Part shown: in pieces, positions 1 through 64,000 of the stretch
How the letters are laid out: every line of letters begins with the position of its first letter
Numbering within the stretch: the first letter of the stretch is position 1
Source of the DNA: Nitrospirota bacterium
Lineage (GTDB): Bacteria; Nitrospirota; Nitrospiria; SBBL01; JAADHI01
Length of the DNA stretch: 64,000 nt
Assembly: GCA_029261195.1 (NCBI GenBank)
Contig: JAJDBU010000048.1
Span: 5,814-69,813, forward strand
Reading direction: 5' to 3'
The notes under the pieces: generated by a model
What the model was told of the DNA's origin: nothing
The model's database searches: none
Seen by the model: only the letters and a program-made list of their open reading frames with translations
Position numbers and translations under genes: made by a program

Positions 1-1228
1 GGGATTTTGCTGCTTTGAAGGCTTTATCGATATCCTGTGTAAAGATTGCCGATTGAAAAGAGACGTCTATCGCATTGGCCCGAGCAATCGCTTCATCCAA
101 ATCTTCAACAGTATAAAGACAGACCACAGGGCCGAAGATTTCTTTGCAGGATACAGAGGACTCATCGCTAGGATTCACCAGAACCGTCGGCTGATAACAG
201 CTCTCCGAAATTTTTTCGCCACCCAGGGCAAGCCTTGCGCCGGAAGTGACCGCTTCTTCAACCCAGGAATGGACCCTATCTACTTCTCTCGGCAAAATCA
301 GGGGACCGACATCACAATTGTCCCTTAACTGGTTTCCGGTTTTCAGGCATTTAACGCTTTCAGTAAATTGCTCAATAAAATCCGGAGCCACAGATTTTTC
401 GATGTAAATACGTTGCACCGAAACACAGACCTGACCGGCGTGATAGTAACCGCCTTTAACCAGCAAGGGGAGGCTTGCGGCAATATCAGCATTTTTATCT
501 ATGATGACAGGAGCCAAACCGCCATGTTCCAAAGCGCAGGATGCACCGACGGCAAGTTTGGATCGTAACATCCAACCCACTTTCTCAGAACCGATGAAGG
601 TCAAAAAGGCGATGCGCGCATCACTGACCAGGCGACCCGTGACTTCATTGGAACAAAAGATCATTTGGCACCATGCCTCCGGTAGCCCAACTTCGTAGAG
701 TAGATTGACGATACTTCGGCAGGAAAGCGGTGTCGTCGTGGCCGGCTTCACCAAGACAGGACAACCCACCGCAATGGCAGGAATCACCTGATGAATAATA
801 AGATTGAAGGGATGGTTAAAAGCGCTGATCGCAAGGACAATCCCTCTAGGCTCGCGAACAGTAAAAGCCAGACGTTCGCTCGAACTTGGCGTGATGCCCA
901 TCACAACCTCTTCACCCTTCAGTTGGCAGAGTTCCCGAATGGCAATCTTAATCCCGTCAATCGCTCGCGTAATTTCAACACGAGAATCGACAATGGGCTT
1001 TCCGCCCTCTGCCGCAGCTTCTTGTGCGAAACGCTCCGCAGTAGCTTCTATTTTTTCCGCCAGTCGTTCAAGGATCTGAATCCGTTCAAATTTAGGGAGT
1101 TGTTTCGACTGATCTTTAAATAACTGATCAGCCTGCTCTAATTTCTTTAAAACCGATGCTTCATCTTCGAGAGCTATTTCATCAATCAGTGATTGGTTAA
1201 ATGGATTTCGGATTTGAATGTAAGCCAC
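1..1228 (-). CDS. Aldehyde dehydrogenase family protein (N-terminal ~409 aa; C-terminus runs off the left window edge)
   Basis: Absent from the ORF track because there is no stop in the window. Hand translation from GTG 1228-1226 (AGGAG 8 nt upstream) is uninterrupted: VAYIQIRNPFNQSLIDE...FNHPFNL...ALEHGGLAP...GQVCVSVQRIY...KEIFGPV, which carries the ALDH catalytic Glu and Cys motifs. The short + strand ORFs 53-1123 are its shadows. Confidence 0.85.
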   Translation of the reverse strand, partial: MAYIQIRNPFNQSLIDEIALEDEASVLKKLEQADQLFKDQSKQLPKFERIQILERLAEKIEATAERFAQEAAAEGGKPIVDSRVEITRAIDGIKIAIRELCQLKGEEVVMGITPSSSERLAFTVREPRGIVLAISAFNHPFNLIIHQVIPAIAVGCPVLVKPATTTPLSCRSIVNLLYEVGLPEAWCQMIFCSNEVTGRLVSDARIAFLTFIGSEKVGWMLRSKLAVGASCALEHGGLAPVIIDKNADIAASLPLLVKGGYYHAGQVCVSVQRIYIEKSVAPDFIEQFTESVKCLKTGNQLRDNCDVGPLILPREVDRVHSWVEEAVTSGARLALGGEKISESCYQPTVLVNPSDESSVSCKEIFGPVVCLYTVEDLDEAIARANAIDVSFQSAIFTQDIDKAFKAAKS

Positions 1229-1239
1229 ACCAGATTCTC

Positions 1240-2883
1240 CTAGATTAAACAAGTCTTCTTTTTTAACTCTTCCAACAAAACTTTTTCATTTTCAGAATAA
1301 TCAATCGGCACTTCAATCAGATGAACCGCAGGTGCTTTCAGACAGTGGGAAAGCACCGACTTCAGTTCCCCGTTTTTAGAAATACGATGCCCCTTCGCCC
1401 CGTAGCTTTCGGCATATTTCACAAAATCGGGATTCCCGAAATCAAGGCCGAAGTCGCTAAAACCGCCGCCCGCCTGTTTCCATTTGATCATACCGTAGGC
1501 ATTGTCCCGTAATATGATTACAATCAAGTGCAACTTGAGTCGGACAGCCGTCTCCATTTCCTGAGAATTCATCATAAAACCGCCATCACCGCAAATTGCC
1601 AGAACCTGTCGATCCGGTTCAAGCAATTTTGCGGCAATCGCAACGGGTAAACCGGCGCCCATCGTCGCCAGAGCATTATCCAGAAGCATCGTTTTGGGTT
1701 CATAAGCCCTGTAATTTCGTGCAAACCAGATTTTATAGGTGCCGTTATCCAAAGAAAGGATCGCACGACTGTCAAGCACTTCCCTGACTTCACTCACAAT
1801 GCGCTGAGGGCTATTTGGGAAAGTGTCTTTGTGGACCGTGTGATAGACATTTAGATCGATATCCACCTTGACGCGTCGAAAATAGTCGAAATCCCAATGA
1901 TCGGAAACTTTTATCTTTTGGGTTAATTTTTGAATATTTGTTTTCAAACACCCGATGACCTCATGCTGAGGGAAGTAAATATCATCCATCTGGGCAGGAT
2001 AAAAGCTGACATGAATCACTTTTAAACGTCCTGTTTCATCCATATAAAACGGTGGTTTTTCGGTGACATCGTGCCCTACATTAATAATCAGGTCGGAGCG
2101 CTTGATTGCACAATGCAAATAATCGCTATCTGAAAGCGCCGCCGTTCCAAGAAATTTGGGGTGCCGCTCATCAATCACCCCTTTTCCCATTTGCGTTGTG
2201 CAAAAATAGAGTCCGGTCGTATCGATAAAGTTTTTCAGTTCTTCATGGGTCTCGTTGCGATTCGCACCCGATGCAATCAGCAGCAGCGGGCGCCTGGCCT
2301 GTTCGATTATCTCCACAGCCCTTTGGATCGCTGTCCAACTGGCCCTCGGTGAAACAACCTCAGTGGTTGCAAAAGGTCGGCGATCAGTCTCTTCGGCAGC
2401 GATGTCTTCAGGTAACTCCAGATGAACCGACCCCGGCTTTTCTGCTTCTGCAACTCTGAAAGATTCTCGAACAAGGTAGGGAATCGTGTTCCCGTTGACA
2501 ATCTGTTTTGAAAACTTAGTCAAGGGTTTCATCATCCGCACAATATCAAGGATCTGAAACTGTCCCTGCTTACTTTTTTTAATCGGTTTTTGCCCGGTAA
2601 TAAACAAAACCGGCATCCCTCCTAAAAGGGCATAAGCGGCACAGGTCACAAAGTTCGTCGCCCCCGGTCCAAGCGTCGCAAGGCAAACCCCGGTTTTTCC
2701 CGTCAAACGACCATAGGTCGCCGCCATAAAGCCCGCCCCCTGCTCATGACGGGTAAGGATGAGTTTGATCGAAGAAGTTCGAAGCGATTCCAGCAGGTCA
2801 AGATTTTCCTCTCCCGGAATTCCAAAAATATATTCAACGCCTTCATTTTCAAGACATTTAACAAATAGATCACTTGCCTTCAT
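1240..2883 (-). CDS. Thiamine-diphosphate enzyme, acetolactate synthase large-subunit-like
   Basis: 547 aa. N-terminal VEYIFGIPGEENLDLL and GPGATN motifs, C-terminal TPP-binding GDGGFMMNSQE...N motif. Lies 11 nt upstream of the ALDH gene on the same strand. Confidence 0.85.
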   Translation of the reverse strand: MKASDLFVKCLENEGVEYIFGIPGEENLDLLESLRTSSIKLILTRHEQGAGFMAATYGRLTGKTGVCLATLGPGATNFVTCAAYALLGGMPVLFITGQKPIKKSKQGQFQILDIVRMMKPLTKFSKQIVNGNTIPYLVRESFRVAEAEKPGSVHLELPEDIAAEETDRRPFATTEVVSPRASWTAIQRAVEIIEQARRPLLLIASGANRNETHEELKNFIDTTGLYFCTTQMGKGVIDERHPKFLGTAALSDSDYLHCAIKRSDLIINVGHDVTEKPPFYMDETGRLKVIHVSFYPAQMDDIYFPQHEVIGCLKTNIQKLTQKIKVSDHWDFDYFRRVKVDIDLNVYHTVHKDTFPNSPQRIVSEVREVLDSRAILSLDNGTYKIWFARNYRAYEPKTMLLDNALATMGAGLPVAIAAKLLEPDRQVLAICGDGGFMMNSQEMETAVRLKLHLIVIILRDNAYGMIKWKQAGGGFSDFGLDFGNPDFVKYAESYGAKGHRISKNGELKSVLSHCLKAPAVHLIEVPIDYSENEKVLLEELKKKTCLI

Positions 2884-3077
2884 TTCGTTCTCTCCCTAAA
2901 AATATTTTTACTATCCCTTTTTTAAAAATGAAATAATCAGGTAAGCCAGCACCAGGGCGACGACCGGCGCAAAAGCGCTCGTCAAGTGAATCATATCCGG
3001 TATTTGAGAGATAATCATATTGATTCAATATGCAGACATTTTCAGCATGTTTCAAGTTTTTTCTATGCTGAAAAGTC

Positions 3078-4175
3078 CTATTCCGGAGTTCCAAGGTAGA
3101 GTTTCGATCTCCGGTAATATTCGGCAAAAGCCCTTAACAAAACGACAAGCACTGCCGCCCCCGGTACTGCCAGTAAAATCCCGACAAAACCGAAAAGATC
3201 ACCCCCGATGTAGATGGATGCGATAATCACCAGCGGGTGGAGCCCCACCTGTTTCCCCATGATGAGAGGCGCAATGGCCAAGCCCTGAATCGCTTGTATG
3301 CCCCCGAAGAGAAGCAGAATATAGAGGGGGTGAATGAAATCCTGGAACTGTAAAAAAGCAAAGGTCAGGGAAAGCAGGAGGCCGACAGTAAAACCGATGT
3401 AGGGCACAAGCTCTCCAATTGCCGCAACAATGCCCACTGCAAACGCAATATCGAGTCCGATCACTGAAAGACCACCCACATAAAAAATGCCGAGCAAGAG
3501 AATGATCAAAAGTTGTCCACGGACAAAACCACTTAAAGAGAGATCAATTTCGTGAAGCCGCTTATCAAGCTCTGTGCGGTAGCGGTCAGGAATAAAACGG
3601 GCCAGAGATACTTTGATCCGATCAAAATCTCTAAGGAGATAATAAAACATGAAGGGAATGATAATTAAGTTTCCAATTGTCGCCACCAAACCGATTGTGT
3701 TTGTGAAGAAACTCAGAGCAAAGGTGGTGACTGGTTTGAAAATGGCGGGGGCATCTTCTTTCAAGCGAGGCAGAATTGTTTTCAGGGTTTCATCAAAAGT
3801 CTGTGGCAGTTTAAAGCCGAACATACGTTCAATCGCCGGGAGCCAGTTTTTTTGAAGGTGTTCCAAGTAGACGGGAAATTGATCAAAAACCCTCGTCAAT
3901 TGATCTTGCAGGGTCGGAACGCCGAAAAAAAGGAATACGGCAAAGATAACAATAATAAAGACAAAAACCAGAGCAATCGCCAGGAGCCTTGGAAACCGCC
4001 TCTCTTCAAGCGCATCAATCACCGGATCGAAGGCATAAGCCAGTAGAAGCGCTATAATAAAGGGACTTAAGATGCTTTTTGAAAGGTAGAGTGAAAAAAC
4101 CGCGAGTAAACAAAGAAGAAACCAGGAAAGTGGCCCCTTCCAACTGTCATTATGAATGCCTTCTTTTATCTTCAT
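3078..4175 (-). CDS. AI-2E family (PerM/UPF0118) membrane transporter
   Basis: 365 aa, multiple hydrophobic helices, with length and layout typical of the AI-2E family. Confidence 0.75.
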   Translation of the reverse strand: MKIKEGIHNDSWKGPLSWFLLCLLAVFSLYLSKSILSPFIIALLLAYAFDPVIDALEERRFPRLLAIALVFVFIIVIFAVFLFFGVPTLQDQLTRVFDQFPVYLEHLQKNWLPAIERMFGFKLPQTFDETLKTILPRLKEDAPAIFKPVTTFALSFFTNTIGLVATIGNLIIIPFMFYYLLRDFDRIKVSLARFIPDRYRTELDKRLHEIDLSLSGFVRGQLLIILLLGIFYVGGLSVIGLDIAFAVGIVAAIGELVPYIGFTVGLLLSLTFAFLQFQDFIHPLYILLLFGGIQAIQGLAIAPLIMGKQVGLHPLVIIASIYIGGDLFGFVGILLAVPGAAVLVVLLRAFAEYYRRSKLYLGTPE

Positions 4176-4255
4176 CTACTCTTATACGGCTTTTCAGCCT
4201 GTGATGGGTCGATTCAATGGACGTGCATATCGGGGGGGGGGGAAGCTCAGATCCC

Positions 4256-4630
4256 TTAGAATTTTTGGGGGAATTTCGGTTGAAGCATTCTGACATTGAC
4301 GCCGACAAAACCGCCCACGGCCCCTCCTGTCCCGGCACCGAGCAGGGCGGAGGTCATTCCGTCAATATAAATTGCCAGGCCGCTTCCGAGTAGAACACCC
4401 ACTACGACAAAGAGAAAAAATTTCTGCCCTCCCAGACGCCAGACAATCGCCCCCAAAACAGCTCCGACTATAGCCATGACAAGCACCCACCCAATATTCC
4501 CCATAAAAAAACCGACAGCGGCGCCGGTCACTCCGGTGATCACCATGCCAGGCAGGGAGGTTTTAAGTCTTTGAAAATCAATTGATATTGGCATGGACGG
4601 GATGCTATCAGATATGTTTTTGGGAGTCAA
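4256..4630 (-). CDS. Small Gly-rich (glycine-zipper-like) membrane protein
   Basis: 124 aa, with repeated GxxxG-type hydrophobic stretches (GVTGAAVGFFMGNIGWVLVMAIVGAVLGAIV). No family recognised. Confidence 0.4.
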   Translation of the reverse strand: MTPKNISDSIPSMPISIDFQRLKTSLPGMVITGVTGAAVGFFMGNIGWVLVMAIVGAVLGAIVWRLGGQKFFLFVVVGVLLGSGLAIYIDGMTSALLGAGTGGAVGGFVGVNVRMLQPKFPQKF

Positions 4631-4673
4631 TTTGACTCGAAGCCGCCTGAATCAAGTCGCTTACGCAAGGCTT

Positions 4674-4847
4674 TCAATTCTCATTTTCAGCCTGCTCCTC
4701 TTCGATGATTTCATCCGTCGGCAAGGCATACGCCCCCTCTGCCCAACGGCCCAAGTCAGTCAACTTACAGCGTTCGGAACAGAAGGGGCGGGAAACATTA
4801 TCTTTCCATTGGGCGATTTTTTTACAAACGGGGCAGGAGATTTCCAT
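4674..4847 (-). CDS. yacG: DNA gyrase inhibitor YacG (zinc-ribbon)
   Basis: 57-aa ORF, too short for the track, translated by hand: [43 protein letters not shown]... This shows the CPxC...FCSxRC zinc ribbon and the DLGxW motif typical of YacG. Confidence 0.75.
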
Positions 4848-4908
4848 CTAGACCTTACCAATAGTATGAAGAATGAGAAACGAGTGAGGGGTTCATGGCA
4901 AACCGTTT

Positions 4909-5829
4909 CTACATTGATTGGTTTTGTTGAAGCGGATCGATATCGACTGTGCGGTTTTCTATGAGGCTTGCGTTAATGTGCCCGATCTTGATCTTTGTTC
5001 TAATCAAAAGCGGGATGTGGCGTTCGTCATCGGTCAACCAGAGAGTGACATCGCCCTTGTCCATAAAGACCCCTTCAAACCGGACCAGCGCTTTTGCCTT
5101 AATCGTTTTAAATGTACCGAGCGATGTTTTTAATTCTTCCCTGCCAAGCACCTGAATTTCCAGTTCCCAGTTTTTTTTGCTTTCATGCACATCAATAAAG
5201 ACAGATTCTCCTGGGACTAAATCCTGGTGCATTCTAAAATAATAGAGGGAACTCAGTGAATCCTGTACGCGAGGCGGGATCTGAAAAACCTCTGTTTTGA
5301 CTTCACTCTTGGTTTTGTCGGTTTTGATTTGTATTGCACGGTGCCGAACCTGATCAAAATCGATGGTCTTTTCTCTTCTTTTCCTGCCCTGCCGCTGATT
5401 GATTTTTATGGAATGCGAATAAAATTCCTCAGTATCGACAAAGGATTCGACCCGATCTTTTACCGGATAGAAGACGGAAATAAAGTCATTGGACTCTACC
5501 GTCGAAACAATATGATAGGCTTCTCTCCCCCTGAACTGCATCTTTTTGGAGACTTCCATGACGGCCTCACCCGCAGGAAGCCCCATGTAACTCACCTTGT
5601 AGATCAGGCGCTCTCCCATTTGAAAGGAACGAAAGGAACGAAGGGTTTTTAAATTTTGGCTGGGCTTTGAAACCGGTTCGAGGGCCTGACTTCGGGCGAT
5701 TAAAACGAAGAAGGCAAGAAGGGCAAAAGAAAAAATCTGTTTTATTTTGGAGGCTTGCTTCAAGCGGACTGTTGCGGAAGAGAATACTTTCATCGTCTTT
5801 AAGTAGCAGAAAAAGATTTGCGCGGTCAA
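4909..5829 (-). CDS. DUF3108-like secreted protein
   Basis: 306 aa. The signal-peptide-like N-terminus suggests the true start is MKVFSS at about 5793. The YKVSYMGLPAGEAVMEV beta-rich pattern resembles DUF3108. Confidence 0.55.
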   Translation of the reverse strand: MTAQIFFCYLKTMKVFSSATVRLKQASKIKQIFSFALLAFFVLIARSQALEPVSKPSQNLKTLRSFRSFQMGERLIYKVSYMGLPAGEAVMEVSKKMQFRGREAYHIVSTVESNDFISVFYPVKDRVESFVDTEEFYSHSIKINQRQGRKRREKTIDFDQVRHRAIQIKTDKTKSEVKTEVFQIPPRVQDSLSSLYYFRMHQDLVPGESVFIDVHESKKNWELEIQVLGREELKTSLGTFKTIKAKALVRFEGVFMDKGDVTLWLTDDERHIPLLIRTKIKIGHINASLIENRTVDIDPLQQNQSM

Positions 5830-5950
5830 GGGATTCTGCGTTTATTTCACCTTTTTATTGATATTTCTATTTTTCCAAGTTCATTTTCCTTTTATCGCTT
5901 CTTGCGGGGCAGGATGGATTCCGATATGATCGGCTCATTTTTGAGGATTT

Positions 5951-7402
5951 TTGTCAAATATGGACTACTCAAAGTCATTTTCAGTCGTCGACAGCAAGGC
6001 ATTACTTTTTGAGGGGCAGGCCCTGATGGCCGACCCCATTCACGGTTATATTCCATTCACCGTCTCCTTCGGGAGCCATAAGGAATCGAGCGAAAAAGAT
6101 CTCATCGATTCAAAGTGGATGCAGCGGCTTCGATACATCAATCAATTGCAATCCGCACGCTGGGTTTATCCCTCCGCCGAGCATTCCCGTTTTGTGCATT
6201 CTCTGGGAGCGATGCATGTGGCAGGGCGTTTTGCCAAACATCTCTACCCTTCCTTAAAAGAGGTTGTCCCCAATGTACCCTCTCCGGCATTTATAGAGGC
6301 GCTTCTCCGTGTTTCCGTTTTGCTGCACGACATCGGACATGGCCCCTTTTGTCACTTTTTTGATCACAATTTTCTTAATACCTTTCACCTGAGCCACGAA
6401 AAACTCGGGCAGGAGATTATCCGCAGGGAACTGGGTGTACTGATCAAAGGGATTAGAAGAAGTCCGGGTGGAGCCTTTGCCCCTGGCGAAAGCCTTGATC
6501 CGGAACAGGTCGCCTTTTTAATACATAAAGATCCGGATTATAAAACGCCCCTTGAATATCCGAGATGGCTTGTGATGCTTAAACCGCTTTTTTCAGGCAT
6601 ATTTACGGCCGACAACCTCGACTACGTCCTTCGAGATGCCTTTATGTGCGGGGTTTCAACCGGCCCCATTGATCTTGACCGCCTGATGCACTACAGCTTT
6701 TTTTCCAAAAAAGGACTGACGCTGCATCAAGCGGGGCTTCCGGCATTGACCATGTTTTTAAACGCCCGTGCCTACCTTTATTTTAATGTCTATTATCATC
6801 GCACCACGCGCGCGCTCGACACCCACATGAAAGACATTTTTCGAGCGACGCTTAAAGAAATTTTTCCTTACAACCCACTTGAACGTCTACAGGCCTATGC
6901 CGATTTAACGGATTGGTCGCTTCTGATCAAGGTGAAATCGTGGAAAGCTTCCCGCTCAGCATCACGCCGGGCGCTTTTTAAAGAATGGGAAAAAATCTGG
7001 GGCCGGGATGTAAAGTGGAAGATGGCCTGTGATACGACATTATCGACAAGCGGCTCTGCGGGAAATTCCCGCAGGGTGAAAACCGGGACAGAGCGGATGA
7101 TACACGCAAACCTTCTAAAAAAACGGATGCAGGCCTTGTTGCCGGAGACCTTGAAAGATCTCTCCTTTCGAGTGGATCTTGCCAGCAAAGATCAACGACC
7201 GGACAATCCAATGGAAATGGGTGAACGACAGATCTACGTCTTCAATCCTTCCACCGGGTCCATTTCAAAAGAAGCCTTAAGCGAATTTATCGATGTGGTC
7301 CCGGCGCGTGTCGTCCGCTGCCGAATCTACGCCTTGGACCACGAACACGACGCACTTTTGTCGGAACTTGCCGAAAAGGCGCTGACGGAGATCGGGAGGT
7401 GA
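5951..7402 (+). CDS. HD-domain phosphohydrolase, SAMHD1/dGTPase-like dNTP triphosphohydrolase family
   Basis: 483 aa. Motifs HSRFVHSLGAMHVA, LLHDIGHGPFCHFFD and DNLDYVLRDAFMCG, i.e. the H..HD..D metal motif plus the DxxDYxxRD motif. Confidence 0.8.
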   Translation: MSNMDYSKSFSVVDSKALLFEGQALMADPIHGYIPFTVSFGSHKESSEKDLIDSKWMQRLRYINQLQSARWVYPSAEHSRFVHSLGAMHVAGRFAKHLYPSLKEVVPNVPSPAFIEALLRVSVLLHDIGHGPFCHFFDHNFLNTFHLSHEKLGQEIIRRELGVLIKGIRRSPGGAFAPGESLDPEQVAFLIHKDPDYKTPLEYPRWLVMLKPLFSGIFTADNLDYVLRDAFMCGVSTGPIDLDRLMHYSFFSKKGLTLHQAGLPALTMFLNARAYLYFNVYYHRTTRALDTHMKDIFRATLKEIFPYNPLERLQAYADLTDWSLLIKVKSWKASRSASRRALFKEWEKIWGRDVKWKMACDTTLSTSGSAGNSRRVKTGTERMIHANLLKKRMQALLPETLKDLSFRVDLASKDQRPDNPMEMGERQIYVFNPSTGSISKEALSEFIDVVPARVVRCRIYALDHEHDALLSELAEKALTEIGR

Positions 7403-7407
7403 AGTAT

Positions 7408-8076
7408 TCATCGCATCCTTTCCACAAATCGTGTAATGGCCTCCAGGGGTAAACCGACAGCGGCCAGATAGTCTCCCTTCAATTCCTGAATAAATTGACG
7501 TCCCTCACCTTGCACGGCGTAGGCGCCGGCTTTATCTAGCGGTTCTCCGGTCGCAACGTAGTCCGAAATTTCGCTGTCTGTCATCGACTTCATTTTGACT
7601 TCAATCTTGCAAATCGAGTGTTCCGATCTATCCTGCAAGGTATCAATCATAAAAACTGCCGTCCAGATGCAGTGAGAGCGTCCCTGTAAACCCTGCAAAA
7701 TCTGCTTTGCCTCTTCCGGATTTTTTGGTTTACCGATTTTTTGTTGGTCGCATTCAATGAGGGTGTCGCTCCCGATGACAATGGCATTTTTAAAATCTTG
7801 GGCATTTTTAAAATCTTGGGCCACGGATCGCGCCTTGCCCTCTGCGAAATGGATTGCTTCTTCTTTTGGGGATAATGCCGGATTTGAGATTTCTTCAAAA
7901 CGGGGCGACACAACGCGAAAAGGGATTTGAAGCCGGGAAAGAATCTCCCTGCGTCTCGGAGAGTTTGAGGCCAGAATCAATTCAGTGGAGGTGAGGTTTG
8001 GCTCTTTTTTTAGATCCTGCATTCCGATTTCAGTCCAGGAACGGTCAGCCTGCTTCCTTTCAACTCCGCCACCCAA
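7408..8076 (-). CDS. maf: Maf-like nucleoside triphosphate pyrophosphatase (likely true start MQDLKK at 8022)
   Basis: LILASNSPRRREIL, GSDT, GKP and AGAYAVQG motifs. Contains an in-frame QDFKNA duplication. Confidence 0.85.
   Translation of the reverse strand: MGGGVERKQADRSWTEIGMQDLKKEPNLTSTELILASNSPRRREILSRLQIPFRVVSPRFEEISNPALSPKEEAIHFAEGKARSVAQDFKNAQDFKNAIVIGSDTLIECDQQKIGKPKNPEEAKQILQGLQGRSHCIWTAVFMIDTLQDRSEHSICKIEVKMKSMTDSEISDYVATGEPLDKAGAYAVQGEGRQFIQELKGDYLAAVGLPLEAITRFVERMR
7783..7818. repeat. Perfect 18-bp tandem duplication (GGCATTTTTAAAATCTTG x2) inside maf
   Basis: Read directly: 7783-7800 is identical to 7801-7818. It encodes QDFKNA twice on the minus strand. Confidence 0.95.
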
Positions 8077-8172
8077 TCCTCATGGTCATCAAGATGATCC
8101 CCCCTGCCCCCCTTAATAAGGGGGGCGCTTTTATAACAGAATGCTTTTGTAGCAGGCCGGTCCCTAAAGCCC

Positions 8173-8360
8173 GTTTAAATTTCCCTGAATTTCGACCTTT
8201 CCCAACAAGCAACACCCTCCTCTTCCACCCCCCTTATCAAGGGGGGATCGCGTTCCAACCCTCTATCAGCGAGGCATCCTTTCCGACCCTCCTGCAAAGG
8301 GCGAACTCATACAGACCGTTTCAAGTTTCAATCCTCTATCAGCGAGGCATCCTTTCCGAC
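8173..8360 (-). CRISPR. Mini CRISPR array: 3 repeats (36, 36 and ~34 nt) and 2 spacers (37 and 45 nt)
   Basis: Repeat A is 8325-8360. Repeat B is 8252-8287 and has 2 mismatches. Repeat C is 8173-8206 and is strongly degenerate. The minus-strand consensus GTCGGAAAGGATGCCTCGCTGATAGAGGATTGAAAC ends in the canonical ATTGAAAC crRNA 5' tag. An AT-rich leader and the cmr genes lie upstream on the same strand. Confidence 0.75.
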
Positions 8361-8742
8361 AGCACCCCTTTTTTCTCTTTTAGAATCAATGGATTACAAG
8401 GGCCAAAATACAAACCCCCAGTTATCCACAGATAAGTTATTCCTTTGGGAGATACCGCCAAGCACTCAATATCACTTTTCATCATATTATTCAAGACTTT
8501 ATACAAAAGTACAAAGCTATGCCTAAAATCACCTCCTTTCAGAATTCTTCTAAATTTCAGAATTAGAGTGATATATAAATATTTTAGTTTTTCAAACCTC
8601 CATTACTACAAAATATCGCTACCCACAACTCAATATCTCTAATAACGCTGCTAAAACGGGTTGTGATCAAAAATGACAACATCTCCAGTAACAGGTGATG
8701 TTTAAATTAGCTTAACCGCCTTTCACATAAAATAATAAGGAA
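8361..8742 (-). promoter_or_regulatory. Putative CRISPR leader (AT-rich, non-coding)
   Basis: About 380 nt of AT-rich sequence between the effector stop (8743) and the intact first repeat. Repeat degeneracy increases away from this side. Confidence 0.45.
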
Positions 8743-9492
8743 TTACATTAAAAGAGGAGTGTACATTTCTCCGGCACTGGCCTCCTTGCCTTGTAAATCC
8801 TTGCGATATTCCATAAAAACCACATTGTCCATGACATGCACGAGGTTCGCCGCCAGCAAGGGGAGCACGTTGTCCGGAAGTCCACAAAACAGGTAGACAC
8901 GACGAACACCGTTTTCAGTATGGATTCGCAATAGCAAAGCAACGACATTCTTCACGTAGCCCATCAACTGCTCGTTTGTGTCAAAGGTTTCATCCTTTAG
9001 CCAAATCGGACGGGCTTTCATGTTCATTGCTTTCATATAGTCGAGTACATTCAGCAGATACTTCTCCTGACTTACAAGGATGAGTGCTACAGTATCCAAT
9101 CTCTCTTCTGAAGTAATAGGAGTGATCTGTTTATGGGAAAACTCGCATTGGGCGTCTCCTCCGATGAGTGGGGTACGGCGTTCCTGGGCTTCGTTGTTGA
9201 ATATGGTGCCGTAACGCGCATTGTGACAAAAAAGGCGGGCGGATGTGCTCCGGTTGAACAGACGACAACCGAGGAAAAAGAAAAACGCCAATTGGGCATT
9301 CCCGACAATGTGGATCTCTCTTGGGTCTGGACCCGCCAAATTCCCCATGGCCGTAGACAAGGCGGATTGCATTGTTGAGCAAAGCATCCGCCATTTGTCG
9401 CCATACAGGGTCTCATGATCGCTACGAATACCAAGGCAGGGGCGTTCAAGTTGGACAAATTTTCTGGAATGCCTAGAGGTTCCTCGCTCCGT
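8743..9492 (-). CDS. SAVED/CARF-like sensor module (frame open 9492-8743; first ATG at 9387); apparent C-terminal half of a frameshifted TIR-sensor effector
   Basis: Two Rossmann-like lobes share the pattern hydrophobic strand, Gly/Pro, helix: REIHIVGNAQLAFFFFLGCRL and RRVYLFCGLPDNVLPLLAANLV. This is as expected for a two-lobed SAVED domain. The frame is open upstream of its ATG and overlaps the TIR ORF tail. Confidence 0.5.
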   Translation of the reverse strand, partial: TERGTSRHSRKFVQLERPCLGIRSDHETLYGDKWRMLCSTMQSALSTAMGNLAGPDPREIHIVGNAQLAFFFFLGCRLFNRSTSARLFCHNARYGTIFNNEAQERRTPLIGGDAQCEFSHKQITPITSEERLDTVALILVSQEKYLLNVLDYMKAMNMKARPIWLKDETFDTNEQLMGYVKNVVALLLRIHTENGVRRVYLFCGLPDNVLPLLAANLVHVMDNVVFMEYRKDLQGKEASAGEMYTPLLM

Positions 9493-9992
9493 TTACCGGC
9501 AGTGCCCCGCTGATCTATATATATAATGATCGTTCGCTGACTTGGAATTTCTAATGTCGTGTAGACCCGGCGTGCCAGTTCATCGGCAATATGTACCGCA
9601 TCGGAAGACTCAATCCCAAGTCGGGTAACCCGCGTACCGCGGTGATCTAGCCATCTACTACGCAAAAGAGTGTGGGATTTGACCAGTTTATAACGGTCGC
9701 CGAGGTATATCGGGACGATGATTTCTTTACCCCATTTTTTTTCCTTTTCCAGGGCAATCTCAAGCTCATCCTGAACCCATGGAGACTTTATTGCCTGTTC
9801 TGAAAGAAATACGGTGAAGGTTGTTTGACGTGCGATGGCCTCTTCCAATACTTTGTCCATGGCCGCACCCGCCACAAAGTCGTTCTTGTCCAACCACGCA
9901 ATAATCCCTCGCCGCCCCAATTCATGTGCTACGGTTTCAACAAGGGCTTTGTTAGCAGAGTTGTGGGACAAAAAAGTCGAGGCGTATTTCAT
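9087..9992 (-). CDS. TIR-domain protein (only the first ~185 aa look like genuine protein; the rest is an out-of-frame tail)
   Basis: The N-terminus FLSHNSANKALVETVAHELGRRGIIAWLDKNDFVAG...FTVFLSEQAIKSPWVQDELEIAL matches the TIR layout, including the conserved Glu after W. The ATG overlaps the cmr6 stop (ATGA at 9989-9992). The tail from about aa 190 is Cys/Pro/Trp-rich nonsense. Confidence 0.75.
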   Translation of the reverse strand: MKYASTFLSHNSANKALVETVAHELGRRGIIAWLDKNDFVAGAAMDKVLEEAIARQTTFTVFLSEQAIKSPWVQDELEIALEKEKKWGKEIIVPIYLGDRYKLVKSHTLLRSRWLDHRGTRVTRLGIESSDAVHIADELARRVYTTLEIPSQRTIIIYIDQRGTAGKRSEEPLGIPENLSNLNAPALVFVAIMRPCMATNGGCFAQQCNPPCLRPWGIWRVQTQERSTLSGMPNWRFSFSSVVVCSTGAHPPAFFVTMRVTAPYSTTKPRNAVPHSSEETPNASFPINRSLLLLQKRDWIL

Positions 9993-11110
9993 GATTGATC
10001 TATCTCCTTGTGTTTGAAAATGAATTTGTATGCCATTTTTTCATTCTGAATGGATGAATGTTCCCAGCTATGTATGAGTTCGCCATAAACCTTGATCACT
10101 TGCTCCAGATAAACAGGCCACAAATCTCCCTGTTTTTTCTTGGTCTTGGCACGGTTCTTCCCTAGCATTTTCGCAAGTTCCTCTGGATTCAGTTTCTTCA
10201 CTTCATCCGCAACCCATTCATCATCCGACATGGAGGCACGTTCAACTCTTTCAAGAATTTTCCTCCGCTCATTTTTGTCTTCATCTGGCATGTGTCCATA
10301 GCCCACCGCCGTCTTGGCCCCCGCGCCAAGCCATTCAAGCGCGCTTTTCAATGCCTTCATGACCTTCAATAATTCTTCGGCACATTCTTTCCCGTTGCGG
10401 GGCGCCACAGGAAACATAAATTTCGGCTTGTCTGCAACTAAAAAAGGAATAGGAACGGGGCTGTGCCAATCGGCAGGGGTGACTTTCTGGTCCAGGGGGT
10501 TTTCACCCCCCTTTTCGTACCATTCGTCCATGTGTGGTGTCATGATATCGGCCTTGAGTGTCACCGGTTCAAGCGGTAAGGCATCGAAAAAAATAAAGGC
10601 ACCGGCTTTATTGTCGTTGTCACATTTTTTTGGATCTTTGTCTTCGCTGCCGAACCAGCGATGCAGTTTGTGATTGTCTCTCCTTTCTTTCCACTCCCCT
10701 TCCAACCAGGCACGAAGTAAACCCTTGACCGCTGCACCTGGAATGTAAGGAACACCCAATGTCGGGTGCCAGAGGAAGCCGTTTTCAACCGGGTGGGGAT
10801 TGCCCAGGCCGGTGGCGAAATGCCATGAGCCGGTAGCAATATGAATATCACCTTTCCGAAAATGGCAGAGCATTGCGAGCCGATCCGTGGCCTTCTGCAA
10901 GGCCTCCTTTTCTCCGACATCTTTTTCAACAGTGCTAATCCATGCTCGTTTTCCGTCAGTGGTACCCCTGTGTTTGTCTTCGACATAGACCTGCCATTGC
11001 TCGTCATACTGATTGAAGAAGCGGTCGTACCACAGGCCATGATGCCTATTGTCAAACACGGGAGGGGCTTCCCGCATTTCCTTATAGAGCGGCGGATTTG
11101 GCGGGTTCAT
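9989..11110 (-). CDS. cmr6: Type III-B RAMP protein Cmr6 with ~99-aa C-terminal extension (track ORF extends to 11143)
   Basis: GLGNPHPVENGFLWHPTLGVPYIPGAAVKGLLRAW and the G-rich loop GAGAKTAVGYGHM. The likely start is MNPPNPP at 11110. Confidence 0.85.
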   Translation of the reverse strand: MNPPNPPLYKEMREAPPVFDNRHHGLWYDRFFNQYDEQWQVYVEDKHRGTTDGKRAWISTVEKDVGEKEALQKATDRLAMLCHFRKGDIHIATGSWHFATGLGNPHPVENGFLWHPTLGVPYIPGAAVKGLLRAWLEGEWKERRDNHKLHRWFGSEDKDPKKCDNDNKAGAFIFFDALPLEPVTLKADIMTPHMDEWYEKGGENPLDQKVTPADWHSPVPIPFLVADKPKFMFPVAPRNGKECAEELLKVMKALKSALEWLGAGAKTAVGYGHMPDEDKNERRKILERVERASMSDDEWVADEVKKLNPEELAKMLGKNRAKTKKKQGDLWPVYLEQVIKVYGELIHSWEHSSIQNEKMAYKFIFKHKEIDQS

Positions 11111-11504
11111 TTTTCTTCTCCTCCTCAATAAAGGCCTTTGCAAACTTTTTTATCCAGTCGAGTAGCAGAAGTGCTTCGGCTTGTGCCTGACGGTAGTGGT
11201 GCATATCTTTGGTGGTAATCCCTATCATGAGATTATCCAGTCCGGCATAGGGCTGTCCCGGTTTCTTCATCCAGTCGGAAAGCAATTCGTAAAGCGCATT
11301 ATAAGCAGGGTTCCCTTTTTCGCCCGATCCCTTGCTCAAATAATACGCCGCCGCTTGTCCCAACCCATTCATCCGAATCATGGCCGGGAAATTTTGTGCA
11401 TAGCTTTTATATTCTTTTTGATTAAGATCTTTACTGTCTTTTTCCTTTACTTCCTCTACTTTATCCAGTGCATATTTAGCGCGCTTCTGCTGCATCGTCT
11501 GCAT
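11082..11504 (-). CDS. cmr5: Type III-B small subunit Cmr5
   Basis: 140 aa. The FPAMIRMNGLGQAAAYYLSKG motif is typical of Cmr5, and the gene sits between cmr4 and cmr6. Confidence 0.75.
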   Translation of the reverse strand: MQTMQQKRAKYALDKVEEVKEKDSKDLNQKEYKSYAQNFPAMIRMNGLGQAAAYYLSKGSGEKGNPAYNALYELLSDWMKKPGQPYAGLDNLMIGITTKDMHHYRQAQAEALLLLDWIKKFAKAFIEEEKKNEPAKSAAL

Positions 11505-11506
11505 GG

Positions 11507-12430
11507 CTATGCTCCTTTCGCCTCAACAATTTCAACAGCGCACCAGCCCATACCCACGGTTTCGTTACCGCCCAGTTGCAGATAGGGTTTATTGTCTCCC
11601 GTGAACAAGTCTAGTACGCATTTCCTTATACCCTTAGCGTCAAGGGCTTTATCCTGCTCGTCCTTTTTCGCCTTGCGCGAATTATTCGCAAGCAAGGGCA
11701 CATAAAGCAGGGTTTCGGGCGGGAGCGTTTCTTCGTACCACAACGCGCCATCTTGGGTCGTTTTGGTATCCGAATTCAACGCAATGTGCGCATTAACCGG
11801 GACGGCCGCCTGAGTCAGGTGGGTAAACATCGTGTCGGAAACAATGACCAATCGTTTTTTTAATTCGTCCTCGGCCTCGGTTCTCTCCATCAATTTGGCG
11901 AGATCCGTGGCGCACTTTTCGAGCTCACCTTTTTTCTCAATAAGCGTAAATCGATACTCCTCCAGAAAAAGATAACCTGTTCCCTCTGAGACGATGGCTT
12001 CGTCATCTTTTAAATCGGGTTTCGGTGGGTCAAAGCTGAAGTCATTTCCCAAGTCCATGCGTTTTGCATCCCGTTTTAATCTTTCCAATGCCCCGCTGCA
12101 AGTCACCCATTTGAAGGTGCCGGTCAAGGAACGCACCGGCAAAAGCAGCAGCCTGGCATCTCCGGCGGCGATGGCTCCGGCATTGGCGTCGGCGTTCTTT
12201 GTCTCCGGACCAAATGTAACCAAAACCTCGTCACGATCCTGATCTTTGCCATACACCTCCTCCGCTTTATCCCGCAAAGCACCTTTGACGGCGGAGCCGA
12301 ACACACAGGGCCAGCCATTGTGACCTTCGCGCTGAATGGGTAGGTCTACTCCGCTGACGGAACTACCCGCTCCGGCATGTAGACTGCTTTCTGTCAACAG
12401 GCCCAACAGGGCCGTTGCTTGGTTTTTCAT
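11507..12430 (-). CDS. cmr4: Type III-B backbone RAMP/target RNase Cmr4
   Basis: LTESSLHAGAGSSVSGVDLPIQREGHNGWPCVFGSAVKGALR, with the catalytic Asp context VDLPIQRE present. C-terminal G-rich GGNETVGMGW. Confidence 0.9.
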   Translation of the reverse strand: MKNQATALLGLLTESSLHAGAGSSVSGVDLPIQREGHNGWPCVFGSAVKGALRDKAEEVYGKDQDRDEVLVTFGPETKNADANAGAIAAGDARLLLLPVRSLTGTFKWVTCSGALERLKRDAKRMDLGNDFSFDPPKPDLKDDEAIVSEGTGYLFLEEYRFTLIEKKGELEKCATDLAKLMERTEAEDELKKRLVIVSDTMFTHLTQAAVPVNAHIALNSDTKTTQDGALWYEETLPPETLLYVPLLANNSRKAKKDEQDKALDAKGIRKCVLDLFTGDNKPYLQLGGNETVGMGWCAVEIVEAKGA

Positions 12431-13620
12431 ACTTTTCCTCCTAAATAGTCAGTGGGGAATTCGTTTGAGTTCCACAATCCACAAGCGATGACACCACGTC
12501 CGAACTTCCGATCTTCTCCGATGTATTTACCCTGCAAAACATCAATGGCCTTAGCGATGTTACCGTCATCTACCGCACAGTAATAGCTACTACCGGACGG
12601 AATTAAACTTTGCACATCGCGCGGTTTGCGTTTGAGCATGTTCCATCCTCCCTCGCGCTGCGCTTTTCCGAGCACGGCGGCATGTAAGGTAAGAGCAATA
12701 CCCTCAATGACCCCCTGCCAAACATGCACGCCCTTAAGCTCCTTTAACTTGAAGCCTTCTGGTAGCCAATTGCCCTCTTCGTTCTTAAATCGTGCCGGGC
12801 TCAGCAGGATCAGAATCAATCCCTGTGTTGCTGTTTTGTTTACTTCCGGTTTTGCGGGTGGTTTCGGAAGGCCTAGAGAAGAAATTGCCGCAATGCGTCC
12901 TTCGCCTCCTAAGCGTACGATGCGGTTCTCGATTTCCACTCCATTCAGACCGGAAATATCGACCTCGATAGCCAGACCGGATTTCGGGCGAATATGGCAG
13001 GTTTGATAGAGCAAACTGTTTTCTACTGTGCGTGTGCTGTTGTCTCGTGCAATGCCTAAGCGTGGTTCCCTGCTGAGCAGAGTTTGCTCCGTGTGTAGTT
13101 CTTTAATACCCGGCAGACTACCCATTAATATTTTTTCAAGTCCACTTCGGGTAAGCCATGCACCTTTGATTGACCTGTAGCCTTTCGCTCTTTCAGGTAT
13201 TTCAGGCAAATAAACCCTTCCAATATGCGTTTCCATGGCAGTACCGATACGCAGTCGGGCTAAAAGGTTCTGGCCTTTTTCTTCTCGGTGCATTAGAAAA
13301 AGAGGTAAGGGATAAAGGCGTTCACCATTTAGTGACAAGCAAAGTCCATCAAGGCTGAGATTGCCTAAATTATCGGCATAGCCAATCATTTCACGCAGCT
13401 TTCGTCCATCAGGCAGTGCATAGTCTACATTGTCTCGAAATTGATTCCAGTCCGCACCCAGTGCATCGCCGATGGCCGTGCGTAAAGCCCCCAGTACGGT
13501 ACGTGGCGACGGAGGGAAAACGCTGATCAGTTCTGTACCCCCTATGGTGTCGAAGGGGCGTGACTCACGGAAGAACAAAGTATCAAGCGGTGTCAGACAT
13601 AATCTTTTGATTGTGCTCAT
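12427..13620 (-). CDS. cmr3: Type III-B Cmr3 (start MSTIKRL at 13620; track ORF extends to 13734)
   Basis: The LCLTPLDTLFFRESRPFD motif. The ATG overlaps the cas10 stop (ATGA at 13617-13620). Confidence 0.85.
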   Translation of the reverse strand: MSTIKRLCLTPLDTLFFRESRPFDTIGGTELISVFPPSPRTVLGALRTAIGDALGADWNQFRDNVDYALPDGRKLREMIGYADNLGNLSLDGLCLSLNGERLYPLPLFLMHREEKGQNLLARLRIGTAMETHIGRVYLPEIPERAKGYRSIKGAWLTRSGLEKILMGSLPGIKELHTEQTLLSREPRLGIARDNSTRTVENSLLYQTCHIRPKSGLAIEVDISGLNGVEIENRIVRLGGEGRIAAISSLGLPKPPAKPEVNKTATQGLILILLSPARFKNEEGNWLPEGFKLKELKGVHVWQGVIEGIALTLHAAVLGKAQREGGWNMLKRKPRDVQSLIPSGSSYYCAVDDGNIAKAIDVLQGKYIGEDRKFGRGVIACGLWNSNEFPTDYLGGKV

Positions 13621-15494
13621 CGTTCCACCCCTTTCTTTGCCAAAAAACGTACTAGCAGCGCACCATCCGCTTCGAGATGTTTTGATTCCCATGCATCTAT
13701 TGTTTTTGTTTTGTCTCGTACACGGGGACGGCATTGTTCAAGAAGCTGCTTCACAATCACCCTTGCCTCTTCCATTGACTTCACCATTGCCATGAGCGAG
13801 ATGGCTTGCTCATCTTTAAGAACGGGTTCCAACAATTCCTTCTCCTTGTCTTTGCCGGGATTAAGCAGATCAAAGCGTTCTCTGATTCGGTAGAAAAATT
13901 TGCTGGAGAAATGTCCTTGTTTCCCTTCGGATTGATCATTTTTCTGAAAGTCTGCTGCCAGTCTCTCTACAACGACGTTGCAATCTTCAAGGGCAATCTG
14001 CCAGGGCTGAGCCCACTCCACTGTCATGCCACCCGGCTTCCAGACACGGCAGGCAAGCGCATCACGCCCCCGCCCCTCCTTCGCCACCTTGTCGAGCAAA
14101 TCGTGTGCATCCAGTAAAACCTTGCCCAGCGGCATCTTGGCGTGGGCATATTCAATGGCGGCAGAAATAGAAGTGATAATGGCTGAGGTGGCAAAACAGC
14201 CCATGTAATGTCTGCGTAAAGCCGCAGCACAATTCAGTGCATCTTCCAGGGGCAGCAACACCAGCACGTCATCTCCGCCAGCGTAGATCAGAAAGCCGTT
14301 GTGCTTATTCACAATGCTAGGAATCTCCTTGGTAAACTCCGCCAACCCGGTAGCGATCGCCTGCTGTTTATCGGGCACACGCATTTGAAGCCCCAACTCG
14401 TCACCATCCATTAGCAGTACGGTATAGAACGGAGAAGGCGGATCAAGCTTGGCTTCACCGCGAACTTTCTTAAGTTTGCTCAGAACCTCTGTTGCCTGCT
14501 TCTCTTGTTTGTCCCAAAGATTCTTATTCTCCAGCATGGCATCGAAGAAGACCGTACCATCCAGCGCTTTCCATTGTTTGTGACCGTCCGCATCCTGGAC
14601 ACAACGGATGTTGGATTTCCACTCACCATAGTTTCCGGTCAGCTTATGAGCAGCGTTGTGGAAGTCCCACAATCCCGTAGACACCTCTTCGTTTTCGTTT
14701 GCCTTTTCAATCAATTGCGCTAACCAGGGTGCAACAGCCATGTAATGCACCGAGGGGACGCCACTAGGTAGTTCCCAGCCATTGACCATCCAATTCCCCG
14801 GCATTTTTTCGCTGACGTCTTTGAAGCAGCGCGAGAAGCGCCGCTTTACGAAGGCGATTGCACAGAGTTTTTCACCGGGGCGCAGGTCTGTTTTTATGCC
14901 ATCTTGACCTAACTCACGTACATTGTCCCAAAAACTATTTCCTTTCTTACCGGGACGCTCGGTTCCTGAAAGTTCCTGCCAACCGTCCATCATCATGCAC
15001 TTCACACCCGGTTCGTCCGGTGGCAGGTGGCTGCGCATATTTTTCAAGCGGTCCAGGGTATTGGTCGCATCTTTATTTTTCACTATCGCCCACTCAATAT
15101 CCCAAAATGCGGAAATCTGTCGATTCCAAATTATTTTGGTTTTATTATTCTCAAGCCTGTGAAGGTCATGCTCCCAAACCTTTTCGCTTAATACCGTCCA
15201 TGCCATTTTCACGGCATCCACAACTTCTGTGGCTTCAAATTTATCATCGACTTCAGCCATAAACCGGTTTGGGATGCTGCCTTGTTTCGGACCTTTGCCG
15301 CCTTTTCGAATGGCCTCCATGAATTTTGCATCCGGTTTCGGAAAAACAACATTTCCGCCCTGTTGTTGAACTGCCCTCATGGCAACTGCTGAAAGCCACG
15401 ACAAGATAAACGAACCCGCCCAAAAATCCCGCGTCCGCCGCGCCTGCGAAACAAAGCCCTGAACAGGGCCTATGGTGAAGTGGAAGTATTTCAT
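13617..15494 (-). CDS. cas10: Cas10/Cmr2, short form without N-terminal HD domain; cyclase GGDD motif intact
   Basis: 625 aa. It starts directly with MKYFHFTIGPVQGFVSQARRTRDFWAGSFILSWL. Palm motifs are VLLMDGDELG and FLIYAGGDDVLVLLP. No H..HD..D segment precedes them. Confidence 0.9.
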   Translation of the reverse strand: MKYFHFTIGPVQGFVSQARRTRDFWAGSFILSWLSAVAMRAVQQQGGNVVFPKPDAKFMEAIRKGGKGPKQGSIPNRFMAEVDDKFEATEVVDAVKMAWTVLSEKVWEHDLHRLENNKTKIIWNRQISAFWDIEWAIVKNKDATNTLDRLKNMRSHLPPDEPGVKCMMMDGWQELSGTERPGKKGNSFWDNVRELGQDGIKTDLRPGEKLCAIAFVKRRFSRCFKDVSEKMPGNWMVNGWELPSGVPSVHYMAVAPWLAQLIEKANENEEVSTGLWDFHNAAHKLTGNYGEWKSNIRCVQDADGHKQWKALDGTVFFDAMLENKNLWDKQEKQATEVLSKLKKVRGEAKLDPPSPFYTVLLMDGDELGLQMRVPDKQQAIATGLAEFTKEIPSIVNKHNGFLIYAGGDDVLVLLPLEDALNCAAALRRHYMGCFATSAIITSISAAIEYAHAKMPLGKVLLDAHDLLDKVAKEGRGRDALACRVWKPGGMTVEWAQPWQIALEDCNVVVERLAADFQKNDQSEGKQGHFSSKFFYRIRERFDLLNPGKDKEKELLEPVLKDEQAISLMAMVKSMEEARVIVKQLLEQCRPRVRDKTKTIDAWESKHLEADGALLVRFLAKKGVER

Positions 15495-16801
15495 GGCAAC
15501 ACCTCCTTCCTATCGGGGAAGCGATCTTTCTTGGTTTCAGGAATTCCAATCTTGCCATCGAGAAAATTGGTGATGACCTTCCATGCATTAATATTCAGGT
15601 CAACATGGTTGCCGCCGGCATTGATCTTCTCCCCGTTTGGCAGGAAGGGTGATTTCAGGAAGACGCTGACACCGATATAGTTCTTATCACTTAAGCGGTG
15701 AACGTGAAAGAACAACGGGCTGGCACGGCGTTCATGCGTTGCTGCATTCACTTTGTTTTCATTGCTGTCGTAGTTGTGAGGGAGTCCAAACACAATTCGT
15801 TCGGGATGAAAATTCGGGTATTTTGACCGGAATGGTGGCACCTTTCTGAACCAGTGATGGTCATCTTTGAATCTCATTTCGGATTTCTTGCCACTGGGAA
15901 GAATATTACTTCTTCTTGGGTTTGTTTTCGTCTTTCCCCAACTGCGGTAGTCCAGCATTCTCAGTCCAAACTCGTCCAACACCTTGTAAGGCGAACTTTC
16001 CGAGAGCAGGTAATCTACGCGACTCTCTTTCGAGAAGGCCGAGTATTCTGGTTGAGGCACGTCAGAAAGATTGAGAAGTAACTGCTTAACCTCACTTTGG
16101 TATTTTTCTTGGGTAGTGGGGGCAGTCCATGTTTCTTTTTCCTCTTTTTTATCACAAACCATTTTTTCCAAGGCGATACTACCCATACCATGACGGGAAC
16201 GGCTGCCTAAACCACCCAACAGTCCAAACATTTTGAGTGCAGCTAGAACAGATTCGTCAACTTGCTTGCGAAAAGCCAGAGTAACAGTGAAGATTTGATT
16301 TTCATTCAGACAACCGCGCTCCAGCTGACCAGCCTTCCTCTTTATTTCTCCAGTATTTCTATTTACACTTGTGAACGCCGTTATCAAACCGTAACCAAGA
16401 TAACGGGCAGCGGCCAGATGATTTTCATCCGGCATTCTATTCCCATGTTGGTTTGTCTTTTGTCTGGTCGGCTTGAAGCTCGTGTGGACAGTATCTTCCT
16501 CTGTTTTTTTGGGCTCATTATGCCTAACGGTCATCAAAAATGTCCCTTGCCCACCAAGCGGTTTGCCTTTTTTTGTTTTCGCCGAAAGACCAAACAGCCG
16601 CCCCTCTTCCTTGTGAAGTGCCTTCAGCGCATTAGTCTCATCTTGTTCTTGTTTATAAAACCGCCCCCAGTTCAAGGCCCGCCACCAAAACCGCAAGGCC
16701 CCTTTCACCGAAGGAGGCCGTATCCCATCGTCTGGTGTTTGATCCGCACCGCCAATGAACATCGGCGTCACAATTCGAAATGTCGCTTCCAGCTTTTCCA
16801 T
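15491..16801 (-). CDS. cmr1: Type III-B RAMP protein Cmr1
   Basis: FRIVTPMFIGGADQTPDDGIRPPSVKGALRFWWRAL, plus GGLGSRSRHGMGS as the G-rich loop. Its stop overlaps the cas10 start. Confidence 0.85.
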   Translation of the reverse strand: MEKLEATFRIVTPMFIGGADQTPDDGIRPPSVKGALRFWWRALNWGRFYKQEQDETNALKALHKEEGRLFGLSAKTKKGKPLGGQGTFLMTVRHNEPKKTEEDTVHTSFKPTRQKTNQHGNRMPDENHLAAARYLGYGLITAFTSVNRNTGEIKRKAGQLERGCLNENQIFTVTLAFRKQVDESVLAALKMFGLLGGLGSRSRHGMGSIALEKMVCDKKEEKETWTAPTTQEKYQSEVKQLLLNLSDVPQPEYSAFSKESRVDYLLSESSPYKVLDEFGLRMLDYRSWGKTKTNPRRSNILPSGKKSEMRFKDDHHWFRKVPPFRSKYPNFHPERIVFGLPHNYDSNENKVNAATHERRASPLFFHVHRLSDKNYIGVSVFLKSPFLPNGEKINAGGNHVDLNINAWKVITNFLDGKIGIPETKKDRFPDRKEVLP

Positions 16802-16883
16802 CCTTTCCTCCCTTCTTGATGCATATATACGATTTAAGCTATATTATATATACTCAATTAAAACAGGATCAGGAGACCCCCTC

Positions 16884-17123
16884 ATGAAAACCCTCATTGA
16901 TATCAACGAAACACTCCTTGAAAAAGCGATGGCCCTCTCCCAGACCAAAACGAAGAAGGAAACAGTCCATCGGGCCTTGGAGGCCTTCGTCAAACTCCGG
17001 CAACGGGAGCGCTTAAAGGAGATGGCCGGAAGCGGGGCAATCGAATGGCGTCTTGACGACCTGAAGGCTGCAAGGCACCGAAGAGAAAAAACGCAGACCC
17101 GACTCATGAAAGACGGGCAATGA
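16884..17123 (+). CDS. vapB: VapB-family antitoxin (DUF2191-like)
   Basis: 79 aa, MKTLIDINETLLEKAMALSQTKTKKETVHRALEAFV. AGGAG lies 8 nt upstream. The stop overlaps the vapC ATG (ATGA at 17120-17123). Confidence 0.65.
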   Translation: MKTLIDINETLLEKAMALSQTKTKKETVHRALEAFVKLRQRERLKEMAGSGAIEWRLDDLKAARHRREKTQTRLMKDGQ

Positions 17124-17527
17124 ATCAAAGGCAGGTTTTTGTGGATACCAGCGCATGGATCTGTTTCTTCGCTCGAAAAGGCTTTGCGGAGATCAAGCAG
17201 GCCATTGGCACGCTCCTCGACGAAAACCGGGTGGCGGTCGCGGGGCCGGTTGTCATTGAGTTGCTTCAAGGATGCCGAAATGTGCAGAAAAAAACGACTA
17301 TCGAAGGCTGTCTTCAGGGGCTTCAATGGCTTCCGATCAAGGATCATCACTGGTCTTATGCTGCGCAACTGGCCTTCGACCTTCGCAGAAAAGGAATTAC
17401 AGTTTCCGCGATGGATGTGCTTATCGCAAGTGTCACCATCGACACCGATTGCCTCCTCCTTCACCGGGATCGTGACTATGACTTCATCAGCGAGCACTTC
17501 CCCGAACTGAAGCATTACAAGTTTTAG
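17120..17527 (+). CDS. vapC: PIN-domain toxin VapC
   Basis: 135 aa. VFVDTSAWICFF (the first PIN acidic residue), followed by the later D/E positions and HRDRDYDF at the C-terminus. Confidence 0.8.
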   Translation: MNQRQVFVDTSAWICFFARKGFAEIKQAIGTLLDENRVAVAGPVVIELLQGCRNVQKKTTIEGCLQGLQWLPIKDHHWSYAAQLAFDLRRKGITVSAMDVLIASVTIDTDCLLLHRDRDYDFISEHFPELKHYKF

Positions 17528-17537
17528 CAATCCGCGC

Positions 17538-18440
17538 TCATTCCGGTTTTGCATTGACCTCATACCGCCCCATCCCAAAGGTCGCTCCTTTTCCGACATG
17601 CACCCCTTCCCCCAACTTCAAAAATGGGAGAAAAGACGTTAAATCGCCTTCAAAGACAATCTCCCCGACAAACCCACCTTGCGGGATGCTCTGTCCTTGC
17701 CGCCGGGAATAGCGCTCTTTGTCAACCCAGCGCAAGTTTCTAGAGACGACGCGAATTTCTTCTATATGAGAAGGAATCTTTAATGGAACAATCTCTTCCT
17801 GGTTTGTCCCATGAAAGTACCTCAGGTTTTCGATCCGTCGAAGGAGGGTCCGAAACAAGAGGGCAAAGTCGATCGCTTCGCTTGGCCGCCCCTTTACAAC
17901 AATCCGGGTTGGCGTCAGAAAGCGAACTGTGATCTTGCGACATTCCGTGACCGGTTTTTGATCAAGCTGTAGGGGCTGGACTTCCTTGATTTTAAAATTT
18001 CCTCTCCCCATGCCAATGCCGCGTTCCCCTAGTACCTCAAAAGCCCGAATGAAATACGGGAGGTAGGAGACGGCCTTTCCAATCAAAATCAGACCAATCG
18101 TCATCTTCTCCCCCGGTTCATAGGTCAGCTTTTCCCCCAGCGGCGGTTCAATGACGAAAGGACGCGGAACGGCTTTTCCTTTTGCCATGCGTGTCTTATT
18201 TATTGGATGTGGCGTCTCAAAAATATAGGGATAGGCACAGACCCGGAAGAGTGTGCATTCTGGGCATGGGGTGCGAGGGATGTTGCAGCAGACCGCTTTC
18301 AAGGCATTGCCGAAACCCCCTCGAAGCGTTGAGCCGCTATTTTCAGAAAGGGAGATCGCAGTGATGGGCAGCAAACTAAGCTGATATGAAGAAACAGAGA
18401 GTAAGGTCTCTGTTTCTAGAACAAGATTTTCTCCGATCAT
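17538..18440 (-). CDS. cas6: Cas6-family pre-crRNA endoribonuclease (RAMP)
   Basis: 300 aa. STLRGGFGNALK, a Cys-rich CPECTLFRVCAYPYIFE segment and the C-terminal G-rich loop HVGKGATFGMGRY. Confidence 0.8.
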   Translation of the reverse strand: MIGENLVLETETLLSVSSYQLSLLPITAISLSENSGSTLRGGFGNALKAVCCNIPRTPCPECTLFRVCAYPYIFETPHPINKTRMAKGKAVPRPFVIEPPLGEKLTYEPGEKMTIGLILIGKAVSYLPYFIRAFEVLGERGIGMGRGNFKIKEVQPLQLDQKPVTECRKITVRFLTPTRIVVKGRPSEAIDFALLFRTLLRRIENLRYFHGTNQEEIVPLKIPSHIEEIRVVSRNLRWVDKERYSRRQGQSIPQGGFVGEIVFEGDLTSFLPFLKLGEGVHVGKGATFGMGRYEVNAKPE

Positions 18441-18689
18441 CCTGGCCCCTTATTCCGCTGATAAAAAAATCAGAATATCTTGAGGGAGATAACGCATCTT
18501 AAGAAGAGCTGACGCATATATTATTTTTCTTAGTTTGTTTAGTTTGTTTAGCTGTCGAGCAAAGAAACTGGCTGAATCCTATACCGAAGGTGTTTGGCAC
18601 TTTTTGAAGGTTCTTGCAACTATTCCTCGGAAAAGCGTCGTCGGCAAAGGATCTCTCGGTATCGCGAATACATGAACACCAGAATCAAT

Positions 18690-19895
18690 TCAGTAGGGAT
18701 ATCGGACATCACTTGTTTCCTTTGTTTGCAGTGTCACTTTAGAAATCGGGTCGGCTAGAAAATCCTTAATCAAATGCTCTACCTCTAAAGTATCATTGAC
18801 CCGAACCATGAGCGCGCGCAGGGCTTTCGCTCCCTCAAACCCACGACAATAGGAAGCGAGATGTTTTCTCATGCCGGTGAAATAGATCTTCCCGTTCATC
18901 GATTCAAAAAGACGGGCATGTTGAAGGGCAACAGCAAAACGTTCTTGATGGCTGATTGGTTTTTCCGCAATACTCTGGATATCGACTTCGCTGTCGCAGT
19001 CTTCTCCACCGAATTTTCCCTGCTGTTTTAATAAAGCCCGCGTCATTTCTTTGCGATGAAAGATCCAGGGATTACCCATTGCGGCCCGACCGATTAAAAC
19101 GCCATCAACCCCGGTTTCGCAAACACGCTTAAAGATGTCCTGTTGAGAATGCAAGTCGCCGTTTCCCAGGATGAGGGTATCTGAGCCTTGAGCCGCCTCA
19201 ACCGCTTCAGCAATTTTTCCCCAGTCGGCCTCGCCGCGATAAGCCTGTTTCAGGGTACGGCCATGAATTGCAATTGCTACAGGCTCGGCCGTAAGAAGTT
19301 CAGCAATCCATTCCTTCACAACCACCTGAGTCACACCGATGCGGGTTTTGACAGACACAGGAATCGGCCTTTTTATCTCGGATCGGCGGGATTTGTTTTG
19401 TCGCTCAATGTCGGGAAACCAATCCGCCACTTCCGGACAAATTTTAACAATTGAAAGAGGCTCTCCATTGGCCCAATGATCAATCCCTCGCCTCGTTGCT
19501 TCGACGATGGCCTTTGCACGTGCAGCGTCATTAATCAAGGCCGCCCCCGCACCCATGCCACTGACTTTTTTGCTCGGGCAGCCCATGTTGATATCAATGC
19601 CGTCAAAACCCAATTCGCAAACCAACTGGGCAACATGAAAAAAAGGCTCGGGCCTCGGGCCGTAGAGTTGGGCAATTACGGGAGATTCACTTGCATGAAA
19701 GGCAAGTCCCAATAGGGCATTTCTTGCCCCGTGGCAGATGCCGTCTACACTTAAAAATTCAGTCATGATGAGATCCGGCCGCCCGTGAATCGCCATCATG
19801 CGCCTGAAACAGGGATCCGTCACGCCATCCATCGGCGACAGCCCGATAATGGGTTTTTCAAGTTGATGCCAAAAATGTTTGCCTGTTTTAAGCAA
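18690..19895 (-). CDS. dus: tRNA-dihydrouridine synthase family protein with C-terminal extension
   Basis: GLSPMDGVTDPCFRRMM, DINMGCP and a HGRT-type motif (IAIHGRTLKQAYRGEADW). Confidence 0.85.
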   Translation of the reverse strand: MLKTGKHFWHQLEKPIIGLSPMDGVTDPCFRRMMAIHGRPDLIMTEFLSVDGICHGARNALLGLAFHASESPVIAQLYGPRPEPFFHVAQLVCELGFDGIDINMGCPSKKVSGMGAGAALINDAARAKAIVEATRRGIDHWANGEPLSIVKICPEVADWFPDIERQNKSRRSEIKRPIPVSVKTRIGVTQVVVKEWIAELLTAEPVAIAIHGRTLKQAYRGEADWGKIAEAVEAAQGSDTLILGNGDLHSQQDIFKRVCETGVDGVLIGRAAMGNPWIFHRKEMTRALLKQQGKFGGEDCDSEVDIQSIAEKPISHQERFAVALQHARLFESMNGKIYFTGMRKHLASYCRGFEGAKALRALMVRVNDTLEVEHLIKDFLADPISKVTLQTKETSDVRYPY

Positions 19896-20005
19896 GTCAC
19901 TTCCTTCGTCTTAGGGCTTGAGAAAAACAAGCTGTACCGATTACCCTCCGGTTTAGGTATCATAGCCTGTGCTGTGGATTCAAACCTAAACCCTGCAAGT
20001 GGAGA

Positions 20006-20476
20006 GTGTGCGACATGATTGAGCAAATTGATCACATCAATATCGTCGTCAATGATCTGGAAAAGATGATCCTCTTTTACGAGAAGCAACTTGGTTTCAA
20101 ACTCTCAAAACGTGTTGAGATTAGCGGGGCCTGGATTGAGCAGCTTGTGGGTTTAAAAGAGGCGCGGGCAGAGGTGGTTTATCTCGAATTGCCCTCCGGC
20201 CCGAGGATTGAGTTGATCCGTTATCTTTCACCAAGCGGTCAGCGACCGCAAGCTTTAAATATTCCGAATACGATGGGGATACGCCACATGGCATTTAGAG
20301 TCAGCAATATCAAAACGTGGGTTGCCCGACTGAAAAAAGAAGGGATCTCTTTTTTCGGCGACATTCAAACAGTGCCGGACATTCAGGTGACTTATGCCGG
20401 GGGAGTGAAAAAAAGTCTGGTTTATTTTCACGACCCCGAAGGTAATATCCTGGAGTTCTGTGAATATTCTGCTTAG
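20006..20476 (+). CDS. VOC/glyoxalase-family protein
   Basis: 156 aa. IDHINIVVNDLEKMILFYEKQLGF, GIRHMAF and DPEGNILEF are typical of the glyoxalase/bleomycin-resistance fold. Confidence 0.75.
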   Translation: MCDMIEQIDHINIVVNDLEKMILFYEKQLGFKLSKRVEISGAWIEQLVGLKEARAEVVYLELPSGPRIELIRYLSPSGQRPQALNIPNTMGIRHMAFRVSNIKTWVARLKKEGISFFGDIQTVPDIQVTYAGGVKKSLVYFHDPEGNILEFCEYSA

Positions 20477-20489
20477 GGAGCATTCTCAA

Positions 20490-23231
20490 TTAGGGAGACA
20501 AAGCGATCATCTTTTCCTTTAGCACCGCTTCAAAGCCTTCGGCAGAAAGCGGTTTCGCTATGAGATACCCTTGTCCTCCGTCGCATCCCAGACCTTTCAG
20601 AAAGGACATCTCCTGATCTGTCTCTATGCCCATTGCCAAAACTTTCATATTGAGATGATGGCCCATACTCACAATCGCACTGACCAGAGAGATTTTTTTG
20701 GGATCAAGGGAAAAGTTTTGGATAAAGGGTTTGTCGATTTTCAGCTGGTCAATGGGATGCCTGGAGAGCTTGCTTAAAGGAATGTGCTCTCTCCCAAAGT
20801 CATGAATCGATAATTTAACCCCAAGATCCTTAAGTTTCTTATATCTTGCATTCCATTTGTCGTCTTTTTCAAGCAGAAAACCGCCTACAATCTCAATCGT
20901 TAAGTGCTGCGCTAAAAGGCCACTCTCCTCCAAGGCCTGCTTGAGGACGGCGTCGAAATCGCTATCGTTGAGCTGGCGATTTGATACGTTTACAGAAATA
21001 GCGCCGCTATACCGATAGTCATCACGCCAATGCTTGGCCTGCTTGCAGGCTTTTTTAAGCGCCCATTCCCCGATTTCGCAAATCAGATCCGATTTTTCCG
21101 CAGTCGGCATAAATTGATCCGGTAAGATGAGGCCGTGATCGGGATGCTCCCAGCGGATTAAGGCTTCCAGGCCGATTGTTTTTGATGAAACCAGATCAAT
21201 GATCGCTTGGTAGTAAATGACAAATTCCTGCTGCTCTATTCCTCTTCTGATGTCACTTTCCAGGGGAGAATACTTTTCTGTCCTGAGTTCCCGATTAAAG
21301 AAATAGAAGCGGTTTCGCCCGAGCGATTTTGCCTGATACATCGCCCTGTCCGCATTATTCAAAAGTACCGCAATCTCCTCTCCGTCGTCCGGAATGATGG
21401 TGATGCCGATACTGGCGCTAATAGATATATTACGGTCGTTTATAAGGAAGGGAGAAGACAACTTTTCGATAATCTTGTTCGTTACAACAACACTGTCTTT
21501 ACGGTCAGTAATATCTGAAAGGATGACAAGGAATTCGTCGCCGCTATAACGGGCAACCGTATCGGCCTCCCGAATACAGGTCAGCATACGCTTGCCTGCT
21601 TCATTCAGAATCCGGTCTCCGGCCATATGACCGAAGGTATCATTGACTTGCTTAAACTTATCGAGGTCTAGGAATAGGAGCGCTGATTTTTTTCGGTTTC
21701 GTTTGGTCAATTTGATGTTTTGTAAGAGGCGCTCTTTAAAAAGAGTGCGATTTGGCAAGCCGGTCAGTTCATCGTAGTGGGCACGGCGATAGAGCTTCGT
21801 CTCGTCCTCTTTACGCCCGGTGATGTCGATATAGAAAGCGACATACTGTATGACATTCCCCTGCTTGTCCTTAAGCGCCGTAATTGAGAGCCATTCCGGA
21901 AAAATTTCCCCATTTTTACGGCGGTTCCAAATTTCTCCAGCCCAATGACCGCTTGTTGTAATTTTATCCCACATGGCTTTATAAAAGCCTTTGTCGTGTC
22001 TTTTAGACTTTAGAATGCTTGGATTTTTTCCGATCACTTCTTCAACAGAATAACCGGTAATCCGCGAAAATGCCGGATTGACCGACAAGATGTTGCCATG
22101 AAGGTCTGTTGAAATAATGGCTTCGTTTGCGGCATTAATCAGCGTTGTGGCTAAGTACTCTTTTTTTTCAGCCTTTTTATGTGCTGCAATGCCTTGCATA
22201 AAAATATTAAAAAAATAAGATGGCCCTATTTTAGTCATCCAGAGCACCATCTCTACCGGAAACTCTTTTCCGCTTCGATGTTCGGCGGACAGGAATATGC
22301 GTTTGAACAAGGCATCGTCTCCCTCGGCCAGAAAATGATGAATGCTCATTTTGCGTATTTCTCGTAATCTCTGAGGGATAATGATTTCATTGAACAATCT
22401 TCCAATCACCTCTTTTTTAGACCAACCAAAGATAAGCTCCGCCTGATGGTCCCAAAAAATGATTGTTCCGCTTGCATCAATTTGAATAAAAGGGGCGCGG
22501 GATTTCCTGAGCCTGAGGTCTTTGGACAAGCGGGTTTTTCGGAGTAGGTCCTCTGCATGTTTTCGTTCTGCAATTTTAGCTCTCAGGATTTCCAGGGAGT
22601 GTTCCGCTTGATCGTCCATTGAGATAATGGTTCCGTGTGCATCAATCTGAACAAAGAGAGGACCTGAGGTTTTAAATCTTAAGTCTTTAGGTAACTTTTT
22701 TTTTCGGAGTACCTCCTCCGCATATTTTCGATCTACAATTTTAGGCCTCAGGGTTTCCATCACTGTATTAATTTCTGAACTTCTCTTTTTTACGATTTCT
22801 TTAAGGGCTTCGCGGTGACGCCTAATCTCGGTAATATCCAGACCTGCTGCAAAAATACCAACAGAGGCCCCCTGCTTACCTAAAATCGGAACAACATTCC
22901 ATGACAAGTGGGTCGCTCGAAAATCACTAGACATCACTCGCCCTTCAAAACCGATGCAGGGCTCTCCTGCCAGAATTTGCCTGATATCCTCTGCAGCCTT
23001 CTTCCATTTAGATTTCGGAAGAAAAAGTTCAAAATAGTCCTTTCCCAGAACCTCTTCCCGTCTCAGTCCATAAACCTGCTCTGCCTCTTTATTAAATTCA
23101 AGAATGAGGTGAGTGGGAGACAGATAGACCAAGACCCGATTATCGGTCTGAAGAAGCGAATGAAGTCGGGCCTCCTTTCTTTTCAAGGCTTCGACAAAGG
23201 CATCGCTGATTTTCCTGAGTTCTTTATTCAT
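20490..23231 (-). CDS. Multi-PAS GGDEF-EAL c-di-GMP signalling protein
   Basis: 913 aa. PAS segments, a GGDEF domain with the variant RYSGDEFLVIL motif, and an EAL domain (EALIRWEHPD, QGYLIAKPL). Confidence 0.9.
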   Translation of the reverse strand: MNKELRKISDAFVEALKRKEARLHSLLQTDNRVLVYLSPTHLILEFNKEAEQVYGLRREEVLGKDYFELFLPKSKWKKAAEDIRQILAGEPCIGFEGRVMSSDFRATHLSWNVVPILGKQGASVGIFAAGLDITEIRRHREALKEIVKKRSSEINTVMETLRPKIVDRKYAEEVLRKKKLPKDLRFKTSGPLFVQIDAHGTIISMDDQAEHSLEILRAKIAERKHAEDLLRKTRLSKDLRLRKSRAPFIQIDASGTIIFWDHQAELIFGWSKKEVIGRLFNEIIIPQRLREIRKMSIHHFLAEGDDALFKRIFLSAEHRSGKEFPVEMVLWMTKIGPSYFFNIFMQGIAAHKKAEKKEYLATTLINAANEAIISTDLHGNILSVNPAFSRITGYSVEEVIGKNPSILKSKRHDKGFYKAMWDKITTSGHWAGEIWNRRKNGEIFPEWLSITALKDKQGNVIQYVAFYIDITGRKEDETKLYRRAHYDELTGLPNRTLFKERLLQNIKLTKRNRKKSALLFLDLDKFKQVNDTFGHMAGDRILNEAGKRMLTCIREADTVARYSGDEFLVILSDITDRKDSVVVTNKIIEKLSSPFLINDRNISISASIGITIIPDDGEEIAVLLNNADRAMYQAKSLGRNRFYFFNRELRTEKYSPLESDIRRGIEQQEFVIYYQAIIDLVSSKTIGLEALIRWEHPDHGLILPDQFMPTAEKSDLICEIGEWALKKACKQAKHWRDDYRYSGAISVNVSNRQLNDSDFDAVLKQALEESGLLAQHLTIEIVGGFLLEKDDKWNARYKKLKDLGVKLSIHDFGREHIPLSKLSRHPIDQLKIDKPFIQNFSLDPKKISLVSAIVSMGHHLNMKVLAMGIETDQEMSFLKGLGCDGGQGYLIAKPLSAEGFEAVLKEKMIALSP

Positions 23232-23532
23232 TCGTTACCATTTTGAACAATAATTACGATGAGTCTTGTCTGGATAAAATATCATCATACTATATTATAT
23301 GCAATAATAATTTATTATTTATCAAAATTAAGGGTTTTTATACCATTCATTCTTAGGGGGGATATACCACAAAAACAGGGATACCTCGCTTTAGAACAAA
23401 CAGATCGCCACAAGACGCAGAGCTTACTGTGAATTAGGGGAGGACTTTTATTTTCATCGACTGAGGGGAAGAGGATACAAGGCTTTACGGGTCGTTTCCG
23501 GGATTTTCGCCGGAAGAGAGGTCTGACGATTT

Positions 23533-24414
23533 TCACTCAGGCTTCGAGTTGGCCCCTGTTTGCAGGAGGGTTTGCGCCAGAACCTTTGCTTTTTCTTTTA
23601 AGGAAAGTCGGATTGAACGGTCAAGAACATCAAAGGGCTTGGCCTCGATGCGGTCGATCAGCGCAATATAAACATTCATCATGAGGGCGATCGCCGTGCG
23701 GGCGTCTTGATCGACAATAGAAATTAAACCCGAAGCCTGATCAAAACAGGTTCTGATTCTAAGACATTGAAAATCCAACATCCGTAAAAAAGCATCGTTT
23801 TTGACGCCTTGAAGTAATTCGGCTTCTGAATAGCCTGCGGCCTCGATTTCTTTGAGGGGAAGATAAATCCGGTTGCGCTCAAGATCTTCTCCAACATCCC
23901 GAACGATGTTGGTCAATTGCAGGGCGGTCGAGAGGGCACGGCCACAGGCACTTCCTTTCTCACCGCTACATCCGAAAATGGGCAGGGACAAATCTCTAAT
24001 GGTCGTCGCAACACAATCGCAATAGACCATCAGGTCCTCAAAAGTTTCATAACGATTGATGTTGAGGTCCATCCGGCATCCCTCAATCAAACCTAAAAAA
24101 CCTGCTTTCGGGATGGGGTAGGACTTGATTGCATCGGCGAGCGCGATGGTAATCGGATGTGTCGGTTCTTGATTGTAGCAACGGTCGAGTTCCTCTTCCC
24201 AGGATTGAAGTAATCCTTCCATCGGCTGTTCCTGCCCCTCATCGACAATGTCATCGGCATAGCGGCAAAAGGCGTAAACGGCATAGATCGCCTGCCGCTT
24301 TTCGGGGGGAAGGAATTTGAAGCCAATCGAAAAATGAGGCCCGGAACGATTGGTGAGTTCTTTACAGTATTTATGGGCGGAGGTCAGTGTGTCAGTCATG
24401 TTATTCATCATCAT
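23533..24414 (-). CDS. Squalene/phytoene synthase family protein (HpnD/CrtB-like)
   Basis: 293 aa. AIYAVYAFCRYADDIVDE and NIVRDVGEDLERNRIYLP are the two Asp-rich motifs. Confidence 0.8.
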   Translation of the reverse strand: MMMNNMTDTLTSAHKYCKELTNRSGPHFSIGFKFLPPEKRQAIYAVYAFCRYADDIVDEGQEQPMEGLLQSWEEELDRCYNQEPTHPITIALADAIKSYPIPKAGFLGLIEGCRMDLNINRYETFEDLMVYCDCVATTIRDLSLPIFGCSGEKGSACGRALSTALQLTNIVRDVGEDLERNRIYLPLKEIEAAGYSEAELLQGVKNDAFLRMLDFQCLRIRTCFDQASGLISIVDQDARTAIALMMNVYIALIDRIEAKPFDVLDRSIRLSLKEKAKVLAQTLLQTGANSKPE

Positions 24415-24491
24415 GTTGGTTCAGTGTCATTCCCGAGAAGGCGGGAATCCACAGTCAGCGCTTTGTTATAATGCATGTTACTCTCCAGCAT

Positions 24492-24911
24492 TTAAGCACA
24501 CCAGTTTTCAATGCTTAGACCTCGCACACGTTCAAATTCTTTCACGTTATTGGTCACGAGGGTTTTATGGAGTGAGCGCACATGGGCCGCTATCCATAAA
24601 TCATTATTCCCGATAAGCAGGCCTTTTGATGCCAAGTCGGCCCTGATTTCTGCGTAATGTCGTGCGACCTCTTTTCCGATGGGGATCACCGATATCATCG
24701 CCACCAGTTCATCTAATATGTTTTTTGCCTTTTCACTGTTTTGACTTCGATAAGCGCCATAAAGCAGTTCGCCGTGGGTGACCAGGGACATCGCCACCGA
24801 GCCAAGGCGCAGGCTGGAAAACTTTTTCAGGACTTCGGGAGGGCTTTCCTTGGCAATGTAGATACAGATGTTGGTATCCAAAACATACTGGCAACTATTC
24901 ATATCACCCAC
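24492..24911 (-). CDS. vapC: PIN-domain toxin VapC
   Basis: YVLDTNICIY at the N-terminus, IGNNDLWIAAH and LVTNNVKEFERV. Paired with an upstream AbrB-type antitoxin. Confidence 0.8.
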   Translation of the reverse strand: MGDMNSCQYVLDTNICIYIAKESPPEVLKKFSSLRLGSVAMSLVTHGELLYGAYRSQNSEKAKNILDELVAMISVIPIGKEVARHYAEIRADLASKGLLIGNNDLWIAAHVRSLHKTLVTNNVKEFERVRGLSIENWCA

Positions 24912-25041
24912 CTAAGCCTCCGTGGAGGCGGTGATGTGGTGCTCAAATCCTCACGTATCGACACATACGCTCCAATTTTCCCCTCCTCGCGCCTTGCCAC
25001 AAAGGGAAATTAGGCAATCTGAATATCACCATACCGCACCA

Positions 25042-25269
25042 TCACAAAGCGTCTCTTTCCTGAGGGCTTTGGTCTTCTCGCCCCGCCTGCATGAAATCAT
25101 CCGGCATTTGCTTCAATAATTTAAAGGCCTGAGCCAGATTTTTTGCCTTGGGTCGCAGAATAACCTCTTCTCCTCGTTTGAAAATTTCGACTTCTGAAAC
25201 ATCAAACCGGAATTCTTTCGGCAAACGCACGGCCTGGCTGTTACCCGACTGAAAGACTTTGGCTAACAT
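25042..25269 (-). CDS. vapB: AbrB/SpoVT-type antitoxin VapB
   Basis: 75 aa. MLAKVFQSGNSQAVRLPKEFRF is the classic SpoVT/AbrB swapped-hairpin N-terminus. Confidence 0.8.
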   Translation of the reverse strand: MLAKVFQSGNSQAVRLPKEFRFDVSEVEIFKRGEEVILRPKAKNLAQAFKLLKQMPDDFMQAGREDQSPQERDAL

Positions 25270-25383
25270 AGGATTTTACCTTCCAATGAATGTATGCACA
25301 TAAAAGTATATACACTTATTGTTGCGTTTGTAAAGGAGGCAACATCGGACCGCATTGATTTTTTGGGCTTAGGGAAGCTCTGT

Positions 25384-26544
25384 TTAAGACTCATTGACAA
25401 TCGGTCCCAGTTCCATCTCGGAGGAGACCTCTGTTTTTTTACGACACCAATGTTCTGGGATGCGGTGGCGGCAGGCGTCGTTTTGCCGCCAGGCCCTTTT
25501 TAACAGAGGCAGGAGTAGCGCTTTCCATCTGTCGAGCCGATGCCATTTTTTTAAATAAAGTCGCAGATCCTGACGCCCGGCGCGCTTGATAAAGGTGGAG
25601 AGTCCTGCATTGCCACCCAGTTCATAAAAAAATCGATTCACGAGGCCGACCTCTTGACCCGGTCCGACCTCCTTTTTCCAGAGCACATCGTAGTCGAGGT
25701 TTTGAATAATGCTTTCCGCTGCGGCGAAACCGGTGCTTAAGGCATAGCGGATACCGAGCCCAAAGAGGTAGTCCTGAAATCCCGCAACCTCTCCGACATA
25801 GAGACGACCACCACTTTTCGCCGATTTTTTGAGGCAGAAATTCATGAAGGAGTAGCCCGTCTTTTCGTCTTTGGTTTCAAAGGCAGAGATTTCCTGAAAA
25901 CGTTTCAATGCCCTGTCAAAATAGTCATTAATACGATCAAAACCGCGTGTAACGGCGCAGCCGAATGTCCCTTTGCCATCGATAATAAAAAGATAGCTGT
26001 AGGCTCCGGGCGCGATGTCCATATCAAAAAGCACTGAAACGGTGTTGTCATGAGATGAGGAGAAGGTCATCTCTTTGGCCAAGCCGTCCGGAACAGCGGG
26101 ACCTGTCGCAACGATATCGACGGCTTCTGCCTTGGCTCTCGTGCGGTAGTGAATTTGAACGCCGATTTCCATCGCCTGGGCCAGTAGGCCTCGGTCGAGT
26201 GTGCCCTCTCCCGGACCCCGCCGGATGAAATAGGCAAAAGGGAGCTCACTTTTTACCGTTTGAGATTTTAGACGATGGTCATAAAATTCGGCACGGTAAA
26301 TAGCTTTGAAGAAGAAATTTTTCTCAATGCCGATTCTCGCCAACATGTCAACGGCATCTTCGGGGCGGCTTGCATTTTCGATGGTTTGAAAGTCATTGAT
26401 GAAGCGTCCGCCGACCGTTGACCTCGCCTCAAATATTTCAACGGCATAACCCGCCCTGGCTAAATGGATCGCAGCCGCCAGGCCCGCCGGACCCGCTCCG
26501 GCGATCTTGATTGTTCTTTTTTTTTGCCTATGAGAAAAGTTCAT
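25384..26544 (-). CDS. FAD-dependent oxidoreductase (geranylgeranyl-reductase-like)
   Basis: N-terminal dinucleotide-binding motif IKIAGAGPAGLAAAIHLARAGYAVEIFE. Confidence 0.7.
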   Translation of the reverse strand: MNFSHRQKKRTIKIAGAGPAGLAAAIHLARAGYAVEIFEARSTVGGRFINDFQTIENASRPEDAVDMLARIGIEKNFFFKAIYRAEFYDHRLKSQTVKSELPFAYFIRRGPGEGTLDRGLLAQAMEIGVQIHYRTRAKAEAVDIVATGPAVPDGLAKEMTFSSSHDNTVSVLFDMDIAPGAYSYLFIIDGKGTFGCAVTRGFDRINDYFDRALKRFQEISAFETKDEKTGYSFMNFCLKKSAKSGGRLYVGEVAGFQDYLFGLGIRYALSTGFAAAESIIQNLDYDVLWKKEVGPGQEVGLVNRFFYELGGNAGLSTFIKRAGRQDLRLYLKKWHRLDRWKALLLPLLKRAWRQNDACRHRIPEHWCRKKTEVSSEMELGPIVNES

Positions 26545-26680
26545 TGGGGGAGTTCATTATTGAGAGCGTTCGGAGAAAAACAAGTTGTCCGGACGTGAGT
26601 TTATAGCATATAATGCGGCCTGTCAACGCAAGCGAATGTGGAATTTTCCCCTATGAAAACAAAGATTTAAAGGAATAAAA

Positions 26681-28222
26681 ATGGATCGTTTCCTCTCGCC
26701 CGAACCTATAGTCCGCCTCGAAAAGGCCTTCCTCAATCCCTTTAAAAACTTTGTCGCGACGGCAAAGACCTGTTATTCGAGCAAGGGCATTGTCCGGGAT
26801 GAGGATGTGAAGGGCGGCTACAAACCGCTTGCTAAAAGTATCTATCAGGCCGGGCACCATACGACGCTTCAACATGCCCATTTCCAATTTTCGCTTCAGC
26901 ATGTCTCCCGCCAATTCATCTGGTCTTTTCTGCATAGTCATCCCTATTACAACTCCGAACAGGTCAGCCAGCGCTATGTCGCGATGAAACCGGAAGCCTT
27001 CGTCACCCCGCCTCTTTCGGAAAAAGCGCTCTCCATCTATAAGGTCGGCGTGCAGGCCCAGATGGCGGCCTATGAAAAGCTTAATGCCTTGTTGATGCCT
27101 CTTGTTGATGCGGAATACGCCCTACGCTTTCCACGAAAAAGACGGAATTTTGAGCGCGATGTGAAAAAAAAATCTCAGGAGATCGCCCGCTACGTCATTC
27201 CAATCGGGGCGACGGCCTATCTCTATCATACGATTTCCGGCATTACCCTGCTTCGTTATTACCGGCTTTGCCAACAGTTTGACAGCCCCTTGGAACAGCG
27301 GATCGTTGTTGAGAAGATGGTGGCTGCCCTCCTGGAGTTCGACCCTGAATATGAGACCATTCTGCAAGCCCCCCTGGAAATCGAATCAACACCCGAATAT
27401 GCTTTTTTTGCATCCCAGGCCAAAGAAACGACATCGAAGGAGCGTAATGATTTTCTCAGCGAGTTCGATTCAGATCTTGATGGACACAATTCAAAACTGG
27501 TTGACTACAAAATCAATCAGGAAAGTGTTTTGGCCGACGCAGTTCGAGAGGTCTTCGGACTGCCGCGAGCGGCGCTGGATAATCCTTCGGCCATTCGTCG
27601 AGTACTCGACCCGGCCCTAAACCCGCTTTTAGGGGAATCGCTCAATATAACGACCCTCTCAAAACTAAGCCGCACCCTCTTTCATCCTGCCTATACCTTC
27701 AAGAAAAAGCTCTCGCACACGGCAGACTCTCAAGATCAACGACACCGGATGACGCCCGGATCGCGTCCGGTTCTATCGGCCCATCTTAGTGATGAGCCGG
27801 ACTATGTGACACCGGAGTTGATTAAAACCGAGCCTGTTGCTGAGACTTATTATCAAGAAGTGATGACCCGTTCCTGGGAACGCTTTCAAGATCTGAAGCA
27901 ACTCGGTGTTCCTGTTGAATATGCCCTTTATCTGCTACCGAATGCCCTTTCGATTCGATTTACCGAGTCGGCCGATTTGCTGAATCTGCGTCATAAACAT
28001 GCCATGCGCCTGTGTTATAACGCACAGGAAGAGATATGGCGGGCATCTCTGGACGAAGCCAGTCAGATTACGACGGTCAATCCGCTGATTGGTCCCTACC
28101 TATTGCCACCTTGTACCTCTCGCGCAATGGCCAATATCCGCCCGGTCTGCCCTGAAGGAGAGCGTTACTGCGGAGTCAAGGTCTGGAAAATCGGCCTACC
28201 GGAATATACCCGTGTGATCTAG
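26681..28222 (+). CDS. Long-form ThyX (Thy1)-like protein
   Basis: 513 aa. GHHTTLQHAHFQF, an RHR motif (DSQDQRHRMTPGSR) and AMRLCYNAQEEIW resemble the FAD-dependent thymidylate synthase fold. However, the canonical RHRx7S spacing is not met. Confidence 0.5.
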   Translation: MDRFLSPEPIVRLEKAFLNPFKNFVATAKTCYSSKGIVRDEDVKGGYKPLAKSIYQAGHHTTLQHAHFQFSLQHVSRQFIWSFLHSHPYYNSEQVSQRYVAMKPEAFVTPPLSEKALSIYKVGVQAQMAAYEKLNALLMPLVDAEYALRFPRKRRNFERDVKKKSQEIARYVIPIGATAYLYHTISGITLLRYYRLCQQFDSPLEQRIVVEKMVAALLEFDPEYETILQAPLEIESTPEYAFFASQAKETTSKERNDFLSEFDSDLDGHNSKLVDYKINQESVLADAVREVFGLPRAALDNPSAIRRVLDPALNPLLGESLNITTLSKLSRTLFHPAYTFKKKLSHTADSQDQRHRMTPGSRPVLSAHLSDEPDYVTPELIKTEPVAETYYQEVMTRSWERFQDLKQLGVPVEYALYLLPNALSIRFTESADLLNLRHKHAMRLCYNAQEEIWRASLDEASQITTVNPLIGPYLLPPCTSRAMANIRPVCPEGERYCGVKVWKIGLPEYTRVI

Positions 28223-28384
28223 TCACTCATCTATCTGCGACACAGGCCGACTCGGGCAGAGACGCCCCATATTTTCCCGGCATAAAGCAATTGCAACTCA
28301 TTGTATAATCAAAATTTTGGGTCTATACTGAAGAGTTAGCTAAAAAATTTGAAGTCTGTTCAGCGAATCGATAAAGGAGGGATC

Positions 28385-29767
28385 ATGCTGAAGCGAATCA
28401 TACTACCACTGCTTACCATTGTTTTTCTGTTACAGGGGATGTCCACCGGGGTCAAAGCCGAAGCCGGCCCGGAAGCAGGTATTAATCTCATTGAACAAAT
28501 GCAATCGGCATTTATCCATATTGCTGAAAGTGTTGAATCTGCTGTTGTCAATATCTCACCCTCAACAACGGGTCCACCCCGACCGAGTCCACGACAGCGA
28601 CGCGGCGGGCCGAAAGATGCCCCGGCGGGTTCAGGTTCGGGTGTGATTATTGATGTTGAAGGGTATATCGTTACGAACAATCATGTGGTCGGTGATGCCT
28701 CTGTTGTCGAGGTACGACTTTCTGATAAGTCAAAGTTTAAAGGAACGGTCATCGGGAAAGACCCCGACACCGACCTGGCCCTGGTCAAAATTGAGCCGGA
28801 AGGGAAAGAACTCCACTCGGTGAAACTGGGCGATTCCTCAAAAGTAAAGGTTGGGCAATGGGCCATTGCTGTTGGAAACCCCTTCGGCCTTGACCGTACT
28901 GTCACTGTCGGCGTGATCAGTGCGCTGGGACGGGAAAACGTCAATCTTTCACGCTATGAAGATTTTATTCAGACCGATGCGGCGATTAACCCCGGCAATT
29001 CCGGAGGCCCGCTCTTTAACATCAGAGGAGAGGTCATCGGGATCAATACGGCCATCATCAATTTCGCGCAAGGCATCGGCTTCGCGATTCCCTCGAATAT
29101 GGTCCAGGCCATTTCAGGACAATTGAGGGAGAGGGGTCGCGTGAGTCGTGGCTGGCTCGGTGTCGGCATTCAGCCCTTGACCCTGGAGTTAGCTCAGAAA
29201 TTCGGAGTAGACGAAGGCTCCGGTGTCCTGATCAACGAAGTTTTTGAAGGCGACCCTGCCGATCTCGGCGGCATTCGACCGGGTGATATCATCCTGTCGG
29301 TTAATGACGAAAAGGTCGACACGCCGAACACCCTGGCACGTTTGGTCGCCGGATACTTTCCCGGCGAAACGATTCGGATCGATGTGCTGCGCGACGGCAA
29401 AAATGTCCTGATCAACGTTGACCTTGTCGAGCGAAAAGATGAAGTCGTTGCTTCAGCGCCGAAAATCAGAAAAAAATTCCTGGGCTTGAGCGTCGTCGAT
29501 GTGAGCAAAGAAATCGCCGAGAAATACAAGCTGAAGGAAGGCGACGAGGGAGTGGTGATTACCCAGGTGGATGAAGAATCCGTCTCTGCCTCTGAAGGGC
29601 TTAGGGAAGGCGATCTCATCAAGGAGGTCAATCGTCAGAAGATCAAGAATACGGAAGATTTCGGTAGTATCATGCGCGCCACAAAGAACACTGAAACAAT
29701 CCTGATGCGCGTTTCACGTGAAGGCCGCGCCTTCTTCATCGTATTGAAGCCTACGGCACAAGAATAG
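28385..29767 (+). CDS. htrA: HtrA/DegP-family periplasmic serine protease with two PDZ domains (track ORF starts at 28349)
   Basis: Catalytic triad context TNNHVV, DLALVKI and GNSGGPLFN. Signal peptide MLKRIILPLLTIVFLL. AAAGGAGG lies upstream of ATG 28385. Confidence 0.9.
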   Translation: MLKRIILPLLTIVFLLQGMSTGVKAEAGPEAGINLIEQMQSAFIHIAESVESAVVNISPSTTGPPRPSPRQRRGGPKDAPAGSGSGVIIDVEGYIVTNNHVVGDASVVEVRLSDKSKFKGTVIGKDPDTDLALVKIEPEGKELHSVKLGDSSKVKVGQWAIAVGNPFGLDRTVTVGVISALGRENVNLSRYEDFIQTDAAINPGNSGGPLFNIRGEVIGINTAIINFAQGIGFAIPSNMVQAISGQLRERGRVSRGWLGVGIQPLTLELAQKFGVDEGSGVLINEVFEGDPADLGGIRPGDIILSVNDEKVDTPNTLARLVAGYFPGETIRIDVLRDGKNVLINVDLVERKDEVVASAPKIRKKFLGLSVVDVSKEIAEKYKLKEGDEGVVITQVDEESVSASEGLREGDLIKEVNRQKIKNTEDFGSIMRATKNTETILMRVSREGRAFFIVLKPTAQE

Positions 29768-29790
29768 AGTCTTGTCACCCTGAACTAAAA

Positions 29791-29826
29791 AAGGCCCTTC
29801 CAGCTTACTGGAAGGGCCTTTTTTTT
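29791..29826 (+). terminator. Rho-independent terminator after htrA
   Basis: Perfect 13-bp stem AAGGCCCTTCCAG/CTGGAAGGGCCTT with a 4-nt loop, followed by a T8 run. Confidence 0.85.
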
Positions 29827-29865
29827 AAGAAAAGCAGGCAAGGTCACCCCCCCCAAACGAGGGGG

Positions 29866-29894
29866 TTGACCCCTCTCAGAGTCTAGGATATATT
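29866..29894 (+). promoter_or_regulatory. Near-consensus sigma70-type promoter (TTGACC, 17 nt spacer, TATATT)
   Basis: Read directly. No gene lies between it and the csgE-like GTG at 30563, which implies a leader of about 660 nt. Confidence 0.4.
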
Positions 29895-30186
29895 CCATTA
29901 CAGAATTGAGTCCGGGATGTAAACGGCATGGCCTCAAGCAGTCACCTGCTCCTGATCATTGCTTGTTTTATGTAAGTCAGGCGTCTTCCGTTTCCATTAC
30001 CGCTCATTTCTAAAAACCTCACATCATTGCTTAAAAGTCAGCTCTTCACTTAAATCGGTTTCCACCTTTTTAAGTGGTTTGAGCTTTCCATAAGGCAGCA
30101 TTAATTTTTCATAAAGATGGGGCTATTTCTCCCTTCGTTTTATATTGAGGGGAGGCTTAGTCATATCGAAAGTTATGTCTATAGAA

Positions 30187-30258
30187 ATAAGGGGTAAACA
30201 GGGCTAAGAAGAAATCGGGTTTATTGTGGGGGTGGGACTTGCCCCCAGCATTGCTCTG
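30187..30258 (+). repeat. Decayed duplicate of the csgF RBS, start and signal-peptide region
   Basis: About 80 percent identity by eye to 32148-32220. ATGATG is replaced by CTAAG, and there is a 1-nt deletion in the T run. Confidence 0.7.
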
Positions 30259-30562
30259 CGGTAAGTCTACTCCCCGCAGGGCTTATGACGAAAAAGGTGA
30301 GGCTGCTGTCCGCATGATTTGGAGATCCGGGGGACAGCAGCCTCTGCAAGGACACCAATGGACTTATTTCACTGGGACATTGCACTCTCAGGCTATCAAT
30401 TTATTTCAATCCCGTCAATTATAAGGAGGCAGGTTTGCGTCTCCAATACTCTTTATCCTGCATTCGAGATTTCTGCATTCGGGGCCTTGAGGTACTGCAA
30501 CCGGGTCGGAGGAAAAATCGTTTGACTTCTTTTGGATTGAGTGAGTTAAGGAGGATACGGAA

Positions 30563-31447
30563 GTGAACCCGATTAGATTTTGTTTGCCGCTGTTTGCTGT
30601 GTTGTTTTTCATGATGGCTTTGGTTTTACCCCTTGAGGCCTACAGCAGAGAAGTAAAAAATATGAGCGTAGAAGTCGGCGAAGGGGAAAGCGTCTGGGAC
30701 GCCACCCGGTCCCTTGCCCGCCGATTGTCGCTGAAAGACAGCACGTTTTTTAAGGCCTGGGATGAAAGCTATACAATTATCCGTGGTCACAAGGTGCCGA
30801 TCTACGAAATTGATTGGGTTGATGCCGGGACCAAGGTTTTTTGGAATGATGCGCAGCGTCTGTTTGAAGTAGATCTCATTGGTACCGGCACGATACGCGA
30901 TTTTCAGGCCTTCATTGCACAGAACAAAGATTCCTGGGGAAAAAATGGAGAGGAAGTCACTTTGGCGGCCATCTCTCCAGTGAAGCAAGAGAAAGGCGGA
31001 TCGGCGCCGCTGGAAAATGCAAAATCACCCATGCTTGCGACTGCCCCTAAACAAAGGAAAGACACAATTGCTTCAGAAAAAAAGGAAAATATTTTGCCTG
31101 CGCCACCTGCGCCCGGCCCGGCACATAAGAAAAATACCAGTCGCTTTTTGTTCGACCCCGATGTGGAGATTGGCGGTTTGATTCTCGACCAAACGCAGAC
31201 GTCCTTGGGGTATACCTTCTTTCAACATTTCACAAGCTATTGGCAGGGGGACGAGAACGATCCATTTGTCATCACTGTCATAGAGCAGTCGAGCGCCCGG
31301 GCCGGCGTTCGGGTTTTTGTTAAGGTCAATGAAGTCGTTGTTCATCACAGCTTTCTTCGCGCCAGGGGTCAAAACTTCGATGAGATTGCGAAACAGGGGG
31401 TCAACGACACCCAAAAATACATCAATGAAAGATGGAAGGGCACATGA
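30563..31447 (+). CDS. csgE: CsgE-like curli assembly/transport component with ~190-aa N-terminal extension
   Basis: The C-terminal ~100 aa (GGLILDQTQTSLGYTFFQHFTSYWQG...FVITVIEQSSARAGVRVFVKVNEVVVHHSFL) aligns by eye with E. coli CsgE. GTG start with AAGGAGG 8 nt upstream, and a signal peptide. Confidence 0.7.
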   Translation: MNPIRFCLPLFAVLFFMMALVLPLEAYSREVKNMSVEVGEGESVWDATRSLARRLSLKDSTFFKAWDESYTIIRGHKVPIYEIDWVDAGTKVFWNDAQRLFEVDLIGTGTIRDFQAFIAQNKDSWGKNGEEVTLAAISPVKQEKGGSAPLENAKSPMLATAPKQRKDTIASEKKENILPAPPAPGPAHKKNTSRFLFDPDVEIGGLILDQTQTSLGYTFFQHFTSYWQGDENDPFVITVIEQSSARAGVRVFVKVNEVVVHHSFLRARGQNFDEIAKQGVNDTQKYINERWKGT

Positions 31448-32124
31448 AGCATAAGGCGGCGTGTTTCGTAAATGAAGCCAATCAAATAACAAAAATCACG
31501 GCTGGATTATTTATCCTGACGGGCTTCGCCTTCTATTTACTGAACAGTCCCTCTGTCTCGGCAAAGGACGATTCACCTGTTGTGACGACCTCATCTCTTA
31601 TGGAAGATATTGATCGTAAGGAAAAGGATCTGGGTCGGGAGGAATTACTCAGTACCTCAGATTCAAACCGGCGGGATATTGATCCAAAAGAAAAGGATTT
31701 GGGCCGGGGAGAGCGTTTAAATACATCCGCAGCGCCCGCACAGGATATCGATCCAAACGAGAAAGATATGGGGCAGGGAGAACCTTTTATCCAGTCAAAT
31801 ACTTTTTTAGTCAATGATCGGGGTACGGACGACAAGACAGAGGAGGCTCAAGTGGGTGACGGTGAAATTCTGCTGGGAAAGGATTTTACGGATGCGATCA
31901 AGGGGAAAAAATTCTCTGAACAGTCTCTACTGAAGACGATCACATTGCAAAAAAATCCGCCCCTCAATGAGGATGAGATTCATTTCAAGAACAATCCGGG
32001 GCTCTTTGTTGAAGGGGAATTTCTGGAAGAGATCAATGCGGCAAAAAGCCCCGAACTCCCGGAAGCTGTCCCATCCGTGCAAGCACAGCGACCCGAGTTT
32101 GATCTTGTGCTACCTGAAAATTAG
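31444..32124 (+). CDS. Membrane-anchored/secreted acidic repeat protein (orfX) inside the curli operon
   Basis: The ATG overlaps the csgE stop (ATGA). Hydrophobic N-terminus, then three tandem DIDxKEKDLGxGE units. No family recognised. Confidence 0.55.
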   Translation: MKHKAACFVNEANQITKITAGLFILTGFAFYLLNSPSVSAKDDSPVVTTSSLMEDIDRKEKDLGREELLSTSDSNRRDIDPKEKDLGRGERLNTSAAPAQDIDPNEKDMGQGEPFIQSNTFLVNDRGTDDKTEEAQVGDGEILLGKDFTDAIKGKKFSEQSLLKTITLQKNPPLNEDEIHFKNNPGLFVEGEFLEEINAAKSPELPEAVPSVQAQRPEFDLVLPEN

Positions 32125-32163
32125 CTTCATCTGAAGCCATCATAAAGATAAGGAGTAAAAGGG

Positions 32164-32601
32164 ATGATGAAGAAATCGGGTTTTATTGTGGGGGCGGGAC
32201 TTGTCCTCGGCATTGCCCTGGGAGCAGGGCAAGCCACCGCATCCGAATTGGTCTTCGGGTTTGATAATCCCTCATTCGGGGGAAACCCGTTCATGGGACG
32301 GCACCTTCTGGATACCGCCAATTCTATCAACACGCATAAGGCGCCGACAAAACCTCCCGGCCTCGAAACCCCGGAACTGAGTGAGGCGGAACTGTTTTCG
32401 GAGAACCTGAGGCGGCAGGTGCTCAACCGCCTGGCAAGAACTATCGTCAATTCGGCCTTTGGTGAAACGGGTCTACAGCCAGGGGTGCACACCATCGGCG
32501 ACAATAGCATTGAGGTCATTGATGATGGACTGAATGTCACAGTCATTATTACCGACCTCGGGACCGGTGCTGCCACCACCGTTACGGTCCCTCGTTTTTA
32601 G
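32164..32601 (+). CDS. csgF: CsgF-like curli assembly component
   Basis: Signal peptide followed by SELVFGFDNPSFGGNPFMG, matching the conserved CsgF N-terminal motif (xLVYxPxNPxFGGNPxNG). AAGGAG RBS. Confidence 0.8.
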   Translation: MMKKSGFIVGAGLVLGIALGAGQATASELVFGFDNPSFGGNPFMGRHLLDTANSINTHKAPTKPPGLETPELSEAELFSENLRRQVLNRLARTIVNSAFGETGLQPGVHTIGDNSIEVIDDGLNVTVIITDLGTGAATTVTVPRF

Positions 32602-32636
32602 GACCCCGTCTACGATTAGATTAAGGAAATGATTGG

Positions 32637-33584
32637 ATGAACCCTATGAATTTTACGCTCAAAATGGTGGCAGGATTGATCTTGTTACTGAGCCTATCGG
32701 CTTGCGGTATTGGAAGAGGCATGATCAGAACCATGCCTGCAACGTCCGGAAAGGCATACCAAACAGAAACCCATCAGGCCCTGGTCGCTCTGCCGCCGCC
32801 CAAAAAGAAAATTGTCATCGCCGTCTACAAGTTTCGGGATCAAACCGGGCAATACAAACCGGTGGCAGCCGGATCGACCTTTTCAACCGCCGTCACCCAG
32901 GGGGCGACGACCATGTTGATGAAGGCCTTGGAGGATGCCGGGAAGGGCCGCTGGTTTACTACTCTTGAGCGAGAGAGCCTGCCGAACCTCTTAAATGAAC
33001 GGAAGATTATCCGTTCCACAAGAAGACAATACAAGGACCAGGGCGGCAATAAAAAGTTTAAAGCCCTCCCCTCCCTCCTTTATGCCCCGGTGATTTTAGA
33101 GGGCGGCATTATTGCCTATGAGACCAACCTGGTCACAGGCGGCTTTGGTGCCCGCTATCTGGGCGTCGGTGCCAACGCCCAGTACCGACGGGATGCCGTG
33201 ACCATTTTCCTGCGGCTCATCTCGGTGAAAAACGGCGAAGTACTCAAAACCGTTACCACGAGTAAAACCATTCTGTCGAGAGAATTGGACCTGGGCCTGT
33301 TTAAATTTGTGAGTTTTAAAAAATTGCTGGAGGTCGAAACCGGCTTCAGTGTAAATGAACCGACCCAGATGGCAGTCTTAGAAGCCATCGAAAAGGCCGT
33401 TCATAGCCTGATTATCGAGGGAGCGGCAAATGAAATCTGGAACTTTGAGTCTCCCCTTGCAGGCCGGAAATTGATTGAGCAATATTATGTGGAAAGCCCG
33501 GTTCCGGTAAAAGTAACGGAAGACAAGGGATTCGGGATAAGAATACTGGACAAAAAAAAGAAAACGAATAACCAACAGGGATAG
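32637..33584 (+). CDS. csgG: CsgG curli secretion channel lipoprotein
   Basis: Lipobox LSLSAC, plus IAVYKFRDQTGQYKP...STAVTQGATTMLMKALEDAG...LERESLPNLLNERKIIRS. Confidence 0.9.
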   Translation: MNPMNFTLKMVAGLILLLSLSACGIGRGMIRTMPATSGKAYQTETHQALVALPPPKKKIVIAVYKFRDQTGQYKPVAAGSTFSTAVTQGATTMLMKALEDAGKGRWFTTLERESLPNLLNERKIIRSTRRQYKDQGGNKKFKALPSLLYAPVILEGGIIAYETNLVTGGFGARYLGVGANAQYRRDAVTIFLRLISVKNGEVLKTVTTSKTILSRELDLGLFKFVSFKKLLEVETGFSVNEPTQMAVLEAIEKAVHSLIIEGAANEIWNFESPLAGRKLIEQYYVESPVPVKVTEDKGFGIRILDKKKKTNNQQG

Positions 33585-33639
33585 AAGCTTTCTGCCCCTG
33601 AGGGAAAATGAAACAAGGCCAAAAAATAGGGGAGAAAAA

Positions 33640-34086
33640 ATGCTTAAGTTGCTGATTGTGATAGGACTAATTGGATCGCTCTATCGCCCGGGTTTTACAG
33701 AAAACCGAATCGATATCGAACAGGTGGGAGACATCAACACTGCGACCACCTCTCAGGTGGGCGATGACAATCTGATCGCCGGCGCCACAAGCGGCGGCGC
33801 CATCAATCCGGCGATTGCGGCCTTGCAGGACAGTTCAAGTTCGGGAGGTGCCAATACCCTCATCGTCAGGCAGACCGGGGATGGCAATGAACTGGGTGTG
33901 TACCAAAAAGGAAACGAAACCTTGCTTGATGTCACACAGAGTGGCGGGAGCGAACTGGGAATCCATGTAGATGTCGGGGGCGCAAATAAAATTACCGTCA
34001 CCCAGACAGGCGGTGCAACTGCAATCATCAAGCATGGCCCGGATGCGGGAGGCAGCTTGACCTGCCCCGGCGATCCCCCGTGTTGA
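33640..34086 (+). CDS. Curlin-repeat protein 1 (CsgA/B-like)
   Basis: Repeated xQxGxxNxxxxxQ units (IEQVGDINTATTSQVGDDN, VRQTGDGNELGVYQKGNETLLDVTQSGG, VTQTGGA). Ends in CPGDPPC. Confidence 0.7.
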   Translation: MLKLLIVIGLIGSLYRPGFTENRIDIEQVGDINTATTSQVGDDNLIAGATSGGAINPAIAALQDSSSSGGANTLIVRQTGDGNELGVYQKGNETLLDVTQSGGSELGIHVDVGGANKITVTQTGGATAIIKHGPDAGGSLTCPGDPPC

Positions 34087-34358
34087 GGCAAAAGGGAACG
34101 AGTTCGAATTGAAGGGACATCCAGAGACAAGACTTAAAGAAGAGAATGCGGGTATTGCGTGTCGATACTTGCAGAACAGTTCGATAGCGGGAGCATAGTG
34201 CGCCCCTATCGAAAACGGTCCCGATTGGCGGGATCGAAACGAAGCTGGCTGTTGAGCTCGTGAGCATCGCAGGAACAGGGCGTTCCAAGCGAAGCACTCA
34301 ACAGCCAGCCATAAGCTCACTAATTGGTGAGCTTATCAATATTAAATGGAGAAAATCA

Positions 34359-35021
34359 ATGAAAAGCATGTTAAAAGTACTTGGAATGTTTGTTGCTACC
34401 TTTTTCATGGCAAATGTTGTGTTGGCTGGCAACACTGCTGATATCACGCAGATCGGTGACGACAACGATTCTGTCACTTCCCAGACGGGAGATGGCAATG
34501 ATATTGATGTGGCACAAGATTCGTCGCTAGCAAGCTCTAGTGGTGTAAATGACAGCAAGGTTATACAGAACGGTGACAGTAATATTGTGAATGTTTCGCA
34601 AGATTCAGATGGAACAGGCGGGACTGTCACTAACACGGTCGACATTAACCAAGATGGTGACAGTAACAAAGTAAGGGGCGCTAGTGCTACTGTTGGCATT
34701 GCGTCAATAATTACTGGTGCCGCACCTTCAGTTGCCACCCAAAAATCGAAAGTAGGCGACAATAAGTTGGTTGTCGACCAAGATAGCGGCACTAATGATA
34801 TCGGTCTGTATCAAGACAGTTCTGCCGCTGGTGGGGCAAACACAGCCGACTTCGTCCAAGATGGTGGCGATACGGTAGCGACTTACCAGGCGACGACCGG
34901 CAGTGGTGCATCAATCAAAAATGATGTTGACGTTGACCAGACTGGAGCTTCCGCCAACGACGCCACCAATTTCCAGAGCGGTGCGGGAAGCAATAGCTTC
35001 ACACTCGTGCAGCACCCCTAA
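34359..35021 (+). CDS. Curlin-repeat protein 2 (track ORF starts at 34260)
   Basis: Signal peptide MKSMLKVLGMFVATFFMANVVLAG, then ITQIGDDNDSVTSQTGDGNDIDVAQ-type repeats. GGAG lies upstream of ATG 34359. Confidence 0.75.
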   Translation: MKSMLKVLGMFVATFFMANVVLAGNTADITQIGDDNDSVTSQTGDGNDIDVAQDSSLASSSGVNDSKVIQNGDSNIVNVSQDSDGTGGTVTNTVDINQDGDSNKVRGASATVGIASIITGAAPSVATQKSKVGDNKLVVDQDSGTNDIGLYQDSSAAGGANTADFVQDGGDTVATYQATTGSGASIKNDVDVDQTGASANDATNFQSGAGSNSFTLVQHP

Positions 35022-35080
35022 ACCTACACCTCAGGTGCTGTAAACTGTTCCTGAACCGGCCTCGAACCGGGGCATAAAAA

Positions 35081-35128
35081 GGCGTGGAGCAGGCGGCGTA
35101 AGCCGTTCCGCTCCACGCCTTTTCTTTT
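35081..35128 (+). terminator. Rho-independent terminator after curlin 2
   Basis: 10-bp stem GGCGTGGAGC/GCTCCACGCC with a 19-nt loop, followed by TTTTCTTTT. Confidence 0.7.
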
Positions 35129-35149
35129 AAGCACTCTGGAGAAGGAACG

Positions 35150-35590
35150 ATGAAAAAGAGCACAATGTCCTTATTATGCTTGATGGCAAGCCCTTTTCTC
35201 CTCCATGTCCCATCGGCCCAGGCCCTCACCGGTCCCGCCCCCAATGTCACACAAACGGCACCACGGGGTAAGACCAACACCAATACCCCTGCGCCACAAT
35301 CCGGCAAGGGCAACCGTAATGCGGTGAATCAGGATTCAACAAACGGAAATAACACAAACCTCACTTCTCAGCAAGGCGATAACAACATCAATCAAGTCGA
35401 TCAAAAGGCCGGGGGAAACAACAAGGCCTCTGTCACCCAGTCCGGAGAGGGCAACACGCTCGACGTTCAGCAGACAGGTGGGAGCAACAAGTTGAATGTT
35501 AAGCAAAGCGGAAAGTCCACAATCCGCATCATCCAGAAATCGAACGGCACAACAGGCAGCAATTCCGCCACTGTTGTTCAAAGGCCCTAG
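35150..35590 (+). CDS. Curlin-repeat protein 3 (N/Q-rich, most CsgA-like)
   Basis: Signal peptide, then 11-residue-period QxGxxNxxxVx units: SQQGDNNINQVDQKAGGNNKASVTQSGEGNTLDVQQTGGSNKLNVKQSG. Confidence 0.8.
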   Translation: MKKSTMSLLCLMASPFLLHVPSAQALTGPAPNVTQTAPRGKTNTNTPAPQSGKGNRNAVNQDSTNGNNTNLTSQQGDNNINQVDQKAGGNNKASVTQSGEGNTLDVQQTGGSNKLNVKQSGKSTIRIIQKSNGTTGSNSATVVQRP

Positions 35591-35638
35591 TTTTTTTAGT
35601 TTTCGATTATAAACCAGCAAATGAAGGAGGGGGATGTC

Positions 35639-36361
35639 ATGAAAATTTTGTCCAGCATTTTAGCAATTGGGATAGCGATACTTTTGGTCATTAGCGCCGC
35701 AATGGCGGGAAACGTAGCGGATATCGAACAAGTGGCTCCGGGCAACACTGCGACAAGCATCCAGACCGGAGACCTCAATCATATCGAATCGATCCAGGAG
35801 ACCGGCGGCACCAATTTTCTGGATGCCGAACAGGTGGGCAACAACCATGTACTAGACTTGGACCAGGATTCACCCACAGGATCGGCCGGAAAAAATACCG
35901 CCACCATCAATCAGGAAGTAAGCGGCGCCGCTGCCAACGCAGATAGTGCGCGCATTAAGCAAACAACAAAATCCACCTTAAGCGGCATTACGAATAGCGC
36001 AACGGTCACACAAAAGGGAGGTGGAAACAAACTCAGGGCCGCCCTGTCCAGCGGAAATATCAGCGCTGCGGTTACTTCAACTGCTAAGCAGGAGGCCACC
36101 GGCGCAGCCGCTACCGCCATTAATAAATTGCTGGTTTTGCAGGAAGGCGGCAACAATGATATCGGTCTTTTCCAAAAGGGCTCCGACCTGAACGATGCCG
36201 ACATCGTTCAGAAATCAGGGAGCAATGACTTGGGGGCCTATCAGCTCACCACCACGGGAAAGAACGAACTCGAAGTGGATCAACTGACAGGAGGCAACAG
36301 CGCCAAATTGATTCAAAAGACCGGTGGCACAGGGGACAACTGGGCCAAAATTATCCAATAA
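35639..36361 (+). CDS. Curlin-repeat protein 4 (track ORF starts at 35621)
   Basis: Signal peptide MKILSSILAIGIAILLVISAAMAG, then IEQVAPGNTATSIQTGDLNHIESIQETGGTNFLDAEQVGNNH repeats. A GGAGG RBS favours ATG 35639. Confidence 0.75.
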   Translation: MKILSSILAIGIAILLVISAAMAGNVADIEQVAPGNTATSIQTGDLNHIESIQETGGTNFLDAEQVGNNHVLDLDQDSPTGSAGKNTATINQEVSGAAANADSARIKQTTKSTLSGITNSATVTQKGGGNKLRAALSSGNISAAVTSTAKQEATGAAATAINKLLVLQEGGNNDIGLFQKGSDLNDADIVQKSGSNDLGAYQLTTTGKNELEVDQLTGGNSAKLIQKTGGTGDNWAKIIQ

Positions 36362-36724
36362 AGAAGGCCTACAGTCCCCAACACACAGGTAATTTATATC
36401 AGGACCTGTTGTTCCTCGTGCCTGAGCGATCAATAAAAAAGGTGTGGAGCAACGACATCCGTGCGCCTGCAAACCACAATATTACAATAGAATCGTGGTA
36501 AACCCGACCACCCGACTATGAATTATTCATCTCTGAATTTGTCTTCAGCAGGGTGTTGAACCACCGATCAGTTTTTAAACTCACTATGCACAGTAATATC
36601 TTGCCTGTCTTTTCCTCACCCAAACGATTTTTATCGCTTAAAGGTGAAAAACAAGGTTCGGTATGATAATATCGCGCCGCTTTATTAAAGGCGCGTTCAA
36701 AAATTATTAAAAAAAAGGGGCAGG

Positions 36725-37189
36725 ATGAAACGAATTATATTCTTGAGTCTGTTAAGTTTTTTGTTCGGATTGACCAACATCACCGATGCCGCCACGATCG
36801 ACCCCATGAACCTGGAACGTACAATCAAGAGGGCGACGGCTCTCGTCGCGCCTTCCGAAAATGCAAATGTTTCCTACGATGCTGCGAAGGAACATGTTTC
36901 CCTTTCATTTAGTACAAGCCCGGATTATCAAGAAGCGACTGTCGATGCCTATCGTCGCTGGCGCATTAATCAGTGGTCTGTACTGCAGGAGTTTATGCTA
37001 TCAAGAATTCCCGTCAAAACCATCTCGGTAGAAACCAATCGCATTGAGGATGGAACGCTTGTGCGCTATACACATTCCAAAAGACACTCCGATAAATATG
37101 GCGATATTCACGGCAATAAATTATGGCTGAGAACCGGGCGGGTCATGGAAAAATCTGCGGGTTCGGATACCTGGGAAAAAGTAAAGTGA
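36725..37189 (+). CDS. Hypothetical secreted protein
   Basis: 154 aa with a signal peptide. No family recognised. Confidence 0.45.
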   Translation: MKRIIFLSLLSFLFGLTNITDAATIDPMNLERTIKRATALVAPSENANVSYDAAKEHVSLSFSTSPDYQEATVDAYRRWRINQWSVLQEFMLSRIPVKTISVETNRIEDGTLVRYTHSKRHSDKYGDIHGNKLWLRTGRVMEKSAGSDTWEKVK

Positions 37190-37322
37190 AGTAGGGTGAA
37201 GTGAAGTAATGACTTCGTAATCAAAGCTTCCCAAAGCCGGTACTTGCGTTATCGTCCGACAGGCTCCTAGACCACCTGCTATAATTTCCATATAAACGCT
37301 GAAATGAATCGGAGGAAAACGA

Positions 37323-37688
37323 GTGAAACAGATTTCGCTTATATTGGTATTGGTCTCAATATTAGTGCCTGGGTCCTACCCTTCAAATGCAAATGCCGAC
37401 ATACGTCATCTCCAGATTTCACCCGTTGGCCGTAACTACGCAAGCATGTCAATGGGTGAACGCATCTTCTATGTAACGGGTGTGGTGCATGGCATGACAC
37501 TCGCCAGGCCGATGGAAGAGGGCGATGATATGGTGCCCTGGCTACATGGGTGCATCGCCAAGAAGCAGCCATATCAACTGGATGTGATTGTTGCGGGATA
37601 TATTTCAAATCACCCCGAACTCTACGACGCAAGTCTTGATGTCGTCACTTTCCTGGCATTTAAAAAATCCTGCCGAAAAAAAAGATAA
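37323..37688 (+). CDS. Hypothetical secreted protein
   Basis: 121 aa. GTG start with a GGAGGA RBS, and a signal peptide. No family recognised. Confidence 0.4.
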   Translation: MKQISLILVLVSILVPGSYPSNANADIRHLQISPVGRNYASMSMGERIFYVTGVVHGMTLARPMEEGDDMVPWLHGCIAKKQPYQLDVIVAGYISNHPELYDASLDVVTFLAFKKSCRKKR

Positions 37689-37733
37689 AGCGAGCGTCAT
37701 TCTTTCGTCTTGAATGAAGGTGTGGTAAAGCGC

Positions 37734-38324
37734 CTATATTCCAAGAGCCGTTTTGATCAGCGCTAAGGCCTCGGGGGGCAGGTCAAGGGCAAGAGCCGCA
37801 CGATGACCGGACGGCGTCATTTTTTTCCAGGTTTTTTGGATTACAGGAATCATCTTTTCTGCATTGTACTTCTTTGAAAAATCAGCAAAATAACTTTCTA
37901 AAAAAACGAGACAGATCACATCCTCCAAAACCTGCATCTCCGGATCGATTTTCAGATGTTTTTTCAGCAGGAAGCCCTCGACACGCTGGATCGTCTTTTC
38001 ATCGTATCCGACTTCAGCCAGGATTTCACAGGCCTTGTCGGCATGAAAGCGATTTAAAATCGTCCGCCACTGATGATAACCCTTGCGATCCATCGGATAA
38101 TCTGTGCGGGGAATTTTCCACCGGGCGATGTGCTGGCTTCGGGCAGCAAGCTTTAGCGCTTCCGAAGCATCGGGTGCATGGCGCTTAAGCCACCGGCTCA
38201 TCCGTTGGGCATAAAGCAGCTCCTTCGGGATGACCTTCCCTTTCAGGCTCTCGTGATTCGGATCTTCTCGATTGACCGCATCAAAACGGGCGATTGCATT
38301 TTCATAACGATCTGTTTTTGTCAT
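37734..38324 (-). CDS. DUF4202-like protein
   Basis: 196 aa. The N-terminal RYENAIARFDAVNREDPN pattern and helical composition resemble DUF4202. Recognition is by memory only. Confidence 0.45.
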   Translation of the reverse strand: MTKTDRYENAIARFDAVNREDPNHESLKGKVIPKELLYAQRMSRWLKRHAPDASEALKLAARSQHIARWKIPRTDYPMDRKGYHQWRTILNRFHADKACEILAEVGYDEKTIQRVEGFLLKKHLKIDPEMQVLEDVICLVFLESYFADFSKKYNAEKMIPVIQKTWKKMTPSGHRAALALDLPPEALALIKTALGI

Positions 38325-38355
38325 TGTATTTTTTCGCTCAGATTTAAAGAAGGCT

Positions 38356-38715
38356 TTATGCCATTTTCCCGACCAGGCTCTCCAGTGGAATATTCAGATG
38401 AGCGTGTAGCTTCCGAATCATATTGAGCGATAAGTTTCTTTGGTGATTAAGAATTTCAGAAACGCGACCTCGTTTTCCGATATAGGGTTCTAATTCTTTT
38501 CGAGACACATTCATTTGTTCCATTCGAAATTTAATGGCTTCCACCGGGTCGGGTGAATCAATCGCATGGTGTTTTCTTTCATAATCGTCCACTAAAATTA
38601 AAAGAATATCCAGCTTGTTTCCTGCTGTCGTATTCTCTTCCGCACCCCACAACTGATCAATCTCAGCGAGAGCGCTTTCATAATCAAGTTCTGTTTTGAT
38701 GGGGTAAATATTCAT
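38356..38715 (-). CDS. higA: HigA-family HTH (XRE) antitoxin
   Basis: 119 aa. The C-terminal HTH RKELEPYIGKRGRVSEILNHQRNLSLNMIRKL, located immediately downstream of higB. Confidence 0.7.
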   Translation of the reverse strand: MNIYPIKTELDYESALAEIDQLWGAEENTTAGNKLDILLILVDDYERKHHAIDSPDPVEAIKFRMEQMNVSRKELEPYIGKRGRVSEILNHQRNLSLNMIRKLHAHLNIPLESLVGKMA

Positions 38716-39017
38716 TAAACTTCCTCCGCATTAACCTTGTTATATTGTTTATGCGTTCCAATAAATTTGATAAAAAGGGTTTGTCGAATATAATCAAGGG
38801 CAACAATAAGTCTATATTTGTTGCCCCCGATGTTAAAAACAACAGGACTATTTTTTAGAATACTGGCCGAACGAAATTGAGATTTAATGTCTTGAGGGCT
38901 TTGCCAGCGGGCCGTCAGTGCTTCCGCATGCCAGGCCTCAAGTGGCCCTTTTGAATCCGCATATTGTTGCGATGACACCCAGAACCGCCATAAAGTGCGT
39001 TTTGCTATAATTCTCAC
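38715..39017 (-). CDS. higB: HigB-family mRNA interferase toxin (GTG start; track ORF extends to 39104)
   Basis: VRIIAKRTLWRFW...WHAEALTARWQSPQDIKSQFRSASILKN..VVFNIGGNKYRLIV...IKFIGTHKQY, typical of the HigB_toxin family. 1-nt overlap with higA. Confidence 0.7.
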   Translation of the reverse strand: MRIIAKRTLWRFWVSSQQYADSKGPLEAWHAEALTARWQSPQDIKSQFRSASILKNSPVVFNIGGNKYRLIVALDYIRQTLFIKFIGTHKQYNKVNAEEV

Positions 39018-39107
39018 GGTTATAACACGGTCCCGAATTGGGAGCAACGATGAAGAGGCTAAGTCATATATTCTCGTTGGAGAAAACAAGACGGTCTCCA
39101 TCATTTC

Positions 39108-39332
39108 TCAGGGGGACTTCCGAGAAATAACCACTTCGATAGCTTCTGCTTTGAGGACGTCGTTTTCCGCTTTGAGTTCCTGAACCGCCTGAAGGGTCAT
39201 CCATTTAATGCTTTCGTAATCCAGGGTCAGAAAACCGTCTTCTTTTTGTCCGACCAATTCGGGGGCAACTTCCTGTACTTCCTGAGCGATTAAACCCAGA
39301 TAGGTCTTGCCTTTTGGACCCCGATTTTTTGA
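39108..39332 (-). pseudogene. Remnant of a tail-fibre/endosialidase intramolecular chaperone (Peptidase S74) domain, C-terminal 74 codons only
   Basis: Hand translation: SKNRGPKGKTYLGLIAQEVQEVAPELVGQKEDGFLTLDYESIKWMTLQAVQELKAENDVLKAE. This shows the GxIAQEVxxxxPELV...DY motif. An in-frame TAA lies directly upstream and there is no start codon. Confidence 0.55.
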
Positions 39333-39419
39333 TTAAAGGAATTCTCTCTTTCATGCACAAGATCGGGAAGCCCGTCCCTCGTTTATACTGAAACGGACTT
39401 CCCGTGAAATGTGAACCCG

Positions 39420-39656
39420 CTATTTCAGAGCAGAAAGATCTGCGCCAAAGTTGATATGGTAGGCATTTCCACTCATCACCAGTGCTGGAACCGATTTCAC
39501 GCCTTCTTTTTCGGCTTCCTGAATGCGTGAATTGTTTTCGCCCAGATGGATGACCTCAACATTGAATTTTTCGGGGTCAAGTGCATTGGCAACATTTTTT
39601 TCTGCATCCTGACAAACTGCACAACCGGCATGGTAAAACTTGACATTTGTTTTCAT
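39420..39656 (-). CDS. Small thioredoxin/glutaredoxin-fold protein
   Basis: 78 aa. CAVC redox motif near the N-terminus (KFYHAGCAVCQDAE) and a VPALV cis-Pro context. Confidence 0.6.
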   Translation of the reverse strand: MKTNVKFYHAGCAVCQDAEKNVANALDPEKFNVEVIHLGENNSRIQEAEKEGVKSVPALVMSGNAYHINFGADLSALK

Positions 39657-39706
39657 GTAATCCTCCTTGAATTAGAATAGTGATTGATGAAAAAGATCAA
39701 ACACCA

Positions 39707-40210
39707 TTATTTTTGTATCGATTCCTGAACAACATTGATTGTTGCCGACGTTGTAAACTGAGCGCCATTCAGGGTATGTAGCGCCAAGCCACTGCCAGCG
39801 AAATTCACTGTTGTTGAGTGGGTTGCCTTCACATCATTGGAAAACTGCATCACGGAAATCGCATATTGTTTTCCGCCAATCTCGCCAATCAAGACATTGC
39901 CATGTGCCGCATCCGGTTTTTTATTCAGATGATATTCATGGAAGACCACGACTTCTACCGGCTTGCTTGCGGTATAAGTCAGCGTACCGGTGAAAATCTT
40001 GCCCGGTTCCGGGGGTAAAAGAAGAGCCAATTGATGCGCCCCATGACCCGGAATCGGATCGACGATAGAAATCATTGTGACTTGTTTAATCACTTTTTTT
40101 GCTGAGCCCGAACCGGCATATGCAGGTGCAAGCAATGCAAACAGAGGAACCATCAACCCAACAAGCATAAGATTCAAACGCATGTTGTTGGATGTCTTTT
40201 TATTTGTCAT
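39707..40210 (-). CDS. Hypothetical secreted protein
   Basis: 167 aa, signal peptide ending AYAGS. No family recognised. Confidence 0.45.
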   Translation of the reverse strand: MTNKKTSNNMRLNLMLVGLMVPLFALLAPAYAGSGSAKKVIKQVTMISIVDPIPGHGAHQLALLLPPEPGKIFTGTLTYTASKPVEVVVFHEYHLNKKPDAAHGNVLIGEIGGKQYAISVMQFSNDVKATHSTTVNFAGSGLALHTLNGAQFTTSATINVVQESIQK

Positions 40211-40339
40211 TTTTTCTCCCTATAATTTGAGTTGATTTATTGCCAAGTTGATCTTCTTGACAGCGGGAGTATAATGTGGCGGAAGGAATTCCAAAAGTAA
40301 GTACATTCTGGTCACATAAGCACAAAATGGTCTAATTTC

Positions 40340-40678
40340 ATGAAAACAATTGAGAAAAAAAGTTTTGAAGAACCAAACACTCTTCCAGTAAATGCAATGG
40401 TGGAGAGCATTATCGGGTGTAAATGGTCGCTTCGGGTGATGGAGTTGATCCGAAATGAGGTCAATCGTCCTGGAGAAATGCAAAGGCGCACACCCGGATT
40501 ATCGACCAAGGTACTCAATGAACGGCTAAATAAGCTGATGCGGTTTGGAATTCTTGAAAAGACGATCTATCCCGTGACACCCCCTCATGTTGAATATAAA
40601 CTCACTCCCTTTGGAAGAAAGTTTTCCTCTCTGCTTGATCAAATCGAAAGACTCCAAAAAGAAATTGAACAGACCTAA
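40340..40678 (+). CDS. HxlR-family winged-helix transcriptional regulator
   Basis: CKWSLRVMELIRNEVNRPGEMQRRTPGLSTKVLNERLNKLMRFGILEK...VEYKLTPFG. Confidence 0.75.
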   Translation: MKTIEKKSFEEPNTLPVNAMVESIIGCKWSLRVMELIRNEVNRPGEMQRRTPGLSTKVLNERLNKLMRFGILEKTIYPVTPPHVEYKLTPFGRKFSSLLDQIERLQKEIEQT

Positions 40679-41059
40679 GAATTTAGTTTGATTTTGTTCT
40701 CAAATTGTGGGGCCAAGAGGGGTAGGCTTGTTTCTGCGGAGGCAGTGTGCCCTCCGGCTAAAACCGATCTTATCAAGAAACAACGGCCACTCACCATCAG
40801 GAAATATCGACCCACTTTTCTTTTCATCATTACTCCTTTTTTTAAGGGATCTGTAAAAAAATTTAAAAGTGGTCTTCAAGGTCATTCCGCTATGTTTTTA
40901 GCCGAGGCCCAAAATCTTTACTCATGCACTTGATTTACGGGAATCATTTCAATGGCTACAGATTGAGCGAATTTTTTTGATGTTGCCCTCAAGTCGGTTT
41001 TGATACAATGCCCGCACAGATGCAATAAGCTGATTGTTTGGAAGGGAGAGACGGACCTT

Positions 41060-41344
41060 ATGAAAGATTTGATTTTAACGAATGCTCAAGAGATTCTTCA
41101 GACCCTTTCAAAAATTGAGTTGAAGGGGAAAGGTTTTGTGAGCGAATGCCTTGTCGGCGAAGTCATGGATGCCGGGATCTCGAATCCGGATTTCTTCAAG
41201 GCCTCAGGGGAAGATCCGGATGCCTATTACGACGGGCAAGCAAATGCCTGGTCCGATATTCAGGTTCGAGAAAGCAAGAAAGTCTTCATGGTCTACGGCG
41301 GCTCGGGAAAAACCCGCCGCTCCCACATCGCCGATACGCCTTAA
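41060..41344 (+). CDS. Hypothetical protein
   Basis: 94 aa from ATG 41060 (GGGAGAG upstream). No family recognised. Confidence 0.35.
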   Translation: MKDLILTNAQEILQTLSKIELKGKGFVSECLVGEVMDAGISNPDFFKASGEDPDAYYDGQANAWSDIQVRESKKVFMVYGGSGKTRRSHIADTP

Positions 41345-41367
41345 TTCCCTCCTCTGATCAATCTTCC

Positions 41368-42321
41368 ATGAGCCTCTCAGTTACATTGAATAACCGCCCA
41401 ACAAAAAAAATTCTGGTTGTCGGTGCGGGTGCGGTTGGCGGCTATTTCGGGGCTCTCCTCTTTCGATCCGGGGCCGATGTCACCTTTCTTGTTCGTCCAA
41501 AGACCTATGACCGCATCTCAGCTGATGGCCTTGAGATCAGGAGTGCCGATGGCGATTTCCACGTCCACCCTCCATTGATTCAAGATGTCTCTGAATGTAG
41601 CGCGGTTGATCTGATCATCCTGTCCGTCAAATGTTTTGACCTTGAGGCAGTCTTGGAATCGCTTCAAACACTGATAAAAAACGGGTCGATTTTATTGACC
41701 CTGCAAAACGGCATTACGGCGGAGGAAGAAATTCTGGCCGTTTACCCAGAGGCCTCTTTGCTCGCCGGCGTCGCCTTTATCACCGCCAAGCGGCTTTCAC
41801 CCGGCGTCATTGTGCATTCGGAAAACGGCATGATTGCGCTGGGGGAATTATCGGGTGAAAAATCACCCAGAGCCTTAGCCGTTTATGAATTACTTTCAAG
41901 TGCAGGGATTTCCTGTTTTTTGAAATCTAATATTCGCCGGACCAAGTGGGAAAAACTCTGCTGGAACGCCACCTTCAACCCGCTCTCTGTTATTCTTGAT
42001 CATCCGGTTTCCCTCATCCTGGATTCGGAGGCACTGCTTACGATTGTGCGGGAAGGGATTCGAGAAATCATTCGAGTTGCCGCCGCAGAGGGAATGATCC
42101 TAAGTGAAAAGGTCGTCGAAACGACAATCAGCGTCACGGCGGCGCTTCGGGATTATTACACCTCAATGTACGAGGATTACCACCATGGCACACAGACGGA
42201 GATTGAATACTTGAACGGCGAAGTCATTCGTCGGGGGAAAAAACACGGGATTCCGACACCCACGCACAATATGCTCTATCGTCTGATCAAGGGTTTGGAA
42301 ATGAAGCGGCGGCTTAAATGA
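41368..42321 (+). CDS. panE: 2-dehydropantoate 2-reductase (PanE/ApbA family); the track ORF 41146-42321 over-extends the N-terminus
   Basis: KILVVGAGAVGGYFGALLFRSGADVTFLVR Rossmann motif, a KxxKWEKLxxN motif (RRTKWEKLCWNATFNPLS), and YLNGEVIRRGKKHGIPTP. Confidence 0.8.
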   Translation: MSLSVTLNNRPTKKILVVGAGAVGGYFGALLFRSGADVTFLVRPKTYDRISADGLEIRSADGDFHVHPPLIQDVSECSAVDLIILSVKCFDLEAVLESLQTLIKNGSILLTLQNGITAEEEILAVYPEASLLAGVAFITAKRLSPGVIVHSENGMIALGELSGEKSPRALAVYELLSSAGISCFLKSNIRRTKWEKLCWNATFNPLSVILDHPVSLILDSEALLTIVREGIREIIRVAAAEGMILSEKVVETTISVTAALRDYYTSMYEDYHHGTQTEIEYLNGEVIRRGKKHGIPTPTHNMLYRLIKGLEMKRRLK

Positions 42322-43031
42322 CCCCGATAAAAACAGCATCAATCAAAGGGATTTTTTTTGATGCAGGAGATACCCTGTTTGAGGCGAAAGAAAGCATCGG
42401 CACTTCCTATAGCCGATTTGCAGCGAAGCACGGCGTGCAACAAGATGCTGAAATGCTTAATGGGCGTTTTAAGACCGCTTTCAGTCAAAGTCCTCCCTTG
42501 TCTTTTCCCGGCTTGGCGGATCAGGAGAGAAGAAGACTTGAATTCCTTTGGTGGCGACGGGTGGCACGATCCGTTTTCGAGAACATTCATTTTGAGGACT
42601 TTGATCTTTTTTTTGAGGATCTTTACCAGTTTTATGAACAAGAGGCTGCCTGGCAACTTTTTCCGGAGACGAAACAGGTGCTATCCGATCTAAAAATGAA
42701 GGGTTATTTTCTCGGCATCATTTCAAACTTTGACTCAAGACTGCCCGCCATTTGTACTTTGCTCGGCATTCAAGATGATTTTGATGATATCCTCTTTTCG
42801 AGCCGGGAGGGTTTTGCCAAACCGGCCCCTGAATTTTTTGAACTCGGACTGAAACGGGCGGGACTTGAGGCCTCCGAAACAATCCATGTGGGCGACAGCA
42901 TAAAACACGACATGGCAGGTGCAGAAAAAGTCGGGATCATGCCCATTTTGCTCGACCGCAGAGGCGATGCATCTGCACCTTATCAAGGCAGACGCATCGC
43001 CACGCTTTCAGGCATCTTTCAGTATTTGTAA
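42318..43031 (+). CDS. HAD-superfamily hydrolase (subfamily IA)
   Basis: GIFFDAGDTLF (the DxD-type motif I), ISNFDS (motif II) and HVGDSIKHDMAGA (motif IV). Confidence 0.75.
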   Translation: MTPIKTASIKGIFFDAGDTLFEAKESIGTSYSRFAAKHGVQQDAEMLNGRFKTAFSQSPPLSFPGLADQERRRLEFLWWRRVARSVFENIHFEDFDLFFEDLYQFYEQEAAWQLFPETKQVLSDLKMKGYFLGIISNFDSRLPAICTLLGIQDDFDDILFSSREGFAKPAPEFFELGLKRAGLEASETIHVGDSIKHDMAGAEKVGIMPILLDRRGDASAPYQGRRIATLSGIFQYL

Positions 43032-43043
43032 GAGCAAAAGAAA

Positions 43044-45101
43044 TTGTCCCCGCAAAATACTCTCATAAAAAGAACATGGGCCAATACCCCGAAAATACTC
43101 CGATACATCCTCTTGCTTGTCGGAAGCCTGACCAGCCTCTTTGCGCTGCTGCGCTTGATCTTCTGGATGATTTACGGGGACGCCAATGCACCCCTGTCCA
43201 CAGGTGATTTTTTTCAGGCCATGTGGCTCGGTCTTCGTTTTGATCTTCGCATCGCCATCACCATCATTCTGCCTTTGTTTTTTCTCGGCTGGATCAAGGC
43301 CCTGAACCCCTTTGCCTCAAGGGCATTTCATGCCATTTGGCAGTCCTACCTCGCGCTTGCTTTTTCCCTTATCGCGATGTTCTACATCGTCGATTTCGGC
43401 CATTACGCCTACCTGAACTCCCGACTCGATTTTACAGCAACCCGGTTTTTAGAAGATGCAGCCATCTCTGCCGTGATGGTCTGGGAAAGCTATCCCCTTG
43501 TGTGGATTTTACTTGCCTATGCTGCTGTCATTTTTGGATTCGTCTGTCTGATAAAACAATTTCACAAGCGGGTCGCCTTAAGTTCACCCAAAACACTGAC
43601 ACGCCCACGGGGAGCGCTTGTCGGATTCATTGCTTTTTTATTGATCGGACTCGGCATCCACGGCAGATTTTCTCAATATCCCCTGCGCTGGTCTGAAGCG
43701 GCATTCAGCAAACACCCCTTTGCAGCGCAGTTGACTTATAATCCCGTCCACTATTTTTTTGATACATGGAAAAACGGTCGAGTCAATTATGATCTTGAAG
43801 CAACAAGGGAAAGTTACGAACGCATTGCAGATTTCCTGGGCGTTGCAGATGAAGATAAAGACCCTTCGTCCCTATACTATCAACGACACGTCCCTGCGAA
43901 GACCGGTCTCGGTAACCAGCCGAATATCATCTTAATCCTGGTCGAATCCTATGCTTCCTACAAAACTTCATTATCCGGAAACCCGCTTGACCCGACACCT
44001 TTTACGCAATCAGTCGCCGATCAGGGCTATTATTTTAAAAACTTTTTCACGCCTTCTACCGGCACCGCTCGCTCCGTTTTTACAACCATCACCGGTATGC
44101 CGGATGTGGAACTCGTCGGGACATCCAGCCGAAACCCCCTGATTGTTGATCAACACAGCATCATGAATGAATTTACAGGATATGAAAAATATTATTTTAT
44201 TGGCGGATCGGCTTCATGGGGTAATATTCGGGGCATTTTGACAAAGAATATTGAAGGGCTGAAGCTCTACGAAGAGGGCGATTACAGTTCGCCACGCAAC
44301 GATGTTTGGGGCATTTCGGATATTGACCTCTTCCGCGAAGCCCATGCCCTACTCGAAAAAGAGGACAAACCCTTCATTGCCATCATTCAAACATCGGGCA
44401 ACCACCGCCCCTACACCATTCCGGATGAAAGTTACGGATTTAAACTCCGGCATCCGGGTGATGAGCAGGTGCAATCCTACGGTTTTCAGGATGAAGAAGA
44501 ATTCAACGCCTACCGTTTAATGGATCATTCCATTGCACATTTTTCTGCGCTGGCAAAAAAAACAGGCTATGACAAGAATACGATTTTTGCCTTGTGGGGC
44601 GATCACGGCATTGATGGCTTTACAGGCGAGCACACATTTAAAGGAGAAAGTACCTCCTACTTAGGCTTGGGCTCATACCGGGTGCCGCTTGTGATCTGGG
44701 CTCCTGAACTGATTGCAGAGCCAAAAGTCTTTGATACGGTGGTATCGGAGGTCGATGTCATGGCGAGTATCGCGGGCTTAGTCGGGCAGGAGTACACGGC
44801 AACGACAATGGGCCGTGATATATTTGATCGGCGCTATGATGATCGGCGTTATGCCTTTACGATACAGCACTCGACGCCGCCCCGCATCGGCTTGATCGGG
44901 GAGGACCACTACTTTAATATCCTGGCGGATGGTACCCATGGCGGATTGTATGCGATTCGCAGTGATACGCCGCGTGAGGACCTGAGTTCCCAACATCCGG
45001 AACTGGCAAAAAAAATAAAATCCCTCACTTTCGCGTATTATAAAACTGCGCAATACATGCTGCATCACAACGAACAGTCACAGGTCAAAAGAGGACAATG
45101 A
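43044..45101 (+). CDS. LTA-synthase/sulfatase-family membrane protein (phosphoglycerol-transferase-like)
   Basis: 685 aa. N-terminal multi-TM region and a C-terminal sulfatase fold (LVESYASY, TGTARSVF, SGNHRPY, WGDHG). Non-ATG (TTG) start. Confidence 0.75.
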   Translation: MSPQNTLIKRTWANTPKILRYILLLVGSLTSLFALLRLIFWMIYGDANAPLSTGDFFQAMWLGLRFDLRIAITIILPLFFLGWIKALNPFASRAFHAIWQSYLALAFSLIAMFYIVDFGHYAYLNSRLDFTATRFLEDAAISAVMVWESYPLVWILLAYAAVIFGFVCLIKQFHKRVALSSPKTLTRPRGALVGFIAFLLIGLGIHGRFSQYPLRWSEAAFSKHPFAAQLTYNPVHYFFDTWKNGRVNYDLEATRESYERIADFLGVADEDKDPSSLYYQRHVPAKTGLGNQPNIILILVESYASYKTSLSGNPLDPTPFTQSVADQGYYFKNFFTPSTGTARSVFTTITGMPDVELVGTSSRNPLIVDQHSIMNEFTGYEKYYFIGGSASWGNIRGILTKNIEGLKLYEEGDYSSPRNDVWGISDIDLFREAHALLEKEDKPFIAIIQTSGNHRPYTIPDESYGFKLRHPGDEQVQSYGFQDEEEFNAYRLMDHSIAHFSALAKKTGYDKNTIFALWGDHGIDGFTGEHTFKGESTSYLGLGSYRVPLVIWAPELIAEPKVFDTVVSEVDVMASIAGLVGQEYTATTMGRDIFDRRYDDRRYAFTIQHSTPPRIGLIGEDHYFNILADGTHGGLYAIRSDTPREDLSSQHPELAKKIKSLTFAYYKTAQYMLHHNEQSQVKRGQ

Positions 45102-45688
45102 AAAAAGCAGGTAAAATTTTTCTGGCGCTCGTCATCATTATCGGACTGCCTTATGTGTGGTATGTGCATTTTAACTACCGCTTCGATGTCATCACAGAAA
45201 ACAAGGTCTACAAGTCCGGGAAAATCCCTCCAGAAAAAATTGCGGACTATCTCAATGAATATAAGATCAAAACAGTCATTGATCTACGACACCCTGAACT
45301 GCACGATGCCTTAAACCCCGGAAAACAGGACGGCATTGACCAGGAGCGAGAGGCAATCGAAAAACTGCCCGGTGTCAGACATATCAACATTCCATCCGGA
45401 CAAGTGCCCTCCAAAGAAAACCTGGTGAAATTTTTTGAAGTGATGGATGACAGCGCATCCTATCCGGTACTGATTCACTGTTATCACGGCACCGGTCGGG
45501 CCATTATCTACTCTGCACTGTACAGAATCGAATACGAAGGAAGCAGCAATGAGGAGGCAAGAGCAAAGACCCGATTTCGCCTCAATGGAAGCAGTTTTGA
45601 TCAGGGGCGAAGCAAAGGTGATTTTTTGATCAACTATAAAGCAAGAAAAGAGGGTGACAACAGCACCTTAAATACCCTGGAAGCTTAG
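45098..45688 (+). CDS. Membrane-anchored protein-tyrosine/dual-specificity phosphatase-like protein
   Basis: CX5R active-site loop HCYHGTGRA. 4-nt overlap with the upstream sulfatase-like gene. Confidence 0.65.
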   Translation: MKKAGKIFLALVIIIGLPYVWYVHFNYRFDVITENKVYKSGKIPPEKIADYLNEYKIKTVIDLRHPELHDALNPGKQDGIDQEREAIEKLPGVRHINIPSGQVPSKENLVKFFEVMDDSASYPVLIHCYHGTGRAIIYSALYRIEYEGSSNEEARAKTRFRLNGSSFDQGRSKGDFLINYKARKEGDNSTLNTLEA

Positions 45689-45729
45689 GATTGATGAGGA
45701 GGTCGTCGTGTAGGCAAAAAGCCGCACAA

Positions 45730-45900
45730 TCAGGCCGAATCAATCTCTTGTTTTTGCAACGCCATTTCATAGTCTTCTGCTGAAAGAGGTTTGCTGAAGT
45801 AATATCCTTGAACCTTGTCACAGCCCAGTGCCATGAGGCTGGAGAGTGCTTCGCAGGTTTCGACCCCTTCAGTGTGGACTGCTGTGTTCCAACTTGATTT
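45730..45900 (-). pseudogene. Remnant of an EAL-domain gene (last 56 codons only)
   Basis: Hand translation: KSSWNTAVHTEGVETCEALSSLMALGCDKVQGYYFSKPLSAEDYEMALQKQEIDSA, the conserved EAL C-terminus (AEGVET...LGCDxxQGYxFSKPL). An in-frame TAA lies directly upstream and there is no start codon. Confidence 0.6.
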
Positions 45901-46033
45901 TTATAGGTTCAAGTTACAAACGATAAATAACAGTTCAAAATATTCAAATTTTTCAGTATAGAAGAGGCGAAATTTTTGCCCTGAGCTCACAATTCACGGC
46001 TTGATGAGAGATCGCTTAAAATACCGACAGAGA

Positions 46034-46480
46034 TTATTCATCAAGGCCTTGGGCATATAAAATTGTTGCAGATCCATTCCCCGGTCCCAGAAAAAAAAGC
46101 CCCCAGGGATTTGTACCACCGTGTACGGATATCTGTACGACCTCGTTATGATTTTCTTCCAGGACGATCTCAATAATGCGGTCCTGCGGAATGTCAATGA
46201 TATCTCCATCTACTCCAGAAGGGGTATTGGGGTCAGTTTTTTTTGAAAGAAATCGTACGATAATTTTTTTTGAGGTGCCACCGACCTTCAATCTTAGTCG
46301 GTCTCCCTTTTTGAAGTCCCTTACTTTCTCAAGGTCGAGCCAGGAAGAATCTGAGTGTTCAGATATTCCGATATTCCCTTTCAGGGGTTCGGAATTTGCG
46401 ATAGGCACAAATATTAAAAAAATACTGATTACAAGCGTGGTTCGCACTGAAAATGCAGTCATCTTATTTTCCTCATTCAT
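46034..46480 (-). CDS. Hypothetical secreted protein (track ORF extends to 46564)
   Basis: A signal-peptide-like segment follows MNEENKMTAF. No family recognised. Confidence 0.4.
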   Translation of the reverse strand: MNEENKMTAFSVRTTLVISIFLIFVPIANSEPLKGNIGISEHSDSSWLDLEKVRDFKKGDRLRLKVGGTSKKIIVRFLSKKTDPNTPSGVDGDIIDIPQDRIIEIVLEENHNEVVQISVHGGTNPWGLFFLGPGNGSATILYAQGLDE

Positions 46481-46567
46481 CTCAAATATGAAGTAGACAC
46501 CCCAAATATGGCATTGCCTTAAGTGTGTCTCATTATGCAGTTTTTGGCAAGTTGAATAGAACAAACT

Positions 46568-47266
46568 TCAGGCTGGATGGATAATGGATTCCGGAGATTC
46601 TGAATCCTCCCTGTCTGAATCCACCCTGAATGACTGGCTTCGCTTGAACATCTCCTGCCAGATCCGCTTTGCCGGGCGTTCATAGAGGCTTAAGACATCG
46701 GCCTTCACAAGATGCCAGTCCCCGCGTTTCATTTCCCTGCGAAGCTGTCCGGCTCCCCATCTGGCATAACCGGCGTAGAGTCGAAAGCCCTTTTTGCCCC
46801 CAGAGATGCGGAGCTGTTCTGCAAGGACACGGGCCGCCTGACTGGCATAGACATCTGAAAAGAGAGGGACTGCATTACTTGGAGGCGATTGAGTGCGATA
46901 AAGCAAGGTCAGAGTCTTTCGAGCCACCGGTCCCCCGTCATAGAGGTAAGCTGAAGGCTGATGATGCATATCGACTTTGGGCAAAATCTGTGAGAGTGGC
47001 ACATTTGTCGGGCGGTTGATGATCAGCCCTACCGTGCCTTCTACGTCATGTTTCAAAAGAAGCACGACCGTTTTTTCGAAATTCTGGTCGCCAATTTTCG
47101 GATCAGCGACCAGAAAGGTCCCTCTTGATGGCGAGGTAAGCCGTCCGGTCAAAAGGGGAATTTCAGAGGCCTCTACGCTTTGCAGGACCGTTTGAAACGG
47201 AGCGCAAAACAGAAGCAGGGCGCATAGGGTGGCTTTGATTTTAGAATTTTCTTTTCTGTTTGCCAC
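46568..47266 (-). CDS. YqgE/AlgH (UPF0301) family protein with N-terminal signal-peptide-like extension
   Basis: GTFLVADPKIGDQNFEKTVVLLLKHDVEGTVGLIINRPT and YAGYARWGAGQLRREMKRGDW match the AlgH family. Confidence 0.7.
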   Translation of the reverse strand: MANRKENSKIKATLCALLLFCAPFQTVLQSVEASEIPLLTGRLTSPSRGTFLVADPKIGDQNFEKTVVLLLKHDVEGTVGLIINRPTNVPLSQILPKVDMHHQPSAYLYDGGPVARKTLTLLYRTQSPPSNAVPLFSDVYASQAARVLAEQLRISGGKKGFRLYAGYARWGAGQLRREMKRGDWHLVKADVLSLYERPAKRIWQEMFKRSQSFRVDSDREDSESPESIIHPA

Positions 47267-47296
47267 GGCCTGGCCTCTTAGTGAAATGCGATAGAT

Positions 47297-47785
47297 TTAT
47301 TTTTTCATGGCCTTCAGGTCGACCTCTTGAAGCCGCTTTGTAATTTGCATACGCAAGGCCATGCCCCACTGACGTCCCACCATCATTGTCTCTTTTTGGA
47401 GTACAGGCAATTTGTTCAGGAAAGTCTGGCCCGTTTCAGTTTTGTAGAAAGTCGTGATTTCTTTCATCTCTTTAACTGTGAGGTTTTTGATGTAGAGCTG
47501 AACAATCTTTTCATTGAGGGCTTTCAGATCCACTTCTTTAGAAAAGTCACTCCAGAATTGATCCGGGATGTCCGGCATTTTCTTTTTCTGAATCTGGAGG
47601 AGTTGTGTTGAAATACTTTTTCCGACCTCCGTCAATCGTGCAACTTTAAACAGTTCCCGGGCAGCCTGCTCCGCACCCGATTTGCCACCTGACTGGACAT
47701 CTAATGTATCTTGCGCAATTGCAAACGGTGCTGCTGTCACGACAAAAAATAAAATTGAAAATGCAAACATGACCACTTTTTTCAT
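47297..47785 (-). CDS. DUF2059-like periplasmic protein
   Basis: 162 aa, signal peptide, helical. The MKEITTFYKTETGQTFLNKLP motif resembles DUF2059. Confidence 0.5.
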   Translation of the reverse strand: MKKVVMFAFSILFFVVTAAPFAIAQDTLDVQSGGKSGAEQAARELFKVARLTEVGKSISTQLLQIQKKKMPDIPDQFWSDFSKEVDLKALNEKIVQLYIKNLTVKEMKEITTFYKTETGQTFLNKLPVLQKETMMVGRQWGMALRMQITKRLQEVDLKAMKK

Positions 47786-47940
47786 TCGATACTCCTAAAA
47801 ATTTACTGTGATGGACCAGCCAAAACGATACAAATTTCGCGACATCATACGGAAATACCGGAGGCAAGGCAAGGCGATTTCTTGACCTAGAATGAAGCTC
47901 ATGCTTATAATCGCCGTTTTTCAATTTGAGAGATTAATTC

Positions 47941-48936
47941 ATGAGCCAGGAAATTTCAGTCCCTTCTCTTTTTCAACTGGGTTACTACTGGGAAGCCAAG
48001 ATTTTTCTGACTTCCGTCAAACTCGATATCTACACGCCGCTGGCCGACGGCCCGAAAGATAGCAAGGCCATCGCCGCTGCGATTCAGGCCGACCCGGCCT
48101 ATCTGGAACGCTTGCTTGATGCGCTTGTTTCAATCGGGGTCTTGAGACGGACCGAAGCCGGTTATGAAAATGTGCCCCAGCTTGCAGAGTTTCTCGTGAA
48201 GAGCAGCCGCTTCTACATGGGTGAATTGATGTTATTGCAGGATGCCGAATGGGACCATTGGGGCAAGCTGGAAGAGATTGTCCGAAGCGGCCGCCCTCCG
48301 ATGACAGGCAACATTTTTATGAACCGTCCGGAACTGGGCAAGACAGTCCTGAGTGTTCTGGATCGCATGGCCCAACGCGTCGCCCCCGGTCTCGCCGAAA
48401 AGATTGACCTTTCGGAGGCGCAAACTTTTATTGATGTCGGCGGCGGTGCAGGCACCTTTTCCATCGCCTTCTGTAAACGCTACGCTCATTTAAAAGGTGT
48501 TCTTTTTGATCTCCCGCAAACCCTCCAACTGACTCAGGAAAAAATCAATGCCGCCGGATTAGAAGATCGCATGACCCTCTGTCCCGGAAATTTCAACACC
48601 GATCCGATTCCGGGCAACTATGATGCTGTTTTTCTGTCCGATATCCTTCACTACCAGACAGCGGAAGAAAATGCCGCTCTGATTCAAAAGCTCTATCCCC
48701 TCTGCAAGCCCGGTGGCAAGATTATCGTCAAAGACATGTTCATTAGCTCAGATAGCAGTTCTCCCGGCTGGAATGCCGTCTTCTCGATTCATATGCTGGT
48801 GTATAGTGAAAAAGGACGGTGCTTCAAGGGAGAGTCGGTCCGCTCCTGGCTTGAAAAAGCCGGTTTTCAACAGATTAACGAAATTGAACGCAACACGGTT
48901 TTTGTTGCAATCAGACCGACGGAGGGAAACGCATGA
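47941..48936 (+). CDS. Class I SAM-dependent O-methyltransferase (Methyltransf_2-like, with N-terminal dimerisation domain)
   Basis: FIDVGGGAGTFSIAFCKRY (SAM motif I), VLFDLPQ and DAVFLSDILHY. Confidence 0.75.
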   Translation: MSQEISVPSLFQLGYYWEAKIFLTSVKLDIYTPLADGPKDSKAIAAAIQADPAYLERLLDALVSIGVLRRTEAGYENVPQLAEFLVKSSRFYMGELMLLQDAEWDHWGKLEEIVRSGRPPMTGNIFMNRPELGKTVLSVLDRMAQRVAPGLAEKIDLSEAQTFIDVGGGAGTFSIAFCKRYAHLKGVLFDLPQTLQLTQEKINAAGLEDRMTLCPGNFNTDPIPGNYDAVFLSDILHYQTAEENAALIQKLYPLCKPGGKIIVKDMFISSDSSSPGWNAVFSIHMLVYSEKGRCFKGESVRSWLEKAGFQQINEIERNTVFVAIRPTEGNA

Positions 48937-49634
48937 AAGACTTTTTAACCGCACCCGGATTTCTTTCGCCTTATGGGACGTTCGGCGCCGATTTCTCATC
49001 GGTCATGGCCTGGTTCTTCACTCTCTTGTTTATCTATGGATGGATGGCAGCGCGAAAACATCAAGGGCAGCGCCACCACCTGGTGACCTTATGGGGCATG
49101 CTCGCAATGCTGGCCTACTTCACAATCTATTATCTGGCGCGAGGATTGGGTGCCCTTTCAATCGAAGGGAAGGAAGGTTTCGGGGGGCCGGATTGGGTCT
49201 ATGACTATATCTTTTCTCCCATCCTCCTGATTCACGTCATTGTCATTTCGGTGGGCTTGATTCTCGCCATCTACATGATTGTGCTCGGATTTCGCTCCTC
49301 TGCAAAAAAGATGAAGACCCGCTTTCTCAAGTCAGAAACACTTACGATGAGCAGCAAGGCCTTTAAATATGTGATGATCGGCACCGCAATACCTTTTGGC
49401 CTTCTGGCCATCATCCGCTCAGGATCATTCGCAAGGGTGATCGTTTATTTGTGTGGGTTCGGAATTGTTGCGGGGCTTTTGTTCTTGGAGCGCGGCATTG
49501 AGCGCAGGTGGCCAGACGGAGCAAATCGACACCGAAAAATCGGGGCATTCACGATGTGGCTCTATGTGATCGCTCTTGTGACAAGTACGGCAACCTACAT
49601 CATGCTGTATTATATCTATCCGGTAAAGGTCTAG
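48933..49634 (+). CDS. Integral membrane protein (possibly DUF420-like)
   Basis: 233 aa, with 5-6 hydrophobic helices. The RKHQGQRHHLVTLWGMLAMLAYF segment is reminiscent of DUF420. 4-nt overlap with the methyltransferase. Confidence 0.4.
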   Translation: MKDFLTAPGFLSPYGTFGADFSSVMAWFFTLLFIYGWMAARKHQGQRHHLVTLWGMLAMLAYFTIYYLARGLGALSIEGKEGFGGPDWVYDYIFSPILLIHVIVISVGLILAIYMIVLGFRSSAKKMKTRFLKSETLTMSSKAFKYVMIGTAIPFGLLAIIRSGSFARVIVYLCGFGIVAGLLFLERGIERRWPDGANRHRKIGAFTMWLYVIALVTSTATYIMLYYIYPVKV

Positions 49635-49660
49635 TGATGCCGGTAAAGGTCTAGTCGTTT

Positions 49661-50002
49661 ATGGTCGAACGTAGAGAATCAACACGACATCCTTTCCACC
49701 AACGCGTCGAAGTCATTCATGCTCCCAGCAAGCAATCCTTCGATCTGCTTCGGGGAAATATCGGCTTCGGCGGCGCCGGAGGCTTTACTCCGAATCTGAT
49801 TGAAGCAGGGGAAGCAGTGAGTATTCGTTTTTATTTTCCGCAACGCTCCGGGGAGCTCGCCCAAGAGGATGTTCCTGGGAAGATCATCTGGTCTCACAAG
49901 GACGGAAACTTCAAAGCGATGGGGCTCGGCTTCAATTCACTGACAAGAAAGAATCAGCCCCTCCTGCTTTCCTATCTTCAGTACGCCGATCAATTTGATT
50001 AA
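49661..50002 (+). CDS. PilZ-domain c-di-GMP receptor
   Basis: 113 aa. An RRESTRH (RxxxR) motif and a downstream GNIGFGGAG (D/NxSxxG-like) motif. Confidence 0.65.
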   Translation: MVERRESTRHPFHQRVEVIHAPSKQSFDLLRGNIGFGGAGGFTPNLIEAGEAVSIRFYFPQRSGELAQEDVPGKIIWSHKDGNFKAMGLGFNSLTRKNQPLLLSYLQYADQFD

Positions 50003-50063
50003 AAATATTTTTTAACGGCTGATCGAAACCTATGCGTCATTCCAGAATGGTCGTCGTTAACTT

Positions 50064-51347
50064 TTACCCTACCGGCTTAAAAACCACGCAATTTCGACCT
50101 GATTCTTTGGCTTCATAGACGGCCTTGTCCGCCGCGTTGAAGAGGGTATCGAAGGTACAGGGCACATCTAAGGGGAGTTCGGAAACACCGAAACTGGCCG
50201 TTATTGGAATTTCTCTGGGTTTGAGCGCTTCAATCTTAAGACGAATCCGGTTTGCAAACTTCACCCCGTCCTCCCCCTTGCAGTGGGGCAGGATCAGGAC
50301 GAATTCCTCTCCACCGAAGCGGGCGGCGATGTTTTCTTTTCTGCCACCTTCCCTAATGACGGCTGCAACTTCAGAGAGAACGGCATCTCCCGCATCGTGG
50401 CCGTGGGTGTCATTGATGGCTTTAAAGTGATCCAGATCGATGAGAAGCAGACTCAGTGGAACCTGATGGCGCTTTGCTTCCAATAATCGCTTCGGGGCCT
50501 GATCAACCAGAAAATGTCTGTTGTAAAGTTTTGTCAACTGATCGGTCATCGCAAGCATCTGGAGCTGTTTTTGCTGGAACTCCACCTGGTCGAGCAGTTG
50601 TTTGTTGGTGATCAAATTTTTCACACGCGCGACCAATTCCTCCGTCACCGTCGGTTTTGGGATGAAGTCGTTTGCACCGCTTCTGAGCAATTCGACGCGT
50701 CGAGCCGCATCATCAAGACCGGAAACAGCCAGAATGGGAATCTGTGCCTTTCGCCCTTCGCTTCGCCGAACCTCCCGGAGCAGTGACAGGCCGCTCATGT
50801 GTCCCGCCAGGAGAATATCGGTCATGATCAGATCATAGTCGTTCTCTTTGAATTTAATCAGCGCCTCTTCCCCACTGACCACATGATCGACGCTCAGTCC
50901 CATCAAGGTGAGCTGATATTTGGTTAACTCGGCGACGGCAAGACCATCCTCCACATAGAGCACATGTCCCCGTAATTTCTGGTCGCTTTCCACCTGCTCG
51001 ACAAAGGTGCTCAGGTAGTTTCCGATACCCTCCAGATCGGATTTTCGGAAGATCTCTGTCACACCGGCAAGCATCGATTGTTCAACGATGCCCGGTTCTT
51101 CATTGGAAGTGCTCATGATGATGGGAAGTGTGTTCCCTATTTTCAAGCGTAAAGCCTTGCAGAAGTCGATGCCACTCATGTCATCAAGATGAAGGGAGAT
51201 ACAAGCAAGATCGAAGGTATCATGCGCAAGTTGCTCAAGCCCTTTTTCACCGGTCGAAAAAAAGACTGTTTCAAAGGGGTGGGCGCTGAACAGGGCAGCT
51301 AGCATTTTGCTGTAGACGCGTGAGGGTTCTACGACTAAGGCTTTCAT
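50064..51347 (-). CDS. PleD-like response regulator diguanylate cyclase (REC-REC-GGDEF)
   Basis: 427 aa. Two receiver domains (the second has DLIMTDILL) and an active-looking GGEEF motif (RFGGEEFVLILP). Confidence 0.85.
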   Translation of the reverse strand: MKALVVEPSRVYSKMLAALFSAHPFETVFFSTGEKGLEQLAHDTFDLACISLHLDDMSGIDFCKALRLKIGNTLPIIMSTSNEEPGIVEQSMLAGVTEIFRKSDLEGIGNYLSTFVEQVESDQKLRGHVLYVEDGLAVAELTKYQLTLMGLSVDHVVSGEEALIKFKENDYDLIMTDILLAGHMSGLSLLREVRRSEGRKAQIPILAVSGLDDAARRVELLRSGANDFIPKPTVTEELVARVKNLITNKQLLDQVEFQQKQLQMLAMTDQLTKLYNRHFLVDQAPKRLLEAKRHQVPLSLLLIDLDHFKAINDTHGHDAGDAVLSEVAAVIREGGRKENIAARFGGEEFVLILPHCKGEDGVKFANRIRLKIEALKPREIPITASFGVSELPLDVPCTFDTLFNAADKAVYEAKESGRNCVVFKPVG

Positions 51348-51476
51348 TTACAGAAACTCCCGTGAGTAAACGCTGAATGAGGATGAGAGCTAAACTGGGC
51401 GCGCAAGTGAAAGGCTCCGAGTTTAGCTTAAATCACACACATTATTTATCTGACCGTTATCTGGCCTCACTAAGGA

Positions 51477-52322
51477 TTATCTATCGTGGCAAACAAGACA
51501 TAGCGTCTTGGAGGGGACTCTAAGGAACGGTCGCACTTTCTCGCTATGAGGGTTATGACAACTATCACACTCCATCAAGCCTCCAGTGGTACGGACGAGC
51601 CCTGAAAGGTGTGCCGGATTGGAAATTTCACTCTTTGGAAGGTCAAGGTAGGACGATGTGGCAGCAGTCGGAAGGGTCAAACCCTCTGCCTGCCGATCGG
51701 GTAGTGCCCAGTAGCGTGTTCGGGTGATTGTTGCATTGTGAGGTGCAAAGGAACCATTGGGTTTTCTGGGATAAACGATGGAGACCGGATGATCGACGCG
51801 ACTTAAAGGGGGCGCGCCGAGTGGACCCGCCATGCCCTTCCAGGCCGGTAAGGCAGAGGCTCCGATACGGGGATTATCCACATTAATGCCGTGCATGTCG
51901 CCGCCAAGGGCGCCGTCATGACAGGAGAGGCAGATAAGGGAAGAACCCGTTGGATGGTTGTAGGGATGCTCATCAAGCGGTGCAGTCTGAATGGCGAGAT
52001 ATTTTGAGTCCTTCATTTCCACGCGACTCCAGAGTGGGCTTTGAGGAAGCATGTCGGCCGGGCTGCGTTTTAAGCCAGAGGCGCCTTCCAAGTTCTCAGG
52101 CAATTCTTGCTCTTTGGATATTTTTTCAGGCTGGGCTTTTGACGCGCTCCAGGGCAGGTCGCCGGTATGACAGACAATACAGGCGTTTCCATCCACAGCC
52201 TCCGGGGCAATCAGATTGTGCCGTGTACTCTTGACCCCTTCAAGCGGAGAAGCATTTATTTTTGAGGCCTGTAACGAGAGACTAAAGACGGCCAGAAGCA
52301 GGTAAAAAGCTCTTTCCCTCAT
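51477..52322 (-). CDS. Periplasmic tetrahaem c-type cytochrome
   Basis: Signal peptide plus four CXXCH motifs (CIVCH, CLSCH, CDSCH, CLVCH). The ATG overlaps the glmM stop (ATGA). Confidence 0.8.
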
Positions 52323-53677
52323 TTTTTCGCTCCGATTTTTTTCTCAATGATTTCAATCAATACATCCGCCATCTCCGTAATGGTCTCTTGCGCTTCTCCT
52401 TCAATCATCACACGCAGGAGGGTTTCCGTTCCCGAATAGCGAACGAGGATGCGCCCGCGGCCTCCCAGTGTTTTTTCAAATTCAGATATCTTTTTTGTGA
52501 GTTCCGGAAGGGTCGAGAGTTCGGGTTTACTGGAGACAGCGACATTTTTCAAGATTTGCGGCAAGGGACTCATGCAGGCGACTAGCTCGGAGACGGGTTT
52601 CCCCGTACGAACCATTAGAGAAAGAAATTGTAGTGCCGTCACAATGCCGTCACCTGTCGTATTGTAATCCAGGAAGATCATGTGTCCGGATTGCTCACCG
52701 CCTAAGTTGTAGGCCCCCTTGATCATCTTCTCCAGGACATAGCGGTCACCCACCTGCGTGCGGAAGACATGAATCCCCTTCGGATGAAGGGCGAGTTCAA
52801 CCCCCATATTAGACATCAGAGTCGTTACCAGGGCTTCACCCTTTAAGCGTTGTTCCCGCTGCATGGCAAGGGCGAAACACACCATCAGGGCATCCCCATC
52901 AACCACTTCTCCTCTCTCATCCACAAAGATCGTGCGATCCGCATCACCGTCATGGGCGATACCGACATGGGCAGCATGTTCAACAACCGCTTTTTTCAGT
53001 TGATCAGGATAAAGAGCCCCGCAATCCTTATTGATATTTGTTCCGCTGGGCTGGTTATTCAGCACCACTACCTCGGCGCCGAGTTCACTCAAAACCATCG
53101 GCGCCACCCTGTAAGATGCACCATTAGCGCAGTCAATAACCACTTTGAGGCCCTGAAAATCAAGGCCCTTGGGTAGGGAGTTTTTTACGAACTCGATATA
53201 ACGACCTTCGACATCATCAATTCGGTAGACCTTGCCGATTTCTTCTGCCGTTGGTCGGATGGCATCAATCTCGCCGGAAAAAATCAGGTCTTCGATTCGC
53301 TTTTCCACCTCATCAGGGAGCTTTAAGCCCTCTTTTGAAAAGAACTTAATCCCGTTATCCTGAAAAGAATTATGCGAGGCTGAAATCATCACCCCGGCAT
53401 CGGCTCGAAGAGACCTTGCAAGAAAGGCGATTGCGGGCGTTGGCATTGGTCCCACCAGGATCACATCGACCCCCAGTGAACAGATGCCTGAGGTTAAGGC
53501 CGACTCAATCATGTAGCAGGAGAGCCGGGTATCCTTTCCGATGACAATGCGGTGGCGCCCCGACTTGTGCTTAAAGATGTGGGCTGCGGCACGACCAAGT
53601 TTCATTGCCGTTTCCACTGTCATCGGTTCGACATTGGCAATGCCGCGAACGCCGTCTGTTCCGAAAAGCTTCCTCAT
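52319..53677 (-). CDS. glmM: Phosphoglucosamine mutase
   Basis: [12 protein letters not shown], the phosphoserine loop ISASHN, DGDADR and GGEQSGH. Confidence 0.92.
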
Positions 53678-53694
53678 GTTAAGTTCCTTAAAGC

Positions 53695-54564
53695 TCAGTG
53701 AGAGTGATTCTCTTTGCCTTCCGAGGCTTGGGACTCCTCGGGATGACTGTGGGAAGAGGCAGCGCCCGCCAACTGCTTCTCGTTGATTAAAATAGTTGCC
53801 GTGGCCTTCATTTGATCGATTTCAAAATTAATCATCCGTCCCCTGAGGTTTTGGAGGTAAGCGGGTGAAAGCTTCTCAAAGGCCTCCGCCTCTTTTTTCT
53901 CAAGCAACTGAATCACATGATAGCCAAAATCACTTTTTACCGGCTCGCTAATCTCATTTTCTTTAAGGGCAAAGGCCACATCAGAAAACGGTTTAACCAT
54001 CCGTTCCCTGGAAAAAAAACCAAGATCTCCGCCATTCGCGGCACTGGCCTGATCGATAGAAAGCTCTTTTGCGACCACAGAAAAATCGGCGCCGTCATCA
54101 AGTTTTTTTTTCGCAGCCTTTGCTTCAGCTTCCGTTTTCACAAGAATATGTTTTGCCCGCACCTCACGAAATTCATTTTTGTTCTGACCGTAGAACAATT
54201 TCATCGCCCCATCGCTTACTTTTTCCTTGGCGATGCTGTTGACCATCTCATTGATGACCAGTTCCGTCATTCTCTCCTCAATGCGTTCCCTTACCTCTTT
54301 GCTCTTATCAAGACCCCGTCGCCTTCCCTCCTGATTCAATACCTCACGCGAAACCAGGATGTCGAGCAATTCTCTTCTTGTTTCAATCGATTCAAAATTT
54401 CCCTGTCGTTCCTGTGTCAGGCGGCTCATCCGTTTTTCAAAAAGCTCGGTCGTAATCGATACGCCGTTGACAGTCGCCACTGCATCAGGCGATTTTGCGC
54501 TTAGATTGCTTCCCATTGGAATGAGAAGAGACACAAAAAAAATAATGATCACGTTCTTTAACAT
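53695..54564 (-). CDS. Parvulin-type peptidyl-prolyl isomerase (PrsA/SurA-like)
   Basis: Signal peptide. The PpiC domain runs from VRAKHILV to GGDLGFF and FGYHVIQL. Confidence 0.8.
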
Positions 54565-54678
54565 TTATCATCCTCCAAATTTTAGATAAAACCGTTCGGG
54601 ATTTTACCCTTTTTGACGGAAAAGATCAATCGTTAGAACGCACTCTCCAAGGGCATTTATTCTTTTTATCGGTAAAAA

Positions 54679-54711
54679 TTGACAGTGTTGTTTACAGAAT
54701 TTCATAGTTGA
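54679..54711 (+). repeat. Solo copy of a 33-nt element (31/33 identical to 62684-62716 at the IS-remnant left end)
   Basis: TTGACAGTGTTGTTTACAGAATTTCATAGTTGA compared with TTGACAGCGTTGTTTACAGAATTTCATATTTGA, read directly. Flanks are unrelated. Confidence 0.85.
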
Positions 54712-54807
54712 TATTTCAAAGATTTGCTTGAAATTGAGAAAGAGATTGAGGAGTCTTTTTATTTCAGGGTTCATGCTCTCCATTCTTATAGAAGCCCTCA
54801 AGCGGAT

Positions 54808-55893
54808 CTAATGCCCCGTAAGCACCTGTATGGCCGATGCCTTGATGACTGCTGTAATCTCTGCACCGAGACAAAGTCCGAGGTCTTGCCTCGACTGCTC
54901 AGTGATCCGTGCCGTCAACAAAAAACCACAGTCAATGACGACACCCACCTGAAAGCCATACGGAATTATTTCTTGAACCCGGCCCTGTAGGTGGTTGCGT
55001 GCACTACTTGTCCTGGCTTGGCCTCTTTCCAATATCACCTCTTCTGCTCTAATGGCTACGAAGCAGGACTCATTAGGAAGCCCTGATCCAATGGCGGCAA
55101 GCTCCGCCTTTCCAACTCCCAAATGAACAATCCCCTCCGTAACTTCCAGGATTATTCCCGGCAACAGGTTTTCGACGCCGACGATTTTTGCCACTTGTGG
55201 CACCGCAGGACGACTGAAGATTTCCATGGGATCGCCATGCTGTAAAATACATCCTTCCGACATAATAATTAAATAGTCGCTTAAGGCCAGGGCTTCCGCA
55301 AGGTCATGCGTCACAATCAGGGCCGATCTCTTTTCATGAATCAACCAGTCTCTGAGTTTTTTTCTGATATCGGTCCGCGTGACGGGATCCAATGCTGAAA
55401 GCGGCTCATCCAGGAGAAGAAGCGAAGGTTTGGGTGCCAGTGTTTGCGCCAAAGCGACACGCTGACGCTCTCCACCCGAAAGTTCGTCAGGATGACGATC
55501 TGCCTTCTCGGACAATCCAAAGCGTTTACACCATTCGCCAACGATCGACTTTAGATCCGATGCCGATTCCTCCTTGAGTCCATAGGTCATATTTTTTGAG
55601 ACGCTCAAATGAGGAAAGAGGGGCGCATCCTGAAAAAGAAGACCTATAGAGCGATCCCGGGCCGGAAAATCGATGTTTTTCTCCGAATCGAAATAAGTCG
55701 TGCCTCCCGTAAGAATGTATCCGCTGTCCGGTTTTTGCACTCCGGCCAGACAATGCAGGAGGGTCGTCTTCCCGCTACCAGAGGGTCCGAGAATGACAGC
55801 GATAGAGGAGGAATCGCTTAAAATCGAAAGACTTGCTGTGAGCATCCCTCCTTTGGGAAAACGATATTGAAGATCAAATCTTAGGTCCAGCAA
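54808..55893 (-). CDS. modC: Molybdate ABC transporter ATP-binding protein
   Basis: Walker A GPSGSGKTT, signature LSGGERQRV, and a C-terminal TOBE/Mop-like domain. Located downstream of modAB. Confidence 0.85.
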   Translation of the reverse strand: MLDLRFDLQYRFPKGGMLTASLSILSDSSSIAVILGPSGSGKTTLLHCLAGVQKPDSGYILTGGTTYFDSEKNIDFPARDRSIGLLFQDAPLFPHLSVSKNMTYGLKEESASDLKSIVGEWCKRFGLSEKADRHPDELSGGERQRVALAQTLAPKPSLLLLDEPLSALDPVTRTDIRKKLRDWLIHEKRSALIVTHDLAEALALSDYLIIMSEGCILQHGDPMEIFSRPAVPQVAKIVGVENLLPGIILEVTEGIVHLGVGKAELAAIGSGLPNESCFVAIRAEEVILERGQARTSSARNHLQGRVQEIIPYGFQVGVVIDCGFLLTARITEQSRQDLGLCLGAEITAVIKASAIQVLTGH

Positions 55894-56554
55894 TCGTCCT
55901 CCCCTTTTTTCGATCTATAAAATAAACCAGAGATAAAAAGAAAAAAGAGAGCATCAATAGAAAGAGCGCTGTTTCCAGGGCAGCCCCATCGTTCATCGCC
56001 TGAACCTGGTCATAGAGGTCGATAGAGATTGTCCGGGTTTCTCCCGCTATATTGCCGCCTACCATCAGGACAACACCAAATTCACCGATTGTGTGCGCAA
56101 AACTTAGGATAAGGGCCATCAGAATACCTCGGGTGGAGAGGGGCAAAATCACCTTGATAAAAGTTACCAGGGGCGCAGCGCCCAGAACGGCAGAGAGTTG
56201 AATCAGTCGTTTATCGACGCTTAAGAATGCGGCAGAGAGGGGTTGAACCGCAAAAGGGAGGGAATAGAAGACTGAGGCGATCACCAGGCCCTCAAAGCTA
56301 AAAACCAGGTTTGAACCGAAGACCTCCTGATAGATTCGCCCGAAGAAACTGCGTGTCCCCATTGCAATTAGAAGGTAAAACCCGAGTACCGTCGGGGGAA
56401 GGACAATGGGCAGCGCCACTACCGCCTCCACCAGAAATTTCCATCGCCATTTTGAGTAGGCAATCCAATACGCCAGTGGTAAAGCAATCAAAAGTAGAAT
56501 GAAGGATGTCGTTGAGGCTAACTTGATTGAAAGCCCAAAAGCCTCCCAACTCAC
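55874..56554 (-). CDS. modB: Molybdate ABC transporter permease
   Basis: 226 aa, multi-TM, with an EAA-loop-like region. Located between modA and modC. Confidence 0.8.
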   Translation of the reverse strand: MSWEAFGLSIKLASTTSFILLLIALPLAYWIAYSKWRWKFLVEAVVALPIVLPPTVLGFYLLIAMGTRSFFGRIYQEVFGSNLVFSFEGLVIASVFYSLPFAVQPLSAAFLSVDKRLIQLSAVLGAAPLVTFIKVILPLSTRGILMALILSFAHTIGEFGVVLMVGGNIAGETRTISIDLYDQVQAMNDGAALETALFLLMLSFFFLSLVYFIDRKKGRTIAGPKI

Positions 56555-57408
56555 CGAACTTTCTCCTCTTCAAAAAAACCATACTTTTTCAGGATGCTTA
56601 AGCCCTCTCCCGACTTTATAAAGCGGACAAGTGATTTTGCTTCGAATTGATGTTGACTACGGTCTAGAATAAGACCTCCTTGATTTAATGTCGGATGGTA
56701 GTTCGAGGGAATCAACCAGTAACGGCCAGAGTTTTGAAGGGATACGGCCAAAGCCAAAGCATAAGAGAGTATCCCTATTTCTGCGCCACCTCTCCGAACA
56801 AAGGTCGCCGCATGGCTGACATTTTCTCCGATAACCAGTTTCTCCTCCAAACGCTCAAAGAGATTAAGGTGTTTTAAACTGGAAACCGCAGCAAGCCCAT
56901 AGGGGGCATAGCGGGGATTGGCGATAGAGATCTTGTTAATGGTGTGGTGGAGTACTGCATTCATCTCTAAGGCTTCAAGGTTAATAGGGGAGCCTAGGGG
57001 GACCCAAAGCACAATGCGCCCCGTCCCGTAAATAAAATAGTGATCGGATGTTCCGAATCCCTGCTCAATCAGTCGCTTTGGCATTGTTTCATCTGCTGAA
57101 AAAAAGAGATCAAAAGGAGCGCCGGCAATGATCTGAGCCAAAAGATTTCCTGAAGCGCCGTAAGAGACTTCGAGTCTTGTCCCTTGTTCCTGTTCAAATG
57201 CAGTGGCAATCTCGTCCATTGAAAAGCGCAAATTAGAGGCTGCGGCAATCCGTAGTACGTTATCCCGATGATCAAGTCCTCTGCCGTAAGCAGATGCGCT
57301 CGTAAAGAGGCAGGCAACAATAATCAGCCCGACCATGAATTTCAGGAACGAGGGAAGGAGAATTCGATCAAAATGGGTCACGTGCAGACCTTGTTTCGGA
57401 ATCGACAA
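56551..57408 (-). CDS. modA: Molybdate-binding periplasmic protein (likely true start around 57336)
   Basis: LRIAAASNLRFSMDEI...YGASGNLLAQIIAGAPFDLFFSAD is typical of ModA. Confidence 0.8.
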   Translation of the reverse strand: MSIPKQGLHVTHFDRILLPSFLKFMVGLIIVACLFTSASAYGRGLDHRDNVLRIAAASNLRFSMDEIATAFEQEQGTRLEVSYGASGNLLAQIIAGAPFDLFFSADETMPKRLIEQGFGTSDHYFIYGTGRIVLWVPLGSPINLEALEMNAVLHHTINKISIANPRYAPYGLAAVSSLKHLNLFERLEEKLVIGENVSHAATFVRRGGAEIGILSYALALAVSLQNSGRYWLIPSNYHPTLNQGGLILDRSQHQFEAKSLVRFIKSGEGLSILKKYGFFEEEKVR

Positions 57409-57911
57409 AGCTCAACAAAATAGGCAAGGAGGCGATCATCAGAATAGGCGGCATTTCTTGGACTAGTCGAGGGAATGACAAAAATATGGCTTCCTTCAAT
57501 CGACTCTGTTTTTTGTCCAGCGCCCTTACCTTGAGGAAAAAAAGTGTGGTAAGCCACTAGGCCATTGAAACAGACAATGCGCGGACGATAAAAGCCGATC
57601 TTTTTTTTTAGGATTTCAGCCCCCTGTTTGAATTCATCCAAAGAGAGATCGGAAGATCCGGACGAAACACGCTTGACCATGTCGGTCAAACCCAGTCGAA
57701 AGCGCGGTAGTTTCCAGTCATCTTCCGGTTTGAGGGGCTTTGGTATGAGACCGCCTTTAAATAACAGAGGCCAGAAACGGTTAGAATGATTAGCGTAATA
57801 GTGCCCGGCCTTCGAGGAACGAAGGCCGGGATTGATCCCTACAAAGACAATGTCGAGATCGCCTTCTAATATGTCAGGTAAGGTCGAATACATTCCTTGT
57901 GACCCAAACAA
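57378..57911 (-). CDS. mug: G/U mismatch-specific (family 2, Mug/TDG) uracil-DNA glycosylase
   Basis: DIVFVGINPGLRSSKAGHYYANHSNRFWPLL and PSTSPRN motifs. Confidence 0.8.
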   Translation of the reverse strand: MFGSQGMYSTLPDILEGDLDIVFVGINPGLRSSKAGHYYANHSNRFWPLLFKGGLIPKPLKPEDDWKLPRFRLGLTDMVKRVSSGSSDLSLDEFKQGAEILKKKIGFYRPRIVCFNGLVAYHTFFPQGKGAGQKTESIEGSHIFVIPSTSPRNAAYSDDRLLAYFVELCRFRNKVCT

Positions 57912-57968
57912 CTGGGATCATAGCGGAATTTAAGACAAAAAAGATCAAAGCTATGGGGAAGACATTAT

Positions 57969-58238
57969 TTAAGCAAAAGTGGCTTTAAACCCGACTTTAC
58001 TGATTTCAAAACCATCCTTCACTTGATCAATTGACACCATTTTTATGGCATGGTGTTTCGCGAGATCGTCGCAGATGCCAACACAAATTTCACAGCCTTT
58101 ACAACGGTCGACAGCAACATAAGCGGTTCCAACGGCATCATCATAGAGAATGGTATTGCCTTCGGGGCAAAACTGGGTGCATAGACGACATTTTGTTGAA
58201 GCACAAATTTCCTTATCAACTTCAGCTACTGAGTACAT
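57969..58238 (-). CDS. 2-oxoacid:ferredoxin oxidoreductase small ferredoxin-like subunit (2x[4Fe-4S])
   Basis: 89 aa with two Cys clusters (CxxxKCRLCTQFCP and CKGCEICVGIC). Last gene of the five-gene OFOR cluster. Confidence 0.75.
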   Translation of the reverse strand: MYSVAEVDKEICASTKCRLCTQFCPEGNTILYDDAVGTAYVAVDRCKGCEICVGICDDLAKHHAIKMVSIDQVKDGFEISKVGFKATFA

Positions 58239-58278
58239 ATACTAACCTCCTGCAAAATCTAAATCGTGGAACAGTCAT

Positions 58279-58998
58279 CTAATTAACCGATGTGGTCTGC
58301 CTACCTTCTGCAAACCATCTATCCCAGCCTTTTTCTACCACAAATGCACGAGCTGCTTTGGCTACATCATTATTTTTTTCGACCAAAACCGCCTTTTTAG
58401 CAAATTTTTTCTCAATGACATTGTCGAGGGCTGCGGTCCCACCGGAAGTCACGATCCCTTTCCCGATAAAACGTTCCCGAATCGATTTTTCAATCGCTTC
58501 GGGACCAGGCATGCCTAGAATGGCGGAAATGGCTCCGACCATCGCCATATTGGTCGCAAGTTCTGTACCGGCAAAGTCAATCGCCAGCTGGGAAGCAGGA
58601 ATATGGTAAACCTGTGCGTTCATGTCCCGAAGCTCTTTTTCTTCATCCGCTTGAAGTTCGAGCACGGTTTCGCTGTTGATGATGACGACGCCGTTTTCTT
58701 TGAGGCCGGTATAAAACGGCATGGTGTAGGATTTACCGTGCGTGATGACCTGAGTGTGAAAGATCACAATGACGTTCGGATAAATAATTTCTCCGATCTC
58801 ATAAATGGCATCTTCGGAAATCCGGACATAACTTTCTACAGGAGCCATTCGTTTTTCAGAGCCGAAAAAAGGGACCATCGTGCTTTCCCCTTTGTCGATA
58901 ATGACACCGTTACTTAAGACATGAGAGGCGGTCACGACACCCTGCCCACCAATTCCGGCCATCCGAACACTATATCTTTTTGCTCTTTTCGACATCAC
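58279..58998 (-). CDS. 2-oxoacid:ferredoxin oxidoreductase gamma subunit
   Basis: RMAGIGGQGVVTASHVL is the typical gamma-domain N-terminus. Confidence 0.8.
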   Translation of the reverse strand: MMSKRAKRYSVRMAGIGGQGVVTASHVLSNGVIIDKGESTMVPFFGSEKRMAPVESYVRISEDAIYEIGEIIYPNVIVIFHTQVITHGKSYTMPFYTGLKENGVVIINSETVLELQADEEKELRDMNAQVYHIPASQLAIDFAGTELATNMAMVGAISAILGMPGPEAIEKSIRERFIGKGIVTSGGTAALDNVIEKKFAKKAVLVEKNNDVAKAARAFVVEKGWDRWFAEGRQTTSVN

Positions 58999-59030
58999 AA
59001 CTCCTCTCTAAACTTAAAACTTTTGTCTAC

Positions 59031-59915
59031 TTAGCCTGATTGTTTTGCTGCCTTGCGAAGTCTTTTTCTTTCTTTTTCGCTGTCGTCCCAGTAAGCCTTA
59101 GCTTCGTCGCTGAAATACTCCACAAATTGGTAGCGATCTTTCTCAACCGCTCGGGCATCATCCATGACTTTAGGTGTCGGTATGGCGTACTCAATGTTAC
59201 AAGAGGTATAGGCCTGAATAAATGTGGGTCCAACTTCCCGGGCGATCAGAACGGCTTTTCGCACGGTATTCGCAACACGAGTGGGGTTTGTCGGTGCGAG
59301 TCTTGCGGTATAAGCAACGCCTGCCGTTTTTGCTAGACCCAGCATGTCCATCTTCTCAAACTTTTTCCCGGTCGGGGCCATTTTCATAACCATGCCTTTT
59401 TGCGTCATCCCACTATCCTGCCCACCGGTATTTCCGTAGACTTCATTATCAAGCATGATTGTTGTAAACTTTTCCTTCCGGAACCAGCTATGCATCACCG
59501 CGTGGAAGCCGATATCTGCAAGTCCGCCATCACCCGCCATGACAACCACATCCTTGTTTTGTTCCTTAAAGCGGATGTCAAGACCCCGCTTAATTCCGGT
59601 CGCCACGGCATTCGTATCGCCGTAGTTTCCATAGACAAAAGGAACAGCTCCCTGGGAGATGGCCAAACGTCCACATCCAGCTGTTCCACAAATCACCGTA
59701 TTCTCAATACTTGGAAGTCCGACATAGACCAGCCGAATAAAGAGCGTCATCGCACAACCGGAACACATTGGATGCTCTTCGATGGCCTCCTTAAATGAGC
59801 CAAGCTCAGAGACCTTACGCTGCTTGAGGAAGGGACCATCATCAATCAGATCCTTGTATTCCTGCGGGAGGTAATCTTTAAATCCGGGCGCAGCTTCAAT
59901 CGTTTTTAATGACAT
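59031..59915 (-). CDS. 2-oxoacid:ferredoxin oxidoreductase beta (TPP-binding) subunit
   Basis: CSGC and CGTAGC Cys motifs, and the TPP motif GDGGLADIGFHA...NEVYGNTGGQ. Confidence 0.85.
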   Translation of the reverse strand: MSLKTIEAAPGFKDYLPQEYKDLIDDGPFLKQRKVSELGSFKEAIEEHPMCSGCAMTLFIRLVYVGLPSIENTVICGTAGCGRLAISQGAVPFVYGNYGDTNAVATGIKRGLDIRFKEQNKDVVVMAGDGGLADIGFHAVMHSWFRKEKFTTIMLDNEVYGNTGGQDSGMTQKGMVMKMAPTGKKFEKMDMLGLAKTAGVAYTARLAPTNPTRVANTVRKAVLIAREVGPTFIQAYTSCNIEYAIPTPKVMDDARAVEKDRYQFVEYFSDEAKAYWDDSEKERKRLRKAAKQSG

Positions 59916-59931
59916 TTGAAATTTCCTTTCC

Positions 59932-61185
59932 CTATTTAGAGTTTGTAATTGCGTCTATAATCATTTCTGTCGGCATCGTCATGCCACCATAAACCCTCGG
60001 CCCAGCAAAAACCCGGTCTGTACGGTCAATCGCAGCTTTCAGCTCTTTTGACAACCAACCGATGTAGTTGAATTCCGGAACGACAATTTTTTCGGCATGG
60101 TCGAGCGCTTCGTTTAACTCCTGCGTCGGGAAAGGACGGATGGATTTGATTTTAATCAGACCTACGTCCAGACCTCGTTCAGTGGCCTGCCGAACCGCCT
60201 CACGTGACTGAGACACCGCCGAACCTGAGGCGACAATCATTGTTTTTGCTTTCGGATTCACAACCTCAATCAAACCTCTCAGCCAGCGGCTCAACCATTT
60301 TTTTGAACGTTCCTGGGCCGCCCAGATTTCCTGCTGCCAGGCAGCGTGCATCTGATAGGATATAAAGTTGGATTTCTGAATGGGTGCATCACGGGCGATT
60401 CGAATCGGCGGGTTTTCATTGTCCATCATCGGAACCGCTTCGTGGTAACAATCACGCATGGGCAGCTTCAGATCTTCAGCCGGCATACTGACCCAGTTCC
60501 TGGCATGAGTCACAAAAAATCCATCGACAGCAACAGCCGCAGGGAGTGAAACCTCCGGTTTTTCACTCACCATAAAAGCAATGAGGGGATAGTCGTAAAA
60601 ATCCTGCTGGTTTTCGCCATGCAGAACAATACCACCGGCATTCAAGAGATAGGAAATCTCGACGTTATCAGGTTGAATCGCAAGAGGCGCATTGACAACA
60701 CGACACATCACGAGCAAGACAGAGGGCAAACGACCGCCCGGCCAAGCAGCAATGGCCTCAATGCCACGCATCAGGCCGGGACCTGCGGTCGCAGTCAGGA
60801 CACGCACACCTGCCCGGGAAGCTCCGGCGACGGCAGACATCACGCCGATCTCCTCTTCACCGCGATAATAATCCCTGATATAACCTTCGGCGTAGAGATA
60901 GCCAACCTGCTGCATTGTTTCACTTTGAGGGGTAATCGGATAGGCAATTGCGATATCAACGTTTGCACGGCGGATCGATTCTTTCGCCGCTTCACTCCCC
61001 GTAATAAATTCCTTTTCTCTCGGCGCTTCTAAAAAGAGATAGTCGGGATCAACAACACGTTGCGCAGCAGCACCCTTTTTTTCTTCAATGTCTTCCGGTT
61101 TAGAAGCGGGATCGGAAAGGACATGAGAACGCGGATCATCCTTCCGGACATGAGGCTCGGTTGATTCTTTGACTTCTTCGGACAT
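59932..61185 (-). CDS. 2-oxoacid:ferredoxin oxidoreductase alpha subunit
   Basis: AYPITPQSE motif, TATAGPGL, and size and position typical of the alpha subunit. Confidence 0.85.
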   Translation of the reverse strand: MSEEVKESTEPHVRKDDPRSHVLSDPASKPEDIEEKKGAAAQRVVDPDYLFLEAPREKEFITGSEAAKESIRRANVDIAIAYPITPQSETMQQVGYLYAEGYIRDYYRGEEEIGVMSAVAGASRAGVRVLTATAGPGLMRGIEAIAAWPGGRLPSVLLVMCRVVNAPLAIQPDNVEISYLLNAGGIVLHGENQQDFYDYPLIAFMVSEKPEVSLPAAVAVDGFFVTHARNWVSMPAEDLKLPMRDCYHEAVPMMDNENPPIRIARDAPIQKSNFISYQMHAAWQQEIWAAQERSKKWLSRWLRGLIEVVNPKAKTMIVASGSAVSQSREAVRQATERGLDVGLIKIKSIRPFPTQELNEALDHAEKIVVPEFNYIGWLSKELKAAIDRTDRVFAGPRVYGGMTMPTEMIIDAITNSK

Positions 61186-61213
61186 TTACATAACCTCCAT
61201 CTATTCTGAGATC

Positions 61214-61966
61214 TTACTCTGCGGTATCATCTAAACCCGTCTCCAGTTCACTGGAAAAAGCTCCTGTGCCCGCCTCCACCAATTCATCTTCCGGTTTAAT
61301 GGGTATTTCCCCTTTTAAAGCGGCAATTTGAGACCATCCAGTTGGAACAATACCTTTACCTTCGTATAAAGGCTTGATCCCATTCTTCTTCACCTTGATT
61401 AAGGCCTCTTTAAAAAGGATCAACTTTTCAATGTCAAAATTAGGAACAGAAACCATTGCATCTTCATGACCGGCTTCCGCACAGAGCGCAATCGTAAAAC
61501 AATTTGTTCCAGCTCGAATCATCTTTAGGGTGATGCTTGCGTAATGGCAATGCACCCCGATAAAAACGCAGGCCTCTATTTTATTATGGGAGATGGTCAA
61601 ATTTGGATGACAGGGGTTGATCACGGCTTCCGGGTCGATTTTCGGATAGATCGGACGATAATCGGGCATCGGAATAATACGAACACCTGGAATTTCATCC
61701 GCGACATCGAAGAAATATTTTGCCTTTTCATTGGTATGGTCATTCCAGCCCCAGAGTACTAAAGGTCCGGGAAAAAGGGTTGCATTTTTTCTGGTCAACA
61801 TTGCAATTGCTGCCTTCTCAAGTGCTTCAGCCTCTGTGACGATTCCACCCTCTACCAGCCCTTCGCCTTCTTCAGGGAGCGGAACGCCCATAATGGTTGC
61901 AGCAGGTGGAAGCAGGCCCTCCGGGCCGGTGACAACGCGATATGGTGTGCCATTTAATTTTCCCAT
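61214..61966 (-). CDS. Fifth (extra) subunit of a five-subunit-type 2-oxoacid:ferredoxin oxidoreductase
   Basis: 250-aa ORF 28 nt upstream of the alpha gene on the same strand, with no cofactor motif seen. As I recall, this gene order resembles the Hydrogenobacter five-subunit enzymes. Confidence 0.5.
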   Translation of the reverse strand: MGKLNGTPYRVVTGPEGLLPPAATIMGVPLPEEGEGLVEGGIVTEAEALEKAAIAMLTRKNATLFPGPLVLWGWNDHTNEKAKYFFDVADEIPGVRIIPMPDYRPIYPKIDPEAVINPCHPNLTISHNKIEACVFIGVHCHYASITLKMIRAGTNCFTIALCAEAGHEDAMVSVPNFDIEKLILFKEALIKVKKNGIKPLYEGKGIVPTGWSQIAALKGEIPIKPEDELVEAGTGAFSSELETGLDDTAE

Positions 61967-62259
61967 CGTGACTCCTTCTTAAATTTAAGAATACTTCTAG
62001 AAAATTGACTACCGAGTTTAGACTTCTACCAGCGATATCGAAGCCAAAATTTTCACAATCATAAGTCAGGGCCTAAAGTCTTGTCAATTCAAAAAGATGA
62101 GAGATTGATGATCGGTAAAGCTCACAAAAAAGCACAGAAATACGCCGACATAATCACAGAGGAAGTGTATGGTATGCATGAAAATACTAAGAGTCAATAT
62201 GGAAAGATAGCAAACCAAGTTTTTGTTGCGGTCAAACCTTACTTTAAGTTATTGGATCT

Positions 62260-62550
62260 TTATCTCCCCGCATGAGACTGACCCTTTATGCGTAGGCTAA
62301 GGGGAGGGATCTGATCAAATCGAACCCGCATTGAGGGCACACCGAAAAAAATCTGATAGATCCCAGATTCCGGCAGCTTGAGTTCTATCTGATAAATACC
62401 ATCTTTAATATGCTTGGCCCATCCCCGTCTCTGCCAAGTGCCCGGCACTTTAAATGTCAAGATACGCAGTTCTTTTAATTCGGTAAGTGCCTGCTTTCTC
62501 CTGTCATAAATGACCTTAAAGCGTAGATTGAAATTCTTTCCGACAGGCAC
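62260..62550 (-). CDS. Hypothetical small beta-rich protein (GTG start), possibly a truncated C-terminal domain
   Basis: 96 aa with an in-frame stop directly upstream. Adjacent to the IS remnant. Confidence 0.3.
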   Translation of the reverse strand: MPVGKNFNLRFKVIYDRRKQALTELKELRILTFKVPGTWQRRGWAKHIKDGIYQIELKLPESGIYQIFFGVPSMRVRFDQIPPLSLRIKGQSHAGR

Positions 62551-62683
62551 TTCGTTTTTTTAAACAAAGGCTCAATTTTAATTGCAAGCTTCTTGTTGTT
62601 TTTAATAAGAAGACTTTCCAGGCAGGGCAATGTTGAAGCAATGGAAAATACGCGGGGAATCGAGAAGGAATAAGCTGTAAGAT

Positions 62684-63545
62684 TTGACAGCGTTGTTTAC
62701 AGAATTTCATATTTGAAGATTACTAATATGAGGAGGTTCTGTAGATATGGAGATGCACAAACGAATTCGTTTAACACCCCTAGATCGAAGGAAGATATGG
62801 GAGTTATGGCAATCAGGTCAGTGGAAGGTCGCGGCTCTTTCAAGCCGTTACCAAGTTTCACCCCCAACAATTTACAAGGCGCTGGAGAGAGCCAGGAAGC
62901 AGGAATTTATCTGGATAAGACGCAATACAGCTCGGCGGAATTTCTTCATCGGGTTCTTGACGAATGTCCCTACACAGGGGAATTCAGCTATTCGGATAAT
63001 GGCACGGAATACAAAGGGACAGACAGGCATGCCTATGTTACGCGATGCCGGAAGGCCGGTATCGGCCAGAAGTTCACACGCTGCAAGCGGCCTCAAACCA
63101 ATGGCAAAGCGGAACGCGTGATTCCGGCCTTAATGGACATGTGCCATAAAAAAAGAAAGATTCAAGTACCGCAAGCAAAGGCGCGTCAGCCTCTTGCGTT
63201 TCATCAATTTTTTATGTGTAGTCATCTCAAGGCTCCTTGTCGTGGTAGGTGTAAACTTCTGGCGCAAAGGTCCATTTGGATTCCTCAAGGAAGAAGGGAA
63301 AATCCCTGCCCATTCTCGCCAAGTGAAACCAAACAACTATGATTAGGGTACTACTACGAAGCTCTTACCCTTGCGGGAAAAGATGAAACAGATAAGTCTC
63401 AATAAGAATATCTTGACTTTATGAGACATATTTACATGTTTTTTCAGTATACATCAAGAGTAAATATTCTATGTTTTGCGATGTTTGCGTTGAGGAGCTC
63501 TGAGGTTTCAAGAAATGAAATTCCCCGCAGTAAACTGCGAGACAT
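62684..63545 (+). mobile_element. Degraded IS481-family-like insertion sequence remnant
   Basis: The left end carries the 33-nt element (TTGACA...). Transposase fragments lie in two frames. A weak inverted match to the left end sits at about 63514-63545 (ATGAAATTC...GTAAAC). Confidence 0.5.
62747..63342 (+). pseudogene. IS481-type DDE transposase, frameshifted and internally deleted
   Basis: Frame A holds the HTH N-terminus: MHKRIRLTPLDRRKIWELWQSGQWKVAALSSRYQVSPPTIYKALERARK. Frame B holds the rve-core C-terminus: YSDNGTEYKG...FTRCKRPQTNGKAERV. The middle of the catalytic core is missing. Confidence 0.65.
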
Positions 63546-63717
63546 AAAGTATTTGAAAGGAATCTGCGGTGATACTCGCATAAGTACTCCACTTGTGAAG
63601 ACAACAACTTCCCCGTTCCAGCTCATAATGCAGTTCATATTGACTTGCCAATCTTTTAGAGCAATGTTACCTTGGGGTGAAATCTGTAAAGAAGCCTAAA
63701 TATTATTACAACTTAAG

Positions 63718-64000
63718 ATGAAGCCATTGTTCTCAGGAATACAAAAACAGCGTCTGATTATATTTTCTTTTCTACTGAGCTTCCTTTTCTCCGGAATCGG
63801 CATGGTTCAGGGGCTGCCAATCTTCCTTACTGCGGTGGCTCATGCCCACCCTGTTTTTGTCTCCGAGGATAACCATAGAATCCGCCTCATCCTGCACCAC
63901 CCCGGCAACCACGACGCACACGAAGCAGCCTCCGTCGCAACACATCAACATGACCTGCTGGACGCCGTGATCGGTGTTTCCGAAAAAGACGGCCTCTCCC
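63718..64000 (+). CDS. Hypothetical His-rich membrane/secreted protein (partial; runs off the right edge)
   Basis: Hand translation: MKPLFSGIQKQRLIIFSFLLSFLFSGIGMVQGLPIFLTAVAHAHPVFVSEDNHRIRLILHHPGNHDAHEAA... The frame is open to the window end. Confidence 0.35.
   Translation, partial: MKPLFSGIQKQRLIIFSFLLSFLFSGIGMVQGLPIFLTAVAHAHPVFVSEDNHRIRLILHHPGNHDAHEAASVATHQHDLLDAVIGVSEKDGLS

Follow-up and report, generated by a model that had tools for sequence, protein, structure and literature searches.

[quoted passage not shown] Among about 1000 type III loci, the survey of Hoikkala et al. (2024, PMC11229360) reported TIR-SAVED proteins in 7, type III-B ones included, and a PADLOC model (SAVED5--SAVED_TIR, PDLC02012) exists for them. 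[quoted passage not shown] The HD-less form of Cas10 is the majority state, as an HD domain is present in only 39% of loci. A biochemically characterised member of the CRISPR TIR-SAVED clade without Crn4 was not found in the literature searched.

Several relatives have been characterised. The TIR-SAVED of Microbacterium ketosireducens (PDB 7QQK), from a type II-C CBASS with a CD-NTase, forms a filament that is induced by cA3 and has E84 as its catalytic residue (10.1101/2022.05.04.490601). TSR1, a TIR-SAVED-Crn4 protein of a type III-D locus in Arachnia propionica (10.64898/2026.09.16.751991), is an NADase activated by cA3 and the only effector in its locus; its catalytic residue is E86, T189/R190 contact cA3, and its C-terminal Crn4 ring nuclease leads to a self-limiting dimer. 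Cat1 (PDB 9MUD; PMC12162218) is a type III TIR effector and a cyclic oligoadenylate (cOA)-activated NADase whose sensor is a CARF domain (cA4). The Cmr complex of Pyrococcus furiosus (PDB 3W2V, 4W8Y, 4RDP) comprises Cmr1-6, and its Cmr2 has an N-terminal HD domain.

Here, we compare these systems with a locus in a 64-kb stretch of Nitrospirota DNA, the whole of which is referred to as the window. The locus is very probably a chromosomal type III-B (Cmr) locus with a 19-nt deletion inside the SAVED domain of its effector, a recently decayed copy in which the cOA arm is most likely non-functional. It is an ordinary, partly decayed example and not a new system. The initial annotation had stressed that this TIR-SAVED is embedded in a Cmr operon; the survey, the PADLOC model and the characterisation of TSR1 show that such an arrangement is not new. 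The gene order and identities that it proposed were borne out by Pfam, NCBIfam and PADLOC; reading along the minus strand, the order is cas6, an antisense vapBC pair, cmr1, cas10, cmr3, cmr4, cmr5, cmr6, a TIR ORF, a second ORF, the leader and the array. The cas genes and the toxin-antitoxin pair are as follows:

17538-18440, minus strand: cas6, 300 aa, crRNA-processing endoribonuclease (Pfam CRISPR_Cas6 2.3e-20; NCBIfam cas_cas6 5.6e-11, below cutoff)
16884-17527, plus strand: vapB and vapC toxin-antitoxin pair (VapB_antitoxin 2.2e-12; PIN 3.8e-09; NCBIfam TA_toxin_VapC 2.2e-29, above cutoff)
15491-16801, minus strand: cmr1, 436 aa (RAMPs 8.4e-15; TIGR01894 5.7e-11, above cutoff)
13617-15494, minus strand: cas10/cmr2, 625 aa (Cmr2_N, residues 3-99; Cas10-Cmr2_palm2 8.9e-32; TIGR02577 3e-40; PADLOC Cas10 3e-70)
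12427-13620, minus strand: cmr3, 397 aa, with an ATGA overlap at each end (Pfam Cas_Cmr3 4.3e-61)
11507-12430, minus strand: cmr4, 307 aa, backbone RAMP (TIGR02580 1.3e-62)
11082-11504, minus strand: cmr5, 140 aa (Cas_Cmr5 1.5e-35)
9989-11110, minus strand: cmr6, 373 aa (TIGR01898 5.2e-32, ORF residues 109-285)

The Cmr operon is complete, with the same six-subunit set as the P. furiosus complex. The genes are contiguous and Cmr1, Cmr4, Cmr5 and Cmr6 each clear the NCBIfam cutoff; Cmr3 falls just short of it there (98.9 bits, cutoff 100.4) and reaches 4e-61 in Pfam. The ATGA overlaps that had been described at cmr1/cas10, cas10/cmr3, cmr3/cmr4 and cmr6/TIR can all be read directly from the sequence.

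Cas10 (TIGR02577, 138.5 bits; cutoff 79.4) was described as lacking the HD domain and keeping the DGD and GGDD motifs, and both points stand. No HD domain was detected in the protein by Pfam, its N-terminus is MKYFHFTIGPVQGF with Cmr2_N beginning at residue 3, and in alignment it matches the start point of the HD-deleted P. furiosus Cmr2dHD construct, so that, unlike PfCmr2, the protein starts after the HD. Because cas10 begins where cmr1 ends, with the start and stop codons overlapping, there is no upstream coding space for an HD domain. The cyclase palm is intact, as the conserved MDGDELG and IYAGGDDVLV align with the equivalent motifs of Cmr2dHD. This is an HD-less Cas10 with its cyclase motifs kept, predicted to make cOA. 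The catalytic Asp context noted for Cmr4 was likewise found, with D29 (SGVDLPIQRE) aligning to D26 of PfCmr4 (VVDQPIQRE), the Asp for target-RNA cleavage. Cmr6 differs from its P. furiosus counterpart in carrying some 95 further C-terminal residues, a tail that follows the GAGAKTAVGYGHM loop and has no Pfam match. This tail had been called unusual, but tails of comparable length are present in 138 of the 150 closest representatives, and by this comparison it is the norm for its clade.

The effector occupies the 3' end of the operon:

9087-9992, minus strand: TIR ORF, 5' piece of the TIR-SAVED gene (TIR_2 3.9e-20)
8743-9387, minus strand: second ORF, 3' piece of the TIR-SAVED gene, rest of SAVED
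8743-9992, minus strand: TIR-SAVED gene, disrupted, in two frames with the switch after residue 189
9425-9429, minus strand: deletion junction, the 19-nt loss lying at about 9426-9428 (intact orthologue, TTCCGCCCCGACCTTGATT; TTC microhomology at the flanks)

The two ORFs had been read as a TIR ORF and a SAVED-like ORF, to be joined in a frame-corrected fusion of 415 aa. The TIR-SAVED identity holds; on comparison with homologues they are pieces of a single TIR-SAVED gene that has lost 19 nt, neither two genes nor one gene with a simple one-base frame error. The repaired 416-aa sequence has 62 intact homologues of about 425 aa that span both ORFs over 95-100% of the length (nearest homologue, 82% identity at 100% coverage), and the PADLOC model matches it at 4.1e-34 over residues 3-400. 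In the TIR ORF, TIR_2 reaches 73 bits (cutoff 28). The position of the catalytic Glu is kept as E76 (E86 in TSR1), where PWVQDELE aligns with the W..EL motif of Cat1, AbTir and Roq1; the motif, E76 included, is at least 90% conserved across the family and is shared with the M. ketosireducens protein. Cat1 is the closest solved TIR by sequence (4e-10 with a single sequence, 8e-19 with a profile); its sensor is CARF and the one here is SAVED.

The window sequence stays below the Pfam gathering score for SAVED (19-21 bits against 26.2), which homologues do pass, and a SAVED-only profile detected none of the solved SAVED proteins by sequence; the grounds for assigning SAVED are therefore the fold, the PADLOC model and those homologues. 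An AF2 model of the intact 82%-identical orthologue (pLDDT 94, pTM 0.92) has as its top PDB match 7qqk_A, the M. ketosireducens TIR-SAVED with cA3, over its full length (E 6e-12, TM 0.65/0.63), followed by Cap4, Cap5, SAVED-CHAT and CalpL. The SAVED-like character of the C-terminal module is thus confirmed at the level of a model of that orthologue. The M. ketosireducens protein is only 15% identical and goes undetected by sequence or profile search, and it sits with a CD-NTase in CBASS whereas the effector here sits in a Cmr operon. The protein and its orthologues (416-432 aa) end 10-15 residues past the last SAVED strand, with no additional C-terminal domain such as the Crn4 ring nuclease; in contrast to TSR1, the window protein ends with SAVED and the locus has no ring nuclease.

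TIR and SAVED are not encoded as one uninterrupted polypeptide in the window, the break being at about residue 189. In the DNA alignment with the two intact orthologues L001 and L002, the window gene has one 19-column gap and no other indels. One frame encodes the TIR and the SAVED strands to residue 189, and another encodes the remaining SAVED and is open to 8743. The orthologue model and the family alignment place the deletion in a loop after strand 185-189, where the invariant F189/R190 context is lost and the frame is shifted. TSR1 contacts cA3 through an Arg at about 190, and the family of the effector here has an invariant R190, an equivalence drawn from numbering and not from alignment. 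The identical junction is present in Logan contig L016 (run SRR15505515), which is 100% identical over 11,778 nt; this is an assembly-level comparison, and one set of reads may underlie both Logan and the NCBI assembly. Lineage-specific amino-acid changes number 21 in the window copy and 28 in its intact sister, and the window copy contains no additional stops. Taken from the alignments, the window TIR-SAVED is a disrupted family member and, unlike the catalogued CRISPR effectors, is frameshifted; its break appears recent and the locus a recently decayed copy. That the downstream SAVED frame is fully open is compatible with an error too, or with a very recent event.

It is unlikely that the organism in fact carries an intact effector and fully working signalling, the 19-nt gap then being a minority allele or an artefact of assembly or sequencing. 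The SAVED frame is open across all 225 codons past the junction, there is no excess of amino-acid changes in the window TIR-SAVED, the remaining cas genes are all intact, the contig is apparently from a shotgun assembly, and there may be a mixed population, or a read-level artefact common to both assemblies. However, the junction recurs in the independent Logan assembly, 100% identical over 11.8 kb, the loss of 19 nt flanked by TTC direct repeats follows the usual pattern of replication slippage and not that of homopolymer or base-calling error, and H116D, D118R and G170E of the window copy alter positions at which the seven other sequences compared do not vary. It is very unlikely that the split gene still works, either because two polypeptides reassemble or because a -1 ribosomal frameshift yields the full-length protein. 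The downstream ORF does have an in-frame ATG at 9387, but this start has no Shine-Dalgarno before it and falls about 13 codons inside helix 204-222, so its product would miss the invariant D160, R162, F189 and R190. Both frames are open at an A-AAT-TTG heptamer upstream of the junction, but this heptamer is also present in intact L001, and slippage there would swap the conserved PALVF strand for unrelated residues. In every such scenario 6 residues, including R190, are absent.

It could also be proposed that the TIR-SAVED is a stray CBASS effector that lies beside the Cmr operon and is unresponsive to Cas10 products, which we consider extremely improbable. The first TIR-SAVED to be characterised came from CBASS (10.1101/2022.05.04.490601), and one such protein can respond to c-di-AMP of the host even in the absence of its cyclase (10.1101/2025.06.19.660554). 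On the other side, the start codon of the effector and the stop codon of cmr6 overlap, in L001 as in the window, and the TIR is closest to the CRISPR effector Cat1 whereas the CBASS prototype is undetectable by sequence. The effector gene is bordered upstream by cmr6 and downstream by the CRISPR leader, and no CD-NTase-like gene was seen beside it. The family lies directly 3' of type III genes in the window, L001, L003-L009 and L011-L014, with L010 as the exception.

The favoured reading remains a type III-B locus with a recently broken effector. A scan of the ORFs of at least 180 aa in 1.2-55.9 kb of the window turned up no further CARF or SAVED effector. Since the TIR-SAVED is the only signal-activated effector found and is split by the deletion, in both assemblies, the cOA arm is most likely non-functional here, and the initial proposal of immunity through cOA-to-TIR signalling fails for this copy. 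The signalling arm is most likely dead, and crRNA-guided RNA cleavage by Cmr4 would be the sole activity still encoded intact. This view covers 64 kb of the genome, and an effector or array elsewhere could use the signal of this Cas10. The flanks of the window are housekeeping genes, and no cas1 or cas2 was found in the window.

An intact system, as modelled on characterised relatives, would begin with Cas6 cutting the repeat to give a crRNA that keeps a 5' tag of ...ATTGAAAC, on which Cmr1-6 and Cas10 would assemble. Binding of a complementary transcript would lead Cmr4 (D29) to cut the RNA and the Cas10 palm (GGDD) to make cOA, the HD DNase being absent here. The cOA, most likely cA3, would be held between the SAVED domains of the TIR-SAVED encoded at the operon 3' end, and its binding would drive head-to-tail assembly, presumably by the same logic as in the M. 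ketosireducens protein, and so complete a composite TIR active site (E76). The active TIR would then deplete NAD+ and arrest the infected cell. By analogy with the M. ketosireducens protein and TSR1, cA3 is most likely the ligand of this family; the survey tentatively suggests cA4 for CRISPR-linked TIR-SAVED (PMC11229360).

The leader and a minimal array complete the locus:

8361-8742, minus strand: CRISPR leader, with long blocks conserved between it and its counterpart in the orthologous locus L001
8252-8360, minus strand: minimal CRISPR array of two 36-nt repeats and one 37-nt spacer
8325-8360, minus strand: repeat 1, GTCGGAAAGGATGCCTCGCTGATAGAGGATTGAAAC
8288-8324, minus strand: spacer, 37 nt
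8252-8287, minus strand: repeat 2, 2 mismatches

The repeats end in ATTGAAAC and a Cas6 is encoded (2e-20). The array had been described as decaying; its two repeats and one spacer were recovered, and no further repeat copies were found within the window. A third, degenerate repeat, implied by a start at 8173, is unsupported, as it scores 14 against 13.2 +/- 2.2 for shuffled sequence. In the leader alignment with L001 the mean column identity is 85%, a figure that includes the array repeats and spacer, and the L001 array, of the same repeat family, has at least 4 repeats. Cas6 is at or near the equivalent end of the related loci L003, L004, L007, L009 and L014, in the opposite orientation in L003 and L004. 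The vapBC pair is inserted between cas6 and cmr1 in antisense, convergent with cas6 and divergent from cmr1, and its gene calls on the Logan contig are the same as those in the window.

The gene order read on the minus strand in the initial annotation was borne out by the ORF listing and by profile searches, from which the cas and cmr coordinates below are taken. The full set of Cmr genes is present, followed by two ORFs that belong to a single broken effector gene (8743-9992, minus strand):

17538-18440, minus strand, cas6
16884-17527, plus strand, vapB/vapC, between cas6 and cmr1
15491-16801, minus strand, cmr1
13617-15494, minus strand, cas10/cmr2 (625 aa)
12427-13620, minus strand, cmr3
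11507-12430, minus strand, cmr4
11082-11504, minus strand, cmr5
9989-11110, minus strand, cmr6
9087-9992, minus strand, TIR ORF (301 aa)
8743-9387, minus strand, second ORF (214 aa), in another frame and overlapping the TIR ORF

The 4-nt overlaps claimed at cmr1/cas10, cas10/cmr3, cmr3/cmr4 and cmr6/TIR were found as ATGA at all four junctions, and the effector is thus coupled to the cmr operon. At 11078-11115 the cmr5 stop lies 9 codons further on than in L001 (the closest related locus, which is orthologous), so that cmr5 and cmr6 overlap by 29 nt in the window and by 4 nt in L001; the difference may come from the length of the A-run before the cmr6 ATG. The vapBC pair is antisense to its neighbors, with the vapC stop 10 nt from the cas6 stop (convergent) and the vapB start ~80 nt from the cmr1 start (divergent), and its insertion therefore leaves cas6 transcriptionally separate from the cmr operon. 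It is absent at the corresponding site in L004, the locus of Candidatus Nitrotoga sp. M5. Promoter-like sites were at background in the promoter scan (12 versus 10.8 +/- 2.9 in shuffles), terminator-like sites exceeded the shuffles in the terminator scan (23 versus 13.6 +/- 3.8) with none of the 23 defining an operon boundary, and an Rfam scan of 7000-19000 returned 0 matches.

The description of Cas10 as an HD-less protein with a GGDD palm held up. Cmr2_N begins at residue 3, the N-terminus aligns with that of the P. furiosus Cmr2 construct from which HD was deleted, and no HD domain was found in a Pfam profile search of the 625-aa protein; nor can one be encoded upstream, because the cmr1 stop overlaps the cas10 start. 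The cyclase motifs MDGDELG and IYAGGDDVLV align with MDGDDMG and IYAGGDDVLA of PfCmr2. An HD-less, cyclase-positive Cas10 is the usual state among type III loci, as a recognisable HD domain is found in only 39% of 1113 such loci (PMC11229360). The catalytic Asp reported for Cmr4 is present as D29, which aligns with the catalytic D26 of PfCmr4.

When the TIR ORF and the second ORF are joined where the frame switches, the resulting 416-aa sequence is matched over 95-100% of its length by 62 proteins of ~405-460 aa; the nearest two are 82% and 75% identical. The PADLOC model SAVED5--SAVED_TIR matches residues 3-400 of this sequence (4e-34). The Pfam SAVED model is sub-threshold in the repaired window sequence (19-21 bits versus 26.2); it is recorded for many homologues and was above threshold in two that were rescanned. 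P0001, the intact orthologue that is 82% identical, was modelled with a 53-sequence alignment (pLDDT 94.2, pTM 0.92), and a Foldseek search of this model against the PDB placed 7QQK, the Microbacterium ketosireducens TIR-SAVED bound to cA3, at the top over the full length (E 6e-12, TM 0.65/0.63, 15% identity), followed by Cap4, Cap5, SAVED-CHAT, a viral SAVED ring nuclease and CalpL. The SAVED fold assigned to the C-terminal module is therefore confirmed on the intact orthologue. A SAVED-only profile search of the PDB found no SAVED protein and returned chance-level matches only. In characterised TIR NADases, catalysis depends on the Glu of the W..EL motif. Here the motif is kept, its Glu (E76) shows at least 90% conservation across the family, and it aligns with the same motif in Cat1, AbTir and Roq1, so that the catalytic Glu is in place; published examples of this Glu are known as E84 in the M. 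ketosireducens protein (10.1101/2022.05.04.490601) and as E86 in TSR1, the TIR-SAVED-Crn4 of an Arachnia propionica III-D system (10.64898/2026.09.16.751991). By sequence, the closest TIR domain is that of the CRISPR effector Cat1 (8e-19), whereas the CBASS prototype TIR-SAVED is undetectable.

A stray CBASS gene is one reading of the effector, and the genomic context of the family argues against it. Type III genes lie directly upstream of TIR-SAVED in 13 of the 14 loci examined, the exception being L010, where the upstream region gave only a pentapeptide-TIR-like match. In L001 the order is cmr3-cmr4-cmr5-cmr6-TIR-SAVED with the 4-nt cmr6/effector overlap of the window; the leader is the same too, and the array has at least 4 repeats. 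In L004 a full cmr1-6 set precedes TIR-SAVED. The gene follows III-A csm1-5 operons in L006, L007 and L014, and probably in L009 and L011 as well; it follows III-D-like multi-RAMP/Csx19 operons in L005, L008 and L012 (the last with RT-Cas1-Cas2), and in L013 it accompanies a short-Cas10 module. The effector is read as part of the Cmr operon, and the system is of an already known kind to which the window adds one more member.

Several of these loci have further features. A ~585-aa pentapeptide-repeat plus TIR gene lies between csm5 and TIR-SAVED in L014 (8175-9932) and L006 (~8341-9174), so that these III-A loci encode two tandem TIR proteins. L003, from Candidatus Nitrotoga sp. BS, carries at 7654-9918 only the C-terminal half of a Cmr6 (a 157-aa ORF with the tail). 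This ORF immediately follows a 596-aa RAMP belonging to a csm-like module and precedes TIR-SAVED, and two Cas2-like segments lie downstream; the arrangement resembles that of a recombinant or hybrid type III locus. Some homologues carry extra domains: TIR-SAVED-CHAT (P0043, 626 aa), CHAT-TIR-SAVED (P0029 and P0054, the latter with no SAVED match returned), FGE-sulfatase-TIR-SAVED (P0026), EAD8-TIR-SAVED (P0044) and TIR-SAVED-EAD5 (P0050). Coupling of TIR and CHAT effectors to a single SAVED sensor may be previously undescribed.

The annotation as type III-B Cmr with a TIR-SAVED effector was essentially right, but the effector of the window is broken by a deletion. DNA alignment with the intact genes of L001 and L002 revealed exactly one indel, a 19-nt gap in the window (~9426-9428) where L001 has TTCCGCCCCGACCTTGATT; TTC is found on both flanks and the junction left in the window reads GGTATTCGTAGC. 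This is the signature of a microhomology-mediated deletion and not of a base-calling error. An assembler error is also unlikely because an independent Logan assembly (run SRR15505515) has the same junction, its contig being identical to the window over 11,778 nt in a comparison of assemblies rather than of reads. Gapped-pattern and exact-pattern searches of metagenome contigs for an intact allele of the same lineage gave 0 matches. Lost with the deletion are the six residues RPDLDF plus one base, from the loop that follows SAVED strand 185-189 in the P0001 model. R190 is among them; like F189, it is the same in all 53 family members compared. TSR1 contacts cA3 through an Arg that also carries the number 190 (10.64898/2026.09.16.751991), and the shared numbering, rather than an alignment, suggests that the two are equivalent. 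Translation of the 301-aa ORF would yield the TIR domain and the first two SAVED strands, followed by 112 residues read out of frame; the first ATG of the downstream ORF falls within helix 204-222. A programmed frameshift or a function as a split protein was rejected on sequence grounds. The deletion looks recent: the downstream SAVED frame is still open, and the window copy has 21 lineage-specific substitutions versus 28 in its intact sister, three of the 21 (H116D, D118R and G170E) being in otherwise invariant columns. The window effector is a fresh pseudogene.

In an intact system of this type, by analogy with characterised relatives, target RNA binding would cause Cas10 to make cyclic oligoadenylate (cOA), which would be sandwiched between SAVED domains and so drive a head-to-tail assembly that completes the TIR active site, leading to NAD+ depletion (10.1101/2022.05.04.490601, 10.64898/2026.09.16.751991). 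Both characterised TIR-SAVEDs respond to cA3, which would most likely be the ligand here too; one survey has tentatively suggested cA4 for those linked to CRISPR (PMC11229360). We consider it quite unlikely that this TIR-SAVED is a functionally distinct effector, using another cOA such as cA4 or an assembly unlike the cA3 filament or the dimer that the two characterised proteins form, and that its loss with Cmr intact reflects selection against a costly NADase rather than neutral decay. In this genome the signalling arm is most likely dead, and the only activity still encoded is most likely RNA cleavage by Cmr4, guided by one spacer. The locus and its intact orthologues enlarge the small group of type III loci with a TIR-SAVED NADase as the sole cOA effector, and the window provides a clean example of an effector lost through a microhomology deletion while the RNA-targeting complex is kept. 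With a broken effector and a single spacer in its array, the window copy is poorly suited to experiments; better starting points are the intact orthologues P0001 and, from Candidatus Nitrotoga, P0003 and P0006, with which the activating cOA and the mode of assembly could be worked out for a CRISPR TIR-SAVED without a fused ring nuclease (Crn4).

Two 36-nt repeats (GTCGGAAAGGATGCC...) make up the array, one at 8325-8360 and the other, which has two mismatches, at 8252-8287; a single 37-nt spacer lies between them, and no further repeat copies were found in the 64-kb window. A third, degenerate repeat at 8173-8206, from which the locus had been taken to start, was rejected, as its local alignment score of 14 is not distinguishable from chance (13.2 +/- 2.2 in shuffles). 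An exact search of viral contigs for the protospacer gave 0 matches. The 382-nt leader shares long conserved blocks with that of L001. A 19-nt GC-rich palindrome, CCCCCCTT(AAT/ATC)AAGGGGGG, occurs at 8107-8125 and 8228-8246, 121 nt apart and one copy 5 nt from the terminal repeat; it occurs nowhere else in the window (chance expectation 0.05), and may be a terminator or a trace left by an element that shortened the array.

The tail of Cmr6 (9989-10270), which had been called unusual, follows the rule of its clade. The ~95 aa after the GAGAKTAVGYGHM loop are conserved in L001 and L002 and align weakly with the Nitrotoga tails; no Pfam match was found in the tail and a word-based search of it returned nothing. 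In an exhaustive search, 138 of the 150 closest Cmr6 representatives (P0067-P0216) reach 338 aa or more, and at least 60 aa follow the C-terminal Gly-rich loop in 134 of the 147 with the loop motif (median 115 aa). Extensions in the clade are 60-130 aa, poorly conserved in sequence and without a Pfam model. A special feature or an effector-docking element was rejected, the tail being a clade trait with no specific link to TIR-SAVED.

The locus is flanked by housekeeping genes, maf and an HD-domain protein on one side and dus and a PAS-GGDEF-EAL protein on the other. The ORF scan covered 1.2-55.9 kb with a minimum length of 180 aa (seven ORFs lie beyond it, from 55.9 kb to the window end). The genes in this range include thyX, htrA, the curli genes csgE and csgG, and glmM, and none is cas1, cas2, a ring-nuclease gene or another CARF or SAVED gene. 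The Maf-like gene (maf, 7408-8076, minus strand) contains, at 7783-7821, a perfect, in-frame 18-nt tandem duplication of GGCATTTTTAAAATCTTG (2.2 copies), which encodes the duplicated peptide AQDFKNAQDFKNA. A curli-type amyloid secretion cluster at 30563-36361 (plus strand), with a csgE-like gene, csgG and two curlin-repeat proteins, has no relation to the CRISPR locus. The 513-aa ThyX ORF at 26681-28222 (plus strand) has two separate Thy1-domain matches, which suggests a tandem-duplicated, double-domain ThyX.

Follow-up and report, generated by a model that had tools for sequence, protein, structure and literature searches.

A TIR-SAVED effector gene at the end of a type III-B cmr operon is split by a 19-bp deletion and is probably a recent pseudogene

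A type III-B cmr operon in the window, ie the whole stretch of 64,000 nucleotides that was analysed, ends with a gene that is divided between two reading frames of the minus strand by a gap of 19 nucleotides relative to its orthologues. The gene is most likely a recently inactivated pseudogene of a CRISPR-associated TIR-SAVED effector, and the deletion a genuine one. Its parts are given below.

9426-9992, minus strand: 5' part of the probable pseudogene in the original frame, codons 1-189, ending ...NAPALVF
8743-9435, minus strand: 3' part of the probable pseudogene in the -1 frame, the rest of SAVED (orthologue residues approximately 193-422)
9087-9425, minus strand: out-of-frame tail of the 301-aa ORF, approximately 112-113 codons, rich in Cys, Pro and Trp
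9426-9436, minus strand: deletion junction, its position ambiguous inside this range (in the MAFFT alignment the gap falls between 9429 and 9428)
9439-9442, minus strand: C4 run without an indel; GCCCCTGCC in the window and GCCCCCGCC in the orthologue L001 correspond base for base

Mechanical translation of frame 0 of the minus strand gave an ORF of 301 aa, open from an ATG at 9992 to 9087, which reads as a TIR-type protein until ...NAPALVF (IPENLSNLNAPALVF) and beyond that point as a Cys/Pro/Trp-rich tail. The frame offset from it by -1 is open from 9492 to a stop at 8743 and reads LGIRSDHETLYGDKW... and ...LGIRSDHETLYGDKWRMLCSTMQ.... Residues 3-170 of the 301-aa ORF correspond to positions 13-177 of the PADLOC SAVED_TIR profile (PDLC02012), and residues 7-198 of the 214-aa downstream ORF to positions 210-381. 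Since the two ORFs are consecutive stretches of one profile, a chance pair of ORFs is excluded. The claim of the initial annotation that the effector is split over two frames is therefore borne out, and its description of the frame limits and of the switch to Cys/Pro/Trp-rich sequence proved accurate on re-translation. The 5' part comprises the TIR domain (approximately residues 1-146, with the conserved Glu76) and the first two SAVED strands, as judged from Pfam TIR_2, PADLOC, an alignment with 12 homologues and the secondary structure of the orthologue model; the 3' part retains the original stop codon at 8743-8745. The tail of the 301-aa ORF aligned with no homologue in the homologue alignment. 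The corresponding +1 frame is likewise free of stops in the intact L001 (codons 157-308), so the length of the tail is a pre-existing property and no sign of selection; selection on a long open nonsense tail was rejected on this ground.

The DNA around the junction was aligned using MAFFT with that of the two close orthologues, L001 (from a JGI metagenome) and L002 (from a Logan assembly). Compared to both, 19 consecutive nucleotides are missing from the window at about 9436-9426. L001 reads GCCTTGGTG-TTCCGCCCCGACCTTGATT-TTCGT, and the window at the same place reads GCCTTGGTA-TTCGT. The junction sequence in the window is GCCTTGGTATTCGTAGC, and an allele with about 19 additional bases would contain GCCTTGGTnTTCCGnCCnGACCTTGnTnTTCGT. 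The gap (18 + 1) gives the net offset of -1 and lies 3-13 nt downstream of the C4 run. The bases lost are the conserved F-RPD-LG codons and one base more; the repaired gene agrees exactly with L001 in length (1269 nt) and has no other stops or indels. In the orthologues an imperfect direct repeat, CCTTGGTnTTC ... CCTTGnTnTTC, lies on either side of the deleted unit. The repeat copies in L001, CCTTGGTGTTC and CCTTGATTTTC, are identical at 9 of 11 positions with a period of 19 nt, and the TTC is perfect at both edges. The copy retained in the window, CCTTGGTATTC, encodes (A)LVF in frame 0 of the TIR part and LGI(R) in frame -1 of the SAVED part. A loss bounded by repeats in this way is most likely the signature of a slipped-strand or microhomology-mediated deletion, the repeat having been taken from orthologues only 75-81% identical to the window gene and not from its immediate ancestor. 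A pattern search for both alleles in metagenome_contigs, using GCCCCNGCCTTGGTN{1,22}TCGTAGCGAT, returned only an unrelated chance match (L003).

The initial annotation had placed an apparent 1-nt deletion near the C4 run. The alignment contains no indel there, with the 19-nt gap found instead, and the codons of the run are GCC CCT GCC in the window and GCC CCC GCC in L001, ie a synonymous change. It had also been proposed that one extra base in the run would fuse the two frames. That base does give a fusion of 416 aa, but the ancestral protein cannot be restored by it, because the product would still be six residues short, R190 (invariant) and P191 (nearly so) among them.

A search of 5.8 billion proteins with the fused sequence as query produced 43 matches. 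In 40 of the 42 non-self homologues at least 95% of the query was covered by a single polypeptide of 405-712 aa, and the sole split entry among the matches was P0011, the window's own 301-aa ORF. The nearest homologues, P0001 (422 aa, 81% identical) and P0002 (417 aa, 75%), are both uninterrupted. A comparison with orthologous loci had been suggested in the initial annotation; the relatives have an uninterrupted ORF, and an arrangement of two separate proteins was seen in none. At the break itself, F189 and R190 are invariant across 35 homologues and P191 is conserved in at least 90% of them. The related-locus search of genome_contigs with an 8-sequence alignment found five loci, four of which carry full-length relatives (Nitrotoga BS and M5, Blastocatellia and Aminicenantes); the fifth, from Acidobacteriota (L008), gave only a 25-residue N-terminal match. 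The distant homologues in Nitrotoga and in the Blastocatellia MAG are immediately preceded by Csm-type type III genes and have arrays in the vicinity. Precomputed Pfam matches place extra C-terminal domains in the relatives P0030, P0031, P0038, P0021 and P0036, these being a CHAT protease (PF12770; proteins of 626-635 aa), an FGE-sulfatase (PF03781; 712 aa) or PF19957.

The fused sequence matched Pfam TIR_2 with an E-value of 7e-20 (72 bits, cut-off 28), and Pfam SAVED weakly at 19.6 bits, below the cut-off of 26.2. PADLOC SAVED_TIR covered P0001 from one end to the other (E 3e-36). The AlphaFold2 model of this protein, made with 35 homologues, had a pLDDT of 92.4 and a pTM of 0.91, and the best PDB match to the whole chain in Foldseek was 7qqk_A (E 6e-13, TM 0.64/0.62, 15% identity), followed by Cap5, Cap4 and SAVED-CHAT. 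The N-terminal TIR and the C-terminal SAVED fold of the CRISPR TIR-SAVED effectors are thus both found, but in the window copy they are not joined in one uninterrupted polypeptide; being split by a deletion, the copy is to be regarded as a pseudogene of the family and not as a working member. Glu76, within the motif SxWVxDEL, is invariant in a 13-sequence alignment, and we assume, following the TIR literature, that it is the catalytic-type glutamate. The break corresponds in the model to strand 185-189 and the loop that follows, downstream of the first SAVED strand at 154-160, where D160 and R162 are invariant and Q161 and G163 nearly so. On this model the break is inside the SAVED sensor and not at the boundary between TIR and SAVED. 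No ring-nuclease domain was detected in the TIR-SAVED family studied here, which ends after SAVED.

In the characterised TIR-SAVED effector, cA3 bound by SAVED joins the monomers in a superhelical, head-to-tail filament, and neighbouring TIR domains in it complete between them a composite active site for NAD+ degradation (10.1101/2022.05.04.490601; PMC11229360). The Microbacterium ketosireducens protein (7QQK; Hogrel et al., 10.1101/2022.05.04.490601) shares with the present family an N-terminal TIR, a C-terminal SAVED and a length of approximately 420-430 aa, and by analogy a filament glued by cyclic oligoadenylate, with a composite TIR NADase site, would be expected here as well. It differs in that the identity is 15%, below what a PDB sequence or profile search detects, and in that the window copy is frameshifted. 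Seven CRISPR-associated TIR-SAVED loci were catalogued by Hoikkala et al. 2024 (PMC11229360), whose survey makes no mention of frameshifted or pseudogenised TIR-SAVED copies; beside those loci, the homologues described here follow Cmr genes (the window and L001) or Csm-type genes (L004 and L006). In sequence searches solved relatives were found for the TIR part alone, and the closest solved TIR is that of Cat1 (CARF-TIR, 9MUD; PMC12162218), with E-values of 4e-10 in the single-sequence and 5e-17 in the profile search, and Cat1 is also an NAD+-degrading effector of type III CRISPR systems. Its sensor, however, is CARF and not SAVED, and only the TIR aligns (residues approximately 5-120). An identity as a Cat1-type CARF-TIR was rejected, as the sensor matches SAVED folds and the alignment is confined to the TIR region. 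TSR1 (TIR-SAVED-Crn4; Sun et al. 2026, 10.64898/2026.09.16.751991) is likewise a CRISPR-associated TIR-SAVED protein, activated in its case by cA3, but has an additional Crn4 ring-nuclease domain which makes it dimeric and self-limiting.

The effector gene is the last of the type III-B operon, its ATG overlapping the cmr6 stop codon (ATGA) as it does in L001. The locus contains the following features.

17538-18440, minus strand: cas6 (Pfam CRISPR_Cas6, E 2e-20; TIGR01877)
15491-16801, minus strand: cmr1 (TIGR01894, E 6e-11; Pfam RAMPs)
13617-15494, minus strand: cas10/cmr2 (Cmr2_N and palm2, E 9e-32), 625 aa, short
12427-13734, minus strand: cmr3, intact (Pfam Cas_Cmr3, E 4e-61), 92% identity to a partial L001 orthologue
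11507-12430, minus strand: cmr4, intact (TIGR02580, E 1e-62), 77% identity to L001
11082-11504, minus strand: cmr5, intact (TIGR01881, E 5e-24), 72% identity to L001
9989-11143, minus strand: cmr6, intact (TIGR01898, E 5e-32)
8361-8742, minus strand: leader-like AT-rich region of approximately 380 nt between the effector gene and the array, collinear with L001
8252-8360, minus strand: minimal CRISPR array of two 36-nt repeats and one 37-nt spacer

All the Cmr proteins compared are full-length relative to their L001 orthologues, and by blastn positions 1-4967 of L001 are collinear with 13181-8252 of the window at 82% nucleotide identity, over a span that begins in cmr3 and reaches past the leader to the array. 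Residues 12-384 of Cmr6 align with residues 1-372 of the L001 protein (77% identity), and the true start of cmr6 is probably Met12, at about 11110. Adjacent to the effector gene there is accordingly a type III complex with a Cas10 in which the GGDD cyclase motif is intact (YAGGDDVLV). The domain searches detected no HD domain in Cas10/Cmr2, which suggests that any collateral activity of the locus would have depended on cyclic oligoadenylate signalling. The interval from cas6 to the array yielded no further CARF or SAVED gene. A 251-aa ORF on the minus strand at 16844-17599 was considered as a second effector and rejected as a spurious antisense ORF over a vapBC-like pair. Situated between cas6 and cmr1 on the other strand (16884-17527, plus), this pair consists of a VapC PIN toxin (17120-17527, plus; NF047959, E 2e-29, above cut-off) with an antitoxin-like small ORF upstream of it (16884-17123, plus), which has no family match.

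The repeats of the array are at 8360-8325 and 8287-8252, the distal one with two mismatches, and the spacer is at 8324-8288. Nothing in viral_contigs matched the spacer exactly, and it occurs only once in the window. The L001 array belongs to the same repeat family and has at least four repeats before the contig ends. The 'decaying array' of the initial annotation stands insofar as the array is minimal (two repeats and one spacer, compared to at least four repeats in L001), but decay does not extend to cas6 and cmr1-6, all of which are intact. Past the terminal repeat there are two G/C-rich palindromes 121 nt apart, at 8107-8125 (CCCCCCTTAATAAGGGGGG) and 8228-8246 (CCCCCCTTATCAAGGGGGG), the first of which scores as a terminator-like hairpin; the two may mark the point at which the array was truncated. 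Scanning the window against Rfam and for tRNAs gave nothing, and promoter and terminator scans around the effector gene remained at background level.

An intact gene would encode a protein of approximately 422 aa as the last product of the operon. By analogy with the characterised effectors, the Cmr complex would recognise foreign RNA and Cas10 would then make cyclic oligoadenylate, to be bound by the C-terminal SAVED domain; binding would lead to head-to-tail assembly, which would bring the TIR domains together for degradation of NAD+ and thereby cause abortive infection or growth arrest. A 19-bp deletion between two short direct repeats 19 nt apart would have taken out the F-RPD-LG codons and one base, such that translation from the TIR start would leave the SAVED frame after residue 189 and run into a nonsense tail of 112 residues, while the remaining SAVED part would lack a convincing start of its own. 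In the downstream frame the first ATG, at 9387, is without an obvious ribosome-binding site, and a product begun there would omit the first SAVED strands. With the TIR uncoupled from a bisected SAVED, the CRISPR signalling arm is, we infer, most likely dead, and crRNA-guided RNA cleavage by Cmr may persist. A truncated TIR product is probably still made, as Glu76 and the translational coupling to cmr6 are kept. Of the three explanations offered in the initial annotation, a genuine inactivating mutation is the one that fits best.

The age of the event was considered from substitution rates. Against L001, the window gene had a dN/dS of 0.18 in the TIR half and of 0.28 in the SAVED half, the latter translated in its own frame; between the two intact orthologues the values were 0.15 and 0.21, respectively. 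With L002 as outgroup the window branch was not accelerated (dN 0.145 vs 0.173). Since there is no other lesion and dN/dS is still low, the frameshift is either recent or not real in the organism. The second possibility, that the split is an assembly or consensus artefact or a minority strain variant and that the organism carries an intact gene of 1269 nt, seems to us improbable but deserves some weight: the deletion is the only lesion, and a downstream half under purifying selection is what an intact gene would show. The neighbouring genes, however, are without frame errors; the window is approximately 89% coding and no other split gene was noticed in it. A clean loss of 19 nt bounded by microhomology is also atypical of homopolymer or base-calling errors, and errors in long reads are mostly homopolymer indels of 1-2 nt. 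Assemblers usually work with k-mers longer than these direct repeats (at most 11 nt), whose collapse is therefore not expected. The in-frame 18-nt tandem duplication in the adjacent maf gene, as another slippage-type event, was counted against an artefact too, as was the listing of the same 301-aa product from both NCBI and Logan, two sources that are possibly not independent. Exact look-ups of P0011, Cmr4 and Cmr5 for independent contigs had none on record. The deletion is presumably present in the organism.

We consider it very unlikely that the 301-aa product is expressed and acts independently of cyclic oligoadenylate, or that deleted and intact alleles form a polymorphism which switches off a costly abortive-infection arm and keeps Cmr targeting. 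Very unlikely, too, is a functional split, in which the two parts are joined by programmed -1 frameshifting or in which the fragments act separately or reassemble. A heptamer of the X_XXY_YYZ type does lie in frame 0 within the overlap at 9492-9429 (A_AAT_TTG, 9462-9456), and the TIR ORF, still coupled to cmr6, keeps Glu76. The uninterrupted L001 has this heptamer too, however, which makes it ordinary coding sequence. The two-ORF arrangement occurs in no homologue, all orthologues being single-frame, and R190 is unrecoverable by a frameshift: the products would be without strand 185-189, the invariant R190 or both. The break moreover bisects the SAVED fold, the downstream ATG has neither an obvious ribosome-binding site nor the first SAVED strands behind it, and the nonsense tail is open in the intact orthologue too. 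A homopolymer event at the C4 run, whether a 1-nt error or a phase-variable slipped-strand switch, has next to no likelihood and is ruled out as the cause by a C4 region without an indel: although the run is only 3-13 nt from the junction and one added C mechanically yields the 416-aa fusion, the region matches both orthologues base for base apart from the synonymous CCC to CCT change, the product of the insertion would be without R190, the lesion is in non-repetitive sequence whose loss from between the repeats is irreversible, and known contingency tracts are far longer than four C's.

Given an inactivating deletion, the gene should be annotated as a single TIR-SAVED pseudogene carrying a 19-bp deletion, and not as a stand-alone TIR protein followed by a hypothetical protein; nor should the locus be flagged as a candidate phase-variable switch. 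The finding is an ordinary one and its value lies mainly in correct annotation. It would nevertheless offer a clean natural case of a type III-B locus that has lost its only detected cyclic oligoadenylate effector and has its RNA-targeting complex intact, and it agrees with the view that toxic effectors of abortive infection are easily lost. The relatives with an intact gene make up a TIR-SAVED clade embedded in CRISPR loci, with a Cat1-like TIR and a SAVED only 15% identical to the 7QQK protein, and could be of interest to groups working on cyclic oligoadenylate effectors.

Three genes flanking the locus were also observed. Immediately upstream of cas6 is a gene for a DusB-like tRNA-dihydrouridine synthase (18690-19895, minus), whose fit to its family model is confined to residues 13-136 and, separately, 178-380; this suggests an insertion of approximately 40 residues. 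On the other side, 5951-7402 (plus) encodes a protein of 483 aa with HD and HD_assoc_2 domains and a weak match to the PADLOC dGTPase (E 7e-5), and could be a defence gene of the dNTP-hydrolase type beside the CRISPR locus. Next to it, maf (7408-8076, minus) contains a perfect 18-nt tandem duplication at 7783-7821 (GGCATTTTTAAAATCTTG x2.2). The duplication keeps the frame and is seen in the Maf-family protein as a AQDFKNAQDFKNA repeat; it is a slippage-type change and lies approximately 1.6 kb from the 19-nt deletion.

Follow-up and report, generated by a model that had tools for sequence, protein, structure and literature searches.

A probable non-enterobacterial curli locus with four dissimilar curlins, an extended CsgE and an additional secreted repeat protein

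Dueholm (2012; PMC3521004) described co-linear curli operons with as many as six dissimilar csgA/B paralogues, and the loss of csgC and csgD other than in a few orders of Gammaproteobacteria. Many curli systems have neither CsgC nor CsgH, and nothing is known to take their place (PMC3521004). The subunits themselves have been divided into centrosymmetric, non-centrosymmetric and degenerate curlins (Sleutel 2023; PMC10192328), with a half-repeat symmetry and with degenerate repeats that carry insertions. Curlins of the degenerate type, with insertions, form an acknowledged class and are still modelled as the curli solenoid (PMC10192328). The locus presented here was compared with these descriptions and with a set of 25 related loci (L002-L026).

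The locus occupies positions 30563-36361 of the window, that is, the whole 64-kb stretch of DNA analysed, and comprises eight ORFs, all of them on the plus strand. Its features and those of the region preceding it are the following:

29787..29831, plus strand: intrinsic terminator of an upstream htrA/degP-like gene (inverted repeat and T-run)
30181..30258, plus strand: relic of the csgF RBS and first ~19 codons, start codon lost (84% identity, 80 nt)
30253..30383, no strand assigned: conserved non-coding element with a 13-bp hairpin (83% identity to L027)
30563..31447, plus strand: csgE, long form, 294 aa (Pfam CsgE E 1.2e-16, residues 203-289 only); product made up of a signal peptide, an N-domain (~29-135), a linker (~136-200) and the CsgE domain (203-289)
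31444..32124, plus strand: orfX, 226 aa from ATG 31444 (no Pfam or NCBIfam family)
32164..32601, plus strand: csgF, 145 aa (Pfam CsgF E 3.1e-31)
32637..33584, plus strand: csgG, outer-membrane lipoprotein secretion channel, 315 aa (Pfam CsgG E 2.5e-61)
33640..34086, plus strand: curlin 1, 148 aa (Curlin_rpt 47.4 bits)
34359..35021, plus strand: curlin 2, 220 aa from ATG 34359 (Curlin_rpt 31.8 bits)
35077..35131, plus strand: strong intrinsic terminator 3' of curlin 2 (dG -39.7 kcal/mol, z -5.9)
35150..35590, plus strand: curlin 3, 146 aa (Curlin_rpt 23.1 bits)
35639..36361, plus strand: curlin 4, 240 aa from ATG 35639 (Curlin_rpt 36.5 bits)

The initial annotation had described csgE-like, orfX, csgF, csgG and four curlin genes lying co-linearly on one strand in a probably non-enterobacterial host, and this gene content was borne out by the ORFs and by the profile matches. 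All eight ORFs were intact, preceded by RBSs and separated by short gaps, and a Sec signal peptide was predicted for every product. Seven of the eight products, all except OrfX, exceeded the curated Pfam cut-offs, so that each of the families proposed for checking (Curlin_rpt, CsgE, CsgF and CsgG) was recovered, and the best NCBIfam families across the locus were CsgA/B/E/F/G. The NCBIfam equivalog cut-offs were far above the scores obtained (e.g., 221 bits vs 505 for CsgG), and hence these proteins are distant family members and not orthologue-level matches.

Of the components of type VIII secretion in its broad sense, a CsgG channel, CsgF with its motif, CsgE and adjacent curlin-repeat subunits were found. 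The enterobacterial-type divergent csgBAC/csgDEFG layout, with CsgD and CsgC, was not. When the E. coli proteins were used as tblastn queries, no match to CsgC or CsgD was obtained anywhere in the window (best E > 2), in agreement with the earlier reading that neither gene was recognisable; the neighbouring ORFs contained no CsgC/CsgD-type Pfam family, and no CsgC- or CsgH-like protein was found at the locus. The secreted ORFs at 36725-37189 and 37323-37688 were considered as CsgC/CsgH analogues and discarded, having no family match and no counterpart in related loci.

On the basis of these sequences, the region would be a true curli locus (type VIII secretion), still intact, of an uncultured, non-enterobacterial Gram-negative host, a reading to which we give a probability of roughly 0.85. 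The host is clearly not an enterobacterium, since its CsgG shares 42% identity with the E. coli protein and the nearest genomic relatives, at no more than 58% identity, were found elsewhere, in Nitrosomonas, Thermodesulfobacteriota and Methylococcaceae MAGs.

CsgG reached a Pfam score of 207 bits (cut-off 20.8), aligned with E. coli CsgG over 259 residues and carried the lipobox LSAC; its channel-loop segment KPVAAGSTFSTAV aligned with KPYPASNFSTAV of E. coli, with the channel-loop Phe kept. CsgF was 31% identical to E. coli CsgF and retained the N-terminal FxFxNPxFGGNP motif (FGFDNPSFGGNP here, FQFRNPNFGGNP in E. coli). By homology with the E. coli system, the CsgG lipoprotein would form the channel in the outer membrane, into which CsgF would insert its N-terminal NPxFGGNP segment as a plug, with the remainder of CsgF at the cell surface. 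The C-terminal domain of CsgE would cap the periplasmic side of the channel and hand over the unfolded curlins. The four curlins would thus leave the cell unfolded and then fold extracellularly into stacked beta-solenoid amyloid fibres.

The csgE gene, with a GTG start codon preceded by an AAGGAGG RBS, had been annotated as csgE-like. A CsgE domain was indeed present, but it corresponded only to the last third of the protein, the ~200 residues before it being non-CsgE. This domain was 30% identical to E. coli CsgE and matched PDB 2na4 both by sequence (E 1.4e-9) and by Foldseek (E 8.5e-6, TM 0.69). The preceding part consists of a conserved, unannotated N-domain of ~105 aa, modelled by AF2 with a pLDDT of 70-89, and a disordered linker rich in Pro, Lys and Ala (pLDDT ~30). 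The N-domain was kept in the homologue P0002 and, between two 58%-identical homologues, it was as conserved as the CsgE domain; both domains are under evident purifying selection. Among 1.84 billion representatives the N-domain was detected in six proteins only. Three of these, each from an independent assembly (the window, P0002 and P0006), are CsgE fusions, and the domain was also found in proteins with no curli context. None of the six family members gave a Pfam match at E values up to 10, and neither a PDB sequence match nor a significant PDB fold match (Foldseek) was obtained for the domain. A LysM identity, hinted at by the motif GESVWDAT and otherwise only by a sub-threshold NCBIfam match to YneA (E 0.002), was rejected for lack of Pfam, PDB-sequence or Foldseek support. 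Scans of metagenome contigs with the protein and with a two-sequence alignment yielded no further long-CsgE loci, and a profile made from the N-domain alignment recovered no protein from the 5.8e9-protein set, the known members included.

The orfX start codon overlaps the csgE stop codon by 4 nt (ATGA), and orfX is translationally coupled to csgE. The product is an acidic, signal-peptide-bearing protein with three copies of the repeat DIDxxEKDLGxGE, encoded by a DNA repeat with a 69-nt period (3 copies). The search for relatives among 5.8e9 clustered proteins returned OrfX itself only. Its sole known homologue, a protein of 222 aa with 32% identity (pairwise E 3e-19), is encoded on L027, where it adjoins the sole close relative of the long CsgE, at a position that differs from that of orfX in the window. 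OrfX appears to be largely disordered and, with this level of identity, fast-evolving. The linker-tethered N-domain of CsgE, which is among the unusual parts of an otherwise known system, and the secreted repeat protein OrfX, an extra gene, are both lineage-specific additions.

These additions raise the question whether the type VIII system is a modified one here, the working of the machine being altered by the long CsgE and by OrfX. The tethered N-domain might, for example, capture curlins that have no targeting segment of the N22 type, or it might link the CsgE cap with another component of the envelope, and OrfX might be a periplasmic anti-aggregation factor replacing CsgC or CsgH. The conservation and model confidence of the N-domain, the recurrence of the fusion in three assemblies, the OrfX homologue beside a second long CsgE together with the coupling of orfX to csgE, the failure to find a CsgC- or CsgH-like protein and the fact that three of the four curlins begin with repeats straight after the signal peptide would all agree with such a modification. 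Nevertheless, the N-domain has no Pfam family and no sequence or significant fold match in the PDB, and occurs away from curli as well; OrfX is apparently disordered and diverges rapidly; many curli systems manage without CsgC/CsgH or a known substitute (PMC3521004); and the statistics of co-occurrence are weak because only two or three examples exist. A modified machine is therefore regarded as possible but unlikely, and a curli locus of known type with lineage-specific additions is preferred.

The left border of the locus is the terminator of the htrA/degP-like gene, whose product has Trypsin_2 and PDZ domains. This terminator, in which a T-run follows a perfect inverted repeat of 17 bp (29787-29803/29808-29824), marks the start of a 730-nt non-coding region. 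The csgF-start relic in this region is a degenerate copy of 32142-32220 (blastn E 5e-16), and no copy of it was found in L027. The conserved element, in turn, aligned with positions 1375-1503 of L027 with 83% identity over 132 nt, whereas the adjacent proteins were only 58% identical; the arms of its hairpin lie at 30299-30311 and 30332-30344, and the stem shows one compensatory change from G-C to A-U with respect to L027. A small ORF shared by the two copies of the element was ruled out, since a 1-nt indel in the loop shifts the frame between them, and a known riboswitch or sRNA received no support from Rfam (no matches in the window at gathering thresholds, and chance-level matches only in a permissive scan). 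On the minus strand, a promoter-like site (30445-30418) and a T-run after the hairpin were noticed, but L027 conserves neither the T-run nor the -10 box, and the reading as a minus-strand sRNA was therefore not adopted. Candidate roles of the element are those of an RNA leader, an sRNA or an operator.

The conserved hairpin and the csgF-start relic bracket the csgE/orfX cassette. This cassette, flanked by the two copies of the csgF start and consisting of the leader element, the fused CsgE and OrfX, could conceivably be an undescribed accessory and regulatory module of type VIII secretion that adapts the system to dissimilar curlins or replaces CsgC/CsgH, with the hairpin exerting a post-transcriptional control in place of CsgD. 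We hold this proposal to be speculative and decidedly doubtful.

The four curlin paralogues were as dissimilar as had been described (148, 220, 146 and 240 aa), and all of them exceeded the Pfam gathering cut-off of Curlin_rpt (20.7 bits). Curlin 1 begins 55 nt past csgG, with no terminator in between, and has a short, atypical signal peptide, ~9 strand motifs (4.5 repeats) and one long arc insertion. It ends in the Cys pair noted previously (...LTCPGDPPC), in the position of the final xxVQ strand of the other three curlins; once oxidised, such a pair would make passage through CsgG awkward. No description of a Cys-Pro-rich curlin tail was found in PMC3521004 or PMC10192328, the cysteines encountered there being engineered ones. 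Curlin 2, whose longest ORF would give 253 aa, has ~14 strand motifs; with 27 Asp and a net charge of about -20 in its mature form, it is very acidic. It is also a full-length paralogue of curlin 4 (30% identity, E 1e-30). Curlin 4, with a longest-ORF start at 35621 and the RBS GAAGGAGGGGG 5' of 35639, has ~16 strand motifs and a central insertion of ~25 residues. Curlin 3 is basic (mature net charge about +7), with ~5 regular 22-residue repeats and the C-terminus TVVQRP. In blastp it gave the best CsgB match of the four curlins (E 2.5e-12 with E. coli CsgB vs 1.3e-9 with E. coli CsgA), and it matched the solved subunit 8c50, CsgA of P. korlensis, with an E of 3.6e-13; its lag-22/11 profile was like that of E. 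coli CsgB, lag 22 being at least as strong as lag 11.

The 11-residue period pointed out for curlin 3 was present, but it was not specific to this protein, as lag-11 self-similarity reached significance in every curlin of the locus (z 3.3-5.4) and also in CsgA (z 3.9) and CsgB (z 9.4) of E. coli. The four curlins likewise share with these two E. coli proteins the Q-x10-Q spacing and the lag-22 periodicity. No DNA tandem repeats were found in the curlin genes at TRF thresholds, the repeats being conserved at the protein level only. The NCBIfam equivalog models of CsgA and CsgB were both matched weakly by every curlin, at scores far short of their cut-offs, and sequence cannot tell which curlin plays the CsgA and which the CsgB part. 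A division of labour between nucleator and major subunit is plausible: curlin 3 would most likely be the candidate surface nucleator, since it is basic and CsgB-like and has five regular repeats, and the acidic curlins 1, 2 and 4 are likely to be fibre-building subunits, which could give mixed or alternative fibres.

The repeat proteins might instead be non-amyloid beta-solenoid surface proteins or adhesins secreted via a CsgG-type channel. The repeats of curlins 1, 2 and 4 are degenerate, with long insertions and modest Curlin_rpt scores, curlin 2 had no match among solved-structure sequences, and the AF2 model of curlin 4 (window-only alignment) showed 16 beta-strands at low confidence (pLDDT 48), for which Foldseek returned beta-helix matches only, none of them significant. 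Nevertheless, all four proteins were above the gathering threshold and kept the Q-x10-Q spacing of the Gln ladder, degenerate curlins with insertions are still modelled as the curli solenoid (PMC10192328), and a complete csgEFG set adjoins their genes. This alternative is thus considered very improbable, and amyloid-forming curlins remain the preferred reading.

The strong terminator attributed to curlin 2 was recovered as a 14-bp perfect stem (35077-35090/35110-35123) followed by TTTTCTTTT, with none of 200 shuffles folding as well, and it splits the curlin genes. It had been overlooked by a simple terminator scan owing to its long loop. The regions 5' of curlin 2 and of curlin 3 yielded no sigma-70-like promoter. 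A first transcription unit would run from csgE through orfX, csgF, csgG and curlin 1, perhaps including curlin 2, to the terminator at 35077-35131, and curlins 3 and 4 would form a second one. The csgF-start relic, a decayed duplicate of the terminator of curlin 2 lying 3' of curlin 4 and the different position of OrfX in L027 show that the locus has been rearranged, but that it is a decaying remnant with lost expression is very improbable, given its eight intact ORFs with signal peptides and RBSs, the functional motifs kept in CsgF and CsgG and the apparent purifying selection on the N-domain and the CsgE domain.

As a curli locus, the region adds little, non-enterobacterial one-strand multi-curlin systems having been catalogued since 2012. 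On the other hand, it offers a natural case in which a single machine handles four subunits that differ widely: a basic one of five regular repeats, a strongly acidic one and two that carry large insertions. It is hence a compact test bed for substrate recognition by CsgE/CsgG and for mixed-fibre formation. The rare CsgE fusion with its co-travelling secreted protein and the conserved upstream hairpin deserve specialist attention; if functional, the N-domain, OrfX and the hairpin would be the first additions to CsgE to be described.

Compared with the curli of E. coli and Salmonella, the locus has homologous CsgG (42%), CsgF (31%, NPxFGGNP) and CsgE domain (30%). Its secreted subunits are likewise rich in Gln, Asn and Gly and consist of curlin repeats of ~22 residues, one of them (curlin 3) being small, basic and CsgB-like, and the upstream non-coding region is long here too (730 nt, the csgD-csgB gap of E. 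coli MG1655 being 755 nt). The locus differs from these systems in that all genes lie on one strand, with csgEFG first and neither CsgD nor CsgC, in having four curlins instead of two, with a terminator inside the curlin gene row, in the ~200 residues of extra N-terminal domain and linker in CsgE, and in the presence of orfX between csgE and csgF.

The orfX gene and the N-domain also set the locus apart from the 25 related loci, none of which has either; csgE, where detected there, encodes 121-179 aa and abuts csgF. The single strand and the several dissimilar csgA/B paralogues are shared with these loci and with the operons of Dueholm (PMC3521004), as is the lack of csgC and csgD, which are missing in Delta- and Betaproteobacteria and Bacteroidetes. 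The order of csgEFG followed by curlins was found in L002, L003, L015, L020 and L021, and three to four curlin genes in L006, L008 and L025. Regarding the classes of PMC10192328, curlin 3 resembles the regular, centrosymmetric one, matching its representative 8c50, and its motifs a and b are near-equivalent, hence the 11-residue half-period. With their arc insertions, curlins 1, 2 and 4 correspond to the degenerate class; in curlin 1 the final strand is replaced by the CPGDPPC tail. Co-linearity, the absence of csgC/csgD, dissimilar curlins and the 11-residue period are therefore published, common variation, and the layout features highlighted by the initial annotation are not new in view of PMC3521004, PMC10192328 and their recurrence in the 25 related loci.

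The curli locus is real, intact and correctly identified. The ORF listing gave eight consecutive genes on the plus strand, as the initial annotation had described:

30563-36361, + strand: curli locus, with a csgE-like gene, orfX, csgF, csgG and curlins 1, 2, 3 and 4 in this order

The family assignments proposed from the sequence were confirmed in Pfam, with matches to CsgE (E 1.2e-16), CsgF (E 3.1e-31) and CsgG (E 2.5e-61) and, for curlins 1 to 4, with Curlin_rpt scores (47.4, 31.8, 23.1 and 36.5 bits) that exceed the gathering score of 20.7, while the orfX product matched no Pfam family. In NCBIfam, the best matches of the CsgE, CsgF, CsgG and curlin proteins were the curli equivalogs, all of them far under the equivalog cut-offs (for CsgG, 221 bits against 505). 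Hence, these proteins are distant family members and not close orthologues. The reported absence of csgC and csgD was also upheld, as tblastn with E. coli CsgC and CsgD gave no match across the 64-kb window and no family of the CsgC or CsgD type was found among the ORFs neighbouring the locus.

The four curlins differed in length, and curlin 1 ended in the Cys pair described for it. Their features are listed below.

Features of the four curlins (length; approximate number of Gln-anchored strand motifs; approximate net charge of the mature protein; other features)
Curlin 1: 148 aa; 9; -10; one long arc insertion, end CPGDPPC
Curlin 2: 220 aa; 14; -20; 27 Asp, full-length paralogue of curlin 4
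Curlin 3: 146 aa; 10; +7; about five regular 22-residue repeats, end TVVQRP
Curlin 4: 240 aa; 16; -8; central insertion of about 25 residues

An 11-residue period had been highlighted for curlin 3. Lag-11 self-similarity, however, reached significance in each of the four curlins (z 3.3-5.4) and likewise in the E. coli proteins CsgA (z 3.9) and CsgB (z 9.4). This period is a general curlin property and matches the half-repeat symmetry of motif a and motif b described by Sleutel et al. (2023; PMC10192328), who also defined a "degenerate" curlin class with arc insertions. In curlin 3, lag 22 was as strong as lag 11, which is the pattern of E. coli CsgB. Among the curlins it was the best match to CsgB (E 2.5e-12; CsgA, E 1.3e-9), its end resembled the AIVVQRQ near the CsgB C-terminus, and it matched 8c50, a curli subunit of Pontibacter korlensis with a solved structure (E 3.6e-13). 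Curlin 1 could be aligned with the other three until the last strand, where it carried LTCPGDPPC and the others xxVQ. Curlins 2 and 4 shared 30% identity (E 1e-30) over their full length and had the central insertion in common. An AlphaFold2 model of curlin 4, built on an alignment of the four window curlins only, placed 16 strands where they were expected with a mean pLDDT of 48, and a fold search with this low-confidence model retrieved only beta-helix proteins, all of them non-significant.

The secretion proteins were compared with those of E. coli K-12 (NC_000913.3), to which CsgG was 42%, CsgF 31% and the CsgE domain 30% identical. CsgG carried the lipobox LSAC, and its channel-loop segment KPVAAGSTFSTAV aligned with KPYPASNFSTAV of E. 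coli; in CsgG structures, the Phe of this loop is the conserved constriction residue. CsgF retained the NPxFGGNP motif, which enters the channel in structures of the complex between CsgG and CsgF. Both sequence comparison (E 1.4e-9) and fold comparison (Foldseek E 8.5e-6, target TM 0.69) matched the C-terminal third of the CsgE-like protein to 2na4, a solved structure of CsgE. The mechanism to which we commit is the canonical type VIII pathway. All components would, by homology, be exported by Sec; lipidated CsgG would form the channel, which CsgF would enter from the outside, and the CsgE domain would cap the periplasmic side and hand over the unfolded curlins. Extracellular nucleation would most likely depend on the basic, CsgB-like curlin 3, and the acidic curlins 1, 2 and 4 would build the growing fibres.

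The strong terminator assigned to curlin 2 was borne out by its stem and by fold statistics: a perfect 14-bp stem (35077-35090/35110-35123) is followed by TTTTCTTTT, and the folding energy of -39.7 kcal/mol (z -5.9) was reached by none of 200 shuffles. A decayed copy of its left arm, without the right arm and without the T-run, lies 3' of curlin 4 (36433-36470 aligned with 35072-35125, AAAAAGGYGTGGAGCA...). Since curlins 2 and 4 are paralogous and a terminator copy follows curlin 4, these sequences suggest an old duplication of a gene-plus-terminator unit. Judging from the intergenic gaps and the terminator, a first transcription unit would run from csgE through curlin 1 (gaps of -4, 39, 35 and 55 nt) and may extend over a 272-nt gap through curlin 2 to end at 35131, and curlins 3 and 4 would form a second one. 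Neither curlin 2 nor curlin 3 was preceded by a detectable sigma-70-like promoter, a result that is uninformative because the curli promoters of E. coli are sigma-S dependent.

The csgE-like gene, which starts with GTG behind the ribosome-binding site AAGGAGG, encodes 294 aa, whereas E. coli CsgE has 129 aa and the longest csgE ORF measured 121-179 aa, where detected, in 25 related loci (L002-L026) obtained by a CsgG scan of one genome per species. A signal peptide (residues 1-28) is followed by an additional N-terminal domain (N-domain; residues ~29-135, window 30647-30970; modelled pLDDT 70-89) and by a Pro/Lys/Ala-rich linker (residues ~136-200; pLDDT ~30) ahead of the CsgE domain. When 5.8 billion clustered proteins were searched with a word index, the only relative to emerge was P0002, with 58% identity and an N-domain as conserved as its CsgE domain. 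With residues 1-200 as query, exhaustive HMMER over 1.84 billion representatives yielded six proteins at E <= 1e-3. P0002 and P0006 also carry the C-terminal CsgE domain and make, with the window protein, three CsgE fusions; P0007, which shares its JGI sample with P0002, is without it, and P0008 and P0010 lie in non-curli gene contexts. Since the match of P0009 was limited to the low-complexity linker (residues 136-190), the N-domain proper has five detectable relatives. The conserved positions of the family are W, T, W, S, F and G, and its CsgE-less members include groundwater-metagenome proteins of 295-668 aa in non-curli contexts. No Pfam family, no relative among PDB sequences and no significant fold match in the PDB were found for the N-domain, which defines a tiny unannotated family.

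The 226-aa OrfX begins with an ATG (31444) that forms an ATGA overlap with the stop codon of csgE. The protein has a signal peptide and carries three copies of a DIDxxEKDLGxGE repeat. Among the clustered proteins it was an ORFan. The contig of P0002 (L027, 2.5 kb) codes for a homologue of 222 aa (32% identity, E 3e-19), located upstream of the csgE-like gene, whereas orfX is downstream in the window; the 25 other related loci contained no homologue. That the N-domain and OrfX constitute a clade-specific module for substrate handling or safeguarding is an idea that we consider rather unlikely.

Furthermore, two non-coding features were found upstream of the csgE-like gene:

30181-30258: relic of the csgF start
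30253-30383: hairpin element

The hairpin element was 83% identical to positions 1375-1503 of L027 (about 95% in its core), a conservation far above that of the flanking coding sequence, the proteins of both genomes being 58% identical. It contains a 13-bp hairpin (30299-30311/30332-30344) with one compensatory change from G-C to A-U. A shared ORF was ruled out by an indel in the loop, and no Rfam family matched. By our own count, five conserved GGA motifs lie within about 100 nt, which prompts the idea that the element may be subject to regulation of the CsrA/Rsm type. The relic was 84% identical to 32142-32220 over 80 nt (blastn E 5e-16) and corresponds to the csgF ribosome-binding site and first 19 codons, the start of the signal peptide, with the ATG lost; it was absent from L027. 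The relic and the csgF start enclose precisely one cassette, made up of the hairpin element, long csgE and orfX, and the two copies look like the scar expected if recombinational insertion, or duplication followed by loss, had placed this cassette before csgF. What sets the locus apart is the rare CsgE fusion with OrfX as its companion, the conserved hairpin and the relic.

Additionally, the following features were observed in the neighbourhood:

~9989-16801, - strand: type III-B (Cmr) CRISPR-Cas cluster with RAMP proteins, Cmr3 (E 4e-61) and Cas10/Cmr2 (palm2, E 9e-32; Cmr2_N, E 8e-21)
20490-23231, - strand: 913-aa PAS-GGDEF-EAL cyclic-di-GMP protein, 7 kb upstream of the curli locus
24492-24911, - strand, and an adjoining gene of 75 aa: toxin-antitoxin pair in the flanking region, PIN-domain toxin and MazE-type antitoxin
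26681-28222, + strand: 513-aa protein with Thy1 (flavin-dependent thymidylate synthase ThyX) as its sole family match
28349-29767: HtrA/DegP-type periplasmic protease, directly downstream of the Thy1 gene and preceding the curli locus
36725-37189 and 37323-37688, + strand: small ORFs right after curlin 4 with signal-peptide-like N-termini
38356-39104, - strand: toxin-antitoxin pair in the flanking region, HigB toxin and HTH antitoxin
50064-51347, - strand: response-regulator-GGDEF cyclic-di-GMP protein

The Thy1 protein is roughly twice as long as a usual ThyX. No Pfam family matched the two small ORFs, and neither had an equivalent in the 25 related loci. The two cyclic-di-GMP proteins are possible regulators of this CsgD-less biofilm matrix locus.

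With regard to layout, the loci closest by CsgG (58% identity) belonged to two MAGs, one of Nitrosomonas and one of Thermodesulfobacteriota. Next came Methylococcaceae, Bacteroidota, Halomonadaceae, Endozoicomonas, Shewanella and other taxa. The genes csgE, csgF and csgG were contiguous in the 25 loci: csgF always adjoined csgG, and csgE adjoined csgF wherever it was detected, the profile having missed it in a few. The curlins were encoded on the csgEFG strand, upstream or downstream, with the downstream order of the window recurring in L002, L003, L015, L020 and L021, and three or four curlin genes were present in L006, L008 and L025. CsgC was found in none of the 25, and CsgD was confined to five gammaproteobacterial loci (L020-L022, L025 and L026). 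Dueholm et al. (2012; PMC3521004) described the lack of csgC and csgD in Delta- and Betaproteobacteria and Bacteroidetes, single curli operons, and up to six dissimilar csgA/B homologues in some genera; beyond two curlin copies, the number of genomes falls exponentially up to 14 copies, with a maximum of 30 (Sleutel et al., 2023; PMC10192328). The survey and these two studies place all the features highlighted in the initial annotation inside the published variation of curli systems.
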